Shown here piece after piece: positions 1-62,077 of a DNA stretch of 62,077 nt. A program made the position numbers and the translations under genes. The stretch spans positions 72,415 through 134,491 of the forward strand of contig JBBTQY010000010.1 in the NCBI GenBank assembly GCA_038065475.1, in the 5' to 3' direction. Source of the DNA: Patescibacteria group bacterium. GTDB lineage: Bacteria > Patescibacteriota > Minisyncoccia > Ryanbacterales > GWA2-47-10b. The first letter of the stretch is position 1; every line of letters starts with the position of its first letter. The notes beneath the pieces were generated by a model. It had not been told where the DNA came from, did no database searches, and saw nothing but the letters and a program-made list of their open reading frames with translations.

Positions 1-1
1 C

Positions 2-736
2 AAGCCCATCGCTATTTTTCTTGATGGAGTGCCAATAAGCGCGCCCACCGTGCAGGCAAAGATCACAGGAGGGAAGGCACAGATAACGGGTAACTTCACC
101 CAAGAAGAAGTTCGTCAACTTGTCCGCAACCTCAATTCGGGTGCATTGCCAGTACCGATTACCCTTATTTCGCAAGAACAGATCGAGCCATCGCGAGGCG
201 CGGAAGCCCTCGAGCGCAGTTTCTTCGCGGGTCTTGTCGGCTTTGCTATCATCGTAGCATTTATGCTCTTTTGGTACCGTCTTCCAGGCTTGCTTGCCGT
301 TTTTGCACTGGCAATCTATGTTTCGCTTTCTCTAGCTGTCTTTAAATTGATTCCGGTTACTTTGACGACCGCGGGTATCGCCGGGTTTATCTTGTCTATC
401 GGTATGGCGGTTGATGCAAACGTGCTTATTTTCGAACGACTCAAAGAAGAATTACGCCGAGGTCGCACACTTACCACGGCGATCGAAGAAGGCTTTAATC
501 GCGCATGGACTTCAGTTCGTGATTCAAATACTTCGAGTTTAATCACCTCGCTTATCCTCTGGTATTTTGGTACGGATGCGGTTAAGGGGTTTGCGCTCAC
601 GCTCGGTCTCGGTATTATCGTCTCGATGTTTACCGCCATCGTTGTATCGCGTACATTTTTGCGCGCTACGCATGGCCGCAGACACGAGGCAGGTCGCGTA
701 CCATTTTTGTACGGTAGCGGATTTCGACTTCACTAA
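2..736 (+). CDS. secD: Protein translocase subunit SecD, C-terminal part (5' end lies outside the window)
   Basis: The frame is open from position 2 (KPIAIFLDGVPISAPTV...). It has a SecD-type periplasmic segment followed by the RND-like TM bundle (GMAVDANVLIFERLKEE, SNTSSLITSLILWYFG). Confidence 0.9.
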   Translation, partial: KPIAIFLDGVPISAPTVQAKITGGKAQITGNFTQEEVRQLVRNLNSGALPVPITLISQEQIEPSRGAEALERSFFAGLVGFAIIVAFMLFWYRLPGLLAVFALAIYVSLSLAVFKLIPVTLTTAGIAGFILSIGMAVDANVLIFERLKEELRRGRTLTTAIEEGFNRAWTSVRDSNTSSLITSLILWYFGTDAVKGFALTLGLGIIVSMFTAIVVSRTFLRATHGRRHEAGRVPFLYGSGFRLH

Positions 737-742
737 ACTTAT

Positions 743-1624
743 ATGAAAATCATTTCGTATCGATCAATATTCTATACCATCTCGCTTGTGGTAGTGGGAG
801 CGTCGCTCGCGGGTCTTCTTGTAAACGGTTTAAATTTTGGACCTGATTTTACTGGTGAGGCAACGCTCGAGGGTGCCTTCAGTACGAGTCGTCCAAATCT
901 CGATGAGCTCCGCCAAGGCTTGCAGAGTGCAAATATCGAAGTAGTCGCCCTACAGGGTCGTGGGCAAAATGATATTTTCTTGCGCACTCGTTTTCTTGAT
1001 GAACAAAGTCATCAAGAGGTTTTGCGTGTATTTAACTCAAAGGGTGAATTTACCGAACAGAGTTTTGTCTCACACGGTCCATCAGTAGGTAGGCAGTTGC
1101 GTCGCAATGCTATCACAGCCATTCTTTTGACGTTGCTCGCTATTGTTTGTTTTATTGCATACGCATTTCGTCATGTCTCGCGCCCAGTATCAAGCTGGAT
1201 ATACGGTATTATCGCCATTGTCGCGCTCATACACGATGTGGCAATCCCCACAGGTTTGTTCGCATGGCTGGGTTATCAGATTGATTCACTTTTTATCTCA
1301 GCGCTTTTGACGGTACTCGGTTTCTCAGTGCACGATACGATCGTAGTGTTTGATCGTGTTCGTGAGAATCTCCGCCGGTCTTCGGGCGGTTCGTTTGCCG
1401 ATATAGCTGAGCGTAGTTTGCGCGAGACCTTTGTACGCTCCGTCAATACATCATTGACGACCATGTTGGCCCTTGCCGCTGTCTACTTTTTTGGAGGAGA
1501 GACAACCAAAAACTTCTCTCTGGCCCTATTGATTGGTATCGGTGTTGGTACCTATTCATCGATCTTTATAGCAACTCCACTCTTGGTTACCGCGGAGAGA
1601 TGGCTTCACAAAAGATCCTCTTGA
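743..1624 (+). CDS. secF: Protein translocase subunit SecF
   Basis: 293 aa, immediately after secD. SecF motifs are present (GPDFTGE, HDTIVVFDRVRENL, C-terminal TM bundle). Confidence 0.9.
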   Translation: MKIISYRSIFYTISLVVVGASLAGLLVNGLNFGPDFTGEATLEGAFSTSRPNLDELRQGLQSANIEVVALQGRGQNDIFLRTRFLDEQSHQEVLRVFNSKGEFTEQSFVSHGPSVGRQLRRNAITAILLTLLAIVCFIAYAFRHVSRPVSSWIYGIIAIVALIHDVAIPTGLFAWLGYQIDSLFISALLTVLGFSVHDTIVVFDRVRENLRRSSGGSFADIAERSLRETFVRSVNTSLTTMLALAAVYFFGGETTKNFSLALLIGIGVGTYSSIFIATPLLVTAERWLHKRSS

Positions 1625-1648
1625 CATATCCAGAAAGATACCTATACT
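1621..1648 (+). promoter_or_regulatory. Sigma70-like promoter (TTGACA - 16 nt - TATACT) upstream of rpoBC
   Basis: TTGACA at 1621-1626 overlaps the secF stop codon. TATACT lies at 1643-1648. Confidence 0.5.
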
Positions 1649-1653
1649 AAGGT

Positions 1654-1756
1654 TTATCAAGGCAAAACGGCTAGAGTTATCCACAAGGGATGAGTTCATG
1701 ACATGATGTGGGTACCAAGTCCGTAAATTATCAATTAAAAATCGTGGTTATCCACT
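1654..1756 (+). promoter_or_regulatory. Cluster of DnaA-box-like motifs in the rpoB leader
   Basis: TTATCCACA (perfect) at 1677-1685 and TTATCCACT at 1748-1756. Weaker boxes are TTATCAAGG at 1654-1662 and TTATCAATT at 1728-1736. All four are in the same orientation. Confidence 0.4.
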
Positions 1757-1847
1757 TATAACGCGCGACACACAGGCGAAAAGCCCCAAAAAATGAGGGA
1801 AAGGGGTTTTTGTTGTCTTGTGCGCATTTTTATTAGCAAAAGCTTAT

Positions 1848-4800
1848 ATGCATATGCAAAAAAAGTATTTTTCGCGCTATAAAGAGCCCTTGGCCTCCCT
1901 TCCATACTTAGCTGAGGCTCAGGTAAAGTCGTACAAATGGTTTTTAGATAAAGGTCTCCGAGAGCTTCTCGACGAGTTCTCACCACTCGAAGATACAACC
2001 GGCAAGCAGCTCAAAATCGAGTTTCTCGATTATACGCTTGAAGATTCTCCAACTTCTGTAGAACACGCCAAGCGCAACAACCTCACCTATGAGGCACCGT
2101 TTCGAGTTAAGGTGCGCCTGACCAACGGCAAGACAGGTGAAATCAAAACGCAAGAAATTTTCTTTGCGGATTTTCCGCTCATGACATCACACGGTACCTT
2201 TATTATTAACGGTATCGAGCGTGTTATTGTTTCTCAGCTTGCCCGATCATTCGGTGTTTATTTCACTGCGCAATATTTTCGCGCAAAAAAGCGCTTTGGC
2301 GCAAAAATTATCCCCGGCCGCGGTGTTTGGCTCGAGTTTGAGACTGATTCCGATGGTGTGATGTGGGTAAAAATCGATAGAAAGCGTAAGATCGCCGCAA
2401 CTGCTCTCTTGCGTATTTTCGGTTTTGATACCGATGATGAAATTCGCGCCGCTTTCTCAAACGCCGGTACAGGTGAGGTGAATTTCATCGAAGAAACCCT
2501 CAAAAAAGATACAACCAAAACCGCTGATGAAGCTTATATCGAAATCTACAAGCGTATTCGCCCAGGAGAAATGGCTGCCATCGACAATGCCAAGCAGCTC
2601 ATTTCGTCAATGTTTGCGCCCGCTCGCTACGACTTGCATCTTGTAGGTCGCTACAAGATGAATTTGCGTTTCAAACAAATGGGTGGTGGCAACGAGGAAT
2701 CACGAGTACTGACTAAAAAGGACTTGACACTCATCTTAAATGAAGTCATGCGCAAAAATAACGCGCCTGAAGAGATGGAAGATGATATCGACCACTTGGG
2801 TCACCGCCGTGTGCGCGGTATCGGTGAGATGTTGCAAAGCCGCCTTCGCATTGGTATGGCACGCATGGAGCGCAATATTCACGATCGTATCTCGACGCTT
2901 GATACCGACATGGTGACACCCGCACAAATCATCAATGCACGCCCATTTATGTCAGTTCTCAAGGAGTTTTTCACTACCAACCAGCTCTCGCAGTTCATGG
3001 ATCAGATCAATGTGCTCTCGCAGCTTGAGCACAAGCGCCGCTTGTCGGCACTTGGGCCCGGAGGTTTGACGCGCGAGCGCGCCGGTTTCGAGGTGCGTGA
3101 CGTACATCCCTCACACTATGGCCGTATCTGCCCGATTCAGACGCCTGAGGGTCCAAATATCGGTCTTGTTAGTTACTTGGCAACCTATGCGCGTATCAAT
3201 GATTTTGGTTTGATCGAAACTCCATACCGTAAGGTAACCAAGGGTAAAATCTCAGCCGAGGTTGAATATATGACGGCTTTTGAAGAGTCGCAGTATGTTA
3301 TCGCGCCCGCCGACATGAATTATGCAAAAGACGGTACGATCACTGACGAAGAAGTAGAAGCGCGCGTCAAGGGTCAGCCCAAGCGCGTAAGTAAGATGGA
3401 TATCAACTATGTTGATGTCATTCCAAATCAGGCGTTTAGTATTGCAACCAGCTTGATTCCATTTTTGGCTCATGACGATGCCAACCGCGCACTCATGGGT
3501 TCAAACATGCAGAGACAGGCCGTACCATGTATCAAGGCGCAACAGCCCTTGGTAGCAACGGGTATGGAGGCGCGTGCTGCCTCCGACTCAGGTCTTTTGG
3601 TTCTCGCTGAGGAAGACGGTAAGGTCATCTACGTTGATGCATCGCGTATCACTGTTCGCACGGGTCATCATGACAAAGAATACGAGCTCGTAACGTTTGC
3701 TCGCTCAAACCAAGATACTTCACTCCACCATATGCCGATTGTAAAGGTAGGGGACCGCGTCACCAAAGGGCAGGTTCTCGCTGACAACTCATCGACCAAA
3801 GGAGGTGAGCTCGCATTGGGACAAAATCTTATCGTTGCATTTCTTTCATGGGGTGGCGCGACCTTTGAAGATGCCATCATCATCTCTGAACGCTTGGTAA
3901 AAGATGATCGTTTTACCTCGATCCACATCGAAGAGTTTACGATTGATGTCCGCGATACCAAGCTCGGCGAAGAAGTAACCACGCACGATATTCCAAACGT
4001 TGGTGAAGAGAAACTTAAAGATCTTGATGAAGATGGTGTCATCCGTGTTGGCGCAGAGGTGCGCACGGGCGACATTCTTGTCGGTAAGATTTCACCAAAA
4101 GGCGAGTCTGATTTGACGCCAGAAGAGCGCTTGCTGCGTGCTATTTTTGGCGAGAAAGCAAAAGAGGTAAAAGACTCGTCGCTTCGTCTTCCACACGGTA
4201 AGCGTGGCCGTATTGTGGGTATCAAAACTTTCTCACGTGAGAAGGGTGATCGCCTCGAAACAGGTGTCATCAAGCGCATTCATATCGAAGTAGCACAACT
4301 CCGTAAAATATCAGTAGGTGACAAGCTCGCAGGTCGTCACGGTAACAAAGGTGTTATCTCAAAGGTATTGCCAGAGGAAGACATGCCGTATCTTGTCGAT
4401 GGCCGTCCGGTAGATATCATCCTCAACCCGCTTGGTGTGGCATCTCGTATGAACCTCGGTCAGATTTTGGAGACACACTTGGGTCTTGCTGCACGCAAGC
4501 TTGGGTATCAGGCAATTTGCCCTCCATTTATTTGTCCTACCGAAGATGAAATCAAAGACGAATTGGAAGCCGCAGGTATTCCGCGCTCAGGTAAAGTACC
4601 TCTTTTCGATGGCCGCACGGGCGAAAAATTTGAATCCGATGTGATGGTAGGCAACGTATATGTCTTGAAACTCAACCACATGGTAGAAGACAAGATCCAC
4701 ATGCGTTCAATCGGGCCCTACTCGCTTATCACCCAGCAGCCACTTGGTGGAAAGGCACAGGGCGGTGGTCAGCGTTTTGGCGAGATGGAGGTATGGGCGC

Positions 4801-5084
4801 TCGAAGGTTATGGCGCCTCGCATACTCTGCAAGAAATGATCACGATCAAATCAGACGACGTGATGGGCCGCGCCGCTATGTACGATGCAATCGTCAGGGG
4901 CGAGAAGCTCAAGAATCCTCGGGTTCCCGCATCATTCTATGTATTGGTAAATGAAATGAAAGGCCTCGCACTCAACGTCATCATCAACGAACGAGATATC
5001 CCACCCGAAGAAGATGCTGTCGCAGAAGAATCAGAAGAGCGCCCAGCGCGCAAAGGTCGGGAACGTACGGAGCGATTCGCCTAA
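1848..5084 (+). CDS. rpoB: DNA-directed RNA polymerase subunit beta
   Basis: The ORF spans 1818-5084. The likely start is the ATG at 1848 or 1854 (MQKKYFSRYKEPL...). Canonical RpoB blocks are present (GTFIINGIERVIVSQL, NMQRQAVP, LAGRHGNKGV, MEVWALEGYGA). Confidence 0.96.
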   Translation: MHMQKKYFSRYKEPLASLPYLAEAQVKSYKWFLDKGLRELLDEFSPLEDTTGKQLKIEFLDYTLEDSPTSVEHAKRNNLTYEAPFRVKVRLTNGKTGEIKTQEIFFADFPLMTSHGTFIINGIERVIVSQLARSFGVYFTAQYFRAKKRFGAKIIPGRGVWLEFETDSDGVMWVKIDRKRKIAATALLRIFGFDTDDEIRAAFSNAGTGEVNFIEETLKKDTTKTADEAYIEIYKRIRPGEMAAIDNAKQLISSMFAPARYDLHLVGRYKMNLRFKQMGGGNEESRVLTKKDLTLILNEVMRKNNAPEEMEDDIDHLGHRRVRGIGEMLQSRLRIGMARMERNIHDRISTLDTDMVTPAQIINARPFMSVLKEFFTTNQLSQFMDQINVLSQLEHKRRLSALGPGGLTRERAGFEVRDVHPSHYGRICPIQTPEGPNIGLVSYLATYARINDFGLIETPYRKVTKGKISAEVEYMTAFEESQYVIAPADMNYAKDGTITDEEVEARVKGQPKRVSKMDINYVDVIPNQAFSIATSLIPFLAHDDANRALMGSNMQRQAVPCIKAQQPLVATGMEARAASDSGLLVLAEEDGKVIYVDASRITVRTGHHDKEYELVTFARSNQDTSLHHMPIVKVGDRVTKGQVLADNSSTKGGELALGQNLIVAFLSWGGATFEDAIIISERLVKDDRFTSIHIEEFTIDVRDTKLGEEVTTHDIPNVGEEKLKDLDEDGVIRVGAEVRTGDILVGKISPKGESDLTPEERLLRAIFGEKAKEVKDSSLRLPHGKRGRIVGIKTFSREKGDRLETGVIKRIHIEVAQLRKISVGDKLAGRHGNKGVISKVLPEEDMPYLVDGRPVDIILNPLGVASRMNLGQILETHLGLAARKLGYQAICPPFICPTEDEIKDELEAAGIPRSGKVPLFDGRTGEKFESDVMVGNVYVLKLNHMVEDKIHMRSIGPYSLITQQPLGGKAQGGGQRFGEMEVWALEGYGASHTLQEMITIKSDDVMGRAAMYDAIVRGEKLKNPRVPASFYVLVNEMKGLALNVIINERDIPPEEDAVAEESEERPARKGRERTERFA

Positions 5085-5096
5085 TCTCAACTATTT

Positions 5097-8000
5097 ATGT
5101 CTCTCAATACAATGGACAAAAACGAACGAAAGAGCAGCGACTTTGAGTCAATCGTACTCAAGCTAGCTTCTCCTCAAGATGTACTCTCATGGTCACATGG
5201 TGAAGTCACCAAACCTGAGACTATCAACTATCGCACCCAACGACCCGAGCGCGACGGTCTTTTCTGTGAGAAAATCTTTGGTCCTACCAAAGACTATGAG
5301 TGTTACTGTGGTAAATATCGCCGTATACGCTACAAGGGTATTATCTGCGATAAATGTGGTGTTGAAGTAACCAAAGCTCAAGTTCGCCGCGAGCGCATGG
5401 GTCACATCGAACTTGCCGCTCCCGTAGCCCACATTTGGTTTGTGCGCTCGGTGCCATCACGCATCGGTTTGCTTCTTGATCTCTCAGTGGTAGATCTTGA
5501 ACGCATCATTTATTTTGCCGGATACATCGTCACCAATGTCAACGAATCAGCGCGCGAAGAAGTGCTCCGCGATATTGATCGTGAATTTAAACTCAAATCA
5601 AAAAACGCTCCCAGCAAAGAAACTCTCAAAACTGCTACTGACCGGGCAAAAGCAGAACTCAAAAACCTCGGGTTGCATATGGTGCTCTCCGAGATCGACT
5701 ATCATCGCCTGTCACTTAAATACGCAAGTGTTTTTTCTGCAGGTACCGGCGCCGAAACTCTTCGCCAAATCTGTGAAAAGATTGATTTCGGTGAATGGGT
5801 AGCGGAACTTGAGACTGAGATCGAATCTGCCAGCCCGCTCGCTAAAAAGAAATTGTTGGCGCGCTTGCGCATGATCAAATCAATGGAGCGTGCACGTATC
5901 CGTCCCGAATGGATGTTTTTGACGACACTCCCCGTTATTCCACCTGATTTGCGTCCTATGGTGCCACTCGATGGCGGCAGGCACGCAAGCTCTGATGCAA
6001 ATGATCTTTATCGTCGCGTTATCAACCGCAACAATCGTCTCAAGCGCTTGTTTGAACTTAAAGCTCCTGAAGTTATTACGCGCAACGAAAAGCGCATGCT
6101 GCAGGAAGCCGTAGACGCCTTGATCGACAACTCGATCAAGCGCGGCGTGATGCCGGTCGCGTCTCAAGCTCAGCGCCGCCCACTTCGTTCACTCGCAGAC
6201 ATGCTCAAGGGTAAGCAAGGACGTTTCCGCCAAAACCTTTTGGGCAAGCGTGTCGACTACTCGGCTCGCTCGGTTATTGTTGTGGGCCCACAGCTCAAAC
6301 TTCATCAGTGTGGTCTCCCGAAACACATGGCACTCGAACTCTTCAAGCCATTTGTTATTAACAAAGTTATTGAGCGCGAGCTTGCGCACAATATTCGTGG
6401 TGCTTCTCGCTTGATCGATGAGGCAACACCAGAAATCTGGGCGATTTTAGAAGAAGTTATAAAAGGCAAGTATGTGCTTCTCAACCGCGCACCAACCTTG
6501 CACCGTCTCGGTATTCAGGCATTCCAGCCATTGCTCCTCGAGGGCAATGCTATCCAGCTTCATCCGCTTGTGTGTTCGGCGTTCAATGCTGACTTCGACG
6601 GTGACCAGATGGCAGTCCACGTACCACTCACCGAAGACGCGCAACGCGAGGCTCGCGAGATTATTTCTGCCTCACGCAACTTGCTCAAGCCGGGTTCTGG
6701 TGACGCTATCGCCGTTCCTTCGCAGGACATGGTGCTTGGATGTTATTGGCTGACTAGTATCAAAGACGGCGCGAAAGGCGAGGGCAAATCATTTGCTTCA
6801 AAAAACGAGGCCATTCTTGCGTATGATATGGATGATATCGATCTTCGTGCCAAGGTGCGCGTGTTCTCTCATATCGAGGCAGGTACTCCGGAGTATCTTG
6901 AGACTTCGGTTGGACGCATGCTCTTCAATATCGCAATCCCGAACGATTACGGATTTATCAATGAAAAGCTTGGCAAGAAACAGCTCGGTAAGTTGATTGG
7001 TAAATTGCTTCGCAAGTATGGTCAGGCAGCTCTTCCTCCGATTCTCGATAAAATTAAAGACATCGGTTTTTCATCGATTACCAAATCCGGTATGAGCTGG
7101 GGTATGGATGATCTTCGCGTTCCTCCAGAAAAGGATGCGATCGTTGCTTTGGCAAACAAAGAAGTAGAGGTCATCGCTGAACAGTATGACAATGGTTTGC
7201 TCACTGAAGAAGAGCGTTACAAAAAAGTTATTGAGGTATGGTCACGCGTAAAGCACGAAGTCTCGCAGCTCATTCCCAAGGCTATTGAACCCAACGGTTC
7301 CGTATTTTCCATGGTTGATGCGGGTGCACGTGGTTCGTGGGACTCCGTCAGTCAGATGGCCGGTATGAAAGGCCTCTTGCGTAACCCATCAGGACGTATC
7401 ATCGAGCTTCCCGTGCTTTCAAACTATAAAGAAGGTTTCTCAGCCCTCGAATATTTCATCTCGACTCACGGTGCTCGTAAAGGTACGGCAGACACCGCAC
7501 TCAAGACCGCAGTTGCGGGTTATTTGACCCGCCGTCTTGTCGATGTGTCACAAGATATCATTATCGCTGAGTCTGATTGTGGTACCGAAGAAGGCGTCTC
7601 AGTTATCAAAGAAAATCTTAAGGAAATTGGTGCATCTTTTGCTCAACGTATTTTCGGTCGCACATTGACTGTTGATATCAAGCATCCTGAAACCAAAAAA
7701 GTACTATTTAAAAAAGGTCATCTCATTACCGTTGAAGAGGCAGAAATGCTCGACGGTCTTGATGTCCCGCAAGCTACCTTTCGTTCGCCGATTACCTGCG
7801 AGACTCTTCGTGGTATGTGCCAGACCTGTTACGGGTATGATCTTGGTTCAAATACTCCTGTGCGCATGGGTGAGGCGGTGGGTATTGTGGCCGCTCAAGC
7901 TATCGGTGAGCCAGGTACTCAGCTGACTATGCGTACCTTCCACCTCGGCGGTGTAGCCGGCGCATCTGGTGACATTACGCTCGGTCTTCCGCGCGTAGAA

Positions 8001-8693
8001 GAAGTTTTTGAGTCACGCATGCCGAAGCACAAAGCAGTACTCTCAACCATTGAAGGCACGGTGATGGATATTGTCGAAGAAAACCGTGAGAAAATTATCA
8101 CGGTTGCAGGTCATGACAAAAAAGGAAAAGAATCAGTCGAAACGTACACCGTACCGTTTGGCCGCATTCTCACTGTAAAAAAAGGATACGAGGTCAAACC
8201 TGGCGATAATCTTTGCGATGGTCCGGCTGATATGCAGGAACTCTATGAGATCGCAGGCAAAGAGCGCGTACAGCACTATATTCTCAACGAAGTAAGCCGT
8301 GTATACGCATTGCAGGGCGCAACAATCAACACCAAGCACATCGAAGTTGTGGTGCGTCAGATGTTTAGCCGCGTAAAAGTAAAAGATTCAGGTTCTACCA
8401 ATCTTGCGATTGGCGAGATCATCGAGCGCACACTTCTCGAAGAAGAAAACGCAAAAGCTCGCCGTGACGGTGGTGAGGAAGCTGAGGGCACGACATTGCT
8501 CATGGGTATCACGCGCGTGGCACTCACCACGACCAGCTTCTTGTCAGCCGCATCATTTATGGAGACAAGTCGCGTACTCATTCGCGCAGCTCTCGAAGGC
8601 CGCGAGGACAAACTCTTGGGTCTCAAAGAAAACGTTATCATCGGCCGTTTGATCCCAGCCGGTACCGGCTTCAAACAAAAAGAAGAGTTATAG
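5097..8693 (+). CDS. rpoC: DNA-directed RNA polymerase subunit beta'
   Basis: 1198 aa. It has the Zn-finger CxCGKY...CDKCGVEV, the catalytic NADFDGDQMAVH motif and trigger-loop blocks. Confidence 0.97.
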   Translation: MSLNTMDKNERKSSDFESIVLKLASPQDVLSWSHGEVTKPETINYRTQRPERDGLFCEKIFGPTKDYECYCGKYRRIRYKGIICDKCGVEVTKAQVRRERMGHIELAAPVAHIWFVRSVPSRIGLLLDLSVVDLERIIYFAGYIVTNVNESAREEVLRDIDREFKLKSKNAPSKETLKTATDRAKAELKNLGLHMVLSEIDYHRLSLKYASVFSAGTGAETLRQICEKIDFGEWVAELETEIESASPLAKKKLLARLRMIKSMERARIRPEWMFLTTLPVIPPDLRPMVPLDGGRHASSDANDLYRRVINRNNRLKRLFELKAPEVITRNEKRMLQEAVDALIDNSIKRGVMPVASQAQRRPLRSLADMLKGKQGRFRQNLLGKRVDYSARSVIVVGPQLKLHQCGLPKHMALELFKPFVINKVIERELAHNIRGASRLIDEATPEIWAILEEVIKGKYVLLNRAPTLHRLGIQAFQPLLLEGNAIQLHPLVCSAFNADFDGDQMAVHVPLTEDAQREAREIISASRNLLKPGSGDAIAVPSQDMVLGCYWLTSIKDGAKGEGKSFASKNEAILAYDMDDIDLRAKVRVFSHIEAGTPEYLETSVGRMLFNIAIPNDYGFINEKLGKKQLGKLIGKLLRKYGQAALPPILDKIKDIGFSSITKSGMSWGMDDLRVPPEKDAIVALANKEVEVIAEQYDNGLLTEEERYKKVIEVWSRVKHEVSQLIPKAIEPNGSVFSMVDAGARGSWDSVSQMAGMKGLLRNPSGRIIELPVLSNYKEGFSALEYFISTHGARKGTADTALKTAVAGYLTRRLVDVSQDIIIAESDCGTEEGVSVIKENLKEIGASFAQRIFGRTLTVDIKHPETKKVLFKKGHLITVEEAEMLDGLDVPQATFRSPITCETLRGMCQTCYGYDLGSNTPVRMGEAVGIVAAQAIGEPGTQLTMRTFHLGGVAGASGDITLGLPRVEEVFESRMPKHKAVLSTIEGTVMDIVEENREKIITVAGHDKKGKESVETYTVPFGRILTVKKGYEVKPGDNLCDGPADMQELYEIAGKERVQHYILNEVSRVYALQGATINTKHIEVVVRQMFSRVKVKDSGSTNLAIGEIIERTLLEEENAKARRDGGEEAEGTTLLMGITRVALTTTSFLSAASFMETSRVLIRAALEGREDKLLGLKENVIIGRLIPAGTGFKQKEEL

Positions 8694-8738
8694 TGAGTTT
8701 TTCGTTGCCATGCGGCAAAAAACCTCTATACTGGGGGG

Positions 8739-10829
8739 GTGGCAAAGAAAAAAACCCGAAAAGAAAACTCACGCAAAGAACGCGAGCGCGAACCACTTCT
8801 AGCTCAGGAAACTCGAGATAGCATTGTTGCGATCGTTGCCTTGGTAGCTGCCGTCCTCTCGGTGATGGCATGGATTGGTGTCGCGGGGCGTGTAGGCGAA
8901 TGGGCCTACGCGCTCTTTTCGCTCTTGCTCGGTAGGGGATATTTCCTGCTTCCTATAGCACTCTCGCTAGTATCAGCCGCTCTTCTTTTCTCAATCAAGC
9001 AAAAATTTGTAAGCCTACCGCTCGTAGGTGCTACCCTTTTTCTTGTCTCCAGTCTCGCTCTCGCTGATATTGGGTTTGGTGAGCGTACGGGCGGCTTAGT
9101 GGGTGAGTATGCGGCAAAGCCAATGCTCTATTTCTTTGATTCGTTCGCGAGCGGGGTTATCTTTGTCTCGCTTATCATTATTTCCATGCTCATTACGTTC
9201 AACGCTTCATTGCGTCGTATGCCAAAAATATTGCAAGGGGATGAAGAGGAAGATGAAGTTGCGCCAGTGAAGATGGCAGCTCCCGTGCTCGCAGCACCTG
9301 TATTTGCTGACGATGAGCCGGTTATGGCGGCACCCGAACCAGCTCGCGAGGTCAAAAAAGATGATCGCAAAAACGTCTCGCCAGAAATTATGAAAGAGCT
9401 CAAACGCAAAGCCGCTGACTATGTATTGCCACCTCTCAATCTTTTAGATAATGATCGCGGCAAGCCATCACCCGGCGACATCAAGGCAAATAGCAATATC
9501 ATCCAGCGTACGCTGCAAGACTTTGGTATCCCTGTCGAGATGGGCGAGGTAAGCGTTGGGCCATCGGTCACTCAATATACGCTCAAGCCCGCGCAGGGTG
9601 TGAAGCTCGCGCGCATTGTGGGACTCCAAAACGATCTCGCGCTTGCACTCGCTGCACACCCAATTCGTATCGAGGCGCCGATTCCAGGTAAGTCATTTGT
9701 CGGTATTGAGATTCCAAACCGCACCATCGCGCTTGTAGGTTTACGTAGTCTTCTTGATCGTGAAGAGTATCAGCGTGGTGGACCGCTTACTTTCTCACTT
9801 GGTAAAAACGTGGCGGGCGAGGCAACGTATGCGGATTTGGCAAAGATGCCACACATGCTTATCGCTGGCTCTACCGGTTCGGGTAAATCGGTATCAATTC
9901 ACTCGGTACTTATGAGCTTGCTCTACAAAAATACGCCACTCTCATTGCGTCTCATTATGATTGACCCCAAACGCGTGGAGCTTGCGCATTATCAAGATTT
10001 GCCGCATTTGCTTACACCCGTTATTACCGAATCAAAAGAAGCGATCTCCGCGCTTCGCTGGGCAGTGCGTGAGATGGAGGAGCGCTATAAGATTTTACAG
10101 ATGGCCAAGGCGCGCGATATTGTTTCCTACAATTCATCAGGTTCGCATGAGTTTATGCCTTACATTGTCATTGTGATCGATGAGCTTGCAGACTTGATGG
10201 CATCGTTCGGTAGAGAAGTGGAGGCATCGATCGTGCGTATCGCGCAGATGGCACGCGCGGTCGGTATTCATTTGGTTATTGCAACCCAGCGTCCGTCGGT
10301 TGAAGTTATCACAGGTCTTATCAAAGCAAACATCACGAGCCGTATGGCGTTTCAGGTAGCCTCACAGATCGATTCACGTACGATTATCGATATGGCGGGG
10401 GCAGAAAAACTTTTGGGCAATGGCGACATGCTCTTTTTGTCGGGAGACGCAGGTAAGCCAAAGCGCGTACAGGGGGCATTTGTTTCTGACAATGAAGTTA
10501 AAAAAGTGACGGCCTTTATTCATACGCAAGAAAATGAGCCTGCATACAACGAAGAAATTCTTAATGCAAAAGCACAGGCAAATGGTCGTGGTGGTGACGG
10601 TGATGATGGGGAAGATGATCCTCTTTATGAAGAAGCATACGCAGTCGTGATGGATACCGGTAAGGCGTCAACAACTCTTTTGCAGCGGCATCTACGTGTT
10701 GGGTATGCACGTGCTGCGCGTATCATTGATTTGCTTGAAAAGCGTGGCGTCGTAGGCCCTGGCGATGGCGCGAAACCTCGTGAGATTTTGGCGGGTCGCA
10801 GCACTCAGGACGAACGTTATGTCTCTTAA
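8739..10829 (+). CDS. ftsK: DNA translocase FtsK/SpoIIIE
   Basis: GTG start. N-terminal TM helices, Walker A GSTGSGKS, Walker B IVIVIDELADL, and a C-terminal gamma winged-helix (LLQRHLRVGYARAARIIDLLE). Confidence 0.92.
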   Translation: MAKKKTRKENSRKEREREPLLAQETRDSIVAIVALVAAVLSVMAWIGVAGRVGEWAYALFSLLLGRGYFLLPIALSLVSAALLFSIKQKFVSLPLVGATLFLVSSLALADIGFGERTGGLVGEYAAKPMLYFFDSFASGVIFVSLIIISMLITFNASLRRMPKILQGDEEEDEVAPVKMAAPVLAAPVFADDEPVMAAPEPAREVKKDDRKNVSPEIMKELKRKAADYVLPPLNLLDNDRGKPSPGDIKANSNIIQRTLQDFGIPVEMGEVSVGPSVTQYTLKPAQGVKLARIVGLQNDLALALAAHPIRIEAPIPGKSFVGIEIPNRTIALVGLRSLLDREEYQRGGPLTFSLGKNVAGEATYADLAKMPHMLIAGSTGSGKSVSIHSVLMSLLYKNTPLSLRLIMIDPKRVELAHYQDLPHLLTPVITESKEAISALRWAVREMEERYKILQMAKARDIVSYNSSGSHEFMPYIVIVIDELADLMASFGREVEASIVRIAQMARAVGIHLVIATQRPSVEVITGLIKANITSRMAFQVASQIDSRTIIDMAGAEKLLGNGDMLFLSGDAGKPKRVQGAFVSDNEVKKVTAFIHTQENEPAYNEEILNAKAQANGRGGDGDDGEDDPLYEEAYAVVMDTGKASTTLLQRHLRVGYARAARIIDLLEKRGVVGPGDGAKPREILAGRSTQDERYVS

Positions 10830-11217
10830 TATCCGTCAGCCCGATTATCTTTTTCGTGATGGCGCCTCTCGCTATCCGTTGCGTCACAAGAGCGCCGCGG
10901 TCATGATAACTTTTTTTGTCGGTATTTTAGGCGTTGGCTATATTCTTTTTCATTCCTCGACCATTTATGCCGTGCCGGATTTGTATGTATTCGAACCAGT
11001 TGATGGCGCTGTTGTGCGCGCCCAGCAGGTTGCTATTGCAGGTGAGACCGAACCCAAGTCGCGTCTCGAGATCAATGGTTATGAGTTATTTAGTGATGAC
11101 AGAGGAGCTTTTCGCGTAGAGTTACCACTGCAAAGAGGTATACATATTCTTGACATTCGTGTAAAAAATCGCATTGGTAAAGAGGCAAAGGTTGTGCGAC
11201 ACATTATCGTCGAGTAG
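10819..11217 (+). CDS. Hypothetical membrane-anchored protein with a beta-rich (Ig-like?) ectodomain
   Basis: The ATG at 10819 overlaps the ftsK stop. One TM helix is followed by about 90 aa. I recognised no family motif. Confidence 0.55.
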   Translation: MSLNIRQPDYLFRDGASRYPLRHKSAAVMITFFVGILGVGYILFHSSTIYAVPDLYVFEPVDGAVVRAQQVAIAGETEPKSRLEINGYELFSDDRGAFRVELPLQRGIHILDIRVKNRIGKEAKVVRHIIVE

Positions 11218-11226
11218 TATGTGGAT

Positions 11227-12240
11227 ATGGCAAAAAAACAAGTAAAATCTGAAGGAGACTCAAGATCTGGCGCAGTAGATATGACTGTCAAAGCCATCCA
11301 GTCAAAATTTGGCGAAGGGTCACTCATGCGTCTTGGCGATGTAACAAAAGTCGCCATCAAAGCAATTCCTACCGGTTCATTTTCGCTTGATTGGGCGCTT
11401 GGTGTGGGTGGCGTGCCGCGAGGGCGTATTGTAGAAATTTTCGGTCCTGAATCATCAGGCAAGACAACGCTCTGCCTTCATATCGTTCGCGAATGCCAAA
11501 AGCAGGGAGGTGTCGCCGCGTTTATTGACGCCGAGCACGCGCTTGATCCTGATTATGCAAAAAAGATTGGCGTCAATCTCAATGAGCTTCTTATCTCGCA
11601 GCCTGATACTGGCGAGCAGGCGCTCGAGATTGTAGAAAGCCTTGTGCGTTCGGGCGGCATGGCGGTCATCGTCATTGACTCAGTTGCAGCTCTCACTCCG
11701 CGTGCAGAGATCGAAGGTGATATGGGCCAGCAGCATGTGGGACTCCAGGCGCGACTTATGTCACACGCGCTTCGTAAGCTTACCGCAATAGTTTCTAAGA
11801 CTGATACCACGGTTATTTTTATCAACCAAATCCGCATGCAGATTGGTGTGATGTTTGGTAACCCTGAGACAACGCCGGGTGGCAAGGCACTTAAATTTTA
11901 CTCATCAGTGCGCATCGATGTTAGGCGTATGGCGCAGATTAAAAAAGCCGAAGAAACTATCGGCAATCGGGTAAAGGTAAAGGTGGTCAAAAACAAAGTT
12001 GCTGCACCCTTTCGTGCAGGCGAATTTGATATCATGTTTGACGAAGGTATTTCGTATGAGGCAGACTTGCTCAACCTCGGCGTAAAGCTCGGCGTGGTTA
12101 AAAAGAGCGGCGCCTCACACACGTTTGGTGATCTCAAGCTTGGCCACGGGTACGACGCAGCTCGTCTCTTCTTGAAAGAAAACAAACAAGAACGCAAAAA
12201 TCTCGAGAAAGCGCTCCGCGATAAATTGGAAGAAGAATAA
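11227..12240 (+). CDS. recA: Recombinase RecA
   Basis: Walker [10 protein letters not shown], plus the blocks [10 protein letters not shown] and [27 protein letters not shown] at 11221 is an alternative start. Confidence 0.97.
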
Positions 12241-12243
12241 CAC

Positions 12244-12270
12244 AAAAGCCCCCTTGCGGGGGCTTTTTTT
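12244..12270. terminator. Bidirectional intrinsic terminator between recA and the convergent 3D-domain gene
   Basis: AAAAGCCCCC-TTGC-GGGGGCTTTTTTT: a GC stem flanked by an A-run and a T-run. Confidence 0.8.
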
Positions 12271-12315
12271 GGTCAGTATTCAATTTTAGTTTTTTCCTTT
12301 CCCGGTAGATTCAAT

Positions 12316-12753
12316 CTACTTCATCGAGACTTCAGGCGACCAGCGCTCACGGAGCACTTGGACTTTGGTCTTTTTTAAACCAAACGACTTTGCCTTTTCA
12401 TACTCCGGAAACCAGATGTCCATTCGGTCAGTATAACGCGAATGCATCCGATCTTTTACTACGAAGACCTTATCTCCGTAGAGTTCCGGAAAGCGGAGCT
12501 GAGTGCCGAAGGGGTAGGCGTTTGACGCTACCATGCCCCAGTGCACTGTGTGCCCCGATGCTGCGATAAATGGCGTATCATCCGTCTCTTCCGGTCGGGA
12601 TGTGTACGCGGTTATCTCGCAGTCAAACTCTTTCTCGATTTGCGGTAGTTCTACTACTACAGCGGGAGGGGGAGGAGGCGGAGGCGGTACTGCTATCGCG
12701 CTTGCCTTCCCCAGGAACGACCCGATAAGGGCCGCAAGGATATTCATATCCAT
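12316..12753 (-). CDS. Secreted 3D-domain protein (MltA/Rpf-like double-psi beta-barrel cell-wall hydrolase domain)
   Basis: Signal/anchor segment, a poly-Pro linker, then ITAYTSRPEETDDTPFIAASGHTV...VVKDRM, which is typical of 3D domains. Confidence 0.78.
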   Translation of the reverse strand: MDMNILAALIGSFLGKASAIAVPPPPPPPPAVVVELPQIEKEFDCEITAYTSRPEETDDTPFIAASGHTVHWGMVASNAYPFGTQLRFPELYGDKVFVVKDRMHSRYTDRMDIWFPEYEKAKSFGLKKTKVQVLRERWSPEVSMK

Positions 12754-12780
12754 AGGTTGTTTACCGCCTTTGCAGGCAAT

Positions 12781-12800
12781 AAAAAATCCCCTGCGAGGGG
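12781..12800 (-). terminator. Terminator-like hairpin in the divergent intergenic region upstream of the 3D-domain gene
   Basis: The minus strand reads CCCCTCGCAGGGG followed by TTTTTT, about 28 nt upstream of the 3D-gene start. Its function is unclear. Confidence 0.3.
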
Positions 12801-12847
12801 TATAACTACCCTAGCATAGATTCGGGAATTTTGCAATACTAGGGGTA

Positions 12848-15184
12848 ATGACGCGTCAAATAGCCGTTGATTACATTAAAAAAACACGAATTCTTGGTTT
12901 TTCTGATTCTGCACTGCGCCACGAGCTTGAAAAGTCGGGTTGGCCTGCCCATGAGATTGATTTAGCCTTTATTGAGTCACGCGCAGTCGACCAAAAACCC
13001 GCTCTTGAGTCGCCACCCGCACAATTTGTGCCGCGTACCAAGCCGCAGTGGGAAGAAAAAGATAAAGAGATCTTTAATACAGAACCAAAGCCGGTTGATT
13101 TAACAAAATCGAGTTTAGCTAAACCCCAGGAAATTTTTCAACAATCAAAGCCATCCGTACCCCTCGGAGCGCCCACTGGTACCATTGATGGCCTTCAATT
13201 TAACCCGCCACCAAAGTCAGTATCTTCCGAAAAGCCAATAGAGCCGCCAAAAGAGCCTACAGTAGAGGTGCCACGTATCACACAGATACAAAAACCTATC
13301 ATCACGCCCGCAAATGAGTTGATTGAGCCGGCGCATCCAAAAGAATTGCCACGCGTGGGCACGCCTGATAGTGCCGCGAGGCCATCGCTCGATACCAAGA
13401 TTTCCGAGGTGAAGTTAGCAACGCCCGAACCCATGGTCATGGGTGTGCCCGCCTCCCAGCTTATCAAGCCAGCAGCTCCAAGTGTGGAGTTACCCAAAAA
13501 GCAGCCTGAACCGGTCGAGCTAAAAACGTTCGCTTCACCGGTGGAGATAAAGATAGAGCGCGTTGTTGCTCCTCAAAAACAACCTGAGTATATGCCCAAA
13601 GAGCAAATGAACGCTACTCAACCCCCGCGTTTCAATCCTGCCCAAGAAGCTTTTGTCTCAGAGCTTATGGGAGACAAGATTGCGTCTGCAAATACAAGTT
13701 CGTCGCCTACTCGCTCTGCGGTACTTGAGTCTATCGGTGTACCACCGCGTACGCGTAACAATCGTACGCTTGCCGCCGTCGCCATTTCTGCTTTTTTTCT
13801 CATTGCATCAGGTGCGTCGGCAGGTTTTTGGTACTACCAGACAACCCTTAAGCCGCAATCAATAGTAAAGGGTGCACTCGTGAGCGCACAAAACATGAAA
13901 TCATATAGCTATGATGCTGAGTTACAGATGAAAATACGCGAATCAAAAACAACACTCGGAAAAGCCATGAGACCTTTTGTGCCGCCGCTTGCAGGTTTTG
14001 CGTTGGGCGCTATGACAGTGGGTGACACTGCATCAGATATCGATACCAACTATTCTTTTACTCTGCGTGCCAAGGGAGCTGTAGACGCGCATGATCCAGC
14101 AAAGCCAAAAAGCGAAATGACGCTCACGCTGGGGACCAAAGATTTTATCACCCCAGGCTTTCCAAACTCTAATACCGAGTTTGAATCGCGTCTTGTTGAT
14201 GATACCTATTACTTTCAGGTAGCAAAGTTGCCGTATTTTGATTCAGCTACGGTTGATCCGACTATGCCGAAATTTACTTCCGCAGACATTACCGGTAGAT
14301 GGGTGTCGATCAATTTTGAAACATTCGAAGATGATTTTAATAACTATGTAAAAGAACTTTCCTTGCTCGAGCCGTCTTTTGTCGGATATCACTTGGATCT
14401 TGATGAGCAAGAAGATCTTATCACCAAAAAACAGACCCAAGATATTGAAAAAATGTGGGATGAGACGCGGCTCGTCGTCTGGGATGATCAGATTGTGCGC
14501 GAACAAGAAAATGGTACTGATAGATATCGGGTCAAAGGAACGCTTGATAAAGACTCATTTAAGCGGTTTATTGTCCAATCTGCGAGTATGACGGGCGGCG
14601 TTGTCGATGAAGAAGGTAAAAAGAGTATCGAAGACATTTTTGCGCATATTGGTGATATTGAGATCAATGCATGGGTTGATAAAAATTCCGGCACACTTGT
14701 TCGTTTTGCAATAAGTGGGGCGAGTACGTTACCGCTAAATACCGAGGTAGCAGAGGGCGTAGCAGAGTTTCATCTGACAGCTGATCTTTCAGATATTGAT
14801 AAGCCGATAACTATTGCGCCACCAGCTGATCATTATGACGTACGTAATCTACTAGAAAAACTTTTTGCCTACGCGCGTGAAGGTTTTGCGAGCGACAACG
14901 CAGATGCAAGAGATGCTCGGCGTCTCTCCGATCTTTCGCGCATACGAACAGCGCTCGAGCTTTATAAAAAACGTGAAGGGATGTATCCCGCAAAACTTTC
15001 TGATCTTGTCTCCGAGTATTTAGCGACGTTACCTACCGATCCATTCACCAAAAAACAGTATCGCTATACACGCACCGCCAAAGGGTACACGCTCTCCGCG
15101 CAACTCGAAGACATAAAGCATCCAATCCTCAAACAAGACATCAGCCCCGGCAATACGCTCTATGATATAGGCCCCGCGCTCTGA
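12848..15184 (+). CDS. Large membrane protein with a Pro-rich linker and a C-terminal pilin-like (T2SS GspG-like) domain
   Basis: 778 aa with an internal TM helix (LAAVAISAFFLIASGASAGFWYY). The C-terminus DARRLSDLSRIRTALELYKKREGMYPAKLSDLV...LPTDPFT...YTLSAQLED resembles the globular head of CPR type IV pilin-like proteins. Confidence 0.72.
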   Translation: MTRQIAVDYIKKTRILGFSDSALRHELEKSGWPAHEIDLAFIESRAVDQKPALESPPAQFVPRTKPQWEEKDKEIFNTEPKPVDLTKSSLAKPQEIFQQSKPSVPLGAPTGTIDGLQFNPPPKSVSSEKPIEPPKEPTVEVPRITQIQKPIITPANELIEPAHPKELPRVGTPDSAARPSLDTKISEVKLATPEPMVMGVPASQLIKPAAPSVELPKKQPEPVELKTFASPVEIKIERVVAPQKQPEYMPKEQMNATQPPRFNPAQEAFVSELMGDKIASANTSSSPTRSAVLESIGVPPRTRNNRTLAAVAISAFFLIASGASAGFWYYQTTLKPQSIVKGALVSAQNMKSYSYDAELQMKIRESKTTLGKAMRPFVPPLAGFALGAMTVGDTASDIDTNYSFTLRAKGAVDAHDPAKPKSEMTLTLGTKDFITPGFPNSNTEFESRLVDDTYYFQVAKLPYFDSATVDPTMPKFTSADITGRWVSINFETFEDDFNNYVKELSLLEPSFVGYHLDLDEQEDLITKKQTQDIEKMWDETRLVVWDDQIVREQENGTDRYRVKGTLDKDSFKRFIVQSASMTGGVVDEEGKKSIEDIFAHIGDIEINAWVDKNSGTLVRFAISGASTLPLNTEVAEGVAEFHLTADLSDIDKPITIAPPADHYDVRNLLEKLFAYAREGFASDNADARDARRLSDLSRIRTALELYKKREGMYPAKLSDLVSEYLATLPTDPFTKKQYRYTRTAKGYTLSAQLEDIKHPILKQDISPGNTLYDIGPAL

Positions 15185-16158
15185 TGAAACGTATAGGCGT
15201 CTTGTTGGGAGGTCCTTCGAGTGAGCATGATATCTCAGTGCTCTCAGGGCTCAATGTGCTGCGCGCGCTTGAGGCAAATTATGAGGCGGTGCCCATTTTT
15301 ATTACGCGCACTGGCGAATGGCTTTTTGGCGCCGCGCGTCAGTGGCTAAGTCCTATCGAGGCGCTTTTGCGTGTTGATGGAGTTTTCAATGCGCTTCATG
15401 GTGAGTACGGGGAAGACGGGCATGTCCAGCGGATACTTGAGCGTGCACATATACCATATACAGGCGCACAGAGTTTGGCGTCCGCAGTGTCTATGAATAA
15501 AGCAATGGCGCACGATATTCTTGCAAAAGCTGGATTGCGCATTCCTAGAAGCATGGTTATGGGAAAAGATAATCTTGATATGCGCGCAGTGCTCGCGTTT
15601 GGTGCGCCACCATGGATTGTAAAGCCGCGTTCGCGCGGATCTTCCGTCGGCGTTTCCAAAGTTTCCATGCGCGAACAGTTGCCCACAGCTTTTGAGAAAG
15701 CGCTTGCTGTTGATACTCATTTGATCGTGCAGGAGTTTATACCAGGTAGAGAGATTACCTGCGGGGTGCTTGAAAATTTTGGCGGTAGGGCACACGTGGC
15801 ACTCGCCCCTATCGAGATCATACCTCCAGCCGACGCGGCATTTTTTGACTATCAGGTAAAATACAATGGCAAGACACAAGAGATTTGCCCGGCTGAATTT
15901 TATGGCGCCATGCTCAAAAAAATTCAAGAGACAGCGCTCGCGGCACACCACGCGCTTGGGCTTCGTCACTACTCACGCACAGATATGATTATCAAAACGC
16001 CCGAATACACCCGCCGCGCACCCGAACTCTATGTACTCGAAGTAAACACGCTTCCCGGGCTTACATCTGAGTCGCTGTTCCCGCGCGCGGCGCGTCATGC
16101 AGGGCTTGAGTTCCCCGATCTTGTTAACCACTTGGTTAAATTGAGCGGCGTGGTATAA
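15184..16158 (+). CDS. ddl: D-alanine--D-alanine ligase
   Basis: N-terminal GVLLGGPSSEHDISVLSG, an ATP-grasp core and C-terminal EVNTLPGLT. The start overlaps the upstream stop (TGATG). Confidence 0.93.
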   Translation: MKRIGVLLGGPSSEHDISVLSGLNVLRALEANYEAVPIFITRTGEWLFGAARQWLSPIEALLRVDGVFNALHGEYGEDGHVQRILERAHIPYTGAQSLASAVSMNKAMAHDILAKAGLRIPRSMVMGKDNLDMRAVLAFGAPPWIVKPRSRGSSVGVSKVSMREQLPTAFEKALAVDTHLIVQEFIPGREITCGVLENFGGRAHVALAPIEIIPPADAAFFDYQVKYNGKTQEICPAEFYGAMLKKIQETALAAHHALGLRHYSRTDMIIKTPEYTRRAPELYVLEVNTLPGLTSESLFPRAARHAGLEFPDLVNHLVKLSGVV

Positions 16159-17105
16159 TGAGCCTTATGGATGATACTAAAAAAACAGGGCCGCGCGATG
16201 TCTTTAGTCACTTGCTTGCGATTATCTTTCTTTACGTAAGCGTTTTTGCTTTCGGCTCCATCGTCTTTTCTCTTATCGATATTTATCTCCCTGACGTATT
16301 GCAGGGGCTCGGGTCATATGCGCGAGAAGGTTTGCGCTGGCCGCTTGCCGTACTCGTCGTTGTTTTCCCTTGTTACGTGTGGCTTACCTGGTATCTTGCG
16401 CGCGATGTCGAGCATAATCCAGAAAAACGTGATCTGAGAACTCGCAAATGGCTTTTGTATTTTACTTTGTTTGCTACCACTATCGCCATTGTCATCGACC
16501 TCATCTCGCTTATTTTCACCTTCCTTAATGGTGAGCTGACTACCCATTTTGTTCTCAAGGTGTTGACGGTCTTTGCGATTGCAGCGGCAGTATTTACCTA
16601 TTATCTTTGGACAATTCGCAAGGGCATATCAGCATTTAAACATGCAGGGATGCGCGTGTTTGTTATCGGTACGGTGGCGATAGTCGTTCTTAGTATTATC
16701 TTTGGATTTTATGTTGCGGGTTCTCCGCAGTCAGAGCGCTTGCGCCGTCTCGACATGGAGCGAGTCAGTGATCTCTACGTTGTTCAAAATCAATTAGTAG
16801 AATACTGGCGTGCAAAAAATGCACTACCTTCAGCACTCAACGATCTCGTCGACGATATCAACGTGACTATGTTGCCGATTGACCCTGTAACTAGCGAATC
16901 ATATGAATATCGGGTAACGGGAGAGCGCACTTTTGAGCTTTGCGCGGTTTTCCAAGCCGAAGACATAAAGGGCAGTGACGTCTCATCAATTGCATATCCA
17001 TACGATCAGTACGGTGAAAGTTTCGCACACGGTATTGGTCGTACATGCTTTGAGCGCACCATTGATCCTGATAGGTTCCCGCCGTTGAAATCTCTTCAAC
17101 AATAG
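16158..17105 (+). CDS. DUF5671-type polytopic membrane protein fused to a pilin-like C-terminal domain
   Basis: About 6 TM helices are followed by RRLDMERVSDLYVVQNQLVEYWRAKNALPSAL...PIDPVT...YEYRV...FELCAVF. Confidence 0.72.
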   Translation: MSLMDDTKKTGPRDVFSHLLAIIFLYVSVFAFGSIVFSLIDIYLPDVLQGLGSYAREGLRWPLAVLVVVFPCYVWLTWYLARDVEHNPEKRDLRTRKWLLYFTLFATTIAIVIDLISLIFTFLNGELTTHFVLKVLTVFAIAAAVFTYYLWTIRKGISAFKHAGMRVFVIGTVAIVVLSIIFGFYVAGSPQSERLRRLDMERVSDLYVVQNQLVEYWRAKNALPSALNDLVDDINVTMLPIDPVTSESYEYRVTGERTFELCAVFQAEDIKGSDVSSIAYPYDQYGESFAHGIGRTCFERTIDPDRFPPLKSLQQ

Positions 17106-17152
17106 GGTATTATTTTCTGACGCCAGAGCCTTGTAGGCGCGGCGTTTGAAAA

Positions 17153-17225
17153 GGGCCTGTAGCATAGTGGCAGTGCACCCGGTTTGCATCCGGGGTGTCG
17201 GAGTTCGATTCTCCGCAGGTCCACC
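17153..17225 (+). tRNA. tRNA-Ala (anticodon UGC)
   Basis: Hand-folded cloverleaf: acceptor GGGCCTG/CAGGTCC with the G3:U70 alanine identity pair, anticodon stem CCCGG/CCGGG with loop TTTGCAT, T arm CGGAG-TTCGATT-CTCCG, discriminator A. CCA is not fully encoded (CCG). Confidence 0.9.
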
Positions 17226-17272
17226 GTTTGTCTAGACAGGGAATATTGCCGAAAGCGTAAACATTTCCAGTC

Positions 17273-17315
17273 CAAGAAAGAAAAAGACCTCCCCGATACG
17301 ATGACCAGGGAGGTC
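17273..17315 (-). terminator. Intrinsic terminator of the element A ORF
   Basis: Minus strand: GACCTCCC-loop-GGGAGGTC followed by TTTTTCTTTCTT. Confidence 0.7.
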
Positions 17316-17357
17316 GTGATTGCCCGTGTTGCGTGAGTGGCTGAGACTTGTCGACAG

Positions 17358-17612
17358 TCAAGATTGAATGTTTTGGCGACGGCGACGGCGGATATCTTCA
17401 TGTCGACGAATCATTCGATCTGCAGATTCCCAACCCCTCTGCCCCGCCTCGTTGAAGAGCGCGCCAAAGAGAAATAGGAATGAGGCGATCGAGAACAAGA
17501 CTGCTGCTTCGCGGATTTGGGGATCTGTAGTCCAAATTGCGATACTGAGCCCTAAAAGTGTAACAAAGCTTAGTATGCGAACTGACAGAACTCGTTCCAT
17601 TATTTCCATCAT
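17358..17612 (-). CDS. Small membrane protein (84 aa, two TM helices, Arg-rich tail), unknown family
   Basis: Preceded by GGAGGA and a consensus promoter. Hydrophobic segments are LSFVTLLGLSIAIW and LFSIASFLFLFGALF. The C-terminus is RRHEDIRRRRRQ. Confidence 0.6.
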   Translation of the reverse strand: MMEIMERVLSVRILSFVTLLGLSIAIWTTDPQIREAAVLFSIASFLFLFGALFNEAGQRGWESADRMIRRHEDIRRRRRQNIQS

Positions 17613-17702
17613 AATTATACTTTTATCCTCCGTCCGGACTGGTCTCGAAGAAAATTTTCGAGAGCAATCCTCGAAGGAAATGATTTCCGAAGAACTAGGA
17701 AA

Positions 17703-17731
17703 ATTATATACTTAATGTAAAGTGTTGTCAA
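17703..17731 (-). promoter_or_regulatory. Perfect consensus sigma70 promoter (TTGACA - 17 nt - TATAAT) of element A
   Basis: The reverse complement of 17703-17731 is TTGACAACACTTTACATTAAGTATATAAT. Confidence 0.75.
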
Positions 17732-17778
17732 TATTTTGCCCTGAATCCTGGCTTGCGAAGTGCGTCCAATAGCCTATT

Positions 17779-17850
17779 CCAAGTTAGAGGTATATCTCGA
17801 CACGGTCCACCGTCAAGACTGGAAAGTTTGTCGAAAGCGTAAACTCTCCC
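17779..17850 (+). repeat. attP-like junction between elements A and B (P arm + tRNA-Ala 3' core + P' arm)
   Basis: CCAAGTTAGAGGTATATCTCGACAC is repeated at 18303-18328. The core GGTCCACCGT follows. Then ..GTCGAAAGCGTAAAC.. is shared with 17228-17266 directly after the tRNA. Confidence 0.7.
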
Positions 17851-17856
17851 CGCCTA

Positions 17857-17896
17857 GAAAAGAAAAAACCTCGCCGGCATAATAGTCGAAGAGGTT
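17857..17896 (-). terminator. Probable intrinsic terminator of the element B ORF
   Basis: Minus strand: AACCTC...GAGGTT stem followed by TTTTTTCTTTTC. Confidence 0.5.
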
Positions 17897-17918
17897 GTTG
17901 TTCCGAGGAGCTGTGTAA

Positions 17919-18131
17919 TTAGATCAGAGAGATTGCTTCTAGCAAAAACGCATGGAACTGTCCAGCGTCTTTTAGGATTTGAGCGGCGACTTGTTCATCA
18001 AGTCCTCTGCAATCTACTTCGATCCTCATGAGACAAGAATCAGCGTGTTGTCGTGCAGCTTCCGCATAGCGTCTGCGTTTCTCCTGTGTTCTTTGCTCTT
18101 CTTCTCGGATCCAGATTGCTTGAGTACTCAT
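17919..18131 (-). CDS. Small soluble helical protein (70 aa), unknown family
   Basis: The listed ORF 17919-18335 runs through its own promoter. The ATG at 18131 lies 4 nt after GGAGGA and gives MSTQAIWIREEEQRTQEKRRRY... Confidence 0.55.
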   Translation of the reverse strand: MSTQAIWIREEEQRTQEKRRRYAEAARQHADSCLMRIEVDCRGLDEQVAAQILKDAGQFHAFLLEAISLI

Positions 18132-18224
18132 AGTTTCCTCCGTCTGATTGACGGCCGACGAATTGTCAGACCGTAGGTGTCTGCCATCAATCTCGGAGGA
18201 AGGCGTTTCAAATGAACTAGCAAG

Positions 18225-18253
18225 ATTATATACTTGATATGAAGTTTCGTCAA
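18225..18253 (-). promoter_or_regulatory. Near-consensus sigma70 promoter (TTGACG - 17 nt - TATAAT) of element B
   Basis: The reverse complement of 18225-18253 is TTGACGAAACTTCATATCAAGTATATAAT. It is homologous to the element A promoter. Confidence 0.7.
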
Positions 18254-18302
18254 TCATTAGTGGATGTTGGTAAGAGCTCGCGAAGTACGCCCAAAACTCC
18301 AT

Positions 18303-18336
18303 CCCAAGTTCGAGGTATGTCTCGACACGGTCCACA
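18303..18336 (+). repeat. attR-like end of element B (P arm + truncated tRNA-Ala 3' core)
   Basis: CCAAGTTCGAGGTATGTCTCGACACGGTCCACA. It folds as a T-arm-like hairpin (TCGAG-GTATGT-CTCGA) followed by an acceptor-like strand. Confidence 0.65.
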
Positions 18337-18400
18337 CTTTTTATACATACCGGAAATGGTTCGATTGCGCCTATAATAAAGCCATCTTGATATATGGCTT

Positions 18401-19228
18401 ATGTTTTTTCTTTTTGATGTAGGGGGTACCAATACACGCATGGGTTTCTCGCGCGATGGCAGCTCAATCGAGGGTGAGCCCATCATGACCCAAACACCGC
18501 AGCGCTACGAAGATGGCGTTGCCCTCTTGGTTGAATCTGCAAAAAAATATGCTGCCCCAGGCCAGCTGCGTGTGGCAGCAGGTGGGCTTCCGGGTGTGAT
18601 CGATCAGATGACAGGTACCTTGCTGCGCGCGCCACATCTTGAAGGTTGGGTCGGCAAACCATTTGTCGCCGATCTGTCTGCAGCACTTGGTGTAGCGGTA
18701 TTGATTGAAAATGATGCCGCGCTCGCAGGTCTTGGTGAGGCAGTCTACGGCGCTGGCAAGGGGCATGATATTGTTGCGTATCTTACGGTCAGTACTGGCG
18801 TGGGGGGCGCTCGCATCGTACGAGGCGCCATCGATGCGCATCATGTTGGATTTGAACCCGGGCATCAGATTGTCGCCCATCATGATCAAAGTTATATCAC
18901 TCTCGAATCGCTCGTGTCAGGGTCAGGTATTGAGCGACGGCTTGGCAAAAAATCAGAAACTATTTCTGACCCCGCAGTATGGCAAGAGGTGACTGGCAAA
19001 CTTGCGATTGGTGTTGCCAATGTTATTTTACTTTGGGCTCCCAATGTTGTGGTGATCGGTGGTGCACTCAAAGATCGTTTGTTGCTCCCAATGCTTGAAC
19101 AGCATTTGGGGCAGATTATTTCTGTATTGCCAACGCTTCCTAAAATAATACTCGCATCGCTCAAATCAGTAGGTGGGCTTTACGGCGCACTCGAGATCGC
19201 ACGCCGCGAGGTATCAAAAGAGATATGA
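18401..19228 (+). CDS. ROK-family sugar kinase (glucokinase-like)
   Basis: N-terminal FDVGGTNTR, ENDAALAGLGE and VSTGVGGA motifs. Confidence 0.85.
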   Translation: MFFLFDVGGTNTRMGFSRDGSSIEGEPIMTQTPQRYEDGVALLVESAKKYAAPGQLRVAAGGLPGVIDQMTGTLLRAPHLEGWVGKPFVADLSAALGVAVLIENDAALAGLGEAVYGAGKGHDIVAYLTVSTGVGGARIVRGAIDAHHVGFEPGHQIVAHHDQSYITLESLVSGSGIERRLGKKSETISDPAVWQEVTGKLAIGVANVILLWAPNVVVIGGALKDRLLLPMLEQHLGQIISVLPTLPKIILASLKSVGGLYGALEIARREVSKEI

Positions 19229-19653
19229 AAATTCGCATTCGCCGTATCGATAAATCATTGCCGCTTCCTGCTTATCACACGGGTGGCGCGGTTGCGTTTG
19301 ATCTTGCCGCACGCGAGACGACTGTTATCGAGTCACACTCGATCGGATTCATTCCACTCAATGTGGCTATTCAAATTCCCGAGGGTCACATGGTGTTGCT
19401 CGCACCTCGCTCATCAACACCCAAACGCGGCATCTTTTTTGCTAACAGCGTAGGTATTATGGACCGCGACTATTGTGGGAATAACGATGAATACAAAGCT
19501 TTTGTTTATAATTATACCGAGGCGCCGGTGACTATTGAGCGCGGTGAGCGCATTGCGCAGGGCATTGTGCTCAAAACCGATGCTGTGGAGTTCGAAGAAG
19601 TCGATGATCTTGGTGTACCTGATCGTGGAGGCTTCGGTACCACGGGGCTCTAG
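19225..19653 (+). CDS. dut: dUTP diphosphatase
   Basis: 142 aa with the motifs AVAFDLAA, APRSS, GIMDRDYCG and a C-terminal RGGFGTTG. ATGA overlap with the upstream gene. Confidence 0.87.
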   Translation: MKIRIRRIDKSLPLPAYHTGGAVAFDLAARETTVIESHSIGFIPLNVAIQIPEGHMVLLAPRSSTPKRGIFFANSVGIMDRDYCGNNDEYKAFVYNYTEAPVTIERGERIAQGIVLKTDAVEFEEVDDLGVPDRGGFGTTGL

Positions 19654-19721
19654 CTGTGGAAATGATCGATTGACTTTGGAGATATTTCTAACAAAATAAA
19701 AGATACTAGGAATCTAAAACT

Positions 19722-20207
19722 ATGAATAAGCTTTTTGTAGGTATTATCATTATCGCGCTTGTCGGTATCGGCGGGTTCGTTTTATTTCCAGGAGGGCAAG
19801 ATGCCCTAGCCCCCGAATCGCCCAATAATAGCGACGAGGTGATGGATAAAAAAGCAGATAGCACAACAACAGGAGAAGAGAGCGTAATGGTTAAAGAGAC
19901 TGTCATTAAAATCACTAAAGATGGTTTTATGCCAAACCAGGTGACAATCAAGACTGGCGAGCGAATACGATTCCAAAACGAAAGCGGCGCTGGCAGCTGG
20001 CCCGCATCAGCTATGCATCCGACACATACCGTTTATCCGGGCTCAAATATCACTAAGTGCAATACCACTGACGAGCCAAATATTTTTGACGCATGCCGCG
20101 AGTTAGCCGATGGCGAATCGTGGTCATTTGCATTTAAAGAGAAGGGCGCTTGGAAGTATCATGATCATGTGGTGAACGGCCGTTATGGCGGCATCACGGT
20201 AGAATAA
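19722..20207 (+). CDS. Membrane-anchored cupredoxin-like protein
   Basis: An N-terminal TM helix is followed by a beta-sandwich-like segment (KDGFMPNQVTIKTGERIRFQNES...HPTH...YHDH). Confidence 0.6.
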   Translation: MNKLFVGIIIIALVGIGGFVLFPGGQDALAPESPNNSDEVMDKKADSTTTGEESVMVKETVIKITKDGFMPNQVTIKTGERIRFQNESGAGSWPASAMHPTHTVYPGSNITKCNTTDEPNIFDACRELADGESWSFAFKEKGAWKYHDHVVNGRYGGITVE

Positions 20208-20227
20208 AGCGATAAAGTCTTTCTTTC

Positions 20228-20256
20228 AAAAACCCTCTGGTACCCAGAGGGTTTTT
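20228..20256 (+). terminator. Intrinsic terminator
   Basis: AACCCTCTGG-TAC-CCAGAGGGTT followed by TTTT. Confidence 0.8.
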
Positions 20257-20271
20257 GGGTATAATAAAGAA

Positions 20272-21537
20272 ATGCTCGACATCAAGTTTATCCGTGAAAA
20301 TCCAGGGCTTTTGCGCGATGCTGCACGCAAAAAACATATCCCTTTTGATGTGGAAAAATTACTCGAAGCTGATCGCACTAGGCGCGAGCGGCAAGTTGAT
20401 GTTGATGCGCGTCGTGCCCGGCTCAATGCAACCTCTGAAGATATTGGCCGCATGGACGATGCCGATGCAAAGCAAAAGCTCATCGAGGAAATGCGCGAGC
20501 TCAAACGCGACCTTGCAGATAAAGAAAAAGCATTTGCCGATGCCGATGCTGAGTTTCAAAATCTCATGTATCAGGCGCCCAATATTCCCGATCCTTCCGT
20601 GCCCGATGGTGCGTCTGATGCTGATAACAAAGAGATAAGGCGTTGGGGTACGCCGCCAGCGTTTTCTTTTGCACCAAAAGATCATGTTACCTTATTGCAT
20701 AATTTAGATCTTGCAGACTTTGACAACGGCATTAAGGTTGCCGGATTTCGAGGATATTTTCTCAAGCGCGAGGCGGTACTACTTGAGATTGCTCTTTGGC
20801 AGTTTGCGATGCGTGAGCTCTCAGGTAAGGGTTATATACCGATTACTGCACCTTCGCTCGTGCGTGAAGAAAATTTTACTGGCACGGGATATTTTCCGCA
20901 GGGTAAGGAAGATGTATACCAGACACAAGACAACACCTACTTGGTCGGCACTGCTGAGGTTTCGGTCATGGGCATGCTTCGTGATGAAACACTCGCCGAG
21001 AGTGAATTGCCCAGAAAAATGGTTGCCATATCGCCCTGTTTTCGAAGAGAGGCTGGAAGTCATGGAAAAGATACCAAGGGCCTTTATCGTGTACATGAAT
21101 TTCGTAAAGTTGAGCAGGTGATTGTCTGCAAGGCCGATCATATGGAATCAGTTCAGTTACACGAAGAATTGCTAGCAAACTCAGAAGAGCTTTTGCAAAA
21201 ACTTGGGCTTCACTATCGCGTAGTGCTCAATTGTGGCGCCGACATTGGTCTTGGCCAGGTTAAAAAATATGATATCGAGACGTGGATTCCATCACAAGAA
21301 AAATTCGGTGAGACTCATTCAGCGTCCTATTTTCATGATTTCCAAACGCGTCGTCTCAATCTCAAATATCGTGATGCTGAGGGCGTGACACGTTTTGCTC
21401 ATTCGCTCAATAATACTGCGGTGGCAACTCCGCGCATTCTTATTAGTCTTCTCGAACAGAATCAGCAAGCTGACGGATCAATCCGCATACCCGAAGTGCT
21501 TCAGCCGTATATCGGCATCGATGTCATCAGGCGCTGA
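20272..21537 (+). CDS. serS: Serine--tRNA ligase
   Basis: N-terminal coiled-coil arm and class II core motifs (FRREAGSHGKDTKGLYRVHEF, GETHSASYFHDFQTRRL, LNNTAVATPR). Confidence 0.96.
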   Translation: MLDIKFIRENPGLLRDAARKKHIPFDVEKLLEADRTRRERQVDVDARRARLNATSEDIGRMDDADAKQKLIEEMRELKRDLADKEKAFADADAEFQNLMYQAPNIPDPSVPDGASDADNKEIRRWGTPPAFSFAPKDHVTLLHNLDLADFDNGIKVAGFRGYFLKREAVLLEIALWQFAMRELSGKGYIPITAPSLVREENFTGTGYFPQGKEDVYQTQDNTYLVGTAEVSVMGMLRDETLAESELPRKMVAISPCFRREAGSHGKDTKGLYRVHEFRKVEQVIVCKADHMESVQLHEELLANSEELLQKLGLHYRVVLNCGADIGLGQVKKYDIETWIPSQEKFGETHSASYFHDFQTRRLNLKYRDAEGVTRFAHSLNNTAVATPRILISLLEQNQQADGSIRIPEVLQPYIGIDVIRR

Positions 21538-22352
21538 TGGCCAATACCAGAAAAAACTATATTGAATCGCAGAAAAAAAAGCGGCACAAAGCTCGCGTGC
21601 GTCGCCTTACTATTACGGTAATTGCGGGTGTAGTGTGTCTGGTGGGTACGGGGGCCTATCTATTTTCAAACAGATTTCATATCGTTGATGTTTCCCTTGA
21701 GGGCGTTGCTCGTACGTCGCGCGAAGATGTAGATTTGTATCTTGCCGAATGGTTGGGGCAGAAAAAATGGGGGATCATCCCCGTACGTTCCTACTGGTTG
21801 TTATCACGTAGTGATTTATCACAGGGGCTTGCGTCAGCCTTCCCTACTATTGAACATGCAGAAGTTGTAAAAGAATTTCCTCATGCGCTTAAAGTCTCTG
21901 TCAAAGAGTATGCAGGTTGGGGTGTATTGTGTCGCACCAATGCCGACGAATGTTTCTGGATTGACCGGGCAGGCGTTGCATTTGAGCCGGCACCTGCGGG
22001 GTTTTCGGGCATTATTGTCCCCAAAATTACTGATGAGCGTGATCGTACGGTCGTATTTCGAGAGCAGCAGCTCTCGGGCGAGATGATGCGGCTCATCACT
22101 TTTTTCAATGAACGAGCGCCACAAGATCCTCGTATTCAAAGTGTTGAGTTTACTATTGCACGTACTGACGAGACAATCAGAGTTAAAACGCGTGCTGGGT
22201 GGGAAATCTTAATGCTTGAGAAAACCGATCCCGGGTATGTGTGGCAAAATCTCGAGACCGCACTTGCAGGCGAGATCAAAGATGATATCTCGCGCCTCGA
22301 ATACGTTGATCTTCGTTTCGGTAATAAGATTTTTTATAAATTTCGAGAATAG
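21537..22352 (+). CDS. FtsQ/DivIB-like cell-division protein (TM + POTRA)
   Basis: Basic N-terminus, a single TM helix, then a POTRA-like segment (IVDVSLEGVARTSREDV). Confidence 0.7.
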   Translation: MANTRKNYIESQKKKRHKARVRRLTITVIAGVVCLVGTGAYLFSNRFHIVDVSLEGVARTSREDVDLYLAEWLGQKKWGIIPVRSYWLLSRSDLSQGLASAFPTIEHAEVVKEFPHALKVSVKEYAGWGVLCRTNADECFWIDRAGVAFEPAPAGFSGIIVPKITDERDRTVVFREQQLSGEMMRLITFFNERAPQDPRIQSVEFTIARTDETIRVKTRAGWEILMLEKTDPGYVWQNLETALAGEIKDDISRLEYVDLRFGNKIFYKFRE

Positions 22353-22356
22353 TTCT

Positions 22357-24177
22357 CTACGGCATTCGATAGAGAAAGATTGATGTGCCAGCGCGGTCAA
22401 ACGGTTTGAGATCGCGCAACCACGGGTAGCTGTCTTTCGGATCGCCTGAAGGAAATCCTTTGGTAGGGATGGCCCAGGTACCTGCAAGCTGGTTGATCGA
22501 GATCGCAAAAATTGATCCTGACGGTGGCGCGCCAAAGCTTGAATACCACGGGGCAAATTGGTCGCCGAGCCAATAGCGTTGGGCTGCGTCACCGGCAGCA
22601 GACCCGCCAAAATAATGGAGATATATTTTTTCGTTGGGATTTTGCCGGGCGATATCACGAAGCCTTTTGAGATCTTGGCCCCAGTCATAATTTGAGTCGG
22701 TGGCATAATACCAGCCGTTGTGCGTGCCACCCGCAAGCTCGTTGTAGTATGAGAGATAATGCGGCCACGAGCTTACGGTCGCAGCTCCCATCCACACAAG
22801 CAAGAGGACGGTAAAAAATATTTTCGGTAGTGGTTTGATCAGTGATTGATAGACGAGCGAAAGCTTATTTTTTGCAATGACCGTTCCAGGTGCAATCCAC
22901 ATCGCCAATTGGCGCGCTGTCAGCATATAGATAAAGGGAAAGGTGGGCAGCACGTGACGCACGCCGATATTGAGCGGATTGGTGACTGATGAGAGCCAGT
23001 AGAATACTACAAAAAAGACGCTGGCAAAAACAGCAAAATGTTTTTGTATCCATACGCGTACAGCTTCCAATGATTTTTTCTCGGCACGCCTGATACGTAG
23101 GCATGCAAGCCCCAATGCCAAAAATGAAAAGATGTGAAGTGCCACAGTCTCTTTTAGGAAGTAAACAGTAGGGAAGTATGATACCCAACCTGCCGACGAT
23201 ACCTCGCCCCAGAAATATGCGCTGTTACCGCCCGCGGTTCGTTGCGTCACCATCATGACGCCCAAGAGATATTGCCCCAGAGGGCGCGTGGCCTTATGCT
23301 CGATGAGCCAAAAATCAAGCTTTGCAAATGCTTGTGGCCTAAAGGTGCTCACCAAAGTTTGCGCGTCACGTAGCTGGCGTTCTTGTGGGTAGTTCCAGAT
23401 GTGCCAGAGGTATACGGTCCAGATGACCGCAGCACCTATGACAAATGCGCACCCAATTTTGAGATAGAGTTTGAATGCGCTTCCGAGAAAATCTTTGATG
23501 CGCTCGTGGCGGTTAACCACAAGCCATACACCCGCAAGGATGATATAGATCGGTATTAAAAGAAAAAGAGAAAATTTAAGTGACTGTGCAATACCAAAGA
23601 CAATGCCAAGTACCACGATACGTCGCGTAGAAGGTTTTTTGAGAAACCATACAAACACCGCGATGCCTACCAAAAATCCTAGGCTTGCGGCAATGTCAGT
23701 GGTGACGTAGCGCGAATGTGCGATAACGGTGGGCGAGAGCGCCCAGAAAAAAGTGGCAAGAAGTGCGGCGATACTACCAAACTGTCGCTCTGTCCACCAA
23801 AAAAGAAAGATACCCGCCAAAAGTGCCAGTATCATGATGGGCAAACGCGAGAGGTGTAATATCAGATCCGCATCATTGCCGAACGAAAAGATAAACTCAC
23901 CGCCCTGGTCCCATTGGCCGTTGACGGCAGTCTCCCATGCGTTGGTAGTGAGTGGAAATTTGAGATCAAAAAACGCCAGTGGCAAACCTGCCAAGTCTTT
24001 AACGAGTGGGGGGTGTTCAGGATTGAGGCGCATGTCACCCTGTGTCACATATGAGTATCCAGCACCGATGTGAGCGGTCTCATCAAAAATTGCCGATTCA
24101 TTCCACGATGAGGTAAGTGCAAGGACAAACATGAGCGCCAAGAGTATGCCCGCGATGATACGAGGTTGTTTTTTCAT
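22357..24177 (-). CDS. GT39/PMT-like polyprenyl-phosphate-dependent glycosyltransferase
   Basis: 606 aa, polytopic. It has the DE-type loop FDETAH and EHPPLVK. Confidence 0.85.
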   Translation of the reverse strand: MKKQPRIIAGILLALMFVLALTSSWNESAIFDETAHIGAGYSYVTQGDMRLNPEHPPLVKDLAGLPLAFFDLKFPLTTNAWETAVNGQWDQGGEFIFSFGNDADLILHLSRLPIMILALLAGIFLFWWTERQFGSIAALLATFFWALSPTVIAHSRYVTTDIAASLGFLVGIAVFVWFLKKPSTRRIVVLGIVFGIAQSLKFSLFLLIPIYIILAGVWLVVNRHERIKDFLGSAFKLYLKIGCAFVIGAAVIWTVYLWHIWNYPQERQLRDAQTLVSTFRPQAFAKLDFWLIEHKATRPLGQYLLGVMMVTQRTAGGNSAYFWGEVSSAGWVSYFPTVYFLKETVALHIFSFLALGLACLRIRRAEKKSLEAVRVWIQKHFAVFASVFFVVFYWLSSVTNPLNIGVRHVLPTFPFIYMLTARQLAMWIAPGTVIAKNKLSLVYQSLIKPLPKIFFTVLLLVWMGAATVSSWPHYLSYYNELAGGTHNGWYYATDSNYDWGQDLKRLRDIARQNPNEKIYLHYFGGSAAGDAAQRYWLGDQFAPWYSSFGAPPSGSIFAISINQLAGTWAIPTKGFPSGDPKDSYPWLRDLKPFDRAGTSIFLYRMP

Positions 24178-24180
24178 ATG

Positions 24181-25749
24181 TTATTCAAATTGAGGCCGTG
24201 CTGGTTCGGCGATCAATACCGATCCATGTCGCACAGGACGCAAATTGGGGAAGCGAGAGCGAACGGCGTCGAGTACGCGTTCCTCGTTTCCGATAGGGAT
24301 AATCATGCAATCGATTGTGCAGTTGATGGAGTCTATGTCACGCAAGGTGTAGTAAAAAATATTTCGTGTGCCAGGTGGTTCGGGTAGATAGGTCTCCGAC
24401 GCATAGAGTATTGGCTGAAGCGCCATGGGGCGACCCGTGCGATCAATAGTATCTACCTCATCGGTAATGACGTACTTGGGAATGTCGTCGCGCGCATTTT
24501 TGAGAAATACACCAATATCATAAAGATTACCGCCAAATGCTGCGCGTACCTCAGGTTGGGGCCCCCACTCGCGAAAGTACATATTGTAGGTGCGGATTCC
24601 CCCAAGTAGCAATATCAGTATTGCTACCATGCGTGCATAGTCAGGGTGGACCATCCGTGCTGACCAGCGCCACAACGCATCAAAACCGATTGCGGCAAAA
24701 ATAATAACCGGCGGGATCATGATAATGGCACGAAGTGCATGTGGCAGGCCTTCTGATGAGATAGCAACTGGCAGGAGCATGGTAAAGAACCACAAAAAGA
24801 GTGCCCAATATTTTTTGCGCCAGCTTTCCCAAAGACCTACGGTAAATGCGATGGCAATGGGCCACCAAAGTGACGGGGCGCCTGCAAGGTTGTGTCGCCA
24901 GTTAAAGTCGCCTGCAAAATAGAGCATTTGTATTGAAAGCGCCGTATTTTTTGCAAACGCGACAAGTGGGTTGTCGCTCGAAAAAACGGAGATCTGTGAT
25001 GTGCGGCCAAAGAAATCTTGCGGGCGTTCCAAGAAATACCATCCGAGCGGTGCGCCCGCAACAAACACGAAGAGCAAAAAGAGCATAGGTACACAAAGGA
25101 CGCAGTGTGATCGTTCTTCTCGTGCGCTTTTCAAAAAGAGCCACAGAGGCGGGATAAGGAGTAATACCGACGCACGATAGGCGATGTAGGAATGAAACCC
25201 AAGCCCAAAGAGAAGTCCGCCTATGGCTGCGGCAACAAGTACAAGATCGTGCCGACGCGCATTGCGCTTGACCCATACTTCATAGAGCAGCCCCAGGCCC
25301 ACAGTCAGGAAAAATGGCGCCATGATCGCGCGAAATCCAATACGCGAAAACATAAGATGCCAAAAACTCGTAGCAAGGAGTGCGGCACCTATGAGCGCGA
25401 TACGCGTGTCGCGCGTGTAGGCGCGTATAAAAAGATAGATAGCAGCGATGGTTGCGATACCAAAAAGGGCGCTCATGAGCCGCAACGCAAATGAGGTGTG
25501 ACCAAAGATACTAACTGAGACGGCTTGCAGGTTGATAAAAAATGCTTCGCGCCCGTTGTTCTCAGGATAAAACAGTTTAAATTCACCCGTACGCAGCGCT
25601 TCGTGTGCGTTGTTGCCGTTCATGGCTTCATCGGGGAAGAGGCCGGGAGGGTATTCTGACAATTGAGAAAGACGCAAAAAAGCGCCAACGAGTAGGATAC
25701 CTGCAAGAATTGCCCAGCGTTGTTTGAAATTCACCTTTTTATTATACAA
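24181..25749 (-). CDS. GT39/ArnT-like glycosyltransferase (tandem paralog)
   Basis: 522 aa, polytopic. It has the loop PDEAMNGNNAHE. Confidence 0.85.
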   Translation of the reverse strand: MYNKKVNFKQRWAILAGILLVGAFLRLSQLSEYPPGLFPDEAMNGNNAHEALRTGEFKLFYPENNGREAFFINLQAVSVSIFGHTSFALRLMSALFGIATIAAIYLFIRAYTRDTRIALIGAALLATSFWHLMFSRIGFRAIMAPFFLTVGLGLLYEVWVKRNARRHDLVLVAAAIGGLLFGLGFHSYIAYRASVLLLIPPLWLFLKSAREERSHCVLCVPMLFLLFVFVAGAPLGWYFLERPQDFFGRTSQISVFSSDNPLVAFAKNTALSIQMLYFAGDFNWRHNLAGAPSLWWPIAIAFTVGLWESWRKKYWALFLWFFTMLLPVAISSEGLPHALRAIIMIPPVIIFAAIGFDALWRWSARMVHPDYARMVAILILLLGGIRTYNMYFREWGPQPEVRAAFGGNLYDIGVFLKNARDDIPKYVITDEVDTIDRTGRPMALQPILYASETYLPEPPGTRNIFYYTLRDIDSINCTIDCMIIPIGNEERVLDAVRSRFPNLRPVRHGSVLIAEPARPQFE

Positions 25750-25760
25750 CGTGTGCGCTT

Positions 25761-26138
25761 GTGTATGCTATACTTAAAACCATGGAAGGTGAGACAAAGT
25801 TTTCCACTCCCGAAGAAGAAATCCGCTATCTCGAAGGGCGTATTGCCGAGAAAAAGCGTGAGATGACTGGGGCCGCCCCGCGCGACGCTGTTAGCGAGGT
25901 TATGCGCGAACACGCCTCTCAGGCTCCCGCGCCCGCAACTCCCGCCCCTCAATCCGTGCCCGCCCAACCTCCCGAAGACGAACTTTCGCGGAGCGTAACT
26001 CTTTTGGTAGACGAAGCTCTTTCAAAGGGAGTTCTCGACACCATCACGCGTGTACGCCAAACACACAACCCGTATCTTATCGATGCATTTCATGATGCGC
26101 TCGTAGAGCGCTTTATCGCAGGCGTCAGGGGCACATAA
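25761..26138 (+). CDS. Hypothetical protein
   Basis: 125 aa with a coiled-coil N-terminus and a Pro/Ala-rich middle. I recognised no family motif. Confidence 0.5.
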   Translation: MYAILKTMEGETKFSTPEEEIRYLEGRIAEKKREMTGAAPRDAVSEVMREHASQAPAPATPAPQSVPAQPPEDELSRSVTLLVDEALSKGVLDTITRVRQTHNPYLIDAFHDALVERFIAGVRGT

Positions 26139-26144
26139 GTTTTC

Positions 26145-28580
26145 ATGGATCCGCTTCTTGTAGGTATCATTGCGGCGGCAGTCGGACTCGTACTCATAGC
26201 TGCGTTGCTTTTTTATTTTTTGGTGATGCGTCCGCGTCGTGATGCGGAAGTTTCAGGCGCGCTCGATATGGTGCTCTACCAAGTGTTGATCCCGCACGAT
26301 GAAAACCCGCCCGCAGGTGAGGCAAAAAAGAAAGAACCAAAAGACATTATGGTCGCCCAAGAGCAGCTTTATGCGTCGCTTGCCGCGATCAAGACGAGCG
26401 GACTTCACCATATGCGCTTTGGTAGCCCCTCGATTACTTTTGAGGCAGCACTCCCGCATATCGGCGAAGAAGTTATTTTTTATGTAGCGGTACCGCGCTT
26501 CGCATCCCAATTTTTTGCCAACCAGCTCAATGCGTTTTTTCCCTCCGCAAAAATAAGCGAATCAAAAGATTATAATATTTTTCATCCAACGGGGACGAGC
26601 GTCGGTTCAACCGCCGTACTCAGTAAACACCCGCTTTTGTCGCTACGCACCTACAACGAGCTTGGTTCTGATCCGCTCGAGATTATTACAGGCGCATTTG
26701 CCAAGCTCAAAAAAGAAGGCGACGGCGCAGCCCTCCAAGTTGTCATACGGCCAGCGCGCGCCCCTCTCTATCAAAAGGGCAATGAAATCGCGCGTAAGAT
26801 GCGGTCCGGTGTTTCTTTTAAAGATGCCTTGGGAGGTCTTGGTAAAGAATTGCAAGATGCGGTGGCGACTGCAGGGGCAAAGCCCAAAGATGATAAAAAA
26901 CTTGAACAAAAACCAAAGGCGATTGATGAAGAGCTCGCAAAGCAGATTGAGACCAAAGCATCGCAGCCGGCTTTTGATGTGGTGATTCGTATCGTGGCGT
27001 CAGCGGCGACACCCACTGATGCTACTACTATTATGATGGGGCTTGAGGCTGCTTTTGAGCAGTTTAACAATCCGCAAGGCAATCAGCTCGCTTTTAGACG
27101 TATGGGCGGCAAAGCACTCGAAGACTTGCTCTACAGATTTTCTTTCCGTATGTTTGGCGAGTCTGAGAAAATGTATCTTTCGTCATCAGAGCTTGCGAGC
27201 CTTTTTCATCTGCCGTATTCAGGGTTTGCACAACCCAATGTTATGTATTTGAAGTCGCGCGAAGCGCCGCCTCCTACCAATTTGCCCGCGTCAGGCTTGC
27301 TGCTTGGCGATAGCGTATTTCGTGGCGAGTTGCGGCCAGTCCATATGGCTGATGACGATCGCAGACGTCATATGTATGTCATCGGTCAGACCGGCACCGG
27401 TAAATCAACTTTTCTCAAAGAGCTTGCACGTCAAGATATTTTGGCAGGCCGCGGTATTTGTTTTATCGATCCACATGGATCTGATGTTGAATCGCTTCTC
27501 GAATCAATCCCGCCTGAGCGTGAGCATGATGTGATTTATTTCAATCCGGGTGACATCGAGCGGCCCATGGGACTTAACTTTTTGGAGTACGATACGCGCT
27601 TCCCCGAGCAAAAATCTTTGATTGTTAACGAGCTCTTGGATATTTTCAATAAACTCTACGATATGAAGACGGCGGGTGGACCTATGTTTGAGCAATATTT
27701 CCGCAATGCGACCATGTTGGTTATGGAAGATCCGCAGTCAGGCAATACCTTGATGGAGGTAGGTCGCGTACTCGTCGACAAAGAGTTTCGTGATTACAAG
27801 CTTTCACGCTCGTCCAATATCGTGGTCAATAGTTTCTGGCAAAAGATAGCCGAGAAGGCAGGAGGCGAGTCAAGTCTTGCCAACATGGTGCCGTACATCA
27901 CTTCAAAGTTTGATACTTTTTTATCTAACGATATTATGCGCCCCATCATCGCCCAAGAAAAAAGCGCATTTAGTTTCCGTGAGGCTATGGATACGCAAAA
28001 GATCTTGCTCATCAATCTTTCCAAAGGACGCCTGGGCGAGCTCAACTCGTCACTCTTGGGGCTTATTATCGTAGGGCGCATATTGATCGCGGCACTCTCG
28101 CGTGTGGATATTGCCGATGAATCGGCGCGCAAAGATTTCTTTTGTTATATCGATGAGTTTCAAAATGTCACCACCAAGTCAATTTCCACCATTTTATCGG
28201 AAGCCCGCAAGTATCGGCTTTCACTCATTGTGGCGCATCAGTTTTTGGGGCAGTTAGAGGACGATATTAAAAAAGCCGTATTTGGTAACGTAGGCAGCAT
28301 GGTGTCATTTCGCGTCGGATCTGAAGACGGCGAATTTTTGGAAAAACAGTTTTCCCCAGTATTTACCGCACGCGATCTTATCAATATTGATAACCGAAAT
28401 GCCTATGTTAAGATGCTCATAGGCGGTCAGACCGCACGTGCGTTCAATATGCAGATGAAAGCTCCGCACAAAGGTGACTCTCTACAAAAAGAAAAAGTTA
28501 TCGGCATCTCACGTATTACTTACGGCCGTCCGCGCATCGAAGTGGAGGCAGAAATAAAACAACGCTACAAACATGCTTAA
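26145..28580 (+). CDS. Membrane-anchored TraD/TrwB/VirD4-like (type IV coupling protein-like) P-loop ATPase
   Basis: N-terminal TM helix and about 380 aa of unknown sequence. Then Walker A GQTGTGKST, FIDPHGS, Walker B CYIDEFQNV and LIVAHQFLGQL. Confidence 0.75.
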   Translation: MDPLLVGIIAAAVGLVLIAALLFYFLVMRPRRDAEVSGALDMVLYQVLIPHDENPPAGEAKKKEPKDIMVAQEQLYASLAAIKTSGLHHMRFGSPSITFEAALPHIGEEVIFYVAVPRFASQFFANQLNAFFPSAKISESKDYNIFHPTGTSVGSTAVLSKHPLLSLRTYNELGSDPLEIITGAFAKLKKEGDGAALQVVIRPARAPLYQKGNEIARKMRSGVSFKDALGGLGKELQDAVATAGAKPKDDKKLEQKPKAIDEELAKQIETKASQPAFDVVIRIVASAATPTDATTIMMGLEAAFEQFNNPQGNQLAFRRMGGKALEDLLYRFSFRMFGESEKMYLSSSELASLFHLPYSGFAQPNVMYLKSREAPPPTNLPASGLLLGDSVFRGELRPVHMADDDRRRHMYVIGQTGTGKSTFLKELARQDILAGRGICFIDPHGSDVESLLESIPPEREHDVIYFNPGDIERPMGLNFLEYDTRFPEQKSLIVNELLDIFNKLYDMKTAGGPMFEQYFRNATMLVMEDPQSGNTLMEVGRVLVDKEFRDYKLSRSSNIVVNSFWQKIAEKAGGESSLANMVPYITSKFDTFLSNDIMRPIIAQEKSAFSFREAMDTQKILLINLSKGRLGELNSSLLGLIIVGRILIAALSRVDIADESARKDFFCYIDEFQNVTTKSISTILSEARKYRLSLIVAHQFLGQLEDDIKKAVFGNVGSMVSFRVGSEDGEFLEKQFSPVFTARDLINIDNRNAYVKMLIGGQTARAFNMQMKAPHKGDSLQKEKVIGISRITYGRPRIEVEAEIKQRYKHA

Positions 28581-29160
28581 AAAAGATTACATTTACGCAG
28601 GGATTATCGGGCTTATCACCGCAGTCTTCGTCAGTATTCTTTTGCCTGATTCGTTTCCCATTCCCAAGTGGACGCTTTTTGTCATTCTGCCGATAGGTGA
28701 GTATGTCGGATACGTGCTTGCCTCAAGCTTGTTTTCGCATATTCTTTTCCTCAAGCAATTGGGGCGCTTTGGTATTGTAGGTCTCATGAATTTTTCGGTT
28801 GATACTGGTATCGCCATTATGCTACGAAGGTATTTTGAGATACCGGCAGAAAGCTATCAGATGCTGCCACTTTTTACCATTTCATTTGTCATCGCGGTGA
28901 CCAATAGTTATTTCTGGCAGCGCATTTGGACCTTTGCTGAAAAAGATCCGCCCACTCGTCGCGAATTTATCAAGTTTCTCGTTGTCACACTCATCGGCAT
29001 GGGTATCAATACGCTCGTGGCTTTTGCGACCATTCAAGGCATCTCAAGTCTTAACGGCTTTGATGATGATATGTTGATCACAATCTCAAAAATAGCTGCG
29101 ACCGCTATCTCGCTTTTCTGGAACTTCCTCGGATACAAATTTATTGTATTTCGTGAGTAA
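28573..29160 (+). CDS. GtrA-family membrane protein
   Basis: Four TM helices and the GtrA signature region (FGIVGLMNFSVDTGI ... NSYFWQRIWTF). Confidence 0.8.
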   Translation: MLKKDYIYAGIIGLITAVFVSILLPDSFPIPKWTLFVILPIGEYVGYVLASSLFSHILFLKQLGRFGIVGLMNFSVDTGIAIMLRRYFEIPAESYQMLPLFTISFVIAVTNSYFWQRIWTFAEKDPPTRREFIKFLVVTLIGMGINTLVAFATIQGISSLNGFDDDMLITISKIAATAISLFWNFLGYKFIVFRE

Positions 29161-29449
29161 GCTTTTTATCTGGGTATTATTTCTCGTCACTCTCGGGTCC
29201 GTCGGGTGGTATTGGTATGACCGGCAACCAAAATCATATACGGTACTTGTGCCGCTTTCTACCGCAAACAAAGATCTTTATTTCCCCGAGGACGCCTGTG
29301 AGCCGGTGCGTCAAAAGGCTGACAATGAGCGCATAGGGCAGATTTGTGAACTTGCAGGCGTCAGGCGTATCAATACAGAGGACATTGAGGTGGATGTTTT
29401 TTGTAAAACTCCTGGCGGCTGTTTTATCTGCAAGATAAGCTGCAAATAG
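29144..29449 (+). CDS. Small membrane-anchored Cys-rich protein
   Basis: 101 aa with one N-terminal TM helix and 6 Cys including a C-terminal CFICKISCK. It overlaps the gtrA end by 17 nt. Confidence 0.45.
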   Translation: MYFVSKLFIWVLFLVTLGSVGWYWYDRQPKSYTVLVPLSTANKDLYFPEDACEPVRQKADNERIGQICELAGVRRINTEDIEVDVFCKTPGGCFICKISCK

Positions 29450-29489
29450 TTGGCTGGATAGGCGTCGTCTTTCCTGATAAGCTTCTGAT

Positions 29490-30629
29490 ATGCAAAAGCC
29501 TGATCACGTTGTTTTGTATCGCAAATACCGCCCGCAGCGGTTCTCGGATGTCGTCGGGCAAGATCATATAGTAGATGTACTCAAAAACGCGTTGCGACTC
29601 GAGCGCGTCTCGCACTCATATATTTTTTCGGGTACGCGCGGTACTGGCAAGACGACGCTCGCGCGTTTACTTGCCAAGGCATTCAATTGTGAGAAGCGTG
29701 GCAAGGACGGCGAGCCGTGCAATGCATGTGATACGTGCCGCGAATTTTCAGCGGGCAAAGCATTTGATTTGGTAGAGATTGATGCGGCATCCAACCGCGG
29801 TATTGATGATATCCGCGAGCTGCGCGAAGCTGTACGCTTCACCCCCATGCGTGCTCGGCGCAAAGTATATATCATCGATGAAGTACACATGCTCACCAAA
29901 GAAGCTTTCAATGCGCTTCTCAAAACGCTCGAAGAACCTCCAGCCCATGCGATGTTTATTATGGCGACAACCGAGCTCGATCGCGTACCCGATACTATTT
30001 TGTCACGCTCACAGAGCTTTGAATTTCGTAGAATTGCCGAGCCCGTCATACGAAAAGAGCTTGAGCGTATTGCCAAGAGCGAAAAATATAAACTTGAGGG
30101 TGAGGGGATAACCATGCTGGCATTTTTGGCCGATGGTTCTATGCGTGATGGTGAGACCATGCTGGGGCAGGTGATGGATGCGTATCCAGAGGGTGCCGAC
30201 AAAGACGCACTCACAAAGCTTTTTGGTCTGCCAAAAATTGGACAGATTCATGAGCTGCTTGATGCCGCGTTGTGCCGCGAGCCGGTGCGTATACTCGATG
30301 CGTTGGGGCAGATTCGCAAAGATGGCATTGACCCCAAGCTGCTCTCGCGCATGTTGGTGCACGAAGCACGTGAACTTTTTGTCTCAGCGTATAACCCCAA
30401 AGATCTCGAACGTCTACAAAAAGAACTCTCAGAGACTCACGCGGCATTTTTTACCTCGCACCATGCTTTGCCTAAAAAAGAGATTGAGCAGCTTTTGGTA
30501 AAATTGTTAGAGGCTCACAATATTGGTTTTCGTGGCACGTTTCCTGATTTACCCCTCGAGCTCGCACTCTTGTCGCTCTCTGAACAAGAGCCCCAAAAAA
30601 CTCTCGAAAAACCAGCGTTTTTGAAGTAG
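29490..30629 (+). CDS. dnaX: DNA polymerase III subunit gamma/tau
   Basis: Walker A GTRGTGKTT, zinc module CEKRGKDGEPCNACDTC, DEVHML and the SRSQ sensor. Confidence 0.93.
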   Translation: MQKPDHVVLYRKYRPQRFSDVVGQDHIVDVLKNALRLERVSHSYIFSGTRGTGKTTLARLLAKAFNCEKRGKDGEPCNACDTCREFSAGKAFDLVEIDAASNRGIDDIRELREAVRFTPMRARRKVYIIDEVHMLTKEAFNALLKTLEEPPAHAMFIMATTELDRVPDTILSRSQSFEFRRIAEPVIRKELERIAKSEKYKLEGEGITMLAFLADGSMRDGETMLGQVMDAYPEGADKDALTKLFGLPKIGQIHELLDAALCREPVRILDALGQIRKDGIDPKLLSRMLVHEARELFVSAYNPKDLERLQKELSETHAAFFTSHHALPKKEIEQLLVKLLEAHNIGFRGTFPDLPLELALLSLSEQEPQKTLEKPAFLK

Positions 30630-30644
30630 ATCTCTAAACGAAGC

Positions 30645-31781
30645 TTATCGCCACTCGCGAGCGATGTTCCACTTGAGTCTGAGGGCGGCGCCCAATACGG
30701 CAAACAGTATGACGATCTGAATCAATTTTCCGACAAACGGGATGGCACCCACGGCAGTGTAGACGACAACGCCGAGCAAGATTGTTTTCCATGACGTATG
30801 GTGGATTTCACGCTTGCGAATATATCGTGCGAGCATGCTACCTACAACGATAGGTGAGAGTATCCACATAAATATCATCACGATGACAAAGCTTAAGAGC
30901 CCTGTGATTCCAAGTGGGATGCCGATGATCGTAAACAAGATTGCAACCGATATGATGGGCATTAGGATGGCGATGACAAGTCCGCTGCCGATCTGGCGTA
31001 GCGGAGCACTGGCAACGCGTTTAATAATTTCATTTGCATAGCGGCGGAAGAAAAGACCCACCAACAGCGCCGAGGCAAGTAATGCAAAGAATTTACCTAT
31101 AAACCACGCAGATGCGAAGGCAAGCCACAGTTCCTTCTTGTCGGCTCGTTGTGTAAATCGTACTTCTCCGGCAACTTCCGCCCCTGTTTCGCGGACGAGT
31201 TCTCGAGCCCCGTGATAGTCAAGGGAACCAGTGATTCTCGCAGCACTGCCGAGTGTGAGACGGTCTGCCTCAATTTTTACATTGCCGCCAATTGGTGCGT
31301 TGATGTATATTTCACCTCCACCCACATAGACATTACCAGTAACGGGGGCATCGATGCGTACCATGCCACCTCCCACAACTACATCACCACCTACACGTGA
31401 ACCGCCGATATGTACCTGTCCACCGCCCACAAAAAGGTCTCCTCCTACTGATCCTTGAAATGTTATGTTGCCGCCGCCGATTCTGGCATCATCAGCGATG
31501 TTTGAGATGATAGTAATATTGCCGCCGCCTACGGTAAGATCGGCATCGACATTGCCACTTACAACAACACTACCGCCTGCAGCAAAAAGATCGCCGTGTA
31601 CGGTGCCTATGCTTGCCACACTACCGCCGGCGATATACATATCGCCATTAATACTTTCGTTGGCCTGGATTGATGGTTGGTCCCCGCTGCGGAATTCCGC
31701 CGCGAGCGTCATGAGGGGTACCGTGAGTATGCCAATGACCCCAAGCGTAAGAAGCTTTTTAGAAAGAGTAAAGGTTTTCAT
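30645..31781 (-). CDS. Secreted beta-helix-repeat (bactofilin/polymer-forming-like) protein with a C-terminal polytopic membrane domain
   Basis: Signal peptide, iterated GG(N/S)(I/V)x repeats, then 4-5 TM helices. Confidence 0.62.
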   Translation of the reverse strand: MKTFTLSKKLLTLGVIGILTVPLMTLAAEFRSGDQPSIQANESINGDMYIAGGSVASIGTVHGDLFAAGGSVVVSGNVDADLTVGGGNITIISNIADDARIGGGNITFQGSVGGDLFVGGGQVHIGGSRVGGDVVVGGGMVRIDAPVTGNVYVGGGEIYINAPIGGNVKIEADRLTLGSAARITGSLDYHGARELVRETGAEVAGEVRFTQRADKKELWLAFASAWFIGKFFALLASALLVGLFFRRYANEIIKRVASAPLRQIGSGLVIAILMPIISVAILFTIIGIPLGITGLLSFVIVMIFMWILSPIVVGSMLARYIRKREIHHTSWKTILLGVVVYTAVGAIPFVGKLIQIVILFAVLGAALRLKWNIAREWR

Positions 31782-31895
31782 GCTTTCAGTATACCGTTCA
31801 TGTTCTTGCTTTTACAACGCCGTGGAGGGTGTGTCATTTTGCCCTTCCAACAGAGTATTTTCCCTGGTATAGTGATTAGCGTATCATCGCAGTAT

Positions 31896-31966
31896 TGGGG
31901 GATCGTCTAATGGTAGGACAGCGCCCTTTGGAGGCGTTTATCGGGGTTCGAATCCCTGTCCCCCAG
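31896..31966 (+). tRNA. tRNA-Gln (anticodon UUG)
   Basis: Hand-folded: acceptor TGGGGGA/TCCCCCA (U1:A72), discriminator G, anticodon stem GCGCC/GGCGT with loop CTTTGGA, T arm CGGGG-TTCGAAT-CCCTG. CCA is not encoded. Confidence 0.9.
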
Positions 31967-32125
31967 CTAACGAGAGTTTCAGTTAAAAATCAGTAGAGCC
32001 TCTATATTTCTCAACAACTTTTTAAGTTTTTTGGTTCGAGTCCTAGGTGGTTTGATGGTTTTAGGATTCGAACTTTAGTGACATATAAAGCGCAAGCGAT
32101 GAGCTGATGCAATAGAGGATCAGTG
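31967..32125 (+). repeat. R1 arm repeat (homologous to 33789-33935)
   Basis: Shared blocks are TCAGTrGAGC..CTATATTT, GAGTCCTArG..TTTTAGGATTCGAA and GACATATAArGCG..GATGCAAT. It includes a T-loop-like GGTTCGAGTCC. Confidence 0.7.
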
Positions 32126-32272
32126 AGGTTAGTAAAGATATTTTTTGTCGTAGATATTTTCTCGCTCGGAAGTTTTTTGTCTTCAATACTGAATGTGCTC
32201 AAGAGCTTGTAATTTATTGTCGAATTGTAATTCGAGCGGAACATAAACAGTTTTCGTTGATATTCGGGCATA

Positions 32273-32301
32273 TTGACATTTATATATTTTTGTATTATAA
32301 T
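32273..32301 (+). promoter_or_regulatory. Perfect consensus sigma70 promoter (TTGACA - 17 nt - TATAAT)
   Basis: TTGACATTTATATATTTTTGTATTATAAT, 66 nt upstream of the ATG at 32367. Confidence 0.75.
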
Positions 32302-32366
32302 CGTTTCAGAAAAAATTGGGGAATCCTCCCCGTAGGAAGCTTGAAAATCTAACTGAGGAGATTCGG

Positions 32367-33551
32367 ATGAATTTGTTGTCGCTCGTATTCGTGGCGGTCC
32401 TTGCTCTTTCCGGTTCGACCCAGGCGAGTGCGGAAACCTCCGTGCCCACCCCAACCCCGATCGTCTCGCCGGCCCTAGACCCGGAGATGTGCGAAGGAGA
32501 GTTCGAAATCTTCTCGACTTTGCCGTTCATCGTCGACGAAGGATCAGATCCCGATGGAGATCTCGATCCGACCATCGGCAATACTCTGACGTGGAAGGAT
32601 GGCGGCTTCACAATCGCCATTCCTTGCGGAGAACTCGAGGGCGTGGAGTTCATCGTCCTGACAAACTCCGGTACCCATACCTTGCGCCTCAAGCCCGGCA
32701 AGACTCCGAAGAAGACCGGACGAATCAACCTCATCTCCGGTGATACTGCGGAGGCGCTCTTCGAGGCAAAGATCACTAACACCCGATTCGGCCAAAACGT
32801 CATCGTCGAGGCTGATGTGTTCCCCTCAGAGGTCAACCCAAACTCCGAGGTCCAGGTGCTTCACGCTCCTTACACGGCGAGTGGTCACAAGATTGCCACG
32901 ATCGCAGATCTCATGAAGATCAAGGGGTCGACCTGGCACGTCACGATGAATGATGTCGATGTGCTGTTCGCCGATCTTGCTCCCGGCGTCCTGGTTCCCG
33001 AGCGGCAAGATGTTCCTAGCGAGCTTCTCAAGGGGGCAACCATCGACGGATTCATCGATGGCCTTCGATTCGTCGATTCACTGGCGACAATCGTCGACAT
33101 GCTCGAGAGCAACTCCAGCATCTCTCTCGACACGCTCATGAATCTGAGCGTGCGGTTCCATGACTGGTATCTCGCCTTCGAGGTTGAATCACAACCGGCG
33201 CAAGAAGTCTTCGTGAAGGCAAACATCCAGCGCGCCGCCATCCTGTTCGCGCAAGTCGTCCCGGATTCAGTTACAGTCCAGTTCGTGACAACCGCTGGCA
33301 ACAAGGAGGCAGCATTGCAAAGTCTCCACCTCGGGTTCCTGCTCGATCAAAGATGGTACCTCGAGTGTGGGGAAGGCTGCCCTTACGCAGCTTTCTTCAC
33401 AGCGGATGGCAACATGAAGGAGGCAAAAGTTCGCGAGTCCCAGTGGTACGGTCGCCGCTGGGCAAAGGATGCCTGGGCGATGGACCTCATCGTCCCCGCG
33501 TTCCGTCGCGCGCTCCTCGAGCCACGACCTTTGCCGACTCCCAACAGCTAG
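32367..33551 (+). CDS. GC-rich secreted protein of unknown family
   Basis: The ATG at 32367 follows GAGGAG. Signal peptide MNLLSLVFVAVLALSGSTQASA. One sampled 60-nt line (32401-32460) is 39/60 G+C by hand count, against about 30/60 in rpoB. Confidence 0.75.
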   Translation: MNLLSLVFVAVLALSGSTQASAETSVPTPTPIVSPALDPEMCEGEFEIFSTLPFIVDEGSDPDGDLDPTIGNTLTWKDGGFTIAIPCGELEGVEFIVLTNSGTHTLRLKPGKTPKKTGRINLISGDTAEALFEAKITNTRFGQNVIVEADVFPSEVNPNSEVQVLHAPYTASGHKIATIADLMKIKGSTWHVTMNDVDVLFADLAPGVLVPERQDVPSELLKGATIDGFIDGLRFVDSLATIVDMLESNSSISLDTLMNLSVRFHDWYLAFEVESQPAQEVFVKANIQRAAILFAQVVPDSVTVQFVTTAGNKEAALQSLHLGFLLDQRWYLECGEGCPYAAFFTADGNMKEAKVRESQWYGRRWAKDAWAMDLIVPAFRRALLEPRPLPTPNS

Positions 33552-33586
33552 ATATCCTGACGGCAACGCCTGTCAGGTCGCACACT

Positions 33587-33627
33587 CCCCAGGAGTACCG
33601 CAAGGTGCTCCTGGGGAATTTTCTTTT
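33587..33627 (+). terminator. Strong intrinsic terminator of the element 1 gene
   Basis: CCCCAGGAG - 12-nt loop - CTCCTGGGG followed by AATTTTCTTTT. Confidence 0.8.
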
Positions 33628-33655
33628 CAGTATGAGTGCTCATTGAACCTAAAAA

Positions 33656-33788
33656 GGAATCTGTCGAGCTTGGCTCCAAACTTACTTGACCCTCCAAGGA
33701 TTCGAAGTCTCAAGCTGGTAATTCCGAGGGGAAAGACTATAATTCAAGCCAAAGATGGGTTGAGAGTTCGAATCTTACGCCATCAGCT
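33656..33788 (+). repeat. C1 arm repeat (133 nt) ending in a tRNA-Gln-like 3' end
   Basis: It aligns without gaps to 37697-37829, with 112/133 identical by hand count. The last 76 nt (33713-33788) have tRNA length and a 7-bp acceptor-like pairing, but no anticodon arm. Confidence 0.85.
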
Positions 33789-33935
33789 AAGGAAAGCTAG
33801 GTTCAGAGTCAGTGGAGCGCCTATATTTTAAGCCATTTTTTGGACATCGAATTTGAGTCCTAAGAGGTTGATGCTTTTAGGATTCGAAATTCAGCGACAT
33901 ATAAGGCGTAAATGATAAGCCGATGCAATGGAGAA
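33789..33935 (+). repeat. R2 arm repeat (homologous to R1)
   Basis: See R1. Here the repeat runs into the intact start codon of the 33928 gene. In R1 the corresponding ATG is ATA. Confidence 0.7.
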
Positions 33936-34479
33936 TCAAGAAAGACTTCAAGACTACGAATTAAGCGCTAATCAATGGCAGCGCTGGCTTTTCAGCGCTG
34001 AAAGTGTTCTGAAGGCATCATATTTTTTACAGAAGATACATGACGAAGCATTTGAGAAAATAAAATCTGCCGGGCCAGGAGGAGGGACTGCCCCGCATGG
34101 TTTTGGGTTAGACCAGCAATCTCGTTATTTTAAAGGCAAGTCGCTCGAGCTCTATCTAAAATGCCTATTTATTAAGTCCGGAAAACTTATAACAAATGGG
34201 AGGGGTACACTTACACTTAAAACGCATAACCTAGTAGATCTTGCATCGAAAGTTTCATTTAAGCTTTCTTTGGAAGAAACAAATACATTGAATAAACTGA
34301 GCGACGCGGTAACTTTTTGGGGCACTTACCCAGTTCCTCTAAAGCATAAAAAATGGAGGCAAAATGTTCCGGGAATGGGAGGCATACAACCCGTGTATGT
34401 TTGGAGTGAAGCTGATGAGAATAACTTTTCTGCAGTTTTAGAGAGGGTGCAGAGGCTTGTCGGCCCTCTTACTTTTTAA
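33928..34479 (+). CDS. Alpha-helical protein, possibly HEPN/AbiV-like (tentative)
   Basis: 183 aa, low G+C. The pattern GKSLELYLKCLF...LKTHNLVDLASK resembles AbiV-type HEPN helices. The call rests on motif resemblance only. Confidence 0.6.
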   Translation: MENQERLQDYELSANQWQRWLFSAESVLKASYFLQKIHDEAFEKIKSAGPGGGTAPHGFGLDQQSRYFKGKSLELYLKCLFIKSGKLITNGRGTLTLKTHNLVDLASKVSFKLSLEETNTLNKLSDAVTFWGTYPVPLKHKKWRQNVPGMGGIQPVYVWSEADENNFSAVLERVQRLVGPLTF

Positions 34480-34638
34480 GTACCCCAATTATTTTTTTTA
34501 CTCGAATATCAATCTGGTTTAATGATTTTTGAGTTTAAATAAGTTAAAATTTTAAAGCGTGACGAATAAGCGTTATGCGATCAGTATGGGCAATCGGGCC
34601 CGCAGTTCTTTGACAATTAGTTGGTGAAGGGGACGAAG

Positions 34639-36234
34639 ATGAGAAGGCTTTTTGTATTGATCGGAATCTTGCTCGGGCTATTGAACACTAGCGCTCAGGC
34701 AAGTCAGTACATCTACCGAGAAGACTGGGAAAGCGGGTATACCGATTGGTCGTGGGCTTCGGTCAACTGCGCGAGCACTACGTATGTCTACGCAGGAACC
34801 AAGGCATGCCGCATCCACTACAATACGGCATGGCAAGGGTTCTTCGCTGGTCACTACATACCCACGCCTACCAACGGCTATGATTCTGTGACGTTCGCAA
34901 TCACAGCTGAGGGATCGTCGGTGAATGCCAGTACAATCATCCTGAAGTTTAAGGATGAGAGTCAGAACGACATCGGGAACGGAATATCCCTCTATTCCTA
35001 TGTCCCGTACAGCCCTTCGCAGGGCGGTCCCTATATCAATCCAGGAACATGGCGGGTGGTATCAGTGCCGCTCCAATGGCTTGGTGCCGTGAATCGTAAC
35101 ATTGGCGGACTCATGATCATGAGTTTCGTTGCGAATACCACGGTCCACATCGACAATCTCAAGCTGACGCATTCGGGCATCGGCATCCAGGGGACTTTCT
35201 ATTCCGATGGGCCCGGTCTTTCGGTCATTAATGAGTCTTGGCTCTCGACGAACGATGCATATCTTGGGGCACCACCGTTCTCAAGTAGCGATATCGTTCA
35301 CCAAGGAGCTCAAGTATTCCAAGCCGAATTTCTGGACCAGTACCAGAATGTGAAGCTACGGAGCACTACTGGTATCAACACGGGGGACAAAGAGTTTCTG
35401 ACATTTTGGGTACGAAGCTCGAATGGAGGAAACCTCCAATACCTTCAAGCGAGACTCTACGGTCTCTACAACACTCCCATCAATGGGCCGCTGTCTCTTG
35501 GCGATTATCTACTGAGTTCGCCGAGTAACGCGTGGATTCCGATCGTCATCCCGTTGGAGGATTTCTTTGACGGAGGTCAGTGGGTACCGGTTGAGTCGGT
35601 TTCTATCATCAGCAGTATCTCAAATCTCGGCATGGTCTACTTCGATGACATCGCGATCGCGAAGAAGGTATTCCGTATGCCGGTACCATCAGGGAAGCGC
35701 TGGCAGCTCACGATGTCTCCGGGTAACAGGCAGACAGAGTGTGAATATGATGCTGGGGCAGATCAGTCACACACCGATCCACCAACAAGTACTCTCTACA
35801 ACTACCATTCCTTCGATATCAATGACTACACCCTTGAGAATACCAACGAGTACAATGTTCCCGTATCCGCGGTTGGAGACGGGACAGTCGTTGAAGGGTG
35901 CTGGTCTCAATTTTGCCCCGCCTTCAGCAACAACGGTTACTATGTTGCCATCAACCATGGCGATGGGTATCAAAGTCGCTACCTACATTTCGCTGGGCCG
36001 CCATCTGTTTCTCTGAATCAATCAGTTGTTGTAGGCCAACAAATTGGTGTCCTAGGAGGGACGGGGTACGTGATTGGCGGACCCCACCTTCACATTGGAT
36101 TCCGATACAACGGCTCCGGAGGGCAGAGCGTCTCTCAGCTAGACTTGATACGAGTAGAGGGTCTTCCAATCAAGTCCTTCACGACGGAATGTGCTCCGAG
36201 TAGGTACTACTCTTCCTCGCCATACTGGTGGTAG
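34639..36234 (+). CDS. Secreted M23 (LytM-type) metallopeptidase with a long N-terminal beta-rich (CBM-like) region
   Basis: Signal peptide MRRLFVLIGILLGLLNTSAQA. M23 motifs are HSFDIND (HxxxD), YYVAINHGDGYQSRYLH and GGPHLHIGF (HxH). Confidence 0.87.
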   Translation: MRRLFVLIGILLGLLNTSAQASQYIYREDWESGYTDWSWASVNCASTTYVYAGTKACRIHYNTAWQGFFAGHYIPTPTNGYDSVTFAITAEGSSVNASTIILKFKDESQNDIGNGISLYSYVPYSPSQGGPYINPGTWRVVSVPLQWLGAVNRNIGGLMIMSFVANTTVHIDNLKLTHSGIGIQGTFYSDGPGLSVINESWLSTNDAYLGAPPFSSSDIVHQGAQVFQAEFLDQYQNVKLRSTTGINTGDKEFLTFWVRSSNGGNLQYLQARLYGLYNTPINGPLSLGDYLLSSPSNAWIPIVIPLEDFFDGGQWVPVESVSIISSISNLGMVYFDDIAIAKKVFRMPVPSGKRWQLTMSPGNRQTECEYDAGADQSHTDPPTSTLYNYHSFDINDYTLENTNEYNVPVSAVGDGTVVEGCWSQFCPAFSNNGYYVAINHGDGYQSRYLHFAGPPSVSLNQSVVVGQQIGVLGGTGYVIGGPHLHIGFRYNGSGGQSVSQLDLIRVEGLPIKSFTTECAPSRYYSSSPYWW

Positions 36235-36257
36235 GTTGAGCGAGTTCATGAATCACA

Positions 36258-36297
36258 GCGAGACGGGGGAAAGCCTCCGTCTCGCCATTTTATTTAT
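36258..36297 (+). terminator. Intrinsic terminator
   Basis: GCGAGACGGGGG-AAAG-CCTCCGTCTCGC followed by CATTTTATTT. Confidence 0.8.
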
Positions 36298-36400
36298 ACG
36301 GATTTTGTGATATAACCAAGGGGATGAATTGGTAAGAGGGCACGGAGAAAAAGCGGAGCTGGAAGCTTCCAAATCTAGGTCAGCTAACAATTACAAACAC

Positions 36401-37687
36401 ATGAAAGGCAAATATTACAATATAGTTGGCATAGCAGCCGTATTTATTGTTGCGGTAGCTGCTTTCTATGCTTTTACTTCAAAGAATGATGCGGCGATAA
36501 AAGAGGATGTCACAAAAAATGATGTTGAAGTGATAAAAAGCCTTGTAATAGATTTTGGTAAAAAAATGCAAATGGTCCCTCTCGCAAGCTCTCCGGAGAT
36601 AGTTCAGAAGGCAGTAAAAGAAAACTACGGACCTTTCGTGGGGGGCGATCTCTTGGCTGTATGGGAACATATTCCCTCAACGATACCTGGTAGAACGGCT
36701 TCCAGTCCTTGGCCTGACCGTATTGAAATCGACTCAGTCACGCAAAGACTAAAACATCTCTACACTGTAAAAGGCAGAGTGATTGAAATAACAAGCAAAG
36801 AGGTTGCCAGTGGGGGTATTGCTTCTTCATATCCAGTAACTATACAGGTGGCACGGCGTGGCGATTGGGTCATCACTGGTTTCATCAAGGGATATTACTT
36901 GGAAGGCGCTCGAGATATTTCCATAGATAGCGTGGTCGCTTGTTTACCCCATAAAGGAGATGATTCTAAGACATTAGAATGCGCAATTGGCGCAAAAGGA
37001 GATGACGGACTTTACTATTCGCTTGATACAACTGAGGTTGTCACCCCCGTTTTTCAAAATATTCCCATAGGAAATCGTGTCGCGATTGAGGGCAAGCTCA
37101 TACCTATCGAGACTCTAAGTAGCGATCATTGGTACCAGTACGATATTAAGGGTATTATCCGTGCGAAAAAAATCATTGATTTTGACAATATAACTTGGCG
37201 TACTTACCAAAACGCGGAGGTTGGGTTATCACTTTCTTATCCGCAAGAGCTTATGAGCGGTGAATTCAGGATCACTACAGGAGAGACGGGTCGAATTTTT
37301 AGTGGAGGTCTCAATTTTTCTTATTCTCAATACCACCTTGCAGCAATTACGGAAGATTATTCTGTCTCCAAAGGTGGAAGCTGGGTAGTGGGACTTGGTT
37401 ATACAGAGAGAGAAGGTAAATACTTTCTTGTAAATAAAAAAGGGGAGGGGTACGAGGTAAAACCAAGTGAATTTTGGCCCACAAACAAAGGGCTTGGAAA
37501 AGCGCTTGTATTATACAGCAGCGACTTTCCTCCAGGGGAAGGGGATGGATATTATGCTCCTTCAATCTTAGTTGTTGTGAATCTGCCAGGCGATTTCCCC
37601 GGATTACGGATTGAAGGTAGGGGAGAAAAGGTGTCTGATTTTGACGTACAAACTTTAAAGAAATTAGTAGGTTCCATTACCTTCTAG
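36401..37687 (+). CDS. Membrane-anchored protein of unknown function
   Basis: The probable start is MKGKYYNIVGIAAVFIVAVAAFYAF (TM anchor). About 400 aa of extracytoplasmic sequence follows. Low G+C. Confidence 0.68.
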   Translation: MKGKYYNIVGIAAVFIVAVAAFYAFTSKNDAAIKEDVTKNDVEVIKSLVIDFGKKMQMVPLASSPEIVQKAVKENYGPFVGGDLLAVWEHIPSTIPGRTASSPWPDRIEIDSVTQRLKHLYTVKGRVIEITSKEVASGGIASSYPVTIQVARRGDWVITGFIKGYYLEGARDISIDSVVACLPHKGDDSKTLECAIGAKGDDGLYYSLDTTEVVTPVFQNIPIGNRVAIEGKLIPIETLSSDHWYQYDIKGIIRAKKIIDFDNITWRTYQNAEVGLSLSYPQELMSGEFRITTGETGRIFSGGLNFSYSQYHLAAITEDYSVSKGGSWVVGLGYTEREGKYFLVNKKGEGYEVKPSEFWPTNKGLGKALVLYSSDFPPGEGDGYYAPSILVVVNLPGDFPGLRIEGRGEKVSDFDVQTLKKLVGSITF

Positions 37688-37696
37688 GGTACTGCA

Positions 37697-37829
37697 GGAG
37701 TCTGTTGAGCTCGGCTCCGAACTCACCTGACCCTCCAAGGACTCGGACCAGCAAGCTGGTAATTCCGAGGGGAAAGACCATAATTCAAGCCAAAGATGGT
37801 CTGGGAGTCCGAATCTCACTCTATCAGCC
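37697..37829 (+). repeat. C2 arm repeat (133 nt), second copy of C1
   Basis: It starts 10 nt after the stop of the 36401 gene and ends in CTATCAGCC (tRNA-Gln-like 3' end). Confidence 0.85.
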
Positions 37830-37978
37830 AACTTGAGACAAGTTCGGTATCTGAGGAGTATAATTTAAAATCAATATGGCAGGAAAAAAGAAGCAACCGG
37901 AAGAGGTAAAATAGCTCTTATTCCTAAACCTATTTTATGGTAATCTTTCTTTATAAATAACCGTAGGAGGTAAACGCA

Positions 37979-38653
37979 ATGAAATTATTTGTTTCTCTAA
38001 GTTTTGACGACGGTTGGAAGAGCGCTATTATGAGTGCCTATCCGCTTCTTGAAAAGTACCGAATGCCCGCAACATTCTATATCATTTCTGATCGCCTCAC
38101 GGATGAGCATTCAGAATACATGAGCCCGGAAGATCTTCGCGTGCTTGCCTCTCACGACCATGAGCTTGGTGTGCACACACGATCACATAAGCATCTTCCC
38201 GATTTGGATGATAAGGAGCTGGGATATGAGATAAACCAAGGACTCGACGACTTACTTGTCTTAGGCTTTAAGCCTCGCACATTTGCCTATCCGTATGGAG
38301 ACTGGAATCCTCACGTGGTAAAGCAAGTACGAGAAGCCGGTTTCTTTGCCGCCCGATCCATAGAACGTGGTATGAATGATGAACGAACGAATCATCTCTT
38401 ACTTCGAGGTAATGGAGTACGGGAAGATCATACGGCAGATGATGTAAAAGGTTGGATTCGTGAAGCTGCAAAAACTGGAGGATGGCTTATCCTTTATTTT
38501 CATCAAATAGAACAAGCAGAAGTGCTTCGCGAACGAAAGTGGATTTACGGCACTACTCCTCAAGTTCTCGAAGAAGTTCTGCGTTTTCTTCAGAGTGAAC
38601 AAATCCCGACTATGACGGTTGAGAAGGGGATGGAACACCTGCTGGCAGTTTGA
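37979..38653 (+). CDS. Polysaccharide deacetylase (NodB/CE4 family)
   Basis: LSFDDGW, HTRSHKHL and FAYPYGDWN motifs. Strong AGGAGG RBS. Confidence 0.87.
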   Translation: MKLFVSLSFDDGWKSAIMSAYPLLEKYRMPATFYIISDRLTDEHSEYMSPEDLRVLASHDHELGVHTRSHKHLPDLDDKELGYEINQGLDDLLVLGFKPRTFAYPYGDWNPHVVKQVREAGFFAARSIERGMNDERTNHLLLRGNGVREDHTADDVKGWIREAAKTGGWLILYFHQIEQAEVLRERKWIYGTTPQVLEEVLRFLQSEQIPTMTVEKGMEHLLAV

Positions 38654-39150
38654 TACAAAAACAATTTTCGGATGTTATCTGGTGTACGCCTCCTCAAACA
38701 TTTCACATTACCTTGCTCGATTGGATAGCTCCTCTTGTAGATTATGGAAGAGAAAAGGAACAAGTTTTCCAAGAAATATTCTTAAGTTATGATAAGGCGC
38801 TTCAAGATATTCTTGCCAAAGAAAAACCTTTTACTATAGACTTCTCAGAAATTCGAGTAAGCGAAGGAGCTATTATACTTTTTGGGCATGATAACGGAAC
38901 ATTTCAAAGAATGCGAAAAGCGTTTACCGATGTAATAACTCTTATCCCAGGAACAAAACCGCCTGCCCAAATTGTGCATTCCACTGTTTGTCGTTATCAA
39001 AAAGAAGTAGATTTATCTCCAATTCAAGAATTTGTAGCCAAGCAACAAATCCAAATAATTCAACCAATCAATGAATTCAGGCTTATTCATGAAACTACTG
39101 TTCCCATGTTGGAGTTTGAAGTGGTTAAAATATACAAAGTAGCAAAATGA
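38650..39150 (+). CDS. 2H phosphoesterase superfamily protein (LigT/cyclic phosphodiesterase-like)
   Basis: Two HxT/S motifs, FHITLL and VHSTVC, at the expected spacing. The apparent start is a TTG overlapping the upstream stop. Confidence 0.68.
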   Translation: MIQKQFSDVIWCTPPQTFHITLLDWIAPLVDYGREKEQVFQEIFLSYDKALQDILAKEKPFTIDFSEIRVSEGAIILFGHDNGTFQRMRKAFTDVITLIPGTKPPAQIVHSTVCRYQKEVDLSPIQEFVAKQQIQIIQPINEFRLIHETTVPMLEFEVVKIYKVAK

Positions 39151-39806
39151 AACCAGACACAATAATTATTCTTGGCGGAGGAACCAATGGAACTCTCAAA
39201 CCTGTTCTGTATACGGAGGAAAGGATAAAAGCTCTATCTAAACTTTATAAAAAATACCTCCGGACTCCCATCATTGTAAGTGGAGGATATTCCACATGGA
39301 TGAAATTTAAGCCGAAGTATAGAGAAGCCGATGTAATGCAGAACTACCTTATAAAGCAGGGTATCCCGAAAGATGTAATTCTTGTTGAAAGAAAGTCTCG
39401 CGATACCATTGGCAATATATATTTCTCAAAACAAATCGTAAAAAAGCATCCAAGCTGGAAAAATATCTTAATTATTACTACGAAGGGACATGAGGAGAGA
39501 AGCAAGCAATCACTCAAGAAAGTGTTTGGCAAAAAGTATAAGTTCTCATTTATCGGTGTACCTACACAATTAGCTTCATTTCGTAATAACCCAAACCGTA
39601 AAAAGTACGAACGTCATATCCAGCGGATTATTTTTGAAAGATTTTTCAAACATTGTAAAGATGGAGATGATAAAACCTTCTGGAAAATTATGAAAAAATA
39701 TCATCCTGCTCATTCACGATCAAAAGAAGCAAAAGAGCTTGCAAGAGAAATTACTGCCGCAAAGCTCAAATATCTTGGGTATACAGAGCTAAAGGTACAA
39801 AAGTAG
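39147..39806 (+). CDS. YdcF/ElyC-like DUF218 protein
   Basis: IIILGGG, VSGGY and SRDTIGN motifs. Confidence 0.78.
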   Translation: MKPDTIIILGGGTNGTLKPVLYTEERIKALSKLYKKYLRTPIIVSGGYSTWMKFKPKYREADVMQNYLIKQGIPKDVILVERKSRDTIGNIYFSKQIVKKHPSWKNILIITTKGHEERSKQSLKKVFGKKYKFSFIGVPTQLASFRNNPNRKKYERHIQRIIFERFFKHCKDGDDKTFWKIMKKYHPAHSRSKEAKELAREITAAKLKYLGYTELKVQK

Positions 39807-39851
39807 CTACTAAACAATGATTTTTTAGTTCTACCATGGTAGGCTTTTAGT

Positions 39852-40523
39852 ATGAAATCCCATAAATACCTCGGTCTCATAACGACTCTGTATATAGCCT
39901 TTCAACTCATTTCGGACGTAACGGCAGGCAAGATAGTCCAACTGGGTATTTTTACCGTTTCGGCCACTGTCCTATATTTTCCTATAACCTATATCTTTTC
40001 TGACATCCTTACGGAAGTATACGGCTACGCAAAAGCTCGAAGTGTCGTATGGCAGGCGCTACTCGCTTCAGTAATTGCAGGCTTTATCTACCAATTGGTT
40101 GTATGGCTACCGGCAGCTACAGGCTTTGATGCTAATGATGCATATACTCGTGTTCTTGGTTCCGTGCCGCGTATTCTTCTTGGAGGTTGGATTGCGGTAT
40201 GGGTAGGGGGAATTCTCAATGACTATACTCTCGCCAAAATGAAAATATGGTCAAAAGGAAAGCATTTATGGCTGAGAACAATTACATCTACCATTATCGG
40301 CGAAGGAGCAAATACGATTCTATTTTACACAATTGCTCTCTATGCTGTACTTCCAAATAATTTACTTGTTAGCTCAATTTTTTCTGGGTGGTTCTTGAAA
40401 ACGCTCGTTGAAATAATCTTTACTCCCGTAACTTATTACGTAGTTGCAAAACTCAAAAAAGCAGAACATGAAGACTACTACGATACGAATACAAACTTTA
40501 ATCCGCTTATAATAAAGTCTTAG
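39852..40523 (+). CDS. yhhQ: Queuosine-precursor transporter family (YhhQ/DUF165, VUT family)
   Basis: Polytopic. The N-terminal signature is FQLISDVTAGKIV...YFPITYIFSDILTEVYGY. Confidence 0.83.
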   Translation: MKSHKYLGLITTLYIAFQLISDVTAGKIVQLGIFTVSATVLYFPITYIFSDILTEVYGYAKARSVVWQALLASVIAGFIYQLVVWLPAATGFDANDAYTRVLGSVPRILLGGWIAVWVGGILNDYTLAKMKIWSKGKHLWLRTITSTIIGEGANTILFYTIALYAVLPNNLLVSSIFSGWFLKTLVEIIFTPVTYYVVAKLKKAEHEDYYDTNTNFNPLIIKS

Positions 40524-40550
40524 TAAGAGGCATGAGTATAGATCTACCGT

Positions 40551-40958
40551 ATGAGAAAAACTCGAAGTAATATAAAAGGCAAAAAATCTCAATTTCGTTG
40601 TATTATTCATGGTAGTTTTCGAAAGCATTTCAATGAGATAAAAAAAATCCATACCCTTTTTACAAAAGCAGGAATTGAGGTTTTAGCTCCTTCGCTGTCA
40701 GAAATTAAAAGTGTAAAAGATGGCTTTGCCTTTCTTGAAAGCGACAAGGAGAAAGATCCTCGGCTTATTGAGCTTCTTTACCTTCATAACTTAAAAAAAC
40801 TAGGGGCTGATGGTTTTAGCTATTTTGTAAATCCTGAAGGGTACCTTGGCAGAAGCGTTTCTTACGAATTAGGTATTGCTCAAATCTCCAATACTCCTTG
40901 CTTTTTCATGGAGCAACCAGCGGATCATCCGGTATACGCTCCCCGCAATGCGGTATAG
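40551..40958 (+). CDS. Nucleoside 2-deoxyribosyltransferase-like Rossmann protein (tentative)
   Basis: 135 aa. IIHGSFRKH...GRSVSYELGIA resembles the NDT/PTD-type GxxxExG loop. The call rests on motif resemblance only. Confidence 0.45.
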   Translation: MRKTRSNIKGKKSQFRCIIHGSFRKHFNEIKKIHTLFTKAGIEVLAPSLSEIKSVKDGFAFLESDKEKDPRLIELLYLHNLKKLGADGFSYFVNPEGYLGRSVSYELGIAQISNTPCFFMEQPADHPVYAPRNAV

Positions 40959-40967
40959 AGTCCAGAA

Positions 40968-41498
40968 TTGCTTACTGAATATATTTGTGAGAATAAAAAA
41001 ATGCCAGAGCCGTGCATTAAAAGAAACGAACGGTTGATTCATGCATTGTGGGAAGATCTAATGGTGCCTGGTTCTGTCGTTGCCGTAGGCGGAATTATAG
41101 AGTATACCAATACCAGAAAAAGGGAAAAAGAGATTTTGCTCGTAAAAACACATAAGTGGGGTGGACGATTTTCAGTAGTAGGAGGCAAGGTACGGCGCAA
41201 CGAGCGGATTGAAGACGCATTACGAAGAGAAATTAGGGAAGAAACAGGGCTTAAATCTTCAGTGGGCGAGCATATTTGTACATTTGATCAGATTAGAAAT
41301 TCTGGCTATTACCAAAGTGGTACGCAGCATGTTTTTGTTGATAAGGTTGTTCGAGTGTCGAGCAAGCGGGTCCAGCTCAATGAAGAAGCTCAAGGATATA
41401 TTTGGATACCTGTAAAAAATGCTTTAAAAGAACTACCCATTGAACCTAATGCAAAACATACACTTGAGTTATATGCTCAGATGCGAAATGTAATCTAA
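40968..41498 (+). CDS. Nudix hydrolase
   Basis: Nudix box GGKVRRNERIEDALRREIREETGL. The start is either TTG at 40968 or ATG at 41001. Confidence 0.85.
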   Translation: MLTEYICENKKMPEPCIKRNERLIHALWEDLMVPGSVVAVGGIIEYTNTRKREKEILLVKTHKWGGRFSVVGGKVRRNERIEDALRREIREETGLKSSVGEHICTFDQIRNSGYYQSGTQHVFVDKVVRVSSKRVQLNEEAQGYIWIPVKNALKELPIEPNAKHTLELYAQMRNVI

Positions 41499-41562
41499 AA
41501 TGTATTCATGGAATCATCGAGATCCATAAAGTAAAGGAAACAATAATAAAATATAAGCATTT

Positions 41563-41958
41563 ATGAAAAACACAAAATTAGAGAAAAAACTTCTTGGTCG
41601 CGAATGGTGGAAGGGGTCAAAAGTGCTATCGGTTGCTGGTGTGCTCGGTGCACCAATGTTTTCTTCTAATATGACTGACGAAGAGAAAGAGAAGATTATT
41701 CAAAGTTGGAACACGATTGCCGTTATTGAGGCAAATCCTAAAAATATACCCTTCCATATTGGTTTTATCCGCGAAGATGATATTTGGATACTGAAATACC
41801 CCTTAGAGACTTTAGATGGTAAATTTGGCATGAGAGTTGGCCAAAATGACTTAAAGCTTTTTGGGATACATATTTCTGTTGAAGAAGCTATTCAGCTCTC
41901 ATTGGTGGAGGTTGTAGACGAAAAAGATCCTCGATATTCTGAGTTACCACTATATTAA
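41563..41958 (+). CDS. Hypothetical protein
   Basis: 131 aa with no recognisable motif. It is embedded between the Nudix and HIT genes. Confidence 0.55.
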   Translation: MKNTKLEKKLLGREWWKGSKVLSVAGVLGAPMFSSNMTDEEKEKIIQSWNTIAVIEANPKNIPFHIGFIREDDIWILKYPLETLDGKFGMRVGQNDLKLFGIHISVEEAIQLSLVEVVDEKDPRYSELPLY

Positions 41959-41966
41959 ATTTTCCC

Positions 41967-42380
41967 ATGAGCGACTTTTCAAAGTATGTTGTTAAAGATT
42001 ACACATTCTGGCATGTAGCAGTACACCCAAACCAAAGTTACCTTGGACGATGTGTTGTATGGTGTAAAAGGGAGGACGCTCTTGATTTAGCTGATGCTAC
42101 AAAAGAAGAACAAGAAGAACTATTTATCATCCTTCATGATTTACGAGAAGCATCTCAAAAAGCATTTCAGCCCGACTTGTTCAATTATGCTTTTTTAGGA
42201 AATATAGAGCGGCATCTGCACGGACATTTTATTCCGCGTTATTCTTCCCATCGTACATTTCATGGAAGATTTTTTACTGATGAAAGATGGGGCCAAAATT
42301 ACCAACCCGATGAAAGTTTTGAAGTGACCAAAGACCTGTGGGAAGCCGTTAGGTCAAAATTATTAGAGTTTTTGAAATAG
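41967..42380 (+). CDS. HIT-family nucleotide hydrolase/transferase
   Basis: Histidine triad HLHGHFIPRY. Confidence 0.85.
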   Translation: MSDFSKYVVKDYTFWHVAVHPNQSYLGRCVVWCKREDALDLADATKEEQEELFIILHDLREASQKAFQPDLFNYAFLGNIERHLHGHFIPRYSSHRTFHGRFFTDERWGQNYQPDESFEVTKDLWEAVRSKLLEFLK

Positions 42381-42419
42381 ATTAAAGATTTTCTAACTTA
42401 TACCTGATAGTATTTTGAT

Positions 42420-42941
42420 ATGGAAAAACTATTCGTCCTCACTGACAAAGATATTTTTCCCCATGCCACAGTGCCAGAAGATATATCTTACAAATTTCGC
42501 TTAGCCGCAAAACTTATTCTTTTTGATAAAGAAAATAAGTTAGCACTGGTTGGAATAAGATATAAGCTGCTTCCGGGTGGAGGTGTTGAAGAGGGCGAAA
42601 GTATGCCAGATGCCTTGATGCGCGAAGCACGAGAAGAAGTTGGATGCGATATAGAAGTGGGTAAAGAAATTGCAGTTACCGAAGAATTTAGAGCAAAAAT
42701 GAATAGACACCAAGAAACACATTTTTTTCTTGCTACCGTTGTAGGCGAAAAAGGGTTGCCTGAAACAACTCAAACATCTGAACAAGGAATGAAGGCTTAT
42801 TGGTATGATTTGGGTGAGGTAGTTGAGATATTAGAAAAAGAAGTAAAGGAAGCCCCTCCCGAGGATTATAGTGCCTGCTTTAATGCGAGAACTCATCTTG
42901 CCGTTCTGAAGGAACTATCTAAGTCAGATAAGCTGACGTAA
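42420..42941 (+). CDS. Nudix hydrolase
   Basis: Nudix box GGGVEEGESMPDALMREAREEVGC. Confidence 0.85.
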   Translation: MEKLFVLTDKDIFPHATVPEDISYKFRLAAKLILFDKENKLALVGIRYKLLPGGGVEEGESMPDALMREAREEVGCDIEVGKEIAVTEEFRAKMNRHQETHFFLATVVGEKGLPETTQTSEQGMKAYWYDLGEVVEILEKEVKEAPPEDYSACFNARTHLAVLKELSKSDKLT

Positions 42942-43184
42942 TTTTATCCGTCACTTTAGTAACGATAGACGTAATAGATTAATTTTGCTAATGTAACTTC
43001 TATCAAAGTTTAAATTAAAATCATGCTTCTCAAACATAACAAACAAACCTGGTCCAGTTTTACCCATAGACTCCTTAACTCTTCCGACTGAGAGGGCAGG
43101 CTTTGATATTTCAAAAGCCTCGAAATCTGCCCTGCTCGGGCGGATTTTTGTTTTGTCCTTTAACAACTTAAATAAGGAGGGCAT

Positions 43185-43790
43185 ATGATATTTCGTGCTG
43201 TAGGCAACAGATGTGCCGTTCATCTCAATTCGCTCAAGCTGCCAACTTCTCAACTAGAAACCCTCAGTATTCTTAGAGGAAAAGGATTTGAGACCATTGA
43301 AGTTGATATTCCCACAATCGCAAGAGGATTTGTAGGAAAAGCGAAATACAGAAGGGGAGCAAGATTATCGAAAGCTCCATCGGTATTCGACTGCTCAAGT
43401 TTTATGAAGTGGTTATACGCAGAGCGTGGTATCTGGCTACCTCGAAGAAGTATTCAGCAAAGGGAGGTTGGAACATTCATTCATTTCCAAGATATAGCAG
43501 CGTGCGACCTTTTGTTTACGACAGGCGCTCAAAATTACTTTTTTGATGACCCAGCCGATGGAGTTGGACATGTAGGCATAGTTACCGACAGAGAAACTGT
43601 CATTCATGCCGCTAACAGTAAAGTTGGCATAATTGAGACTCCTCTCCATTCATTTGTGAATGAGGAAAACTTTCGCGGTGCCCGACGAATTATCCCGGAG
43701 GCGTTAGAGGTAATTACCCTCATTACACCTCAAGGGAGGGAAGTAGAAACATCAGACGACATTCGCTGGATTGTACTTCAGTCTCTTTGA
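43185..43790 (+). CDS. NlpC/P60 (C40) cell-wall peptidase
   Basis: Strong RBS AAGGAGGG. Catalytic Cys context FDCSSFMKWLY, His context GHVGIV, and downstream HA. Confidence 0.85.
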   Translation: MIFRAVGNRCAVHLNSLKLPTSQLETLSILRGKGFETIEVDIPTIARGFVGKAKYRRGARLSKAPSVFDCSSFMKWLYAERGIWLPRRSIQQREVGTFIHFQDIAACDLLFTTGAQNYFFDDPADGVGHVGIVTDRETVIHAANSKVGIIETPLHSFVNEENFRGARRIIPEALEVITLITPQGREVETSDDIRWIVLQSL

Positions 43791-43794
43791 ATTC

Positions 43795-43830
43795 AAAGAC
43801 GGTGAGATAACATCAAACCGTCTTTTATTT
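43795..43830 (+). terminator. Intrinsic terminator
   Basis: AAAGACGGT - loop - ACCGTCTTT followed by TATTT. Confidence 0.8.
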
Positions 43831-44220
43831 GTAAAAGAAGAGTCTTTTACAGTAGATAAAAAAATCGCTCCCTTCTTAGTAAGACAACCTAATGGGTACT
43901 TGTTCCACCCGCCGGGGGTCATTTCCGGGAGTACCGGGGGTGTTTAGAAAAGTTCGAGAGTAAATACGTTTAAGTGAGCTTTTGAGAGGATCTATGGCTT
44001 CAGACCCATACCTTCTGATAGACTATAAAAATAAGCAGGACGAATTAGTGAGTTAATTCAAGGACATTTTGGAGGGTAAGCATAGGAAACTCAACCAGCT
44101 CAACCCATCCAGGAGTTCGTAAATCGTTCACTGCTGCCAGCCAACTCGTGAGGCGCTCGAAACGCCTTAAAATAAGGATTTTTTGACCCTCAAAATCAAC
44201 GACGGGTCTAGGATTCGAAC

Positions 44221-44263
44221 CATAAACAAGAAAGGACCCGCTCGCTGTTGCGATTGGGTCCTT
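44221..44263 (-). terminator. Probable intrinsic terminator of the GC-rich minus-strand cassette
   Basis: Minus strand: AAGGACCC - loop - GGGTCCTT followed by TCTTGTTTAT. Confidence 0.55.
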
Positions 44264-44314
44264 GAACGGATGATGTTGTGGCCTCCATTCTGGCCGGTTT
44301 GTGAGTGTTCGTAG

Positions 44315-44791
44315 TCAGCAGCGCGCGCTCGTCCAGCGCTTGACGCCGTCCCACGCGCTCATAACCATCCCCACGATGATGAACAGCACGAGAGCTGCCA
44401 TGAAGATGTAGAACGAGCTCGCGTACCGATGCATGTTGATGAGTGAGCCCGCTTTCTCGAAGCCGATCTTGTCGAGGAGCGCCGCACTCCAGTGGAGGAT
44501 GATCGGTAGGAGGCTGTAGAGTGTCCATCCCCAGAAGAACCGAAGGTAGATCTGCATCATTGGCTCGTCGCTCCTGGTGAATGCCGCGCGCCAGTTCCAG
44601 GACAGAGTCCCGCCCCTGGGCCGGATCACCTCGGCGAAAATCGCCGCCATGAACCAGACGAAGAGGAATGCCGGAGCTGCGAAGGCCACGACCAGGAGCA
44701 TGTCCGCTCCATCCCACCCTGCCAAGAGGCAGTAGGGGATCGCCAGCAGCATACCTGCCAGCAGGTAGAGCGTTCCGAAAATGAAGTTCAT
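44315..44791 (-). CDS. GC-rich polytopic membrane protein (158 aa), unknown family
   Basis: The ATG at 44791 lies 9 nt after AAGGAG. About 4 TM helices. The longer listed ORF (to 44923) has an Arg-rich non-protein-like extension. Confidence 0.62.
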   Translation of the reverse strand: MNFIFGTLYLLAGMLLAIPYCLLAGWDGADMLLVVAFAAPAFLFVWFMAAIFAEVIRPRGGTLSWNWRAAFTRSDEPMMQIYLRFFWGWTLYSLLPIILHWSAALLDKIGFEKAGSLINMHRYASSFYIFMAALVLFIIVGMVMSAWDGVKRWTSARC

Positions 44792-44837
44792 CCACTTTCT
44801 CCTTGTCTCGACTCCACGTTTCCGTGAGGTGGGTTGG

Positions 44838-45251
44838 TTACCTGCCGAGCAGATAGATGGCCAGCGCCGCTGCCCCGAAGCCGAAGATCTGATGGGGGCT
44901 GAACGCCGAACCATTGAGAACACGATCCAAGATCGGTGCCCATACGACCATCATCATCGAGGTGATGACCACGATGACTCCGGTCGAGATCTGCGGGTCG
45001 GACGTCTTCATCGAATAGAAGAAGACGGCGACCCCATTGATCGCTCCTGCAGCTAGCAGAAGCGTGGCACCGCGTAGCGTTGGAGGAGTGGCGAGTGCTC
45101 TTCCCGAGAAGACCGCGACGAGCGTCAGCGTTCCCACGGAAGCGAGCACGCCAACCCATGCACCGGTGATGCCCGAGTACTTGCCGATGATCGGCCAGGT
45201 GACGAATGCGAGCGCAATGAGTGCCGCAGGCAGAACCATTCCGAAATTCAT
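44838..45251 (-). CDS. GC-rich 4-TM membrane protein (137 aa), half-size DMT/EamA-like (tentative)
   Basis: The ATG at 45251 lies 7 nt after AGGAGG. Four hydrophobic helices. Confidence 0.62.
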   Translation of the reverse strand: MNFGMVLPAALIALAFVTWPIIGKYSGITGAWVGVLASVGTLTLVAVFSGRALATPPTLRGATLLLAAGAINGVAVFFYSMKTSDPQISTGVIVVITSMMMVVWAPILDRVLNGSAFSPHQIFGFGAAALAIYLLGR

Positions 45252-45306
45252 CGTGTGCCTCCTGCCCAAAAGGGCGGTTGAGTTTCGAAGGACTAAATAC
45301 TTTGCA

Positions 45307-45335
45307 TACTGTACATTAAAATACTAATTTGTCAA
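45307..45335 (-). promoter_or_regulatory. Candidate promoter of the minus-strand cassette (TTGACA - 16 nt - TACAGT)
   Basis: The reverse complement contains TTGACAAATTAGTATTTTAATGTACAGT. Confidence 0.35.
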
Positions 45336-45369
45336 GTATAAAAAATAACCCATCTAGAGCAAAATTCTA

Positions 45370-45455
45370 GGCGCACGAGACCGGTTGGATTCCCAAACCC
45401 CCAGCTAACTAGAGCTAAGTTCGGAGTACAAGGAGCATTGGATTTGTTAAAATAA
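45370..45455 (+). repeat. Decayed tRNA-Gln 3' half plus downstream flank (distal att-like repeat)
   Basis: GGCGCACGAGACCGGTTGGATTCCCAAACCCCCAGCTAAC versus the tRNA GGCGTTTATCGGGGTTCGAATCCCTGTCCCCCAGCTAAC. The T stem no longer pairs. Confidence 0.65.
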
Positions 45456-45459
45456 TCTT

Positions 45460-45744
45460 ATGTTTAAAAAGTTTGTTGCATATTACAAAAATAATCCCGG
45501 CGGATATTGGTTCAAACGCAATCCCTTTGGCTGGGGTTGGATACCGGTGAAGTGGCAAGGTTGGATAGTTACCCTAAGCTCAGTAGCTCTTATCTCCGGT
45601 GGTATCTATATCGGAGAGACTGATGACGCCCCCGGTGCGGCGCTATTAGGTATTGTACTCGCTGCTTTGCTCACCTTTGGTTTTGGTCACAAGAAGGGAG
45701 AAAAAGTCTGCTGGCAGTGGGGATTTCCAAAAGATAAAGCGTAG
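45460..45744 (+). CDS. Small membrane protein
   Basis: 94 aa, two TM helices, Trp-rich ends. Confidence 0.6.
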   Translation: MFKKFVAYYKNNPGGYWFKRNPFGWGWIPVKWQGWIVTLSSVALISGGIYIGETDDAPGAALLGIVLAALLTFGFGHKKGEKVCWQWGFPKDKA

Positions 45745-45757
45745 AAAGCATTTAATT

Positions 45758-45985
45758 ATGAATACAAATAACCTCGTCGCGGTTGCTAAAAATTCCCAAA
45801 CACGGGCTGTGGCAAAGACAATCACGTGGCGCATACTCGCCACGCTCATTACTGGAATTGTTGTCTATCTTTACACTGGTGAATTTGGCCAGGCAAGTAA
45901 AATTACGCTGACTGCCGCTCTGATTCTAACTGTGGCATATTATCTCCACGAAGAATTTTGGCAATGGATAAGAAGGAGGCGCTAG
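45758..45985 (+). CDS. DUF2061-like small membrane protein
   Basis: The internal ATG at 45758 gives MNTNNLV...RAVAKTITWRILATL..., which is typical of DUF2061. Confidence 0.68.
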   Translation: MNTNNLVAVAKNSQTRAVAKTITWRILATLITGIVVYLYTGEFGQASKITLTAALILTVAYYLHEEFWQWIRRRR

Positions 45986-46033
45986 CTCGTTGATTGCCCG
46001 GTTTCAAGCTGGCTGTGAGCCGTGGAAGTATAG

Positions 46034-46990
46034 TTAGAGATTTTCCTGATGTGCGATTTCTTCTTTGAATTTTTTGGTGGAGATATCATCATGTTCACTC
46101 GCGATATCTAGTTTCTCGAGGTGCCAGACCAAGAGAAAACCCATGATTCCAAGAATAATACTGGCAAGTAACTGCATGTTGGGTTCAGGAAGAATGTTGA
46201 CCATAGTAGCGAGATCAGCATGCGCCGCTTGCCATGGCCATACTTTGCGTAGCGACCCGAGCAACATGCCGATGAGAAACGCCATGACATTGCCATGGTA
46301 ATGTCGAAGTAGCCAGCTCAAGAGCCGGGCAAAAAGGGCGAGCCCCATTGCACCTCCAGCTGCCAGATAGATTAGGAGTGCGAAGTTTCGCTCGCTGATA
46401 GCCTCGATAACGTGCTGGTATTGACCAAGGATCACCATGATCAGAGAACCCGAAATGCCGGGCAAGATCATCGCACAAAACGCCACGGCTCCAGTTAAAA
46501 AGATGGCGAGGGGGGTGGGTGCAAAATTGAGTTGAGAGATTCCAATGACGGCATAGGTGATGAGGGCGCCAGCAAGGAGGAGCATGATGCGCGTCCAATC
46601 CCACCTCATGACGCGTTTTTTGATAATAGCAGCCGAGCCCAATACAAACCCAAAAAAGAGCGACCAGATAAGTGTAGGATAGTTTCCGAGCATATGGGTT
46701 ACCAGGCCCGCAAAACCAAACGCTGCAGTGGCAATGCCCGCAAAGAGGAGTCCTAAAAACCGCAGGGGAAGCGCCTGAAATGCTTCTCGCATTTTGCCTT
46801 TGAAAAGCAGACTGAGAAAAACGCCCGTTGCCTGCTTGATGCTAAAGAGAAGTTCATCATAGATACCATAGAGGAACGCAATGGTGCCCCCTGACACGCC
46901 GGGTACAAGGTCAGCGATACCCATAGAAAAGCCCGTAAAGAGAAGACGGGCATCTTTGCGAAAACCTGCAGTTTGCTTTTTTTGAGTCAT
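46034..46990 (-). CDS. DUF368-family membrane protein (putative undecaprenyl-phosphate translocase family)
   Basis: ADLVPGVSGGTIAFLYGIYDEL, repeated as LPGISGSLIMVILG. Confidence 0.83.
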   Translation of the reverse strand: MTQKKQTAGFRKDARLLFTGFSMGIADLVPGVSGGTIAFLYGIYDELLFSIKQATGVFLSLLFKGKMREAFQALPLRFLGLLFAGIATAAFGFAGLVTHMLGNYPTLIWSLFFGFVLGSAAIIKKRVMRWDWTRIMLLLAGALITYAVIGISQLNFAPTPLAIFLTGAVAFCAMILPGISGSLIMVILGQYQHVIEAISERNFALLIYLAAGGAMGLALFARLLSWLLRHYHGNVMAFLIGMLLGSLRKVWPWQAAHADLATMVNILPEPNMQLLASIILGIMGFLLVWHLEKLDIASEHDDISTKKFKEEIAHQENL

Positions 46991-47173
46991 GGGTTCATCG
47001 TACCCGATTCTTTGTGAATGTGAAGCTTTTTACTTTCAAGGGTAGTGACCATAGAGGTATACTACACATATTGTTGACGGTGGGGATTTCCAAAAGAGGA
47101 TAATAATGAGAAGCCCGTTATCAAAAGAGTTTATCTTTGTCACCTTTGTGCAAATTTGTTAGGGTAACCATAC

Positions 47174-47299
47174 ATGATATTCACCACCACGGAATATATC
47201 CTTGGCAAAGAAACAAAAGAGATTCGCGCAATCATATATTTTGCTGTGCGACGTAAAAAAATTAAGAAGATTGAAACTTTCGAAAGGCGAGACAACTAA
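47174..47299 (+). pseudogene. Possible truncated YbjQ/UPF0145-like fragment
   Basis: The 41-aa ORF MIFTTTEYILGKETKEIRAII... matches only the N-terminal pattern of YbjQ-like proteins, which are about 105 aa. Confidence 0.3.
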
Positions 47300-47311
47300 T
47301 TTTTCATACAA

Positions 47312-48709
47312 ATGATTCAAAATAATTCTCCCTGGCTCCAACAACTGAAACGTACGCGTCCTGCAGCGACACTTTTAGATGATATAGAGACAGATATAGC
47401 CATTGTCGGTGGAGGAATAGCTGGCGTAGCGACTGCATACTATTTAATTAAAAACACAAAAAAGAATATTGTGCTCGTTGAGGCAGATCGCATTGCGCAT
47501 GGCGCAACGGGGCACAACGCGGGTCAGCTTGCTTCCTATTTTGAGCGACCATTTTCAGAATTGGTGGGAGAGTTTGGGCTTGAGCTTGCAGCTGATGGTC
47601 AGCGCGCGATCGAATCGGCATGGACCTTGCTCGATGAAATATTTGCAGAGGCCCGCCTTCGTACGCCTATGTGGCAGTTTACCGGATATGCGGCGAGCAG
47701 GGATATCGAAGAGATCTTGGTGCATTTAAAAAATAATGCATATCGCCTAAAGGCCGGTCTCAACCCCGAACTGATTATGATTGCCGAAGAGTCTAGTGAG
47801 GTGACAAAAATACCTTCGATGTATCAGGCACTGTACACGCTCGTGCCGCAAAAAGATATTTTGGCGCTTCTTGAATCGCGCGATGTACGCCATATCGCCG
47901 CATTGCCCATACGGAAGGGGTGTATGAATAGCGCGCTTTTTTCAGAAGAAGTTATCGGGTATTTGCTGGCGCAATATGCAAATCGGTTTATGCTCGCAGA
48001 ACATGCGCCGGTAGAGAGGCTTGTGCTTTACAAAGATGTAGCGCTTCTTGAAGTTTGTGGTGATGTTAAAATAACGGCGCGCAACGTCATTCTATGTACA
48101 AATGGTTTTGAAAAAATAAAGATACTCAATACGCTTGGTAGCGATATTGATACAAAATTTCATCATCTGGTAAGGGGGGCGGTAGGGTATATGGCAGGAT
48201 ATTTGGAAGAGTTTGATAAATCACCGATAGCAATCAGTTATTTGCCCGAGTTGCAAAAGACGGGAGATGCATTTCAGTCTCAACCATATTTTTATCTCAC
48301 GCGCCGACCCTATGAGGGTGAATCGCATGAGCGGCATAACTTGGTTTGTGTGGGTGGGCCCGAAAGTCTGATGGATGACACAAATGGTTATTCAAAATCT
48401 CATCCGTATTCAGATGAGGCACAAGAGCAAATAGATCAGTTTTTACATACAACCTATGCGCACGCTCCAACCAGCAAGATTGACTACAAGTTTCGTTGGC
48501 ACGGCTTGATGGGCTATACGCCTACCGGTGTGCGTTGTATTGGCCCCGAGCCATCTAACCCCGTTCTCTATTATAATCTTGGTTGCAATGGTGTTGGCTT
48601 GCTTCATTCAATTTATGGTGGCAAGAGAATCTCGCGGTATATGGCGGGGGAGCATGTAGAACCTTCTATATTTGATCCAAAAGATAGGCTTCAAGAGACG
48701 AAATTTTAG
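47312..48709 (+). CDS. FAD-dependent oxidoreductase (DAO family)
   Basis: Dinucleotide-binding motif IAIVGGGIAGVATAYYL. Confidence 0.85.
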   Translation: MIQNNSPWLQQLKRTRPAATLLDDIETDIAIVGGGIAGVATAYYLIKNTKKNIVLVEADRIAHGATGHNAGQLASYFERPFSELVGEFGLELAADGQRAIESAWTLLDEIFAEARLRTPMWQFTGYAASRDIEEILVHLKNNAYRLKAGLNPELIMIAEESSEVTKIPSMYQALYTLVPQKDILALLESRDVRHIAALPIRKGCMNSALFSEEVIGYLLAQYANRFMLAEHAPVERLVLYKDVALLEVCGDVKITARNVILCTNGFEKIKILNTLGSDIDTKFHHLVRGAVGYMAGYLEEFDKSPIAISYLPELQKTGDAFQSQPYFYLTRRPYEGESHERHNLVCVGGPESLMDDTNGYSKSHPYSDEAQEQIDQFLHTTYAHAPTSKIDYKFRWHGLMGYTPTGVRCIGPEPSNPVLYYNLGCNGVGLLHSIYGGKRISRYMAGEHVEPSIFDPKDRLQETKF

Positions 48710-48782
48710 TATGCTGGTAATATTCTATAATTATCGCCAATGACTTCTATACAGAGCTAGCGCGTTATCATAGAGTACCTAT

Positions 48783-50570
48783 ATGCGGGCATTTACATCC
48801 TTCCAGCAAATAACTCATAAGGCGCAAGCGGTAATCACAAGGTTTCCGCTTGCCATGGCGGCTGCTTTTGCCAGCACGGGTATAGGCATCGTGCTTGTTC
48901 ATGCTGATGAGCCGTCTTCCTATATTCGCATTCTTTTAGTGCTCGCGCTCGGGTTCCCGCTTTTTGTAGCACTCACGTTTCTCGGCGAAGATCGGCAATT
49001 TGAAAAAGATAAAAAAATTCTCGCAAATGGTGCTGCGATTATTTTTCTTGGGGCGTATTATCTTTTACTCCCACCTGATATAGAGCGTGCGGAAGAGTCA
49101 TTTATCATCCGTTATATACTGTGGGCGGCCGGATTTGTATTCCTCGTAACCTTTGTTCCATTTTTGAAAAAAGGAAGAGATAGTATCATTCGAGCATTTT
49201 GGCAATTTAACAAAGTACTTGTTTACTCGGCTATACTCACGGGGGTATGGGCGGGGGCGCTGCAGGCGGGGATTTCTATCGCACTTGCCTCAATCGATTT
49301 TCTTTTCAAGATCGATATTCCAGACGAACGCTATCTCGAGCTTTGGATTATAATCGTAGGTATCTTTAGCACGATATTTTTTCTCTCGCGAATACCGCGC
49401 AGTTTTCAGCATACGTTTGAGACAGAAAAATATCCGGAAGAGCTGCGTTTATTTTCAACTTATGTGCTTGTTCCGCTTGTAGCGCTTTATTTTCTTATCT
49501 TGTATGCATATGTGGTGAGGATCTTGGTGATGTGGGAGTGGCCCGAAGGTACTCTTGCGTACATGATTTTAGGATTTTCATTGCTTGGCATTTTAGTATA
49601 CGCATGTTTGTATCCTTTGCGCGAAAAGTTTTCCTGGGTACGAAAGATGGGTACTATTTTTTACCTCGCACTGATCCCTCAGGTGGGCATGTTGTTTTGG
49701 ACGCTCTGGTTCCGTATCTCTCAGTACGGATTTACCGAAAATCGATATTTCATTTTTGTCTTCGGCCTCTGGCTTTTGGCGATGGCACTGTATTTTCTGA
49801 TCAGTACCAAAAAAGATATTCGTGTCATCCCTATGACGCTGTTTGGTATAGCACTTCTTTCATCTTTTGGTCCGTGGGGGGCGCTTAGGGTATCGGCGCG
49901 CAGCCAAACAAGTCGTCTTGAGACATTGCTCGTAAAAAACAATGTACTGGTAGACGGTAAAGTACAAAAATTGACCAAAGAAGTTTCGTTTGATGACAGA
50001 AAAGAGATTAGCGCTATTCTTGCGTATCTCAATAGAACGCACGGCCTTGAGAGCATTCAGCGATGGTTTAGTGTTGATCTCTCCGCGCTCGATGAAGAGC
50101 GAGATCCGCTTCCTCAAAAGGTGGTAAAAGAGTTTTTTGGCATAGAGTATGTAGACGAATGGGAGGGTGGTAACGCGCCGGGTGAATATTTTTATTTCGC
50201 AGGCGAATATTCTGACTCGCCGCTGTTTGATATATCAGACTATGATTACCTGACAAGATTTGCTGGCACGATAAAAGCTACGACAGAGATTGAGGGCGTT
50301 AACTATGTCTTTGAGATTGATAATACCAAAGGAGCTTTTGTGTTGCGAAGGGCAAGCGATGTTCTTGCCGAGGTTGATATGAAGTCTTTTCTCGATATTC
50401 TTACCGAAGAGGGCGGGAGAAAAAATATTGACCAAAATAAAATGAGGCTCGAATTTGAGAATCAGGCTATATCTTTTATGTTGTACTTGGGCCACGTTGG
50501 TGGTCAGCGGGGCGAGGGCGGTACCTATCAAATTGAGTCTCTTGATGGGATGTTGGTATTCTCGCTGTGA
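48783..50570 (+). CDS. DUF4153-like polytopic membrane protein
   Basis: About 10 TM helices followed by a soluble C-terminal domain. Confidence 0.65.
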   Translation: MRAFTSFQQITHKAQAVITRFPLAMAAAFASTGIGIVLVHADEPSSYIRILLVLALGFPLFVALTFLGEDRQFEKDKKILANGAAIIFLGAYYLLLPPDIERAEESFIIRYILWAAGFVFLVTFVPFLKKGRDSIIRAFWQFNKVLVYSAILTGVWAGALQAGISIALASIDFLFKIDIPDERYLELWIIIVGIFSTIFFLSRIPRSFQHTFETEKYPEELRLFSTYVLVPLVALYFLILYAYVVRILVMWEWPEGTLAYMILGFSLLGILVYACLYPLREKFSWVRKMGTIFYLALIPQVGMLFWTLWFRISQYGFTENRYFIFVFGLWLLAMALYFLISTKKDIRVIPMTLFGIALLSSFGPWGALRVSARSQTSRLETLLVKNNVLVDGKVQKLTKEVSFDDRKEISAILAYLNRTHGLESIQRWFSVDLSALDEERDPLPQKVVKEFFGIEYVDEWEGGNAPGEYFYFAGEYSDSPLFDISDYDYLTRFAGTIKATTEIEGVNYVFEIDNTKGAFVLRRASDVLAEVDMKSFLDILTEEGGRKNIDQNKMRLEFENQAISFMLYLGHVGGQRGEGGTYQIESLDGMLVFSL

Positions 50571-50585
50571 TAAGATAGATCAAAG

Positions 50586-52511
50586 ATGGAAAAACCGTTT
50601 CTCAGTTTAGCTATAAAAAATCCACGGTGGTTTGCTCAAAATACCGATGCAGTTCTAAAAACTGCAGAAAAAGAGTTGTTGGTAATCGCGAAGCTGCCCA
50701 GCAAAGAGAAGCGTACGGTGGCAAACGTGCTGGAGCCCTTCGGTCGAGCCACTGCAATCATAGGTGAGATGCAAAGTAAGGCGCATTTTTTTGCCGCCGT
50801 TCATCCTGATCCCAAGGTCAGGAAAGCTGCCGAGAGATCGGTCGAAAAACTTTCCCGATTTTCTTCAGCATTGTATTTACGCCGTGATCTCTATGAGGCC
50901 ATAAAAAATGTTCCCGAAATCGATTTAGATAAAGAAACAAAGCGGTTTCGTCAAAAAGAACTTTTAGCCTTTACATTGACCGGTATCGAAAAGCCCCCTT
51001 CAATACGCCGCGAAATAAAAAAATTAATGGATAAAGCCGTTAAGCTCGGTCAGGCTTTTGATAGAAATATTCGTGAGGATGTGCGCTTTCTTGAATTTCC
51101 CGCAGCCGATTTGGAAGGTTTGCCCGAAGATTATCGCAAGGCCCACAAGCCCGATAAAAAGGGAATGGTTCGCGTTTCAACGCAATATCCAGATTATTAT
51201 CCTTGTATGCAGTATGCAGTAAATGGTGAAGCTAGGCGAAAACTTAGCTTTCTTTCAAATAATCGGGGGTGGCCGAAAAACGAAAGGATTTTTAAAGATT
51301 TACTAGATACTCGCCGTCGACAAGCAGTGCTCATAGGTTATGCAAATTGGGCAGACTACATAACCGCTGACAAGATGACCGGTTCAGCAAAAGTAGTACG
51401 GCGATTTATCAACGAACTGGCGACGGTGGTCAAAAAAACATCAGAACGAGATTTTAAGCTTTTGCTCGAGCGAAAAAAGAAAGATCAACCAAATGCAGTA
51501 TCGTTAGATGTCTGGGATACGGCTTATTATGAAGACCTTGCTATCAAAGAACGTATCGGTCTTGATACACAAGAAGTAAGAGCTTACTTTTCGTTTGAGC
51601 GTGTAGAACGCGGCATCTTGGAGATAACTGCGCGCCTGTTTGGGTTGTCATATCGTCGCGTAGTATTGCCAACGTGGCACAAGGAAGTGAAAGCGTTCGA
51701 TGTATATCGTGGGAAAAAATTGATTGGCCGCATCTATTTTGATCTCCACCCCAGAAAGGGTAAATATGGCCACGCTGCCTGTTTTGATCTTCGTCCGGGT
51801 ATTCGCGGTGTTCAGCTCCCCGAGGCATCGCTTGTATGTAATTTTTCGAAGGGACTTATGACTCATGATGAAGTGACGACGTTTCTCCATGAATTTGGGC
51901 ATCTTCTCCATTGGATCTTGGGTGGAGATCAGAGGTGGGCGCGCTTTAACGGATTCGGTACCGAGTGGGATTTTGTAGAGGCTCCCTCACAAATGCTTGA
52001 AGCATGGGCGCTTGATTACAAGACGCTCAAACAATTTGCATGCCACCATAAAACTCGCCAGCCTATTCCAGAGGCCCTTGTGAAAAATATGCAAAAAGCA
52101 GATAAGTTTGGTCGAGGTATATGGGTGCGGCGTCAAAATTTTCTTTCAGCATTGTCATTGCAATATCATGAGGAGCGGCATCCGAAGCGCGTCGATTTAT
52201 ATAATATTGTGCAACGGGTTGGTAAAAAATATCATGTCCAGCAGTATCCTCGCGGAATGTATTTCTATACAAGCTTCGGGCATCTCAATGGATATTCCGC
52301 ATTGTACTACACCTATATATGGTCTCGAGCAATCGCAGAAGATATGCTGTCCGTCTTTAGGCGCAAGGGTATGTATGACAAAAAAACCGCGCGCCGTTAT
52401 CTTGAGAAAGTTCTTGCGCCCGGCGGATCAGAAGACGCTCATCAGTTGATTCGCAATTTTCTGGGGCGAGATTGGGATCTCGGCGCTTTTCACGCGTGGA
52501 TAGATAAATAA
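50586..52511 (+). CDS. M3-family zinc metallopeptidase (oligopeptidase A / thimet-like)
   Basis: HEFGHLLH zinc motif with a downstream E. Confidence 0.9.
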   Translation: MEKPFLSLAIKNPRWFAQNTDAVLKTAEKELLVIAKLPSKEKRTVANVLEPFGRATAIIGEMQSKAHFFAAVHPDPKVRKAAERSVEKLSRFSSALYLRRDLYEAIKNVPEIDLDKETKRFRQKELLAFTLTGIEKPPSIRREIKKLMDKAVKLGQAFDRNIREDVRFLEFPAADLEGLPEDYRKAHKPDKKGMVRVSTQYPDYYPCMQYAVNGEARRKLSFLSNNRGWPKNERIFKDLLDTRRRQAVLIGYANWADYITADKMTGSAKVVRRFINELATVVKKTSERDFKLLLERKKKDQPNAVSLDVWDTAYYEDLAIKERIGLDTQEVRAYFSFERVERGILEITARLFGLSYRRVVLPTWHKEVKAFDVYRGKKLIGRIYFDLHPRKGKYGHAACFDLRPGIRGVQLPEASLVCNFSKGLMTHDEVTTFLHEFGHLLHWILGGDQRWARFNGFGTEWDFVEAPSQMLEAWALDYKTLKQFACHHKTRQPIPEALVKNMQKADKFGRGIWVRRQNFLSALSLQYHEERHPKRVDLYNIVQRVGKKYHVQQYPRGMYFYTSFGHLNGYSALYYTYIWSRAIAEDMLSVFRRKGMYDKKTARRYLEKVLAPGGSEDAHQLIRNFLGRDWDLGAFHAWIDK

Positions 52512-52562
52512 TAATTTTTGGCGCAAAGACAAAAATTTTGTTTTTATTATATACTCAACTAT

Positions 52563-53249
52563 ATGAATACCGAATCTTCACCAAAGCTTTTAAATGATGA
52601 TGGCACTGCCTCTATGGCAACCATGCTTTTACTTTCGCATCACGCATTTCGTCGAGATATTATGCGGTTGATTCGTGCCGTTGCAGAAATAAAAACCGGC
52701 AACAGCTCGCGTGCCGACGCCGTGCGTAGCGAATGGGAAAAGAGTTATCGGCAAGCGTTGCATGGCCATCATACGATGGAAGATGCAAATATTTTCCCCG
52801 ATATCAAAGGCAAGCATCCCGATTTGGCATCTGCTATCGATACACTAACCCAACAGCATCACAAGATTGATCCTGTACTCGAAAGGGGCGATGCGGCCTT
52901 TGCCGATCTTGCGCATCCTGAGAGCGCTGAAACCGTATTGAGTGAATTAAAAACACTTCTCGATAAGCACTTGGCTTTTGAAGAGTCTCAAATTACTCCG
53001 TTTCTGCGCGATAGCAAAACATTTCCTGTGCCAGCTGATGATGCAGTAGCGGCTATGTATGCTCAGGGTTTTGCGTGGAGTATGCAAGGCATTGATCCTA
53101 AAGTACTTGATGAAGTACGAAAATTATTGCCAGAAATATTGCTTAAAAAACTTCCCGCCGCTCAAGCTGAGTTTGAGGCGCGCTCAGAGCGTACATGGGG
53201 GACGTATACAGTTGGCTCGGCCGTGACGCCAATCCCAGAAGGATATTGA
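52563..53249 (+). CDS. Hemerythrin-like (HHE cation-binding) domain protein
   Basis: SHHAFRRDI, HHTMEDANIFP and QHHKID. ATG at 52563, with TATACT at 52549-52554 just upstream, so the mRNA is possibly leaderless. Confidence 0.68.
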   Translation: MNTESSPKLLNDDGTASMATMLLLSHHAFRRDIMRLIRAVAEIKTGNSSRADAVRSEWEKSYRQALHGHHTMEDANIFPDIKGKHPDLASAIDTLTQQHHKIDPVLERGDAAFADLAHPESAETVLSELKTLLDKHLAFEESQITPFLRDSKTFPVPADDAVAAMYAQGFAWSMQGIDPKVLDEVRKLLPEILLKKLPAAQAEFEARSERTWGTYTVGSAVTPIPEGY

Positions 53250-53265
53250 TATCTATATAAACTAC

Positions 53266-53676
53266 ATGGCTGCTGTAGATAAGGGTTCTAAAATGCCAGC
53301 AGATCTTCGGCAAATACTCGCGACTACACCAAAAGCTATGGTTGTGTGGCAGAGTCTCACGCCAATCGCGCGGCGCGATTGGATTAGCTGGATAGATTCA
53401 GCTAAGCAGCTCGAGACACGTCGTCGCCGAGTCCAAAGTATTCCGTCGCGCCTTGCGTCAGGCAAGCGTCGCCCGTGCTGCTATGCATTGGTGCCGATGA
53501 ACCTATATAAAGCGCTGGGCGCAAACCCTAAGGCGAAAGCGGCATGGGGGAGTCTCACTCCCGATGAGCGTAGGGATTTTGTTAGCTGGATTGATATAGT
53601 TAAAGAATCAGAGGCGCGCGGGGTGCGTATTGTGAAAGTTTGTGCAATGCTTGTAGCGGGGAAGAGACACCCCTAA
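53266..53676 (+). CDS. YdeI/OmpD-associated family protein (duplicated domain)
   Basis: WQSLTPIARRDWISWIDSAK...RRRR is repeated as WGSLTPDERRDFVSWIDIVK. Confidence 0.72.
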   Translation: MAAVDKGSKMPADLRQILATTPKAMVVWQSLTPIARRDWISWIDSAKQLETRRRRVQSIPSRLASGKRRPCCYALVPMNLYKALGANPKAKAAWGSLTPDERRDFVSWIDIVKESEARGVRIVKVCAMLVAGKRHP

Positions 53677-53698
53677 TCTTTTTTGTTACAATGATGTC

Positions 53699-54502
53699 AT
53701 GAGTACAAAACTTCTTTTGGTATTGGGCGTTGTTCTTATCATCCTTGCTGGTGCATGGTCTGCATACGATGCTGGTTATTTTGGCGATGATCGTATGAAA
53801 AACGCAGAGATAATGAAGACGGGGAGTGATATCAAAATCACGACCCAAGACAATGTCGAATATTTTGCTGGTGCAAAAGGTTATTTTGCAAGACCCGAGG
53901 CCCCGGGTAATTATCCGGGTGTCGTTATGATTCATGAAAATAGAGGTTTACGCCCTGAGATTCGCGAGACCGCAGAAACTCTTGCCAAAGAAGGATACTT
54001 AGTGCTCGCAGTAGATCTTTTGGGTGGAGTTGCAGAAGATCAAACAGGTGCACGCGCGCTCACATCAAAATTTAAGCAAGACGTTGGTGTCGCAAACATG
54101 AAGGCGGCTGCCGCGTATCTTCGCGCTCAGGGCGCGCAAAAAATTGCCTCACTCGGTTGGTGCTTTGGTGGTAGGCAATCGGTTGAGCTTGCGATTTCCG
54201 GTGAGCCACTTGATGCTACGGTTGTTTATTATGGTGGCGGCATGGCCAGTACCACGGCACAGTTAGCTCCTATCCGCTGGCCAGTACTCGGTATCTTCGG
54301 TGATAAAGATCAGGCGATACCAGTCGAGATGGTGCGTACGTTTGAATCGTCACTCAACACGCTTGGCGTTAAAAATGAAATTCATATCTATCCGGGGGTG
54401 GGGCATGCGTTCGCTAACCCGTCGGGTATGAACTATGCTCCAAACGAGACGAAAGATGCGTGGGCAAAAACGCTCGCGTTTCTCAATGCGTCTTTGAAGT
54501 AA
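53699..54502 (+). CDS. Dienelactone hydrolase family protein (membrane-anchored)
   Basis: VMIHENRGL, the nucleophile elbow GWCFGG, and GVGHAF. Confidence 0.85.
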   Translation: MSTKLLLVLGVVLIILAGAWSAYDAGYFGDDRMKNAEIMKTGSDIKITTQDNVEYFAGAKGYFARPEAPGNYPGVVMIHENRGLRPEIRETAETLAKEGYLVLAVDLLGGVAEDQTGARALTSKFKQDVGVANMKAAAAYLRAQGAQKIASLGWCFGGRQSVELAISGEPLDATVVYYGGGMASTTAQLAPIRWPVLGIFGDKDQAIPVEMVRTFESSLNTLGVKNEIHIYPGVGHAFANPSGMNYAPNETKDAWAKTLAFLNASLK

Positions 54503-54518
54503 CTTTCTCTGCTAAGCT

Positions 54519-55991
54519 TTATTTCAAAACGTTCCAAATACCCGGATCTTGGCCACCGTCAAATTTAAAGATGGCGACTCCGCGTACACCAAGCTTGCGT
54601 GCGAGTGCTACTTTGTCAGCGACCGCTTTTGCGTCGCTCCATGAAAGATAGTTGAAAGACTGCCCGGCGCTTGTCTGCGCATTTGCATTTTGTACAACGG
54701 CAGAAGGTGTGATGGTTTGTTGCGTTTGTGTTGATTCGTTTGCGTTGGGTGCTACTGCCGCAAGAACTTTTGGATCATAGCTAAAACCAATCTCGCCGGC
54801 ATTGTTGCGCATTGGCGTGATACCAAGCTGCGTAGCGATATCGGTCGCGTATTTTAGATTAAAGGGCCACAGTACTTTGTATTGGTAGCTACCACCTGGT
54901 GTTTGTGTCACGGTATATTCGTAGCCGTAGGTGGGGATGCCGATGATCAACTTATTTCTATCGATTGTTTGCGCAGCCAGCGTGACCAGGCTTTCAACCC
55001 AGTCAGGATCAGCGACTGGTGCGTAGGGTGCTGTGCGAATAGCATTGAGGCGTAGATCGATAACGCCCTGATCATAGGCCATGATCTCAACGCGATCGCA
55101 GTATTTGTTGAGTTCGACGAAATCATTTGCGTAGTCGGTGGCATCGGGCGGGATATTGGCACCGGGCTGGTAGCGGTTCTCAAGCGGCATGCGTGCCTCA
55201 ATGGTGCAGTAGACCCACTTGTTGCCCATGCGCGCATAGAGCCCCTTGAGAAAGGTAGAGAAATGAGTGATCGTCTCGTGATGTTTTGCCTCAAAATCTA
55301 TATCAATACCGTCAAAATTATTTTGCTTTACCACGTTTGCTATTTCATTTTCTAGTGCGATGCGTTTGGCCGGATCGCTCAATGTTTTGTGTATCAAGTC
55401 ACCATTACCCCACATGACGGTGGGTATAACTCTGACTTTTTGTTGTTTTGCTAGTTTGATAAAACTTGTCCAAGGCTCTTGGGTAATTTTTGCGGTATCG
55501 GCGAGCGTGCCATCATTTTTCATGGTATATCCAAACGGCATGACGCTTGTAAGTTGCGAGAGATGGGGGATGACATCTGCGGTACCGGTTGCGGTACGCC
55601 AGTAGGGGATCCATCCTGAAAATTCAAATGCACCTGTGGCACGAGGTGTGAGTTTGTTTGGGTTGATTGAGGCAGGATTGTCAGAGGCAGCGCCTACTGA
55701 TACAAGAGCCATCTGTGTTTTAGGACCCACCATTCCATAGCCGGTGCTTATACCACCCTCGCAGATTATTTTACGATCACATTGAAATTTTCTTACCGCA
55801 GCTTCGGTGAGTGGTCCAAAATAGCCCGTTGCTTTTCCCGCAGCAAGATATCCTTTTACTATGAGCGTTGTCTGTATGTTCTTTACGTCATTGCCAGATG
55901 TGCCGAGCGAGAGTGAGCGAGAGGCGGCAAAGGTTCCCGCGGGTAGCAAGAAGAGTAGAAGAAAAGACAAAAGAAAAGTAGTATGTTTCAT
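54519..55991 (-). CDS. Secreted peptidoglycan-binding domain + GH18 glycoside hydrolase
   Basis: Signal peptide, PG_binding_1-like segment (GNDVKNIQTTLIVKGYL) and the GH18 catalytic motif FDGIDIDFE. Confidence 0.85.
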   Translation of the reverse strand: MKHTTFLLSFLLLFLLPAGTFAASRSLSLGTSGNDVKNIQTTLIVKGYLAAGKATGYFGPLTEAAVRKFQCDRKIICEGGISTGYGMVGPKTQMALVSVGAASDNPASINPNKLTPRATGAFEFSGWIPYWRTATGTADVIPHLSQLTSVMPFGYTMKNDGTLADTAKITQEPWTSFIKLAKQQKVRVIPTVMWGNGDLIHKTLSDPAKRIALENEIANVVKQNNFDGIDIDFEAKHHETITHFSTFLKGLYARMGNKWVYCTIEARMPLENRYQPGANIPPDATDYANDFVELNKYCDRVEIMAYDQGVIDLRLNAIRTAPYAPVADPDWVESLVTLAAQTIDRNKLIIGIPTYGYEYTVTQTPGGSYQYKVLWPFNLKYATDIATQLGITPMRNNAGEIGFSYDPKVLAAVAPNANESTQTQQTITPSAVVQNANAQTSAGQSFNYLSWSDAKAVADKVALARKLGVRGVAIFKFDGGQDPGIWNVLK

Positions 55992-56105
55992 TTATATATA
56001 GTAGCAGATTTTATATAATTAACGTTTTGGAAGGGGGTTCTGTCACTCCTTTTGTGGCCATATTATCTCGGCGTTTTTGCCAGAGGGTTTATATAATTCC
56101 AATCT

Positions 56106-56141
56106 AAAATAAAAAGAGAGTCTGTACTGTTACAGACTCTC
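56106..56141 (-). terminator. Intrinsic terminator of the P-loop gene
   Basis: Minus strand: GAGAGTCTGTA-ACAG-TACAGACTCTC followed by TTTTTATTTT. Confidence 0.75.
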
Positions 56142-56150
56142 GTGAGGTAC

Positions 56151-57497
56151 TCACTGGCCGTAGAAAACGTTTGCGCGCCGTTTTCTGCGCTCCACCATAT
56201 TTGGTAGAACATCAAACAGAAAGATGCGCGCTAGGTACGAGATGAATGGATCCCACGACCGTATTGTCCGTTCAAGTCCAGTAACGCGGCCCGTCACTGT
56301 TCTTTTGTGGTGACTGCGAAGGTGACTTTCATGATGACCTGCCGGGCGAGATCTTGCGATTGCTATGCACTCGATTCCTGTGCGCTTGAGAAACTGCGTC
56401 CAGGTACCTATCCTAGTCCAGTCGTTGCTTAGGACAATGCCAGAATCGGCAGGAAACGAAACCACTTCTGCGTATTCTGTGGCCTTACCTGGTGCATCAG
56501 CGACGATGATGCCAGGCTCCCTACGTGCCTCGAGGAACCTTGCAAGTCCCTCGAAAGCAACTACGCTATTCCACTCTACCTTTCGATCTCGATGACTTGC
56601 TCTGTCTTGGCCGCTACCCTCCATGATCGCATCGAGAGTTGGAGTGCCACCATCAAGGTTGACCGATTTAATTGGCAGACAGAGCCCTTGCCAATCAGAC
56701 CTTGTACTCAGCGACTTGACTATGTTGCGCATTTCGCTGATTAGGCTTGCAGCGAAAGTGCTCTTGCCGCTTTGAGGTGGGCCTACGATGACGATGCTGA
56801 CTCGTTTTCCATGTAGCAGGGCGGCTCGCTCTTCATGGAGTTCCATCTCATCGTAGCCAACGACAGGATCATGTTTATCCTCAAGAGGAACGGGTAGCCG
56901 ATCAACCTGACTTCGGAAGATGGGTCGCGTGTGGAAGGTGCTGCTCGCCGCGGGCACCGGCCCCGGCATTTGCGTCGGAAGGTCGAGATCGATGGGCGGT
57001 AGGCCCGTGTATGGATCGTGACTTTTCGCAAGCAGTGTGCGCCAGTATACCCAGAGTTGCGGTAGAAGGATTTCCGGATGCTCCCAACCCGCAGCGAGTG
57101 CTGTACACAAGGTACAGGATGCGCCGCGGTGTGAGTGGCTGCGGGAAAAGTTAAACATCCGCTTTACGAGTGCGACCTGTTTTCGCGGGATGCGCGACTC
57201 AATGTCGTGCTGTATGCGTTGGTAGAACTCTTCTTTTTGTTGGAAGGGGAACGGGAAGAGCCTAATGATGCCGCTCAGTGCGGTTCTCCGCAAGTTCGCT
57301 GTGTGGCTATTCGCACACCAGTCATAGAGGATCACATCTGACGCCTCTATCTCTCCGAGCTGTCGGTAGAGAAAATATCCGAACACAGCAAGTGGTGTTA
57401 GCGGAAATGGAACGAGAACGATCGAGACTCCCCCTGGCGCGAGAAGGAGTCTGAGAGCTTGCATGGTCTCGTGGTCAGAATGCTCGTCAGAATCCAT
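56151..57497 (-). CDS. GC-rich two-domain protein: unknown N-terminal domain (about 230 aa) + P-loop NTPase (possibly Clp1/polynucleotide-kinase-like)
   Basis: GAGGAGG lies 5 nt before the ATG, with an in-frame TGA just upstream. Walker A IVGPPQSGKST is followed by VNLDGGTP and IIVADAPG. The family assignment is tentative. Confidence 0.72.
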   Translation of the reverse strand: MDSDEHSDHETMQALRLLLAPGGVSIVLVPFPLTPLAVFGYFLYRQLGEIEASDVILYDWCANSHTANLRRTALSGIIRLFPFPFQQKEEFYQRIQHDIESRIPRKQVALVKRMFNFSRSHSHRGASCTLCTALAAGWEHPEILLPQLWVYWRTLLAKSHDPYTGLPPIDLDLPTQMPGPVPAASSTFHTRPIFRSQVDRLPVPLEDKHDPVVGYDEMELHEERAALLHGKRVSIVIVGPPQSGKSTFAASLISEMRNIVKSLSTRSDWQGLCLPIKSVNLDGGTPTLDAIMEGSGQDRASHRDRKVEWNSVVAFEGLARFLEARREPGIIVADAPGKATEYAEVVSFPADSGIVLSNDWTRIGTWTQFLKRTGIECIAIARSRPAGHHESHLRSHHKRTVTGRVTGLERTIRSWDPFISYLARIFLFDVLPNMVERRKRRANVFYGQ

Positions 57498-57608
57498 AGG
57501 GCCTCCTCGAATTCGTCAGGCGGTATGATATAGTAGTGAGTGCACGTTCTTGGGTGAGAATGTCATAAAAAATTAACACTGTCAATATAAACAAGCAATT
57601 ATAAAACT

Positions 57609-58160
57609 ATGTATCCTGGTGAATTCGAATCACTTTTTCGTAAGGTGGCAAATACGTTTACTCTCGATTCTGTAGCAGAAGAAAAAACAGTATCGGGAAA
57701 ATTTCCCAAGCGCAATGCAAGCTCTCCTTTATGGGACACCATTGATTCGGGTTGGAAAAGCGCTTTTATCGATCTTGGAGGTCGTCGTGTCGTATCGACA
57801 AAGCATTTTTTGAAAAAGCCAGTACGCATTCTCTTTTTTATTCTTTTAGTCGAGATGGAAGGTCGCATTTTTCGTATTCATGAATGGCAGGGTAAAGACA
57901 TAGAGGAGCTCAATGAGAAAAACTTAAATCATCTTATCAAGGAGTTGGTAGATTCAGATTTGATAAAACTCCAAAGCGTGTACAAAACGCGCAGCGCTCT
58001 CAAAGAAGATCTCAAGGCGATCAGTGCTTTTAGAAATCTAATTGTTCATGTCAATAAAAAACTCCAACGCGAAATTAATCTTCCTGTAGTAGCCCAGCGA
58101 AAACAACAGCTTATAAATCTTCTCCGCGCTCTCCAAGAAATTATAGACAACATGGAGTAA
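57609..58160 (+). CDS. HEPN-domain protein (Abi/Swt1-like RNxxxH motif)
   Basis: 183 aa. The C-terminal helical domain has AISAFRNLIVHVNK (R-x4-H). One sampled line (57901-57960) is 20/60 G+C. Confidence 0.62.
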   Translation: MYPGEFESLFRKVANTFTLDSVAEEKTVSGKFPKRNASSPLWDTIDSGWKSAFIDLGGRRVVSTKHFLKKPVRILFFILLVEMEGRIFRIHEWQGKDIEELNEKNLNHLIKELVDSDLIKLQSVYKTRSALKEDLKAISAFRNLIVHVNKKLQREINLPVVAQRKQQLINLLRALQEIIDNME

Positions 58161-58238
58161 GCTTTTGGCGTTGTAGTCGTCGCTGTTCCGTGTTATTTTT
58201 GATGCGGATTCCCAAACTCTCGGAAAGGGGAGGAACAA

Positions 58239-59426
58239 ATGGACAAATTTAGCAGAACCTTCGGCGGCCACATCGGTGACCCGATCAAGGATCCGTATAG
58301 CGTCTACGCTGCGTTGAGAAGAGCGACGCCGTGCCAGCTCTTTCGTGACACAGTGTTCGGTGACATGTACTTCGTCACTCCGTACGACGCAGTGCGGCAG
58401 ATCATCGGCAATCCCGAGGTCTTCAGCTCTCGGGTCAACGACCGGCTCATTGGCGGCATCATTGGCTCCACGATCGTCGGCATGGACGAGCCGGATCACA
58501 ACCAGATGCGCAAGCTCATCATGCCGTTCTTCACGCCGCGCCCCGTAGGTGCGCTCGAAGATCGCGTTCGCGAGGTCGCTTTCGAGATGATTGGCCGGCT
58601 CGCGGGGCGTGCTCGTGCAGATCTCGTGGCAGACTTCACGTTCACCTATCCGCTCGTCGTTTTTGATCGTCTGATCTTGGGCGTCGAGGTGGGTGATGGT
58701 GCGGCGCAGTTTCATCACTGGGTCAGAGCTTTCCTCAAGATCACGACCGAGCCGGAGGAGGCGATCGCGGCGGTGGCGCTCATCCGCGAGTACTTGGCGC
58801 CGGTGATCGCCAAGGCACGACGTGCTGCTGGTGGCGATACGCTCGTGATCCGCCTCGCAGAGGCGAAGATTGACGGCAAGAGTCTCACCGATGAGGAGAT
58901 CATGAGCTTTTTGATTCTCCTCCTGCAGGCAGGTGCCGAGACCACTTCGAGTCTTCTGGGTAGCGCCATCTGGCACCTGCTCGATGGATACCTCTGGCAG
59001 TGCATCCAAGACAACCCCGTCGCTCTCGATCGCGCATTTCGTGAGACGTTGCGCTATGACTCACCTGTGCAGTTCGTGGCACGCGAGACTACCTGCGAAG
59101 TCATGGTAGGGGGTGTCACGCTGCCGCGCGGCTCACTCGTGGTAGCGGCGCTCGGTTCGGCCAATCGCGATCCCAGTGTCTTCTCGGATCCGGACAGTTT
59201 CTATCTCCTGCGAGACCTCAAATACTGGAATGACACTCTGGCGTTCGGTCTCGGCCCGCACTACTGTGCTGGTTTCCACTTGGCTCGGCTCGAGTTCATG
59301 GTGGCACTCGAAGTGCTTGGAGAGCGCTTTCCGAATCTCAACCTCGACGAAGACATGCCTCAGGAAGGCGTCGTGGGCCTTCCGTTTCGTGCACCACGTT
59401 CACTACCCGTACTTCTCGGCATCTGA
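58239..59426 (+). CDS. Cytochrome P450
   Basis: I-helix LLQAGAETTSS, K-helix ETLR, and heme loop FGLGPHYCAGFHLA. One sampled line (58441-58500) is 37/60 G+C. Confidence 0.93.
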   Translation: MDKFSRTFGGHIGDPIKDPYSVYAALRRATPCQLFRDTVFGDMYFVTPYDAVRQIIGNPEVFSSRVNDRLIGGIIGSTIVGMDEPDHNQMRKLIMPFFTPRPVGALEDRVREVAFEMIGRLAGRARADLVADFTFTYPLVVFDRLILGVEVGDGAAQFHHWVRAFLKITTEPEEAIAAVALIREYLAPVIAKARRAAGGDTLVIRLAEAKIDGKSLTDEEIMSFLILLLQAGAETTSSLLGSAIWHLLDGYLWQCIQDNPVALDRAFRETLRYDSPVQFVARETTCEVMVGGVTLPRGSLVVAALGSANRDPSVFSDPDSFYLLRDLKYWNDTLAFGLGPHYCAGFHLARLEFMVALEVLGERFPNLNLDEDMPQEGVVGLPFRAPRSLPVLLGI

Positions 59427-59453
59427 AAGATGCCATACGCCAATTGGCATCAG

Positions 59454-59484
59454 ACCTCGCAGACCACTGCGAGGTTTTTTCTTT
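59454..59484 (+). terminator. Intrinsic terminator after the P450 gene
   Basis: ACCTCGCAG-ACCA-CTGCGAGGT followed by TTTTTCTTT. Confidence 0.85.
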
Positions 59485-59540
59485 GCTTGCAGAGCTTATG
59501 ATTTTACTGTTGACTATGAGTAAGACAGGAATTTTACCCA

Positions 59541-60143
59541 ATGGAAATACAGAGGCCAAAATCACAACAACCCATACCCGATCACGCCAAACAAGTATTC
59601 AAGGGTGTCATTTTTGATGTGTATCAGTGGGAACAAGAGTTGTTTGATGGGAGCAAAGCAATTTTCGAGAAACTTAAGAGACCCGATACGGTTGTTATAT
59701 TTCCAATCTTGCCGGATGGCAAGATTCTTTTGACAGAGCAGAAGCAACCAGGGAAAGATCCGTTTATTGCTGCTACGGGCGGACGAGTTGATGAGGGCGA
59801 AGAGGTAATGGCTGCGGCAAAACGAGAATTGTTAGAAGAAAGCGGATACGAGGCAGAGGAGTATGTTTTATGGGATGTCCAACATCCAACGAGCAAGATA
59901 GATTGGGTGGTATACACGTTTATTGCCAGGGGACTCAAGAAAGTTTCTGACCTTAACTTGGATGCTGGAGAAAAGATCATTTTGAAACCAGTTGCCTTTG
60001 ACGAGTTTCTTGATATCGGTACCAGTGGGCTGTTTGCAGAGAAGGAAATTGTTTTTAAGTTAATGGAGGCTAAGTTCGATGTAAAAAAGCGAGAGGAACT
60101 TCGTGCGTTGTTTAGTATTAAGTCGTCGAGTAAGATGCGATGA
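59541..60143 (+). CDS. Nudix hydrolase (ADP-ribose pyrophosphatase-like)
   Basis: Nudix box GGRVDEGEEVMAAAKRELLEESGY. Confidence 0.87.
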   Translation: MEIQRPKSQQPIPDHAKQVFKGVIFDVYQWEQELFDGSKAIFEKLKRPDTVVIFPILPDGKILLTEQKQPGKDPFIAATGGRVDEGEEVMAAAKRELLEESGYEAEEYVLWDVQHPTSKIDWVVYTFIARGLKKVSDLNLDAGEKIILKPVAFDEFLDIGTSGLFAEKEIVFKLMEAKFDVKKREELRALFSIKSSSKMR

Positions 60144-60478
60144 TCACGTACGAAGATTTTGAGAAGATAGATATTCGGGTTGGTAAGATCGTCGAGGTCT
60201 CTGATTTTCCGGAAGCACGCAAGCCCGCCTTCAAGCTTAAGATTGATTTTGGTTCTGAGATCGGTATCAAAGTTTCAAGCGTGCAGGCGGTGGGAGCACA
60301 TACTAAAGAAGAATTGCAGGGCACGCTGGTTTGTTGCGTGGTTAATTTTCCACCCAAGAAAGTCGCCGACTTTTCTTCCGAAGTACTTACGCTGGGTTTC
60401 AAAAACACTGCCGGCGACGGATGGGTTTTGATTCAGCCCGCAAAAAATAGTGTCGAGGTTGGTAGTAAATTAAGTTAA
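60140..60478 (+). CDS. csaA: tRNA-binding domain protein (CsaA/EMAP-like OB fold)
   Basis: ITYEDFEKIDIRVGKIVEV...KLKIDFG...VCCVVNFPPKK. Confidence 0.83.
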   Translation: MITYEDFEKIDIRVGKIVEVSDFPEARKPAFKLKIDFGSEIGIKVSSVQAVGAHTKEELQGTLVCCVVNFPPKKVADFSSEVLTLGFKNTAGDGWVLIQPAKNSVEVGSKLS

Positions 60479-60480
60479 AT

Positions 60481-60822
60481 ATGAAGACGCTCAAGTTCCG
60501 AGATTTTAAGGCAAAAATGATTTTGGATGAAACCAAAACCTCATCACTGAGGCTTTTTGATGATAAAAATCTAACAAAAGGCGATGAGCTTGAACTGATC
60601 AATTCAGATACGGGTAAAGCTTTTGCTCACATACAAATAACTGAAATTATCAAAAACCCCTTTTCTGATATACATGCCGATGATCTTGTAGGTCACGAGC
60701 CTTTTAAAGATTATGATGACATGTATCAAACACTCAAAAACTACTATCCAAACATAAGGCACGACACTCCAGCAAAAATTATTCGATTTAAACTCATCTC
60801 TAAATATGAAAATAGAAAATAA
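60481..60822 (+). CDS. ASCH-domain protein
   Basis: 113 aa. An MKTLKF..ILDETKTSSLR beta-barrel start is typical of ASCH/PUA-like domains. Confidence 0.7.
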   Translation: MKTLKFRDFKAKMILDETKTSSLRLFDDKNLTKGDELELINSDTGKAFAHIQITEIIKNPFSDIHADDLVGHEPFKDYDDMYQTLKNYYPNIRHDTPAKIIRFKLISKYENRK

Positions 60823-62077
60823 AACTATCCTATATGTTCTTGTCGGCTTCATTGTTTTTGCCGGCGGTTATTTTTTGTTGAGCGAGAGTGTATCTGTGCC
60901 AAAACAAGAGGCGAGAGAGAGTTTGGCAGTCGAGCTCAAAAATGGAGATACTTATAATCTCGAGGCAGCTTACGTCACAAAAACTATTGATGGCAAAAAA
61001 CAGACCATGCTGGCATACAATGGTTCGATTCCTGGCCCGACGCTCAAGGTTGCACAAGGGTCAGAGGTGACTATCAATTTCAAAAACAATACTGATATTC
61101 CTACGCTCCTGCATTCACACGGAGTGCGCATGGACAATGCCTTTGACGGCTCGCAGTTACAACAAAAAGAAATGCAACCGGGCGAGTCATTTGCCTACAA
61201 GCTCAAATTTCCTGATGCGGGTGTGTACTGGTATCATCCGCACGCAAAAGAAGTTTACGGGCAAGGGCTCGGGCTGTACGGCGCATTTATCGTCAGTCCT
61301 GCTGACCCAAATTATTTTCCTCCGGTAAACCGCGAATTGCCGCTTTTTCTTTCCGATCTACCCGTTGAAAACGGTGTCATTGAGCTCGATAAAGACACAC
61401 AAAGCCATTCTCTTATGGGTCACTACGGCAATGTGATGCTGGTCAATGGTGAAGAGACGCCAAATATCGAGGCTACGGCGGGCGAGGTGGTGCGCCTCTA
61501 TATCATCAATGCTGCTAATGCTCGCCCATTCAATTTTACCATCAAAGGGTTGAAGCTTAAGTTGGTTGGCGCAGACAGCGGAGCGTTTGAGAAGGCGTCA
61601 TTCGTGGATAACGTCATTCTCGGGCCGTCAGAAAGAGCAATCGTAGATGTTTTCTTGCCGAACGCCGGAATATATGAAATGCAAAATAAGACACCAGATA
61701 GGACGTATGTCCTTGGAAGCATCATTGTGGGCAATGAACGTGTAGGTGTTTCATACAACCAAGAGTTTAGCGTCCTCCAAAGCAATCAAGAAACCACTGG
61801 AAGCATCGACCCCTTTAGATTAATTTTCGATTTGGAGCCAACGAAACGCATTGCACTCACCCTTGATATGGCCGGCGGCATGATGGGCATGGGCGGAGGC
61901 CATATCATGCCTGATGGCACCATGATGGGTGGATCAATGATGCCCGCAAGCCCCGATGGTATTGAGTGGGATGATACCGGCCAAATGATGAGCCACATGA
62001 TGGATTCTGCGATGGTCAAATGGAAAATCGTTGACCAAGATACGGGCAAGGCAAATATGGATATTGATTGGTCGTTT
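60806..62077 (+). CDS. Multicopper oxidase with a Met/Gly-rich insert (3' end outside the window)
   Basis: It is not in the ORF track because there is no stop in the window. The ATG at 60806 overlaps the ASCH gene by 17 nt. TM anchor, copper motifs HSHGVRMDNAFDG and WYHPH, and the Met-rich stretch MAGGMMGMGGGHIMPDGTMMGGSMMP. Confidence 0.87.
   Translation, partial: MKIENKTILYVLVGFIVFAGGYFLLSESVSVPKQEARESLAVELKNGDTYNLEAAYVTKTIDGKKQTMLAYNGSIPGPTLKVAQGSEVTINFKNNTDIPTLLHSHGVRMDNAFDGSQLQQKEMQPGESFAYKLKFPDAGVYWYHPHAKEVYGQGLGLYGAFIVSPADPNYFPPVNRELPLFLSDLPVENGVIELDKDTQSHSLMGHYGNVMLVNGEETPNIEATAGEVVRLYIINAANARPFNFTIKGLKLKLVGADSGAFEKASFVDNVILGPSERAIVDVFLPNAGIYEMQNKTPDRTYVLGSIIVGNERVGVSYNQEFSVLQSNQETTGSIDPFRLIFDLEPTKRIALTLDMAGGMMGMGGGHIMPDGTMMGGSMMPASPDGIEWDDTGQMMSHMMDSAMVKWKIVDQDTGKANMDIDWSF

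Follow-up and report, generated by a model that had tools for sequence, protein, structure and literature searches.

In an uncultured groundwater bacterium (Candidatus Ryanbacteria-like), two related insertions of about 0.55 kb each lie in tandem directly 3' of a tRNA-Ala gene, within the 62,077-nt stretch of DNA that was analysed here (the window). The tRNA-Ala(UGC) gene (17153..17225, plus strand; identified by ARAGORN and matched by the Rfam tRNA model with 63.2 bits) carries G3:U70 and does not encode CCA; we read it as the probable integration target, i.e., as an attB-derived sequence that would form the attL side of the array. The two units, A (586 bp) and B (525 bp), together make up an array of approximately 1.1 kb; each is self-contained and encodes one small orphan protein, and the last bases of the tRNA recur at the unit borders. 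Three copies of this tRNA-end repeat are present on the plus strand, all in register. Copy 1, GGTCCACCGT (17218..17227), comprises the acceptor 3' strand, the discriminator and 3 nt beyond; copy 2, again GGTCCACCGT (17804..17813), is at the centre of a putative attP-like junction; and copy 3, GGTCCAC (18329..18335), is on the putative attR side, where GGTCCACA at 18329-18336 represents a shorter third copy of the tRNA 3' end GGTCCAC(CGT). Identity shared with the tRNA thus extends over only 7-10 bp. Islander-type islands are delimited on one side by an intact tRNA gene and on the other by a displaced or duplicated tRNA 3' fragment in direct repeat; both features are found here.

The repeats are flanked by arms that are shared between the two units. 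Left arm A (17228..17285, P'-like), located downstream of the unit A terminator on the minus strand, is 79% identical to left arm B (17814..17867), as defined by repeat comparison and segment-wise alignment; as a repeat pair (17230-17285 and 17812-17867), identity is 75%. Right arm A (17751..17803, P-like) and right arm B (18276..18328) belong to a repeat pair (17751-17810 and 18276-18335) with 83% identity; approximately the last 27 nt of right arm A correspond to the T-arm and acceptor strand of a tRNA in diverged form, and right arm B contains this tRNA 3' half as well. The middle junction consists of a right arm, as on the attR side, followed by a left arm, as on the attL side, and the arms are constant ends of the units whatever adjoins them, with left arm A abutting the tRNA and right arm B abutting the native flank. 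The window contains exactly two copies of each arm and promoter pattern, as compared to 0.00-0.02 occurrences expected from shuffled sequences. The attL/attP-like/attR geometry proposed in the initial annotation therefore holds, given the three tRNA-end copies and the arrangement of the arms; the coordinates given there for the repeats were also confirmed, except that the CCAAGTT ahead of the third copy starts at 18304, not at 18303.

The same annotation had described the segment ahead of copies 2 and 3 as folding like a diverged T-arm and acceptor strand, and this description stands. Specifically, a different tRNA-Ala allele, which belongs to co-resident organisms in the same groundwater sample, agrees with the pseudo-tRNA of the right arms at 24-25 of 30 nt (score 12-14), as compared to a lower score of 6-8 for the resident tRNA-Ala; a better match to a foreign allele is what would be expected if the attP had co-evolved with another host. 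The idea that the right arm represents a complete but degenerate tRNA was rejected, as an Rfam search at E<=1 returned the real tRNA only. With regard to ends of the type found in MITEs, the array offers a 7-bp direct repeat and, as the sole inverted match found by eye, GTC(T/A)AGA versus TCTCGAC (6 of 7 nt, at unequal offsets); judged from sequence, target-site duplication would not explain why the right end contains a tRNA-like T-arm. An inverted match of 13 nt that links 17259-17271 with 18349-18361 was attributed to chance because unit B does not conserve it.

Comparison with related genomes places the array as an insertion. By blastn, homology to relatives stops at 17224-17225 and restarts at 18399, at the ROK gene; the sequence past copy 3 (ACTTTTTATAC...ATGGTTC) resembles the native tRNA flanks at relative loci L063 (AACTTTTTTTGT..ATGGTTA) and L047, and this native downstream flank of the tRNA-Ala gene (ACTTTTT...ATGGTT; 18336..18400, plus strand) continues directly into the sequence upstream of the ROK gene. 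These blastn boundaries and the recognisable native flank define the 1.1-kb array as a precise insertion relative to every relative examined, and blastn found the array itself to be absent from the interval in all of them. The tRNA gene is 100% identical over its whole length (73 nt) in relative L053, and its last 31 nt are exact in L052 and L054-L056, which were retrieved by that 31-mer. When the same 31-mer was used as an anchor in metagenome contigs, five loci were recovered, none with the arms. The tRNA-Ala-to-ROK interval differs in each relative examined, and contains, for example, a gene for a 1436-aa protein (L047/L054), a gene for an 810-aa protein (L048), a HIT gene (L062), or a PAS histidine-kinase gene (L060); L060 also carries a tRNA-end repeat scar of its own (ATTCTCCCCAGGTTCAC) approximately 60 nt past the tRNA. 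We take this variability to show that, in this lineage, the 3' end of tRNA-Ala(UGC) is a hotspot of recombination. An empty site, with tRNA-Ala followed directly by the ROK gene, had been anticipated but does not occur among the relatives, where other genes fill the interval, and a search for a same-species genome lacking the array found none; the six contigs on record with these genes all have the same arrangement. Since the large gene found between the tRNA and the ROK gene in relatives is absent here, the present arrangement requires one additional deletion or more; tblastn and blastn detected no remnants of this large gene in the array.

Each unit contains a single expression unit on the minus strand, as initially proposed, with a near-consensus promoter (12/12 or 11/12), a leader of approximately 85 nt, a GGAGGA ribosome-binding site, a small ORF and a terminator. 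Promoter A (17703..17731, minus strand) reads TTGACA-17-TATAAT with a consensus score of 12/12, and promoter B (18225..18253, minus strand) reads TTGACG-17-TATAAT with a score of 11/12. (Matches of 36 nt to the promoter-like sequence in contigs of runs X1 and X3 were dismissed, as they occur at the level that we estimate for chance matches to strong AT-rich promoters.) Leader A (approximately 84 nt; 17613..17696, minus strand) and leader B (approximately 87 nt; 18132..18218, minus strand) are both predicted to form long hairpins, of -27.4 kcal/mol (z -1.75) and -32.5 kcal/mol (z -2.8), respectively. In the predicted hairpin of leader A an anti-SD, UCCUUCG, is paired with CGGAGGA, and in that of leader B UUCCUCCG is paired with CGGAGGAA; both leaders contain the ribosome-binding site GGAGGA, and the anti-SD/SD helix appears in both predicted minimum-free-energy structures, with its pairs surviving via one-sided changes. 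According to this prediction, translation would thus stay locked for as long as the hairpin is neither opened nor processed. Terminator A (intrinsic; 17286..17315, minus strand) consists of a 12-bp stem followed by TTTTTCTTTC, whereas the weaker terminator B (17867..17896, minus strand) consists of an interrupted stem followed by UUUUCUUUUC; the folded 67-nt region of terminator B reaches -13.7 kcal/mol, as compared to -21.4 kcal/mol for the terminator A region, and the two terminators have the base of the stem and the U-tract in common. Phage morons, as described by Hendrix and colleagues, are likewise promoter-ORF-terminator units, which are found within prophages and have no att-like repeats. 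Like morons, the units described here are autonomous, are placed between resident genes, and comprise a single gene with a sigma-70 promoter and an intrinsic terminator of their own, but they differ from morons in that the array lies outside a prophage, among housekeeping neighbours, and carries att-like repeats.

Segment-wise global alignment of units A and B, with z-scores calculated from 300 dinucleotide shuffles, revealed mosaic homology. Similarity was found for the left arm (z 10.1), the terminator (3.5), the leader (4.5), the promoter (9.9), and the right arm (17.6), while the ORF plus 3'UTR (-0.5) and the spacer from the -35 box to the right arm (-1.0) were dissimilar; the promoter and leader start (17670-17732 and 18192-18254) show 76% identity as a repeat pair, and the conserved blocks are all approximately 79-83% identical. 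Homology of promoter, leader ends and arms, a further element of the initial annotation, is thus well supported (z 4.5-17.6 versus shuffles). The promoter, anti-SD, SD, terminator base and arms have been kept between units; the leader apex and the ORF have not. On sequence grounds, old divergence under constraint would fit this patchy conservation as well as payload swapping. The main rival explanation is a single insertion of a unit already bordered by the tRNA-end repeat, followed by unequal crossing-over between its two GGTCCAC(CGT) repeats, which would yield a tandem dimer whose copies diverged in all but the constrained motifs, with one ORF replaced or no longer recognisable. In-place duplication of one insertion produces the same geometry, and unequal attL x attR exchange predicts the exact middle junction observed (right arm, GGTCCACCGT, left arm); the similar identity across the conserved blocks, the centring of conservation on motifs (promoter hexamers, anti-SD/SD and terminator base) with a separately variable leader apex and ORF, and the fact that the arms were not found elsewhere are also consistent with this explanation. 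However, the ORF regions retain no residual DNA or protein similarity while the arms are approximately 80% identical. Duplication is doubtful on this point because selected proteins would be expected to retain similarity and neutral DNA would be expected to remain alignable unless the arms are strongly constrained; a junction-like contig elsewhere in the community (see below) also argues against it. Overall, we consider a duplication possible but rather unlikely.

ORF A (17358..17612, minus strand) encodes an 84-aa orphan protein with a pI of 11.3, two hydrophobic helices and an Arg-rich tail; ORF B (17919..18131, minus strand) encodes a 70-aa orphan protein with a pI of 5.6, which appears to be a soluble, acidic helical hairpin and is over-extended in public records, where it is given as 112 or 138 aa. 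Kyte-Doolittle windows above 1.6 support two hydrophobic helices in ORF A and none in ORF B. BLASTP produced no alignment between the two proteins at E<=100, which, along with the z-score of -0.5 for the ORF region, bears out the earlier statement that the cargo ORFs are not homologous. Scans of both ORFs with Pfam, PADLOC and PHROGs yielded nothing significant, and searches for homologues among 5.8 billion proteins (both ORFs) and 1.84 billion representatives (ORF B) returned self matches only, apart from one coiled-coil match with an E of 1e-4. Codon scores of both ORFs are below those of 98-100% of host gene segments, indicating atypical usage. AlphaFold produced confident models (pLDDT 96 and 93) of what are predicted to be generic helical hairpins, for which a Foldseek search against PDB gave no match at E<1. 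As no more than a weak guess, the proteins may have a selfish or competitive role, e.g., as a toxic membrane protein under tight control.

A small protein behind a structured leader raises the question of type I toxin-antitoxin-like loci, in which a toxic small protein would be encoded by an mRNA silenced by a 5' hairpin and an antisense RNA. Ldr/Rdl, Ibs/Sib and AapA/IsoA are tandem type I toxin-antitoxin repeats of approximately 0.5 kb with an RBS-occluding 5'UTR and a small (membrane) protein, and the array shares with them units of approximately 0.5 kb in tandem, a strong constitutive-type promoter, a structured 5'UTR over the RBS (with the SD predicted to be paired in both units, in hairpins of -27 to -32 kcal/mol) and, in ORF A, a predicted small basic two-helix membrane protein. 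By contrast, the two proteins are unrelated to each other, unlike those of known tandem type I loci, and ORF B is acidic and soluble; the borders are tRNA ends; no antisense RNA gene was identified, as the units lack a conserved plus-strand promoter-terminator pair (best plus-strand promoters 9/12, no plus-strand terminator within units); and matches in PADLOC, Pfam and PHROG are absent. A toxin-antitoxin function, which would be compatible with the other explanations considered here, is thus improbable in our assessment.

The array is not an assembly artefact; the possibility was rejected as two runs yielded independent contigs that cover it with no differences, its depth is similar to that of the flanks (14 versus 12.6 in X1 and 8.68 versus 9.54 in X2), and the longest exact repeat between units A and B is shorter than the assembler's 31-mer. 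Contigs that carry the locus are on record from runs ERR3858120 and ERR3858121. Mobility had been expected to show itself as polymorphism in copy number or cargo, but none exists among the six contigs on record with these genes, and no circle or excision joint was seen in the assembled contigs of four runs. Similarly, the anticipated further members of the family were not found: there is no other full member in the rest of the window, in related and other fetched loci, or in metagenome, viral, phage and plasmid sets. Searches with the arms at >=80% identity yielded no further full copy in the contigs of four source-study runs (approximately 4.2 Gb), an exact arm 22-mer had no matches in JGI/ENA metagenome contigs, three arm patterns had no matches in IMG/VR viral contigs, and blastn of the array against GenBank phages and PLSDB plasmids found none. 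An arm 17-mer with 36 matches in IMG/VR was discounted, as this is approximately the number estimated for chance and nhmmer detected no extended similarity. A single 480-nt contig from run X1 matches the middle junction over 50 nt (82% identity) and diverges beyond; this contig may be taken as the sole hint of a further copy. The absence of a recombinase, also claimed initially, was upheld, in that integrase, resolvase and transposase Pfam domains are unrecorded for all genes called in the window. The island-encoded tyrosine or serine integrase that forms part of Islander-type definitions is accordingly missing from the array, which has one small ORF per unit, without a Pfam match.

These observations also bear on an explanation that involves no mobility, under which the array would be a host pair of small co-regulated genes with regulatory conservation and the tRNA-like repeats would be old relics. 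While the conserved promoter, upstream region and SD-sequestering leader, the identical arrangement in six of six contigs on record, and a window without a recorded recombinase domain would all fit such a gene pair, the whole interval is missing in every relative, both ORFs are orphans when compared with 5.8 billion proteins (and, for ORF B, with 1.84 billion representatives as well), and their codon scores fall under those of 98-100% of host gene segments. In addition, conservation extends to left arm A and right arm B, even though neither has a partner promoter or terminator to regulate. We therefore regard a resident gene pair as having a low probability.

Short single-ORF units with unrelated orphan cargo and conserved junctions are also typical of integron gene cassettes and CALINs. 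An integron-like cassette array or CALIN, with junctions representing attC sites recombined as folded single strands, would account for units of approximately 0.5 kb with a single unrelated orphan ORF each and a conserved junction between them. However, single-stranded DNA of the junction folds no better than shuffled sequences (z -0.06 and +0.06 for the two strands), the GTTRRRY / RYYYAAC core motifs are absent from 17740-17870, no integron integrase (IntI) is present, the units carry promoters and terminators of their own, and the repeats are tRNA-derived; this explanation is very improbable.

Closer parallels are provided by CIMEs and Tycheposons. CIMEs of the ICESt1/ICESt3 family in Streptococcus (PMC5704250) retain attL and attR without integration or transfer genes, as does the array, whose attL/attR-type repeats include the end of the target tRNA; CIMEs also share with the array a tandem placement with an att site between neighbours. 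CIMEs are kilobases in size and visibly ICE/IME-derived, however, while the units described here are single-gene units of approximately 0.55 kb, for which no parent element, integrase or partner is known and mobilization is putative, and which are found in a CPR bacterium. Tycheposon arrays in Prochlorococcus islands (bioRxiv 10.1101/2020.12.28.424599) likewise have partial tRNAs that separate tandem elements, but Tycheposons encode a tyrosine recombinase and replication genes and span several kb, whereas the array carries neither gene and has one orphan ORF per unit.

Our preferred explanation, to which we assign slightly less than an even chance, is that the array represents two related, integrase-less, CIME-like mini-islands that accreted in tandem at the tRNA-Ala(UGC) hotspot. 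In its favour are the three in-register tRNA ends, the precise insertion, the variable interval in relatives, the closer match of the pseudo-tRNA to a foreign allele, the arms as constant unit ends, the non-homologous orphan cargo with atypical codon usage, and the 480-nt X1 contig. Points that count against it are the window without a recorded recombinase domain, the failure to find another full copy of the arms in the sets searched, the lack of occupancy polymorphism, circles or excision joints in six contigs and four runs, the short identity with the tRNA, the additional deletion, the patchy conservation and the small size of the units. An integrase of the tyrosine type, which is encoded elsewhere or has since been lost, would have acted in trans; the attP of a circular element (right arm - GGTCCAC - left arm) would have recombined with the GGTCCAC of the tRNA, and a second related element would then have entered the regenerated site, leaving an attP-like junction between the two units in the order tRNA-core-A-core-B-core-native flank. 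Accretion of CIMEs has precedent in the literature (reviewed in PMC5704250), and the logic of a regenerated target and a displaced fragment is set out in PMC4383910. Each unit would act as a stand-alone, moron-like minus-strand expression module with a near-consensus sigma-70 promoter; we infer this expression of the ORFs, as well as the recombination mechanism and the translational lock. The units thus look like integrase-less leftovers of site-specific integration, with no evidence pointing to an active gene-cassette system.

A broader, speculative explanation, which we rate as a long shot, is that units A and B belong to a wider family of sub-kb single-gene elements that have a promoter, a translational lock and pseudo-tRNA-Ala attP-like arms but no recombinase of their own, and that a host or phage integrase moves in trans between CPR tRNA-Ala genes with different orphan proteins as cargo; the 480-nt X1 contig would then be a third member. 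If true, this would constitute a minimal cassette system that uses tRNA att sites in place of attC sites, and the same arms with different cargo beside tRNA-Ala genes ending in ...CTCGCACGGTCCAC would be the sign of such a mobile family. CPR bacteria (Patescibacteria) have tiny genomes, and their gene gain is poorly understood. To our knowledge, 0.55 kb is far below the size of any tRNA-integrating element described; if the units are true trans-mobilized elements, they would be the smallest cargo-carrying elements of this type described and would represent an entry route for orphan small proteins into streamlined genomes. It is at least as likely that the units are fossil remnants, in which case the locus still documents a tRNA-Ala recombination hotspot in Ryanbacteria-like genomes, and provides a conserved leader predicted to sequester the RBS as well as the correction of an over-extended public gene call.

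The array comprises two tandem units, A (586 bp) and B (525 bp), between a tRNA-Ala(UGC) gene (17153-17225, + strand, called by both ARAGORN and Rfam; G3:U70 pair present, CCA not encoded) and a ROK kinase gene, in a Candidatus Ryanbacteria-like groundwater member of the candidate phyla radiation (CPR). Each unit consists of a left arm, terminator, ORF, leader, promoter and right arm, and copies of the tRNA 3' end bound the units. The last bases of tRNA-Ala, GGTCCACCGT, form copy 1 of this core repeat, recur exactly at 17804-17813 (copy 2) and are found as GGTCCACA at 18329-18336 (copy 3). While the core 7-mer by itself is about as frequent in the window as expected by chance (7 occurrences vs. 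7.6 expected), the three copies stand in register within longer homologous blocks, i.e., the left arms (17230-17285 in A, 17812-17867 in B), the right arms (17751-17810 and 18276-18335) and the promoter with the leader start (17670-17732 and 18192-18254); each of these patterns is present exactly twice across the 62 kb, vs. 0.00-0.02 occurrences expected. Segment-wise alignment of the two units against dinucleotide shuffles yielded z-scores of 10.1 for the left arm, 3.5 for the terminator, 4.5 for the leader, 9.9 for the promoter and 17.6 for the right arm, vs. -0.5 for the ORF plus 3'UTR and -1.0 for the spacer between the -35 box and the right arm; the ORF A and ORF B proteins showed no detectable similarity. 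The exact repeats, shared segments and non-homologous cargo described in the initial annotation thus hold up, and its coordinates were correct overall apart from a one-base slip.

The whole array is spanned, with zero differences, by contigs of two independent sequencing runs of the source study, its depth matches the flanking depth (14 vs. 12.6 in run X1; 8.68 vs. 9.54 in run X2), and gene order is the same in the six contigs on record that carry it. The spanning runs and flank-equal depth exclude an assembly artefact, a possibility raised in the initial annotation; the locus is real, tidy and somewhat unusual. The X2 assembly breaks within left arm A, with contigs stopping at 17275 and beginning at 17250, and the X1 assembly within the tRNA, not left arm A; a branch in the assembly graph caused by a variant, or low depth, may account for these breaks. 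Low-depth contigs of run X3 carry two C>A variants, at 17347 (3'UTR of unit A) and at 18063 (a synonymous third-position change in ORF B, GCG>GCT, Ala23), each observed once and without weight for selection.

In both units the predicted expression signals and the ORF read on the minus strand. Promoter A (TTGACA-17-TATAAT) matches 12/12 consensus positions and promoter B (TTGACG-17-TATAAT) 11/12; of the terminators, that of A is strong and that of B weaker, with stem base and U-tract common to both. The minimum-free-energy fold of each leader (approx. 84 nt in A, 87 nt in B) is a single long hairpin (-27.4 and -32.5 kcal/mol; z -1.75 and -2.8) that pairs CGGAGGA(A) with a conserved anti-SD (UCCUUCG / UUCCUCCG). 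The basal helices are maintained between A and B, with one-sided changes that retain pairing; their apical parts vary in both sequence and length, yet still extend the helix. These folds suggest that the primary transcript would carry a translational lock. ORF A encodes 84 aa (pI 11.3), with two hydrophobic helices followed by an Arg-rich tail, and ORF B 70 aa (pI 5.6), predicted to form a soluble acidic helical hairpin. A type I toxin-like function is an attractive reading for the small membrane protein with its predicted lock, but an antisense gene is not evident. Public gene calls for ORF B (138 aa, from a GTG at 18335, or 112 aa; 17919-18335, - strand) cross its own consensus promoter, leader and right arm; because of its homology with unit A, a 70-aa ORF starting at 18131, behind a GGAGGA site, is indicated as the true one. 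For both ORFs the annotated frame has the best codon score of six and GC by codon position is similar to that of host genes; their scores (0.05 and -0.08) fall short of 98-100% of true gene segments (0.27 +/- 0.11) and exceed 96-99% of non-coding frames. Both probably encode proteins, of foreign or recent origin. Neither ORF had a family match in Pfam, PADLOC or PHROG or a homologue among 5.8 billion proteins, ORF B had none among 1.84 billion representatives, and Foldseek returned nothing specific for either.

The neighbourhood is housekeeping (rpoB, rpoC, ftsK, recA, ddl, a DUF5671 gene, tRNA-Ala, the array, ROK kinase, dut, serS), and this synteny is kept in relatives, with a different tRNA-Ala to ROK interval in each. 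The interval holds a gene for a 1436-aa secreted protein in loci L047 and L054, an 810-aa gene in L048, L052 and L056, a signal-peptide protein gene in L063 (whose contig stops short of ROK), a HIT gene in L062 and a PAS histidine-kinase gene in L060 and L061. Large, fast-evolving genes with a signal-peptide-like N-terminus occupy L047 7113-11423, L048 7324-9756, L041 1-1243 and L063 4454-5308; the 1436-aa and 810-aa proteins have only an approx. 120-aa C-terminal domain in common (57% identity). In the window, no remnant of this gene was found. Homology between window and relatives ends at 17224-17225 and restarts at 18399, and directly right of core copy 3 lies ACTTTTTATAC...ATGGTTC, which is similar to the tRNA flank native to L063 (AACTTTTTTTGT...ATGGTTA) and to that of L047; these observations argue that the 1.1-kb array is a precise insertion between the GGTCCAC of the tRNA and the original flank, apparently accompanied by deletion of the neighbouring large gene. 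In L060 (8832-8985; also in L061), a relative at 60% identity, a second copy of its own tRNA-Ala 3' end, ATTCTCCCCAGGTTCAC, lies approx. 60 nt past the gene, which we interpret as the scar of a separate integration-type event at this tRNA.

As the initial annotation had noted, a diverged T arm plus acceptor strand precedes core copies 2 and 3; it spans approx. 27 nt. The Rfam tRNA model (E<=1) did not recognize the arms. The pseudo-tRNA aligns better with another allele, ...GCGAGTTCGATTCTCGCACGGTCCAC, carried by co-resident organisms of the same sample (24-25/30 nt, score 12-14), than with the resident tRNA (score 6-8), as would be expected if an attP had evolved alongside the tRNA of another host. 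A simple target-site duplication leaves this better fit to a foreign allele unexplained. The array geometry (B-O-P', P-O-P', P-O-B') matches that predicted for tandem site-specific integration at a tRNA gene, as pictured for accretion of cis-mobilizable elements (PMC5704250) and for Prochlorococcus tycheposons (bioRxiv 10.1101/2020.12.28.424599); an integron-type reading failed the defining tests. We tentatively favour, at slightly under even confidence, two related integrase-less mini-elements, because the arms are conserved as unit ends regardless of the adjoining sequence, the pseudo-tRNA looks foreign, the tRNA-Ala site is a hotspot and the cargo is orphan with atypical codon usage. A single insertion followed by unequal crossing-over between its two flanking repeats is a less probable but serious alternative, as it yields a structure identical to that observed, and old duplicates under constraint fit the patchy, motif-centred conservation with two separate variable segments. 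That the units are a purely host-regulatory pair is less likely and we consider it improbable. Among integrase-less tRNA-flanked islands, the locus most likely represents a new variant of very small size, in a CPR genome.

Searches for additional full copies of the arms were negative in the rest of the window, in the related loci and other loci retrieved (nhmmer), in metagenome contigs (exact 22-mer), in IMG/VR viral contigs (36 matches of one pattern, about the estimated chance number), in GenBank phages and PLSDB plasmids, and in approx. 4.2 Gb of contigs from four source-study runs at >=80% identity. One partial exception is a 480-nt X1 contig (depth 15.4 vs. 14 for this genome), absent from X2-X4, whose first 50 nt match 17781-17830 (pseudo-tRNA, core and left-arm junction) ungapped, with 9 differences (82% identity), and which continues with a different, weakly left-arm-like sequence (CCGTGAATGACAAATTCTCTTCCCCAAGAA...). 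Its similarity to the pseudo-tRNA is too high for a canonical tRNA; by hand count, the resident tRNA shows 14 mismatches within just the 23 nt to the left of the core. This contig may represent a third junction of the same kind; outside it and the present locus, nothing supports the proposal that promoter-equipped cassettes exchange their payload.

In agreement with the initial annotation, which saw no recombinase, none of the genes called in the window has an integrase, resolvase or transposase family on record. Approx. 8 kb from the array, an 811-aa protein (26145-28580, + strand) with DUF8128 and a weak TrwB/AAA match resembles a coupling-protein ATPase. Finally, a terminator-like hairpin (18379-18400, + strand) lies immediately 5' of the start codon of ROK; the T-run corresponds to the first ROK codons (MFFLFD), which are present in relatives too.

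What the first reader, a model, noticed from the sequence alone, without database searches (positions are those of the whole stretch)
31896..45455. Serial accretion of three integrase-less islands at tRNA-Gln, marked by four copies of the tRNA 3' end
The intact tRNA-Gln(UUG) ends ...GGTTCGAATCCCTGTCCCCCAGCTAAC at 31966. Degenerate copies of this 3' end recur at three places. The first is 33770-33789 (AGTTCGAATCTTACGCCATCAGCTAAG). The second is 37811-37830 (AGTCCGAATCTCACTCTATCAGCCAAC). The third is 45370-45409 (GGCGCACGAGACCGGTTGGATTCCCAAACCCCCAGCTAAC), which retains about 35 nt back to the anticodon stem.

The 13.5 kb between the tRNA and the last copy splits into three blocks: 1.8, 4.0 and 7.6 kb. 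Each block has its own composition; sampled 60-nt lines range from about 40% to about 65% G+C, against about 50% in the core genes. Blocks 1 and 2 both start with the R repeat and end with the C repeat. That is the layout expected for attL - element - attP-like junction - element - attR after tandem site-specific integration. Block 3 is flanked by a different homologous pair, 37821-37875 and 45398-45455.

I can find no tyrosine or serine recombinase, transposase or excisionase in any frame of the ORF track. The elements would therefore have to be mobilised in trans (CIME-like) or be decayed. Tandem non-autonomous tRNA-targeting cassettes of this kind are, to my knowledge, not described for CPR-like genomes.
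Basis: partly seen in the sequence, partly recalled or inferred. Interest (0 to 1): 0.7.

Follow-up and report, generated by a model that had tools for sequence, protein, structure and literature searches.

The report
Decayed gene island beside tRNA-Gln
A 13.5-kb stretch of foreign-looking genes sits next to a glutamine tRNA gene in a tiny-genome (CPR) bacterium. It is divided by three worn copies of the tRNA's tail, the usual scar of repeated site-specific insertion, so it is real but ordinary, and nothing shows it can still move.

Summary
tRNA-Gln(UUG) is intact at 31896-31967. A repeat of about 55 nt, running from the T-loop to about 30 nt past the tRNA end, recurs at 33765, 37806 and 45383. 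The copies are significant directly (33765, 45383) or by linkage (37806).

Blocks 1 and 2 share a 160-nt left arm (R, 72% identity) and a 110-nt right arm (C, 85%). All 16 ORFs between the first and last repeat have aberrant GC3. Composition returns to normal immediately after the last repeat.

No recombinase is present in the island, in the rest of the window, or within 10 kb beyond it.

The best reading is a relic "additive" genomic island built by serial site-specific insertion at the tRNA 3' end. The two proximal modules are siblings. R1 still carries the dead start codon of the gene that follows R2.

This pattern is well known from Dehalococcoides ssrA islands, tycheposon islands, the Methylophilaceae tRNA-Lys island, and CIME accretion.

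Mobility in trans is untested. The repeats are 15-34% diverged. Every assembly of this organism is identical across the region. No close relative, empty site or other R/C copy was found. The composition mosaic is gene-by-gene, finer than three blocks.

It is a new member of a known kind, of modest interest.

The parts
31896..31967 (+). Intact tRNA-Gln(UUG), the anchor. Its T-loop and 3' end form repeat copy 1.
   Evidence: ARAGORN; Rfam RF00005 at 61 bits.
31945..32000 (+). J1: repeat copy 1, running from the T-loop through the tRNA 3' end to about 30 nt downstream.
   Evidence: the repeat finder D2; alignment.
31968..32125 (+). R1: left arm of module E1. It contains a 13-bp hairpin (32035-32072) built from T-loop-like motifs. 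It ends in ATAGAGGATCAGTGA, a dead version of the start of the gene that follows R2.
   Evidence: blastn 72% over 177 nt, E 7e-19; RNAalifold hairpin; sequence reading.
32273..33617 (+). Cargo of E1, a self-contained unit. It has a perfect TTGACA-17-TATAAT promoter (32273-32301), a 394-aa secreted ORFan (32367-33551, GC3 0.70) and a 14-bp terminator (33586-33617).
   Evidence: only 2 distant hits among 1.8 billion representative proteins.
33655..33764 (+). C1: right arm of E1.
   Evidence: blastn 84.6% over 136 nt, E 6e-39, against 37696-37831.
33765..33819 (+). J2: repeat copy 2. C1-J2-R2 (33655-33938) is the attP-like junction.
33790..33938 (+). R2: left arm of E2. It contains a hairpin (33852-33888) and the start codon of the 183-aa gene at 33928.
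33928..37687 (+). Cargo of E2. A 183-aa protein with a weak HEPN-like fold (33928-34479). An M23 peptidase (34639-36234) with its own terminator (36258-36285). A 428-aa membrane-anchored protein of unknown function (36401-37687). GC3 values are 0.36, 0.59 and 0.36.
   Evidence: Pfam; GC3; terminator; structure and Foldseek.
37696..37805 (+). C2: right arm of E2. It starts 9 nt after the stop codon of the 428-aa gene.
37806..37860 (+). J3: repeat copy 3.
   Evidence: Significant only through its link to J2.
37979..43790 (+). Block 3a: ten or eleven same-strand, low-GC genes (GC3 0.25-0.38). They are a polysaccharide deacetylase, a 166-aa unknown, DUF218, Vut_1, a 135-aa unknown, NUDIX, a 131-aa unknown, a HIT-like protein, NUDIX and NlpC/P60.
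   Evidence: Pfam; GC3.
44204..44221 (-). An isolated exact T-loop motif, GGTTCGAATCC, on the minus strand at the low-GC/high-GC boundary. It may be a stray fragment of another tRNA.
   Evidence: 0 mismatches; nhmmer E 0.89, which is weak.
44315..45251 (-). Block 3b: two high-GC minus-strand ORFs of unknown function (GC3 0.78 and 0.73).
   Evidence: no family hits.
45383..45437 (+). J4: repeat copy 4, the distal boundary. Composition is normal from the next gene (45460) onward.
   Evidence: blastn 81% over 32 nt, E about 0.003; SW score 20 against a null maximum of 17; GC3.

Best explanation
The interval 31945-45437 is a relic additive genomic island. It grew by repeated site-specific insertion of circular DNA at the 3' end of tRNA-Gln(UUG).

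Each insertion left a copy of the shared att segment at its far end. That segment is about 55 nt, from the T-loop to about 30 nt past the tRNA end. I infer that the crossover lies at or just past the tRNA end, near the shared CAGCTAA. On that reading the T-arm-like part of J2 and J3 comes from the elements' attP and not from the tRNA.

The two proximal modules, E1 (1.8 kb) and E2 (4.0 kb), belong to one element family. They share a left arm R and a right arm C. The junction C1-J2-R2 is therefore a reconstituted attP of about 285 nt. E1 derives from an E2-like element whose cargo was replaced by a single promoter-gene-terminator unit.

The distal 7.6 kb is one or more older insertions, later remodelled.

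The recombinase is encoded elsewhere or has been lost. Given the divergence of the repeats, the array is most likely fixed and decaying.

What is shown: the repeats and their significance, the shared arms, the aberrant composition, and the absence of a recombinase. What is inferred: integrase-mediated origin, the position of the crossover, the order of events, and immobility.
For: The tRNA is intact. The four-member repeat family is significant and is confined to this interval. tRNA-Ala, as a control, has no partial copies.

The R and C arms are shared by blocks 1 and 2.

J2 and J3 share derived states relative to the tRNA: A at position 1, TCTyAC, ATCAGC. This fits copies inherited from related attP sites and does not fit independent decay.

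R1 keeps the dead start of the 183-aa gene.

All 16 ORFs inside deviate from the window background GC3 of 0.477 +/- 0.059, each by at least 1.6 SD in either direction. Composition is normal immediately after J4.

The cargo is of accessory type. It includes an ORFan, and a 183-aa protein with only 2 homologues, which sit among HTH, PemK and GIY-YIG genes.

T-loop-like motifs are clustered in both orientations in the arms: 10 of the window's 19 hits fall in 22% of its length.

The same architecture is documented elsewhere. In tycheposon islands, partial tRNAs separate adjacent elements and newcomers push older ones inward (10.1101/2020.12.28.424599). Dehalococcoides ssrA islands are a second case (PMC3146451). 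The Methylophilaceae additive island has recurring tRNA-Lys 3' repeats (PMC10872708).
Against: - No integrase, excisionase or pseudogene fragment was detected in the island, the window or 10 kb beyond it.
- The repeats are only 66-81% identical to the tRNA end. J3 is not significant on its own.
- No empty site or variant was seen. All assemblies of this organism are identical here.
- The nearest relatives are only 50-55% identical in the flank protein and are not syntenic.
- No other member of the R/C family was found in viral contigs or metagenome contigs.
- The compositional boundaries are finer than the repeat-defined blocks. Other processes, such as gene replacement or illegitimate insertion, must also have acted.
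Confidence: 0.6

Rival explanations
1. The island at tRNA-Gln is real, but the E1/E2 pair arose in place. Unequal crossing-over or slippage between two flanking repeats duplicated one R...C module. Cargo replacement in the proximal copy followed. No second integration event is needed.
For: R1 retains the first codons, now dead, of the gene that follows R2. This is what a duplicated copy with its interior replaced would look like. J2 and J3 share derived states. RecA is encoded in the window.
Against: R arms (72%) and C arms (85%) differ in divergence although a single duplication would give them the same age. The result is structurally indistinguishable from tandem integration of a sibling element. 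The model does not explain J4 or the foreign composition of everything in between.
Confidence: 0.2
2. E1 and E2 are still functional integrase-less cassettes (CIME-like). A recombinase encoded elsewhere in the genome, or by a helper element, recognises the T-arm-like inverted repeats in R and C. It can excise or insert the cassettes through the shared CAGCTAA core.
For: An intact attP-like junction of about 285 nt carries paired inverted T-loop-like motifs on both arms. The central 48 nt of C carry 1 change, although the 21 changes over all 136 nt would predict several; permutation p = 0.013. That suggests constraint. The 7-nt CAGCTAA is identical in J1, J2 and J4.
Against: No recombinase lies within about 80 kb. 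The repeats are strongly diverged, and J3 reads CAGCCAA. No variant, empty site or further family member was found. The conserved core of C could equally be a gene-conversion tract or a promoter.
Confidence: 0.12
3. C plus the repeat (about 135 nt) is a structured non-coding RNA or processing signal. It ends in a tRNA-like acceptor/T-arm minihelix and was duplicated along with neighbouring genes. Its likeness to the tRNA end reflects function, for example recognition by RNase P, RNase Z or the CCA-adding enzyme, and not att-site history.
For: RNAalifold on the two copies predicts 33 pairs. None is broken, 2 changes are compensatory and 6 are one-sided compatible. The 3' domain has a 5-bp acceptor-like stem plus a 5-bp T-like stem with a 7-nt loop. 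The core is conserved.
Against: There are only two sequences, and the structure was chosen on those same sequences. Single-sequence folds are not better than shuffles (z -0.7 to -1.4). There is no Rfam match. No third copy exists in the window or in other CPR loci. The model does not explain J4, the R arms or the foreign composition.
Confidence: 0.08
4. The partial tRNA copies are chance resemblances driven by the near-palindromic T-loop motif, and the region is ordinary core DNA.
For: GGTTCGAATCC-like 11-mers with up to 2 mismatches are not enriched window-wide: 19 found against 16.9 expected. J1 vs J3 alone is not significant.
Against: J1-J2 has E 7e-19, J2-J3 has E 6e-39, and J1-J4 exceeds every one of 100 null searches. 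The copies are co-oriented, intergenic and confined to the one compositionally aberrant interval that starts at the tRNA.
Confidence: 0.02

Closest known systems
Additive flexible genomic islands next to tRNA genes, e.g. fGI-2 of 'Ca. [quoted passage not shown]
   Same: A streamlined genome. An island begins at a tRNA. Recurring direct copies of the tRNA 3' end divide it into cassettes of very different size. The genes are mostly hypothetical or accessory. No integrase is reported inside.
   Different: The repeats here are longer (about 55 nt, extending past the tRNA end) and much more diverged. Two cassettes share long arms (R and C). Strain-to-strain variability, which defines a flexible island, could not be tested here.
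Dehalococcoides ssrA-specific genomic islands (PMC3146451)
   Same: Tandem islands lie downstream of a single small-RNA gene, separated by direct repeats of its 3' end. A conserved motif next to the repeat does not align with the RNA gene. Several of the tandem islands lack an integration module, and the authors suggest these might be cis-mobilizable or fixed.
   Different: The target there is tmRNA and the repeat is 20 bp. Many islands carry a serine-recombinase module (dsiB) at attL, and mobility is supported by comparing strains. No recombinase or strain comparison is available here.
Tycheposon-built islands of Prochlorococcus (10.1101/2020.12.28.424599)
   Same: A tRNA-anchored island. Adjacent elements are separated only by a partial tRNA. 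Newcomers push older elements inward. Degenerate remnants and stray partial tRNAs are scattered through the island.
   Different: Tycheposons are defined by a tyrosine (or large serine) recombinase and often a replication module. None is present here.
CIMEs and accretion-mobilisation: ICESt1/CIME of Streptococcus thermophilus, tRNA-Lys composites of S. agalactiae (reviewed in PMC5704250)
   Same: Elements that have lost their integration and transfer genes but keep attL and attR, sitting in tandem with related elements at the 3' end of a target gene.
   Different: A CIME is recognised by att sites that a related ICE or IME integrase still uses. No such partner, and no evidence that the sites still work, exists here. 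CPR bacteria are not known to carry ICE-type conjugation modules (my own knowledge, not tested).

Membership tests
tRNA-anchored genomic island (site-specific, additive) | Starts at an intact tRNA gene | tested here: met
   tRNA-Gln(ttg) at 31896-31967.
tRNA-anchored genomic island (site-specific, additive) | A direct repeat of the tRNA 3' end lies at the distal boundary, and between modules | tested here: met
   J2, J3 and J4. J4 scores 20 against a null maximum of 17.
tRNA-anchored genomic island (site-specific, additive) | Composition differs from the surrounding genome | tested here: met
   All 16 ORFs lie outside +/-1.6 SD of the background GC3. Composition is normal right after J4.
tRNA-anchored genomic island (site-specific, additive) | An integrase gene, intact or as a remnant, is in or beside the island | tested here: not met
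   Pfam, PHROGs, NCBIfam and PADLOC on all island ORFs. None in the window or 10 kb beyond. The 183-aa protein beside R2 has a weak HEPN-like fold and is not a recombinase.
tRNA-anchored genomic island (site-specific, additive) | Variable presence among related strains (empty site or alternative cargo) | tested here: inconclusive
   Only identical assemblies of the same organism exist. The nearest relatives share 50-55% amino-acid identity and show no synteny.
CIME (cis-mobilizable element) | Flanked by attL and attR and lacking integration and transfer genes | tested here: met
   Repeats flank E1 and E2, and there are no such genes.
CIME (cis-mobilizable element) | The att sites are still recognised by the integrase of a related autonomous element (excision or cis-mobilisation) | not testable with these tools
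   This needs read-level junction detection or an assay. No related autonomous element was found.
Tycheposon | Element-encoded tyrosine or large serine recombinase at the tRNA-proximal end | tested here: not met
Integron cassette array / CALIN | Cassettes separated by attC sites: imperfect palindromes of 55-140 nt with R''/L''-L'/R' boxes, unrelated to tRNA | tested here: not met
   The junction repeats are homologous to the tRNA 3' end plus its flank. Single-strand folds are not better than shuffles. E1 carries its own promoter and terminator. IntegronFinder itself was not run.
tRNA pseudogene / tandem tRNA duplication | Similarity covers the tRNA body, including the 5' half | tested here: not met
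   ARAGORN and Rfam find no pseudo-tRNA at the copies. Similarity begins at the T-loop.

The most novel reading that the evidence does not exclude
C1-J2-R2 (33655-33938) is the working attP of a family of integrase-less gene cassettes in CPR bacteria. A recombinase encoded elsewhere, a host Xer-type or a helper element's enzyme, binds the T-arm-like inverted repeats and swaps cassettes at tRNA-Gln. The structured C arm, with its tRNA-like minihelix, would be part of the recognition or regulation. This would be a trans-mobilised cassette system in a lineage thought to be poor in mobile elements.
Probability: 0.1. Interest if true: 0.6.

Novelty: new member of a known kind. Interest (0 to 1): 0.33.

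Why it matters
CPR/Patescibacteria have very small genomes, and few mobile elements have been described in them. I found no paper in the searchable library that describes tRNA-anchored islands in this group.

This locus shows that the classical route also operates, or once operated, in a Paceibacteria-like genome. That route is insertion at a tRNA 3' end, tandem accretion, and then decay.

The route delivered cell-wall hydrolases (M23, NlpC/P60), a polysaccharide deacetylase, a queuosine-precursor transporter, NUDIX enzymes and orphan secreted proteins. These are plausible tools for an episymbiotic lifestyle.

A second CPR contig (L016) shows a duplicated tRNA-Leu 3' end beside a homologue of the same deacetylase, which hints that such scars are not unique.

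The practical value is a repeat profile and two arm sequences that can be used to screen CPR genomes and reads. Conceptually it adds little beyond known island biology unless mobility in trans is shown.

Tried and rejected
- **Known structured RNA.** Rfam at E<=5 found nothing at C or R. Single-sequence folds are not better than shuffles.
- **C as coding sequence.** The six-frame comparison of the two copies shows a conserved in-frame TGA in one frame and no intact ORF common to both. The apparent third-position bias in the first 50 nt is equally explained by compensatory changes in a hairpin.
- **More C or R copies.**
  - Viral contigs gave 0 hits.
  - The metagenome 20-mer scan gave 2 chance hits inside an unrelated gene.
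  - The covariance model R1 found nothing more in the window or in 9 other CPR loci.
  - The extension of 10 kb on each side was also negative.
- **Empty site in relatives.**
  - The genome-contig scan returned one Nomurabacteria locus at 50% identity, with other tRNAs upstream.
  - The best homologues of the flank protein are at most 55% identical and are not syntenic.
- **Population variants.** The Logan contigs of ERR3858121 tile the region exactly. They break at 31901-31921 (inside the tRNA) and at 43127-43156 (a terminator hairpin). These are most simply de Bruijn graph breaks at a conserved tRNA and at a palindrome, not variant junctions.
- **Cargo synteny elsewhere.** Homologues of the 183-aa protein and of the deacetylase sit in unrelated contexts.
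- **Cryptic recombinase.** The 183-aa protein next to R2 was modelled (pLDDT 76). It matches only HEPN-domain folds, and weakly. PADLOC found nothing.
- **Further decayed repeats.** A possible fifth copy lies at 36362-36388 (an exact TCAGCTAAC at the M23/428-aa boundary), and a minus-strand T-loop motif lies at 44204-44221. Neither reaches significance.

Full report
**Origin of the window.** The window matches contig CAYHMH010000001.1 (465 kb) of assembly GCA_964357775.1. Logan contigs of runs ERR3858120 and ERR3858121 also match it, at 99.99-100% identity. Homologues of the flanking protein carry source names such as Candidatus Nomurabacteria, Kaiserbacteria and Paceibacterota.

ARAGORN and Rfam confirm an intact tRNA-Gln(UUG) at 31896-31967. 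The repeat finder recovers the four-member family at 31945, 33765, 37806 and 45383, with spacings of 1820, 4041 and 7577 nt.
- The tRNA T-arm plus downstream R arm (31946-32122) aligns to 33766-33938 at 72% over 177 nt, E 7e-19.
- The C arm plus repeat (33655-33790) aligns to 37696-37831 at 84.6% over 136 nt, E 6e-39.
- The last copy (45383-45414) is 81% identical to the tRNA end, E about 0.003.
- In a Smith-Waterman test against 100 random 62-kb sequences, the best null score was 13.7 +/- 1.0 (maximum 17). J1-J2 scores 24 and J1-J4 scores 20. J1-J3 scores only 11, but J3 is tied to the family through J2.

All four copies align from the T-loop to about 30 nt beyond the tRNA end, following the pattern ...CAGCyAAs..GAG...AGTTC.G....GGAG. 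An nhmmer profile of the four finds no further copy in the window or in 10 kb on either side. The other tRNA in the window, tRNA-Ala, has no partial copies.

- Two coordinate pairs are about 5 nt off.
- The last copy does not detectably extend back to the anticodon stem.
- The 'different homologous pair' flanking block 3 is just the weakly conserved tail of the same repeat.

**Anatomy of the two proximal modules.** Blocks 1 and 2 have the same ends.

R is about 160 nt. It contains a conserved 13-bp hairpin whose arms are T-loop-like motifs, TTCGAGTCCTAGG ... TTTAGGATTCGAA. R2 ends with the start codon of the 183-aa gene (33928). At the homologous place R1 reads ATAGAGGATCAGTGA, a dead start followed by a stop. 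E1 is therefore a derivative of an E2-like module whose interior was replaced. The replacement is a self-contained unit with three parts:
- a perfect sigma-70 promoter (32273-32301);
- a 394-aa secreted protein with GC3 0.70 and essentially no homologues among 1.8 billion representative proteins;
- a 14-bp terminator.

C is about 110 nt and starts 9 nt after the stop codon of the last E2 gene. The two C+repeat copies support a common fold: 33 pairs, none broken, 2 compensatory changes and 6 one-sided compatible changes. The 3' domain is a 5+5-bp acceptor/T-arm-like minihelix. Their central 48 nt carry one change, against 21 over all 136 nt (permutation p = 0.013). With only two sequences this is suggestive and no more. 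Single-sequence folds are unremarkable, and neither Rfam nor a covariance model finds relatives.

J2 and J3 share derived states relative to the tRNA. They descend from a common, already tRNA-unlike ancestor. This is what related attP sites would give if the crossover lies at or beyond the tRNA 3' end, near the shared CAGCTAA.

**Composition.** Thirty-six ORFs outside the interval have GC3 of 0.477 +/- 0.059. All 16 ORFs inside lie at least 1.6 SD away, either low (0.25-0.38) or high (0.59-0.78). The first genes after J4 are normal again. The interval bounded by the first and last repeat is thus foreign in composition as a whole. The mosaic is finer than three blocks, however:
- E2 alternates 0.36 / 0.59 / 0.36.
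- Block 3 falls into a low-GC operon-like run (37.9-43.8 kb) and a high-GC minus-strand pair (44.3-45.25 kb).
- An isolated exact GGTTCGAATCC lies on the minus strand between those two parts.

**Gene content.** Pfam identifies an M23 peptidase, a polysaccharide deacetylase, DUF218, Vut_1, two NUDIX proteins, a HIT-like protein and NlpC/P60. The rest are unknowns.

No tyrosine or serine recombinase, transposase or excisionase appears in any library. None appears elsewhere in the window or in the 10 kb on either side. The 183-aa protein that occupies the integrase-typical position next to R2 models as a helical, weakly HEPN-like fold.

**Comparative evidence is thin.** The lineage has no close relative in the collections.
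- The best homologue of the flank protein is 55% identical, and its neighbourhood is different.
- The single genome-contig hit, a Nomurabacteria MAG at 50% identity, has other tRNAs upstream.
- Every contig of the same organism carries the identical arrangement.
- The Logan contig breaks at 31901-31921 and 43127-43156 are best explained by a conserved tRNA and a terminator palindrome.

Neither an empty site nor alternative cargo could be shown or excluded. The deacetylase has 64-66% identical homologues in other CPR contigs of both 40% and 57% G+C, with no synteny.

One of those contigs (L016) has a tRNA-Leu followed by three features: an inverted copy of its T-arm; 172 nt from the original, a direct 18/19 copy of its 3' end; and then the deacetylase homologue. 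This is an independent example of the same grammar in CPR.

**Interpretation.** The most economical model is serial site-specific insertion at the 3' end of tRNA-Gln. Two sibling modules lie nearest the tRNA and older material lies distally. Loss or absence of the recombinase, sequence decay and gene-level remodelling followed.

This is the architecture described for several systems:
- Dehalococcoides ssrA islands (PMC3146451);
- tycheposon-built islands (10.1101/2020.12.28.424599);
- the Methylophilaceae tRNA-Lys additive island (PMC10872708);
- CIME accretion (PMC5704250).

It works like these. It fails the membership tests that require an element-encoded recombinase, and the tests that require demonstrated variability or att-site function could not be run.

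The rivals are:
- in-situ duplication of one module (0.2; not exclusive with island origin);
- still-active trans-mobilised cassettes (0.12);
- a structured RNA role for C (0.08);
- chance (0.02).

**Verdict.** The feature is real and correctly spotted. It is a new member of a known kind, in a lineage where such islands have apparently not been described. Interest is modest unless read-level data reveal excision or cassette exchange.

Noticed in passing
L016:9677-10681 (also L017, L018): In another CPR contig (57% G+C), tRNA-Leu(cag) is followed by a terminator-like hairpin and an inverted copy of its T-arm (9808-9825). A direct 18/19 copy of its 3' end (9912-9930) lies 172 nt from the original, measured start to start. 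Seventy nt later comes a homologue (64% aa) of the window's polysaccharide deacetylase. This looks like a tRNA 3'-end duplication scar next to the same gene family.
   Followed up: partly
window 57609-59426: Two adjacent ORFs outside the finding are the only other strong composition outliers in the window: a 183-aa protein with GC3 0.36 and a cytochrome P450 with GC3 0.70. This may be another small foreign patch, with no tRNA nearby.
   Followed up: no
window 44208-44923 (-): The gene called in public annotations (44208-44795, 195 aa, GTG start) has GC3 0.47 in a 58% G+C stretch. The overlapping ORF 44315-44923 (202 aa) has GC3 0.78 and is more likely the real frame. The called ORF ends in ...WFES*, which is simply the T-loop motif GGTTCGAATCCTAG read as codons.
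   Followed up: partly
window 31901-31921 and 43127-43156: The Logan contigs of ERR3858121 break exactly here. L002 ends at 31921, L012 spans 31901-43156, and L004 starts at 43127. These are probably graph breaks at a conserved tRNA and at a terminator palindrome, but a minor variant sharing these k-mers cannot be excluded.
   Followed up: partly
window 36362-36388: An exact TCAGCTAAC, preceded by CTTCCAAATCT (compare GTTCGAATCT), lies between the M23 terminator and the 428-aa gene, at a GC3 boundary (0.59 to 0.36). It may be a fifth, heavily decayed repeat. It is not significant by the nhmmer profile.
   Followed up: partly
window 33711-33758 / 37752-37799: The central 48 nt of the C arm (CAAGCTGGTAATTCCGAGGGGAAAGACyATAATTCAAGCCAAAGATGG) differ at one position between the two copies, while the rest of C is about 23% diverged (permutation p = 0.013). 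The cause could be constraint, a promoter or gene conversion.
   Followed up: partly
window 32367-33551: The 394-aa secreted protein of block 1 is an orphan. phmmer against 1.84 billion representative proteins gives only two distant hits, to a repeat of about 65 residues in very large proteins.
   Followed up: yes
window 33928-34479: The 183-aa protein has only two homologues (39-41%) among 5.8 billion proteins. They lie among HTH, PemK-toxin and GIY-YIG genes (L014, L015). Its model (pLDDT 76) resembles HEPN-domain proteins weakly.
   Followed up: yes
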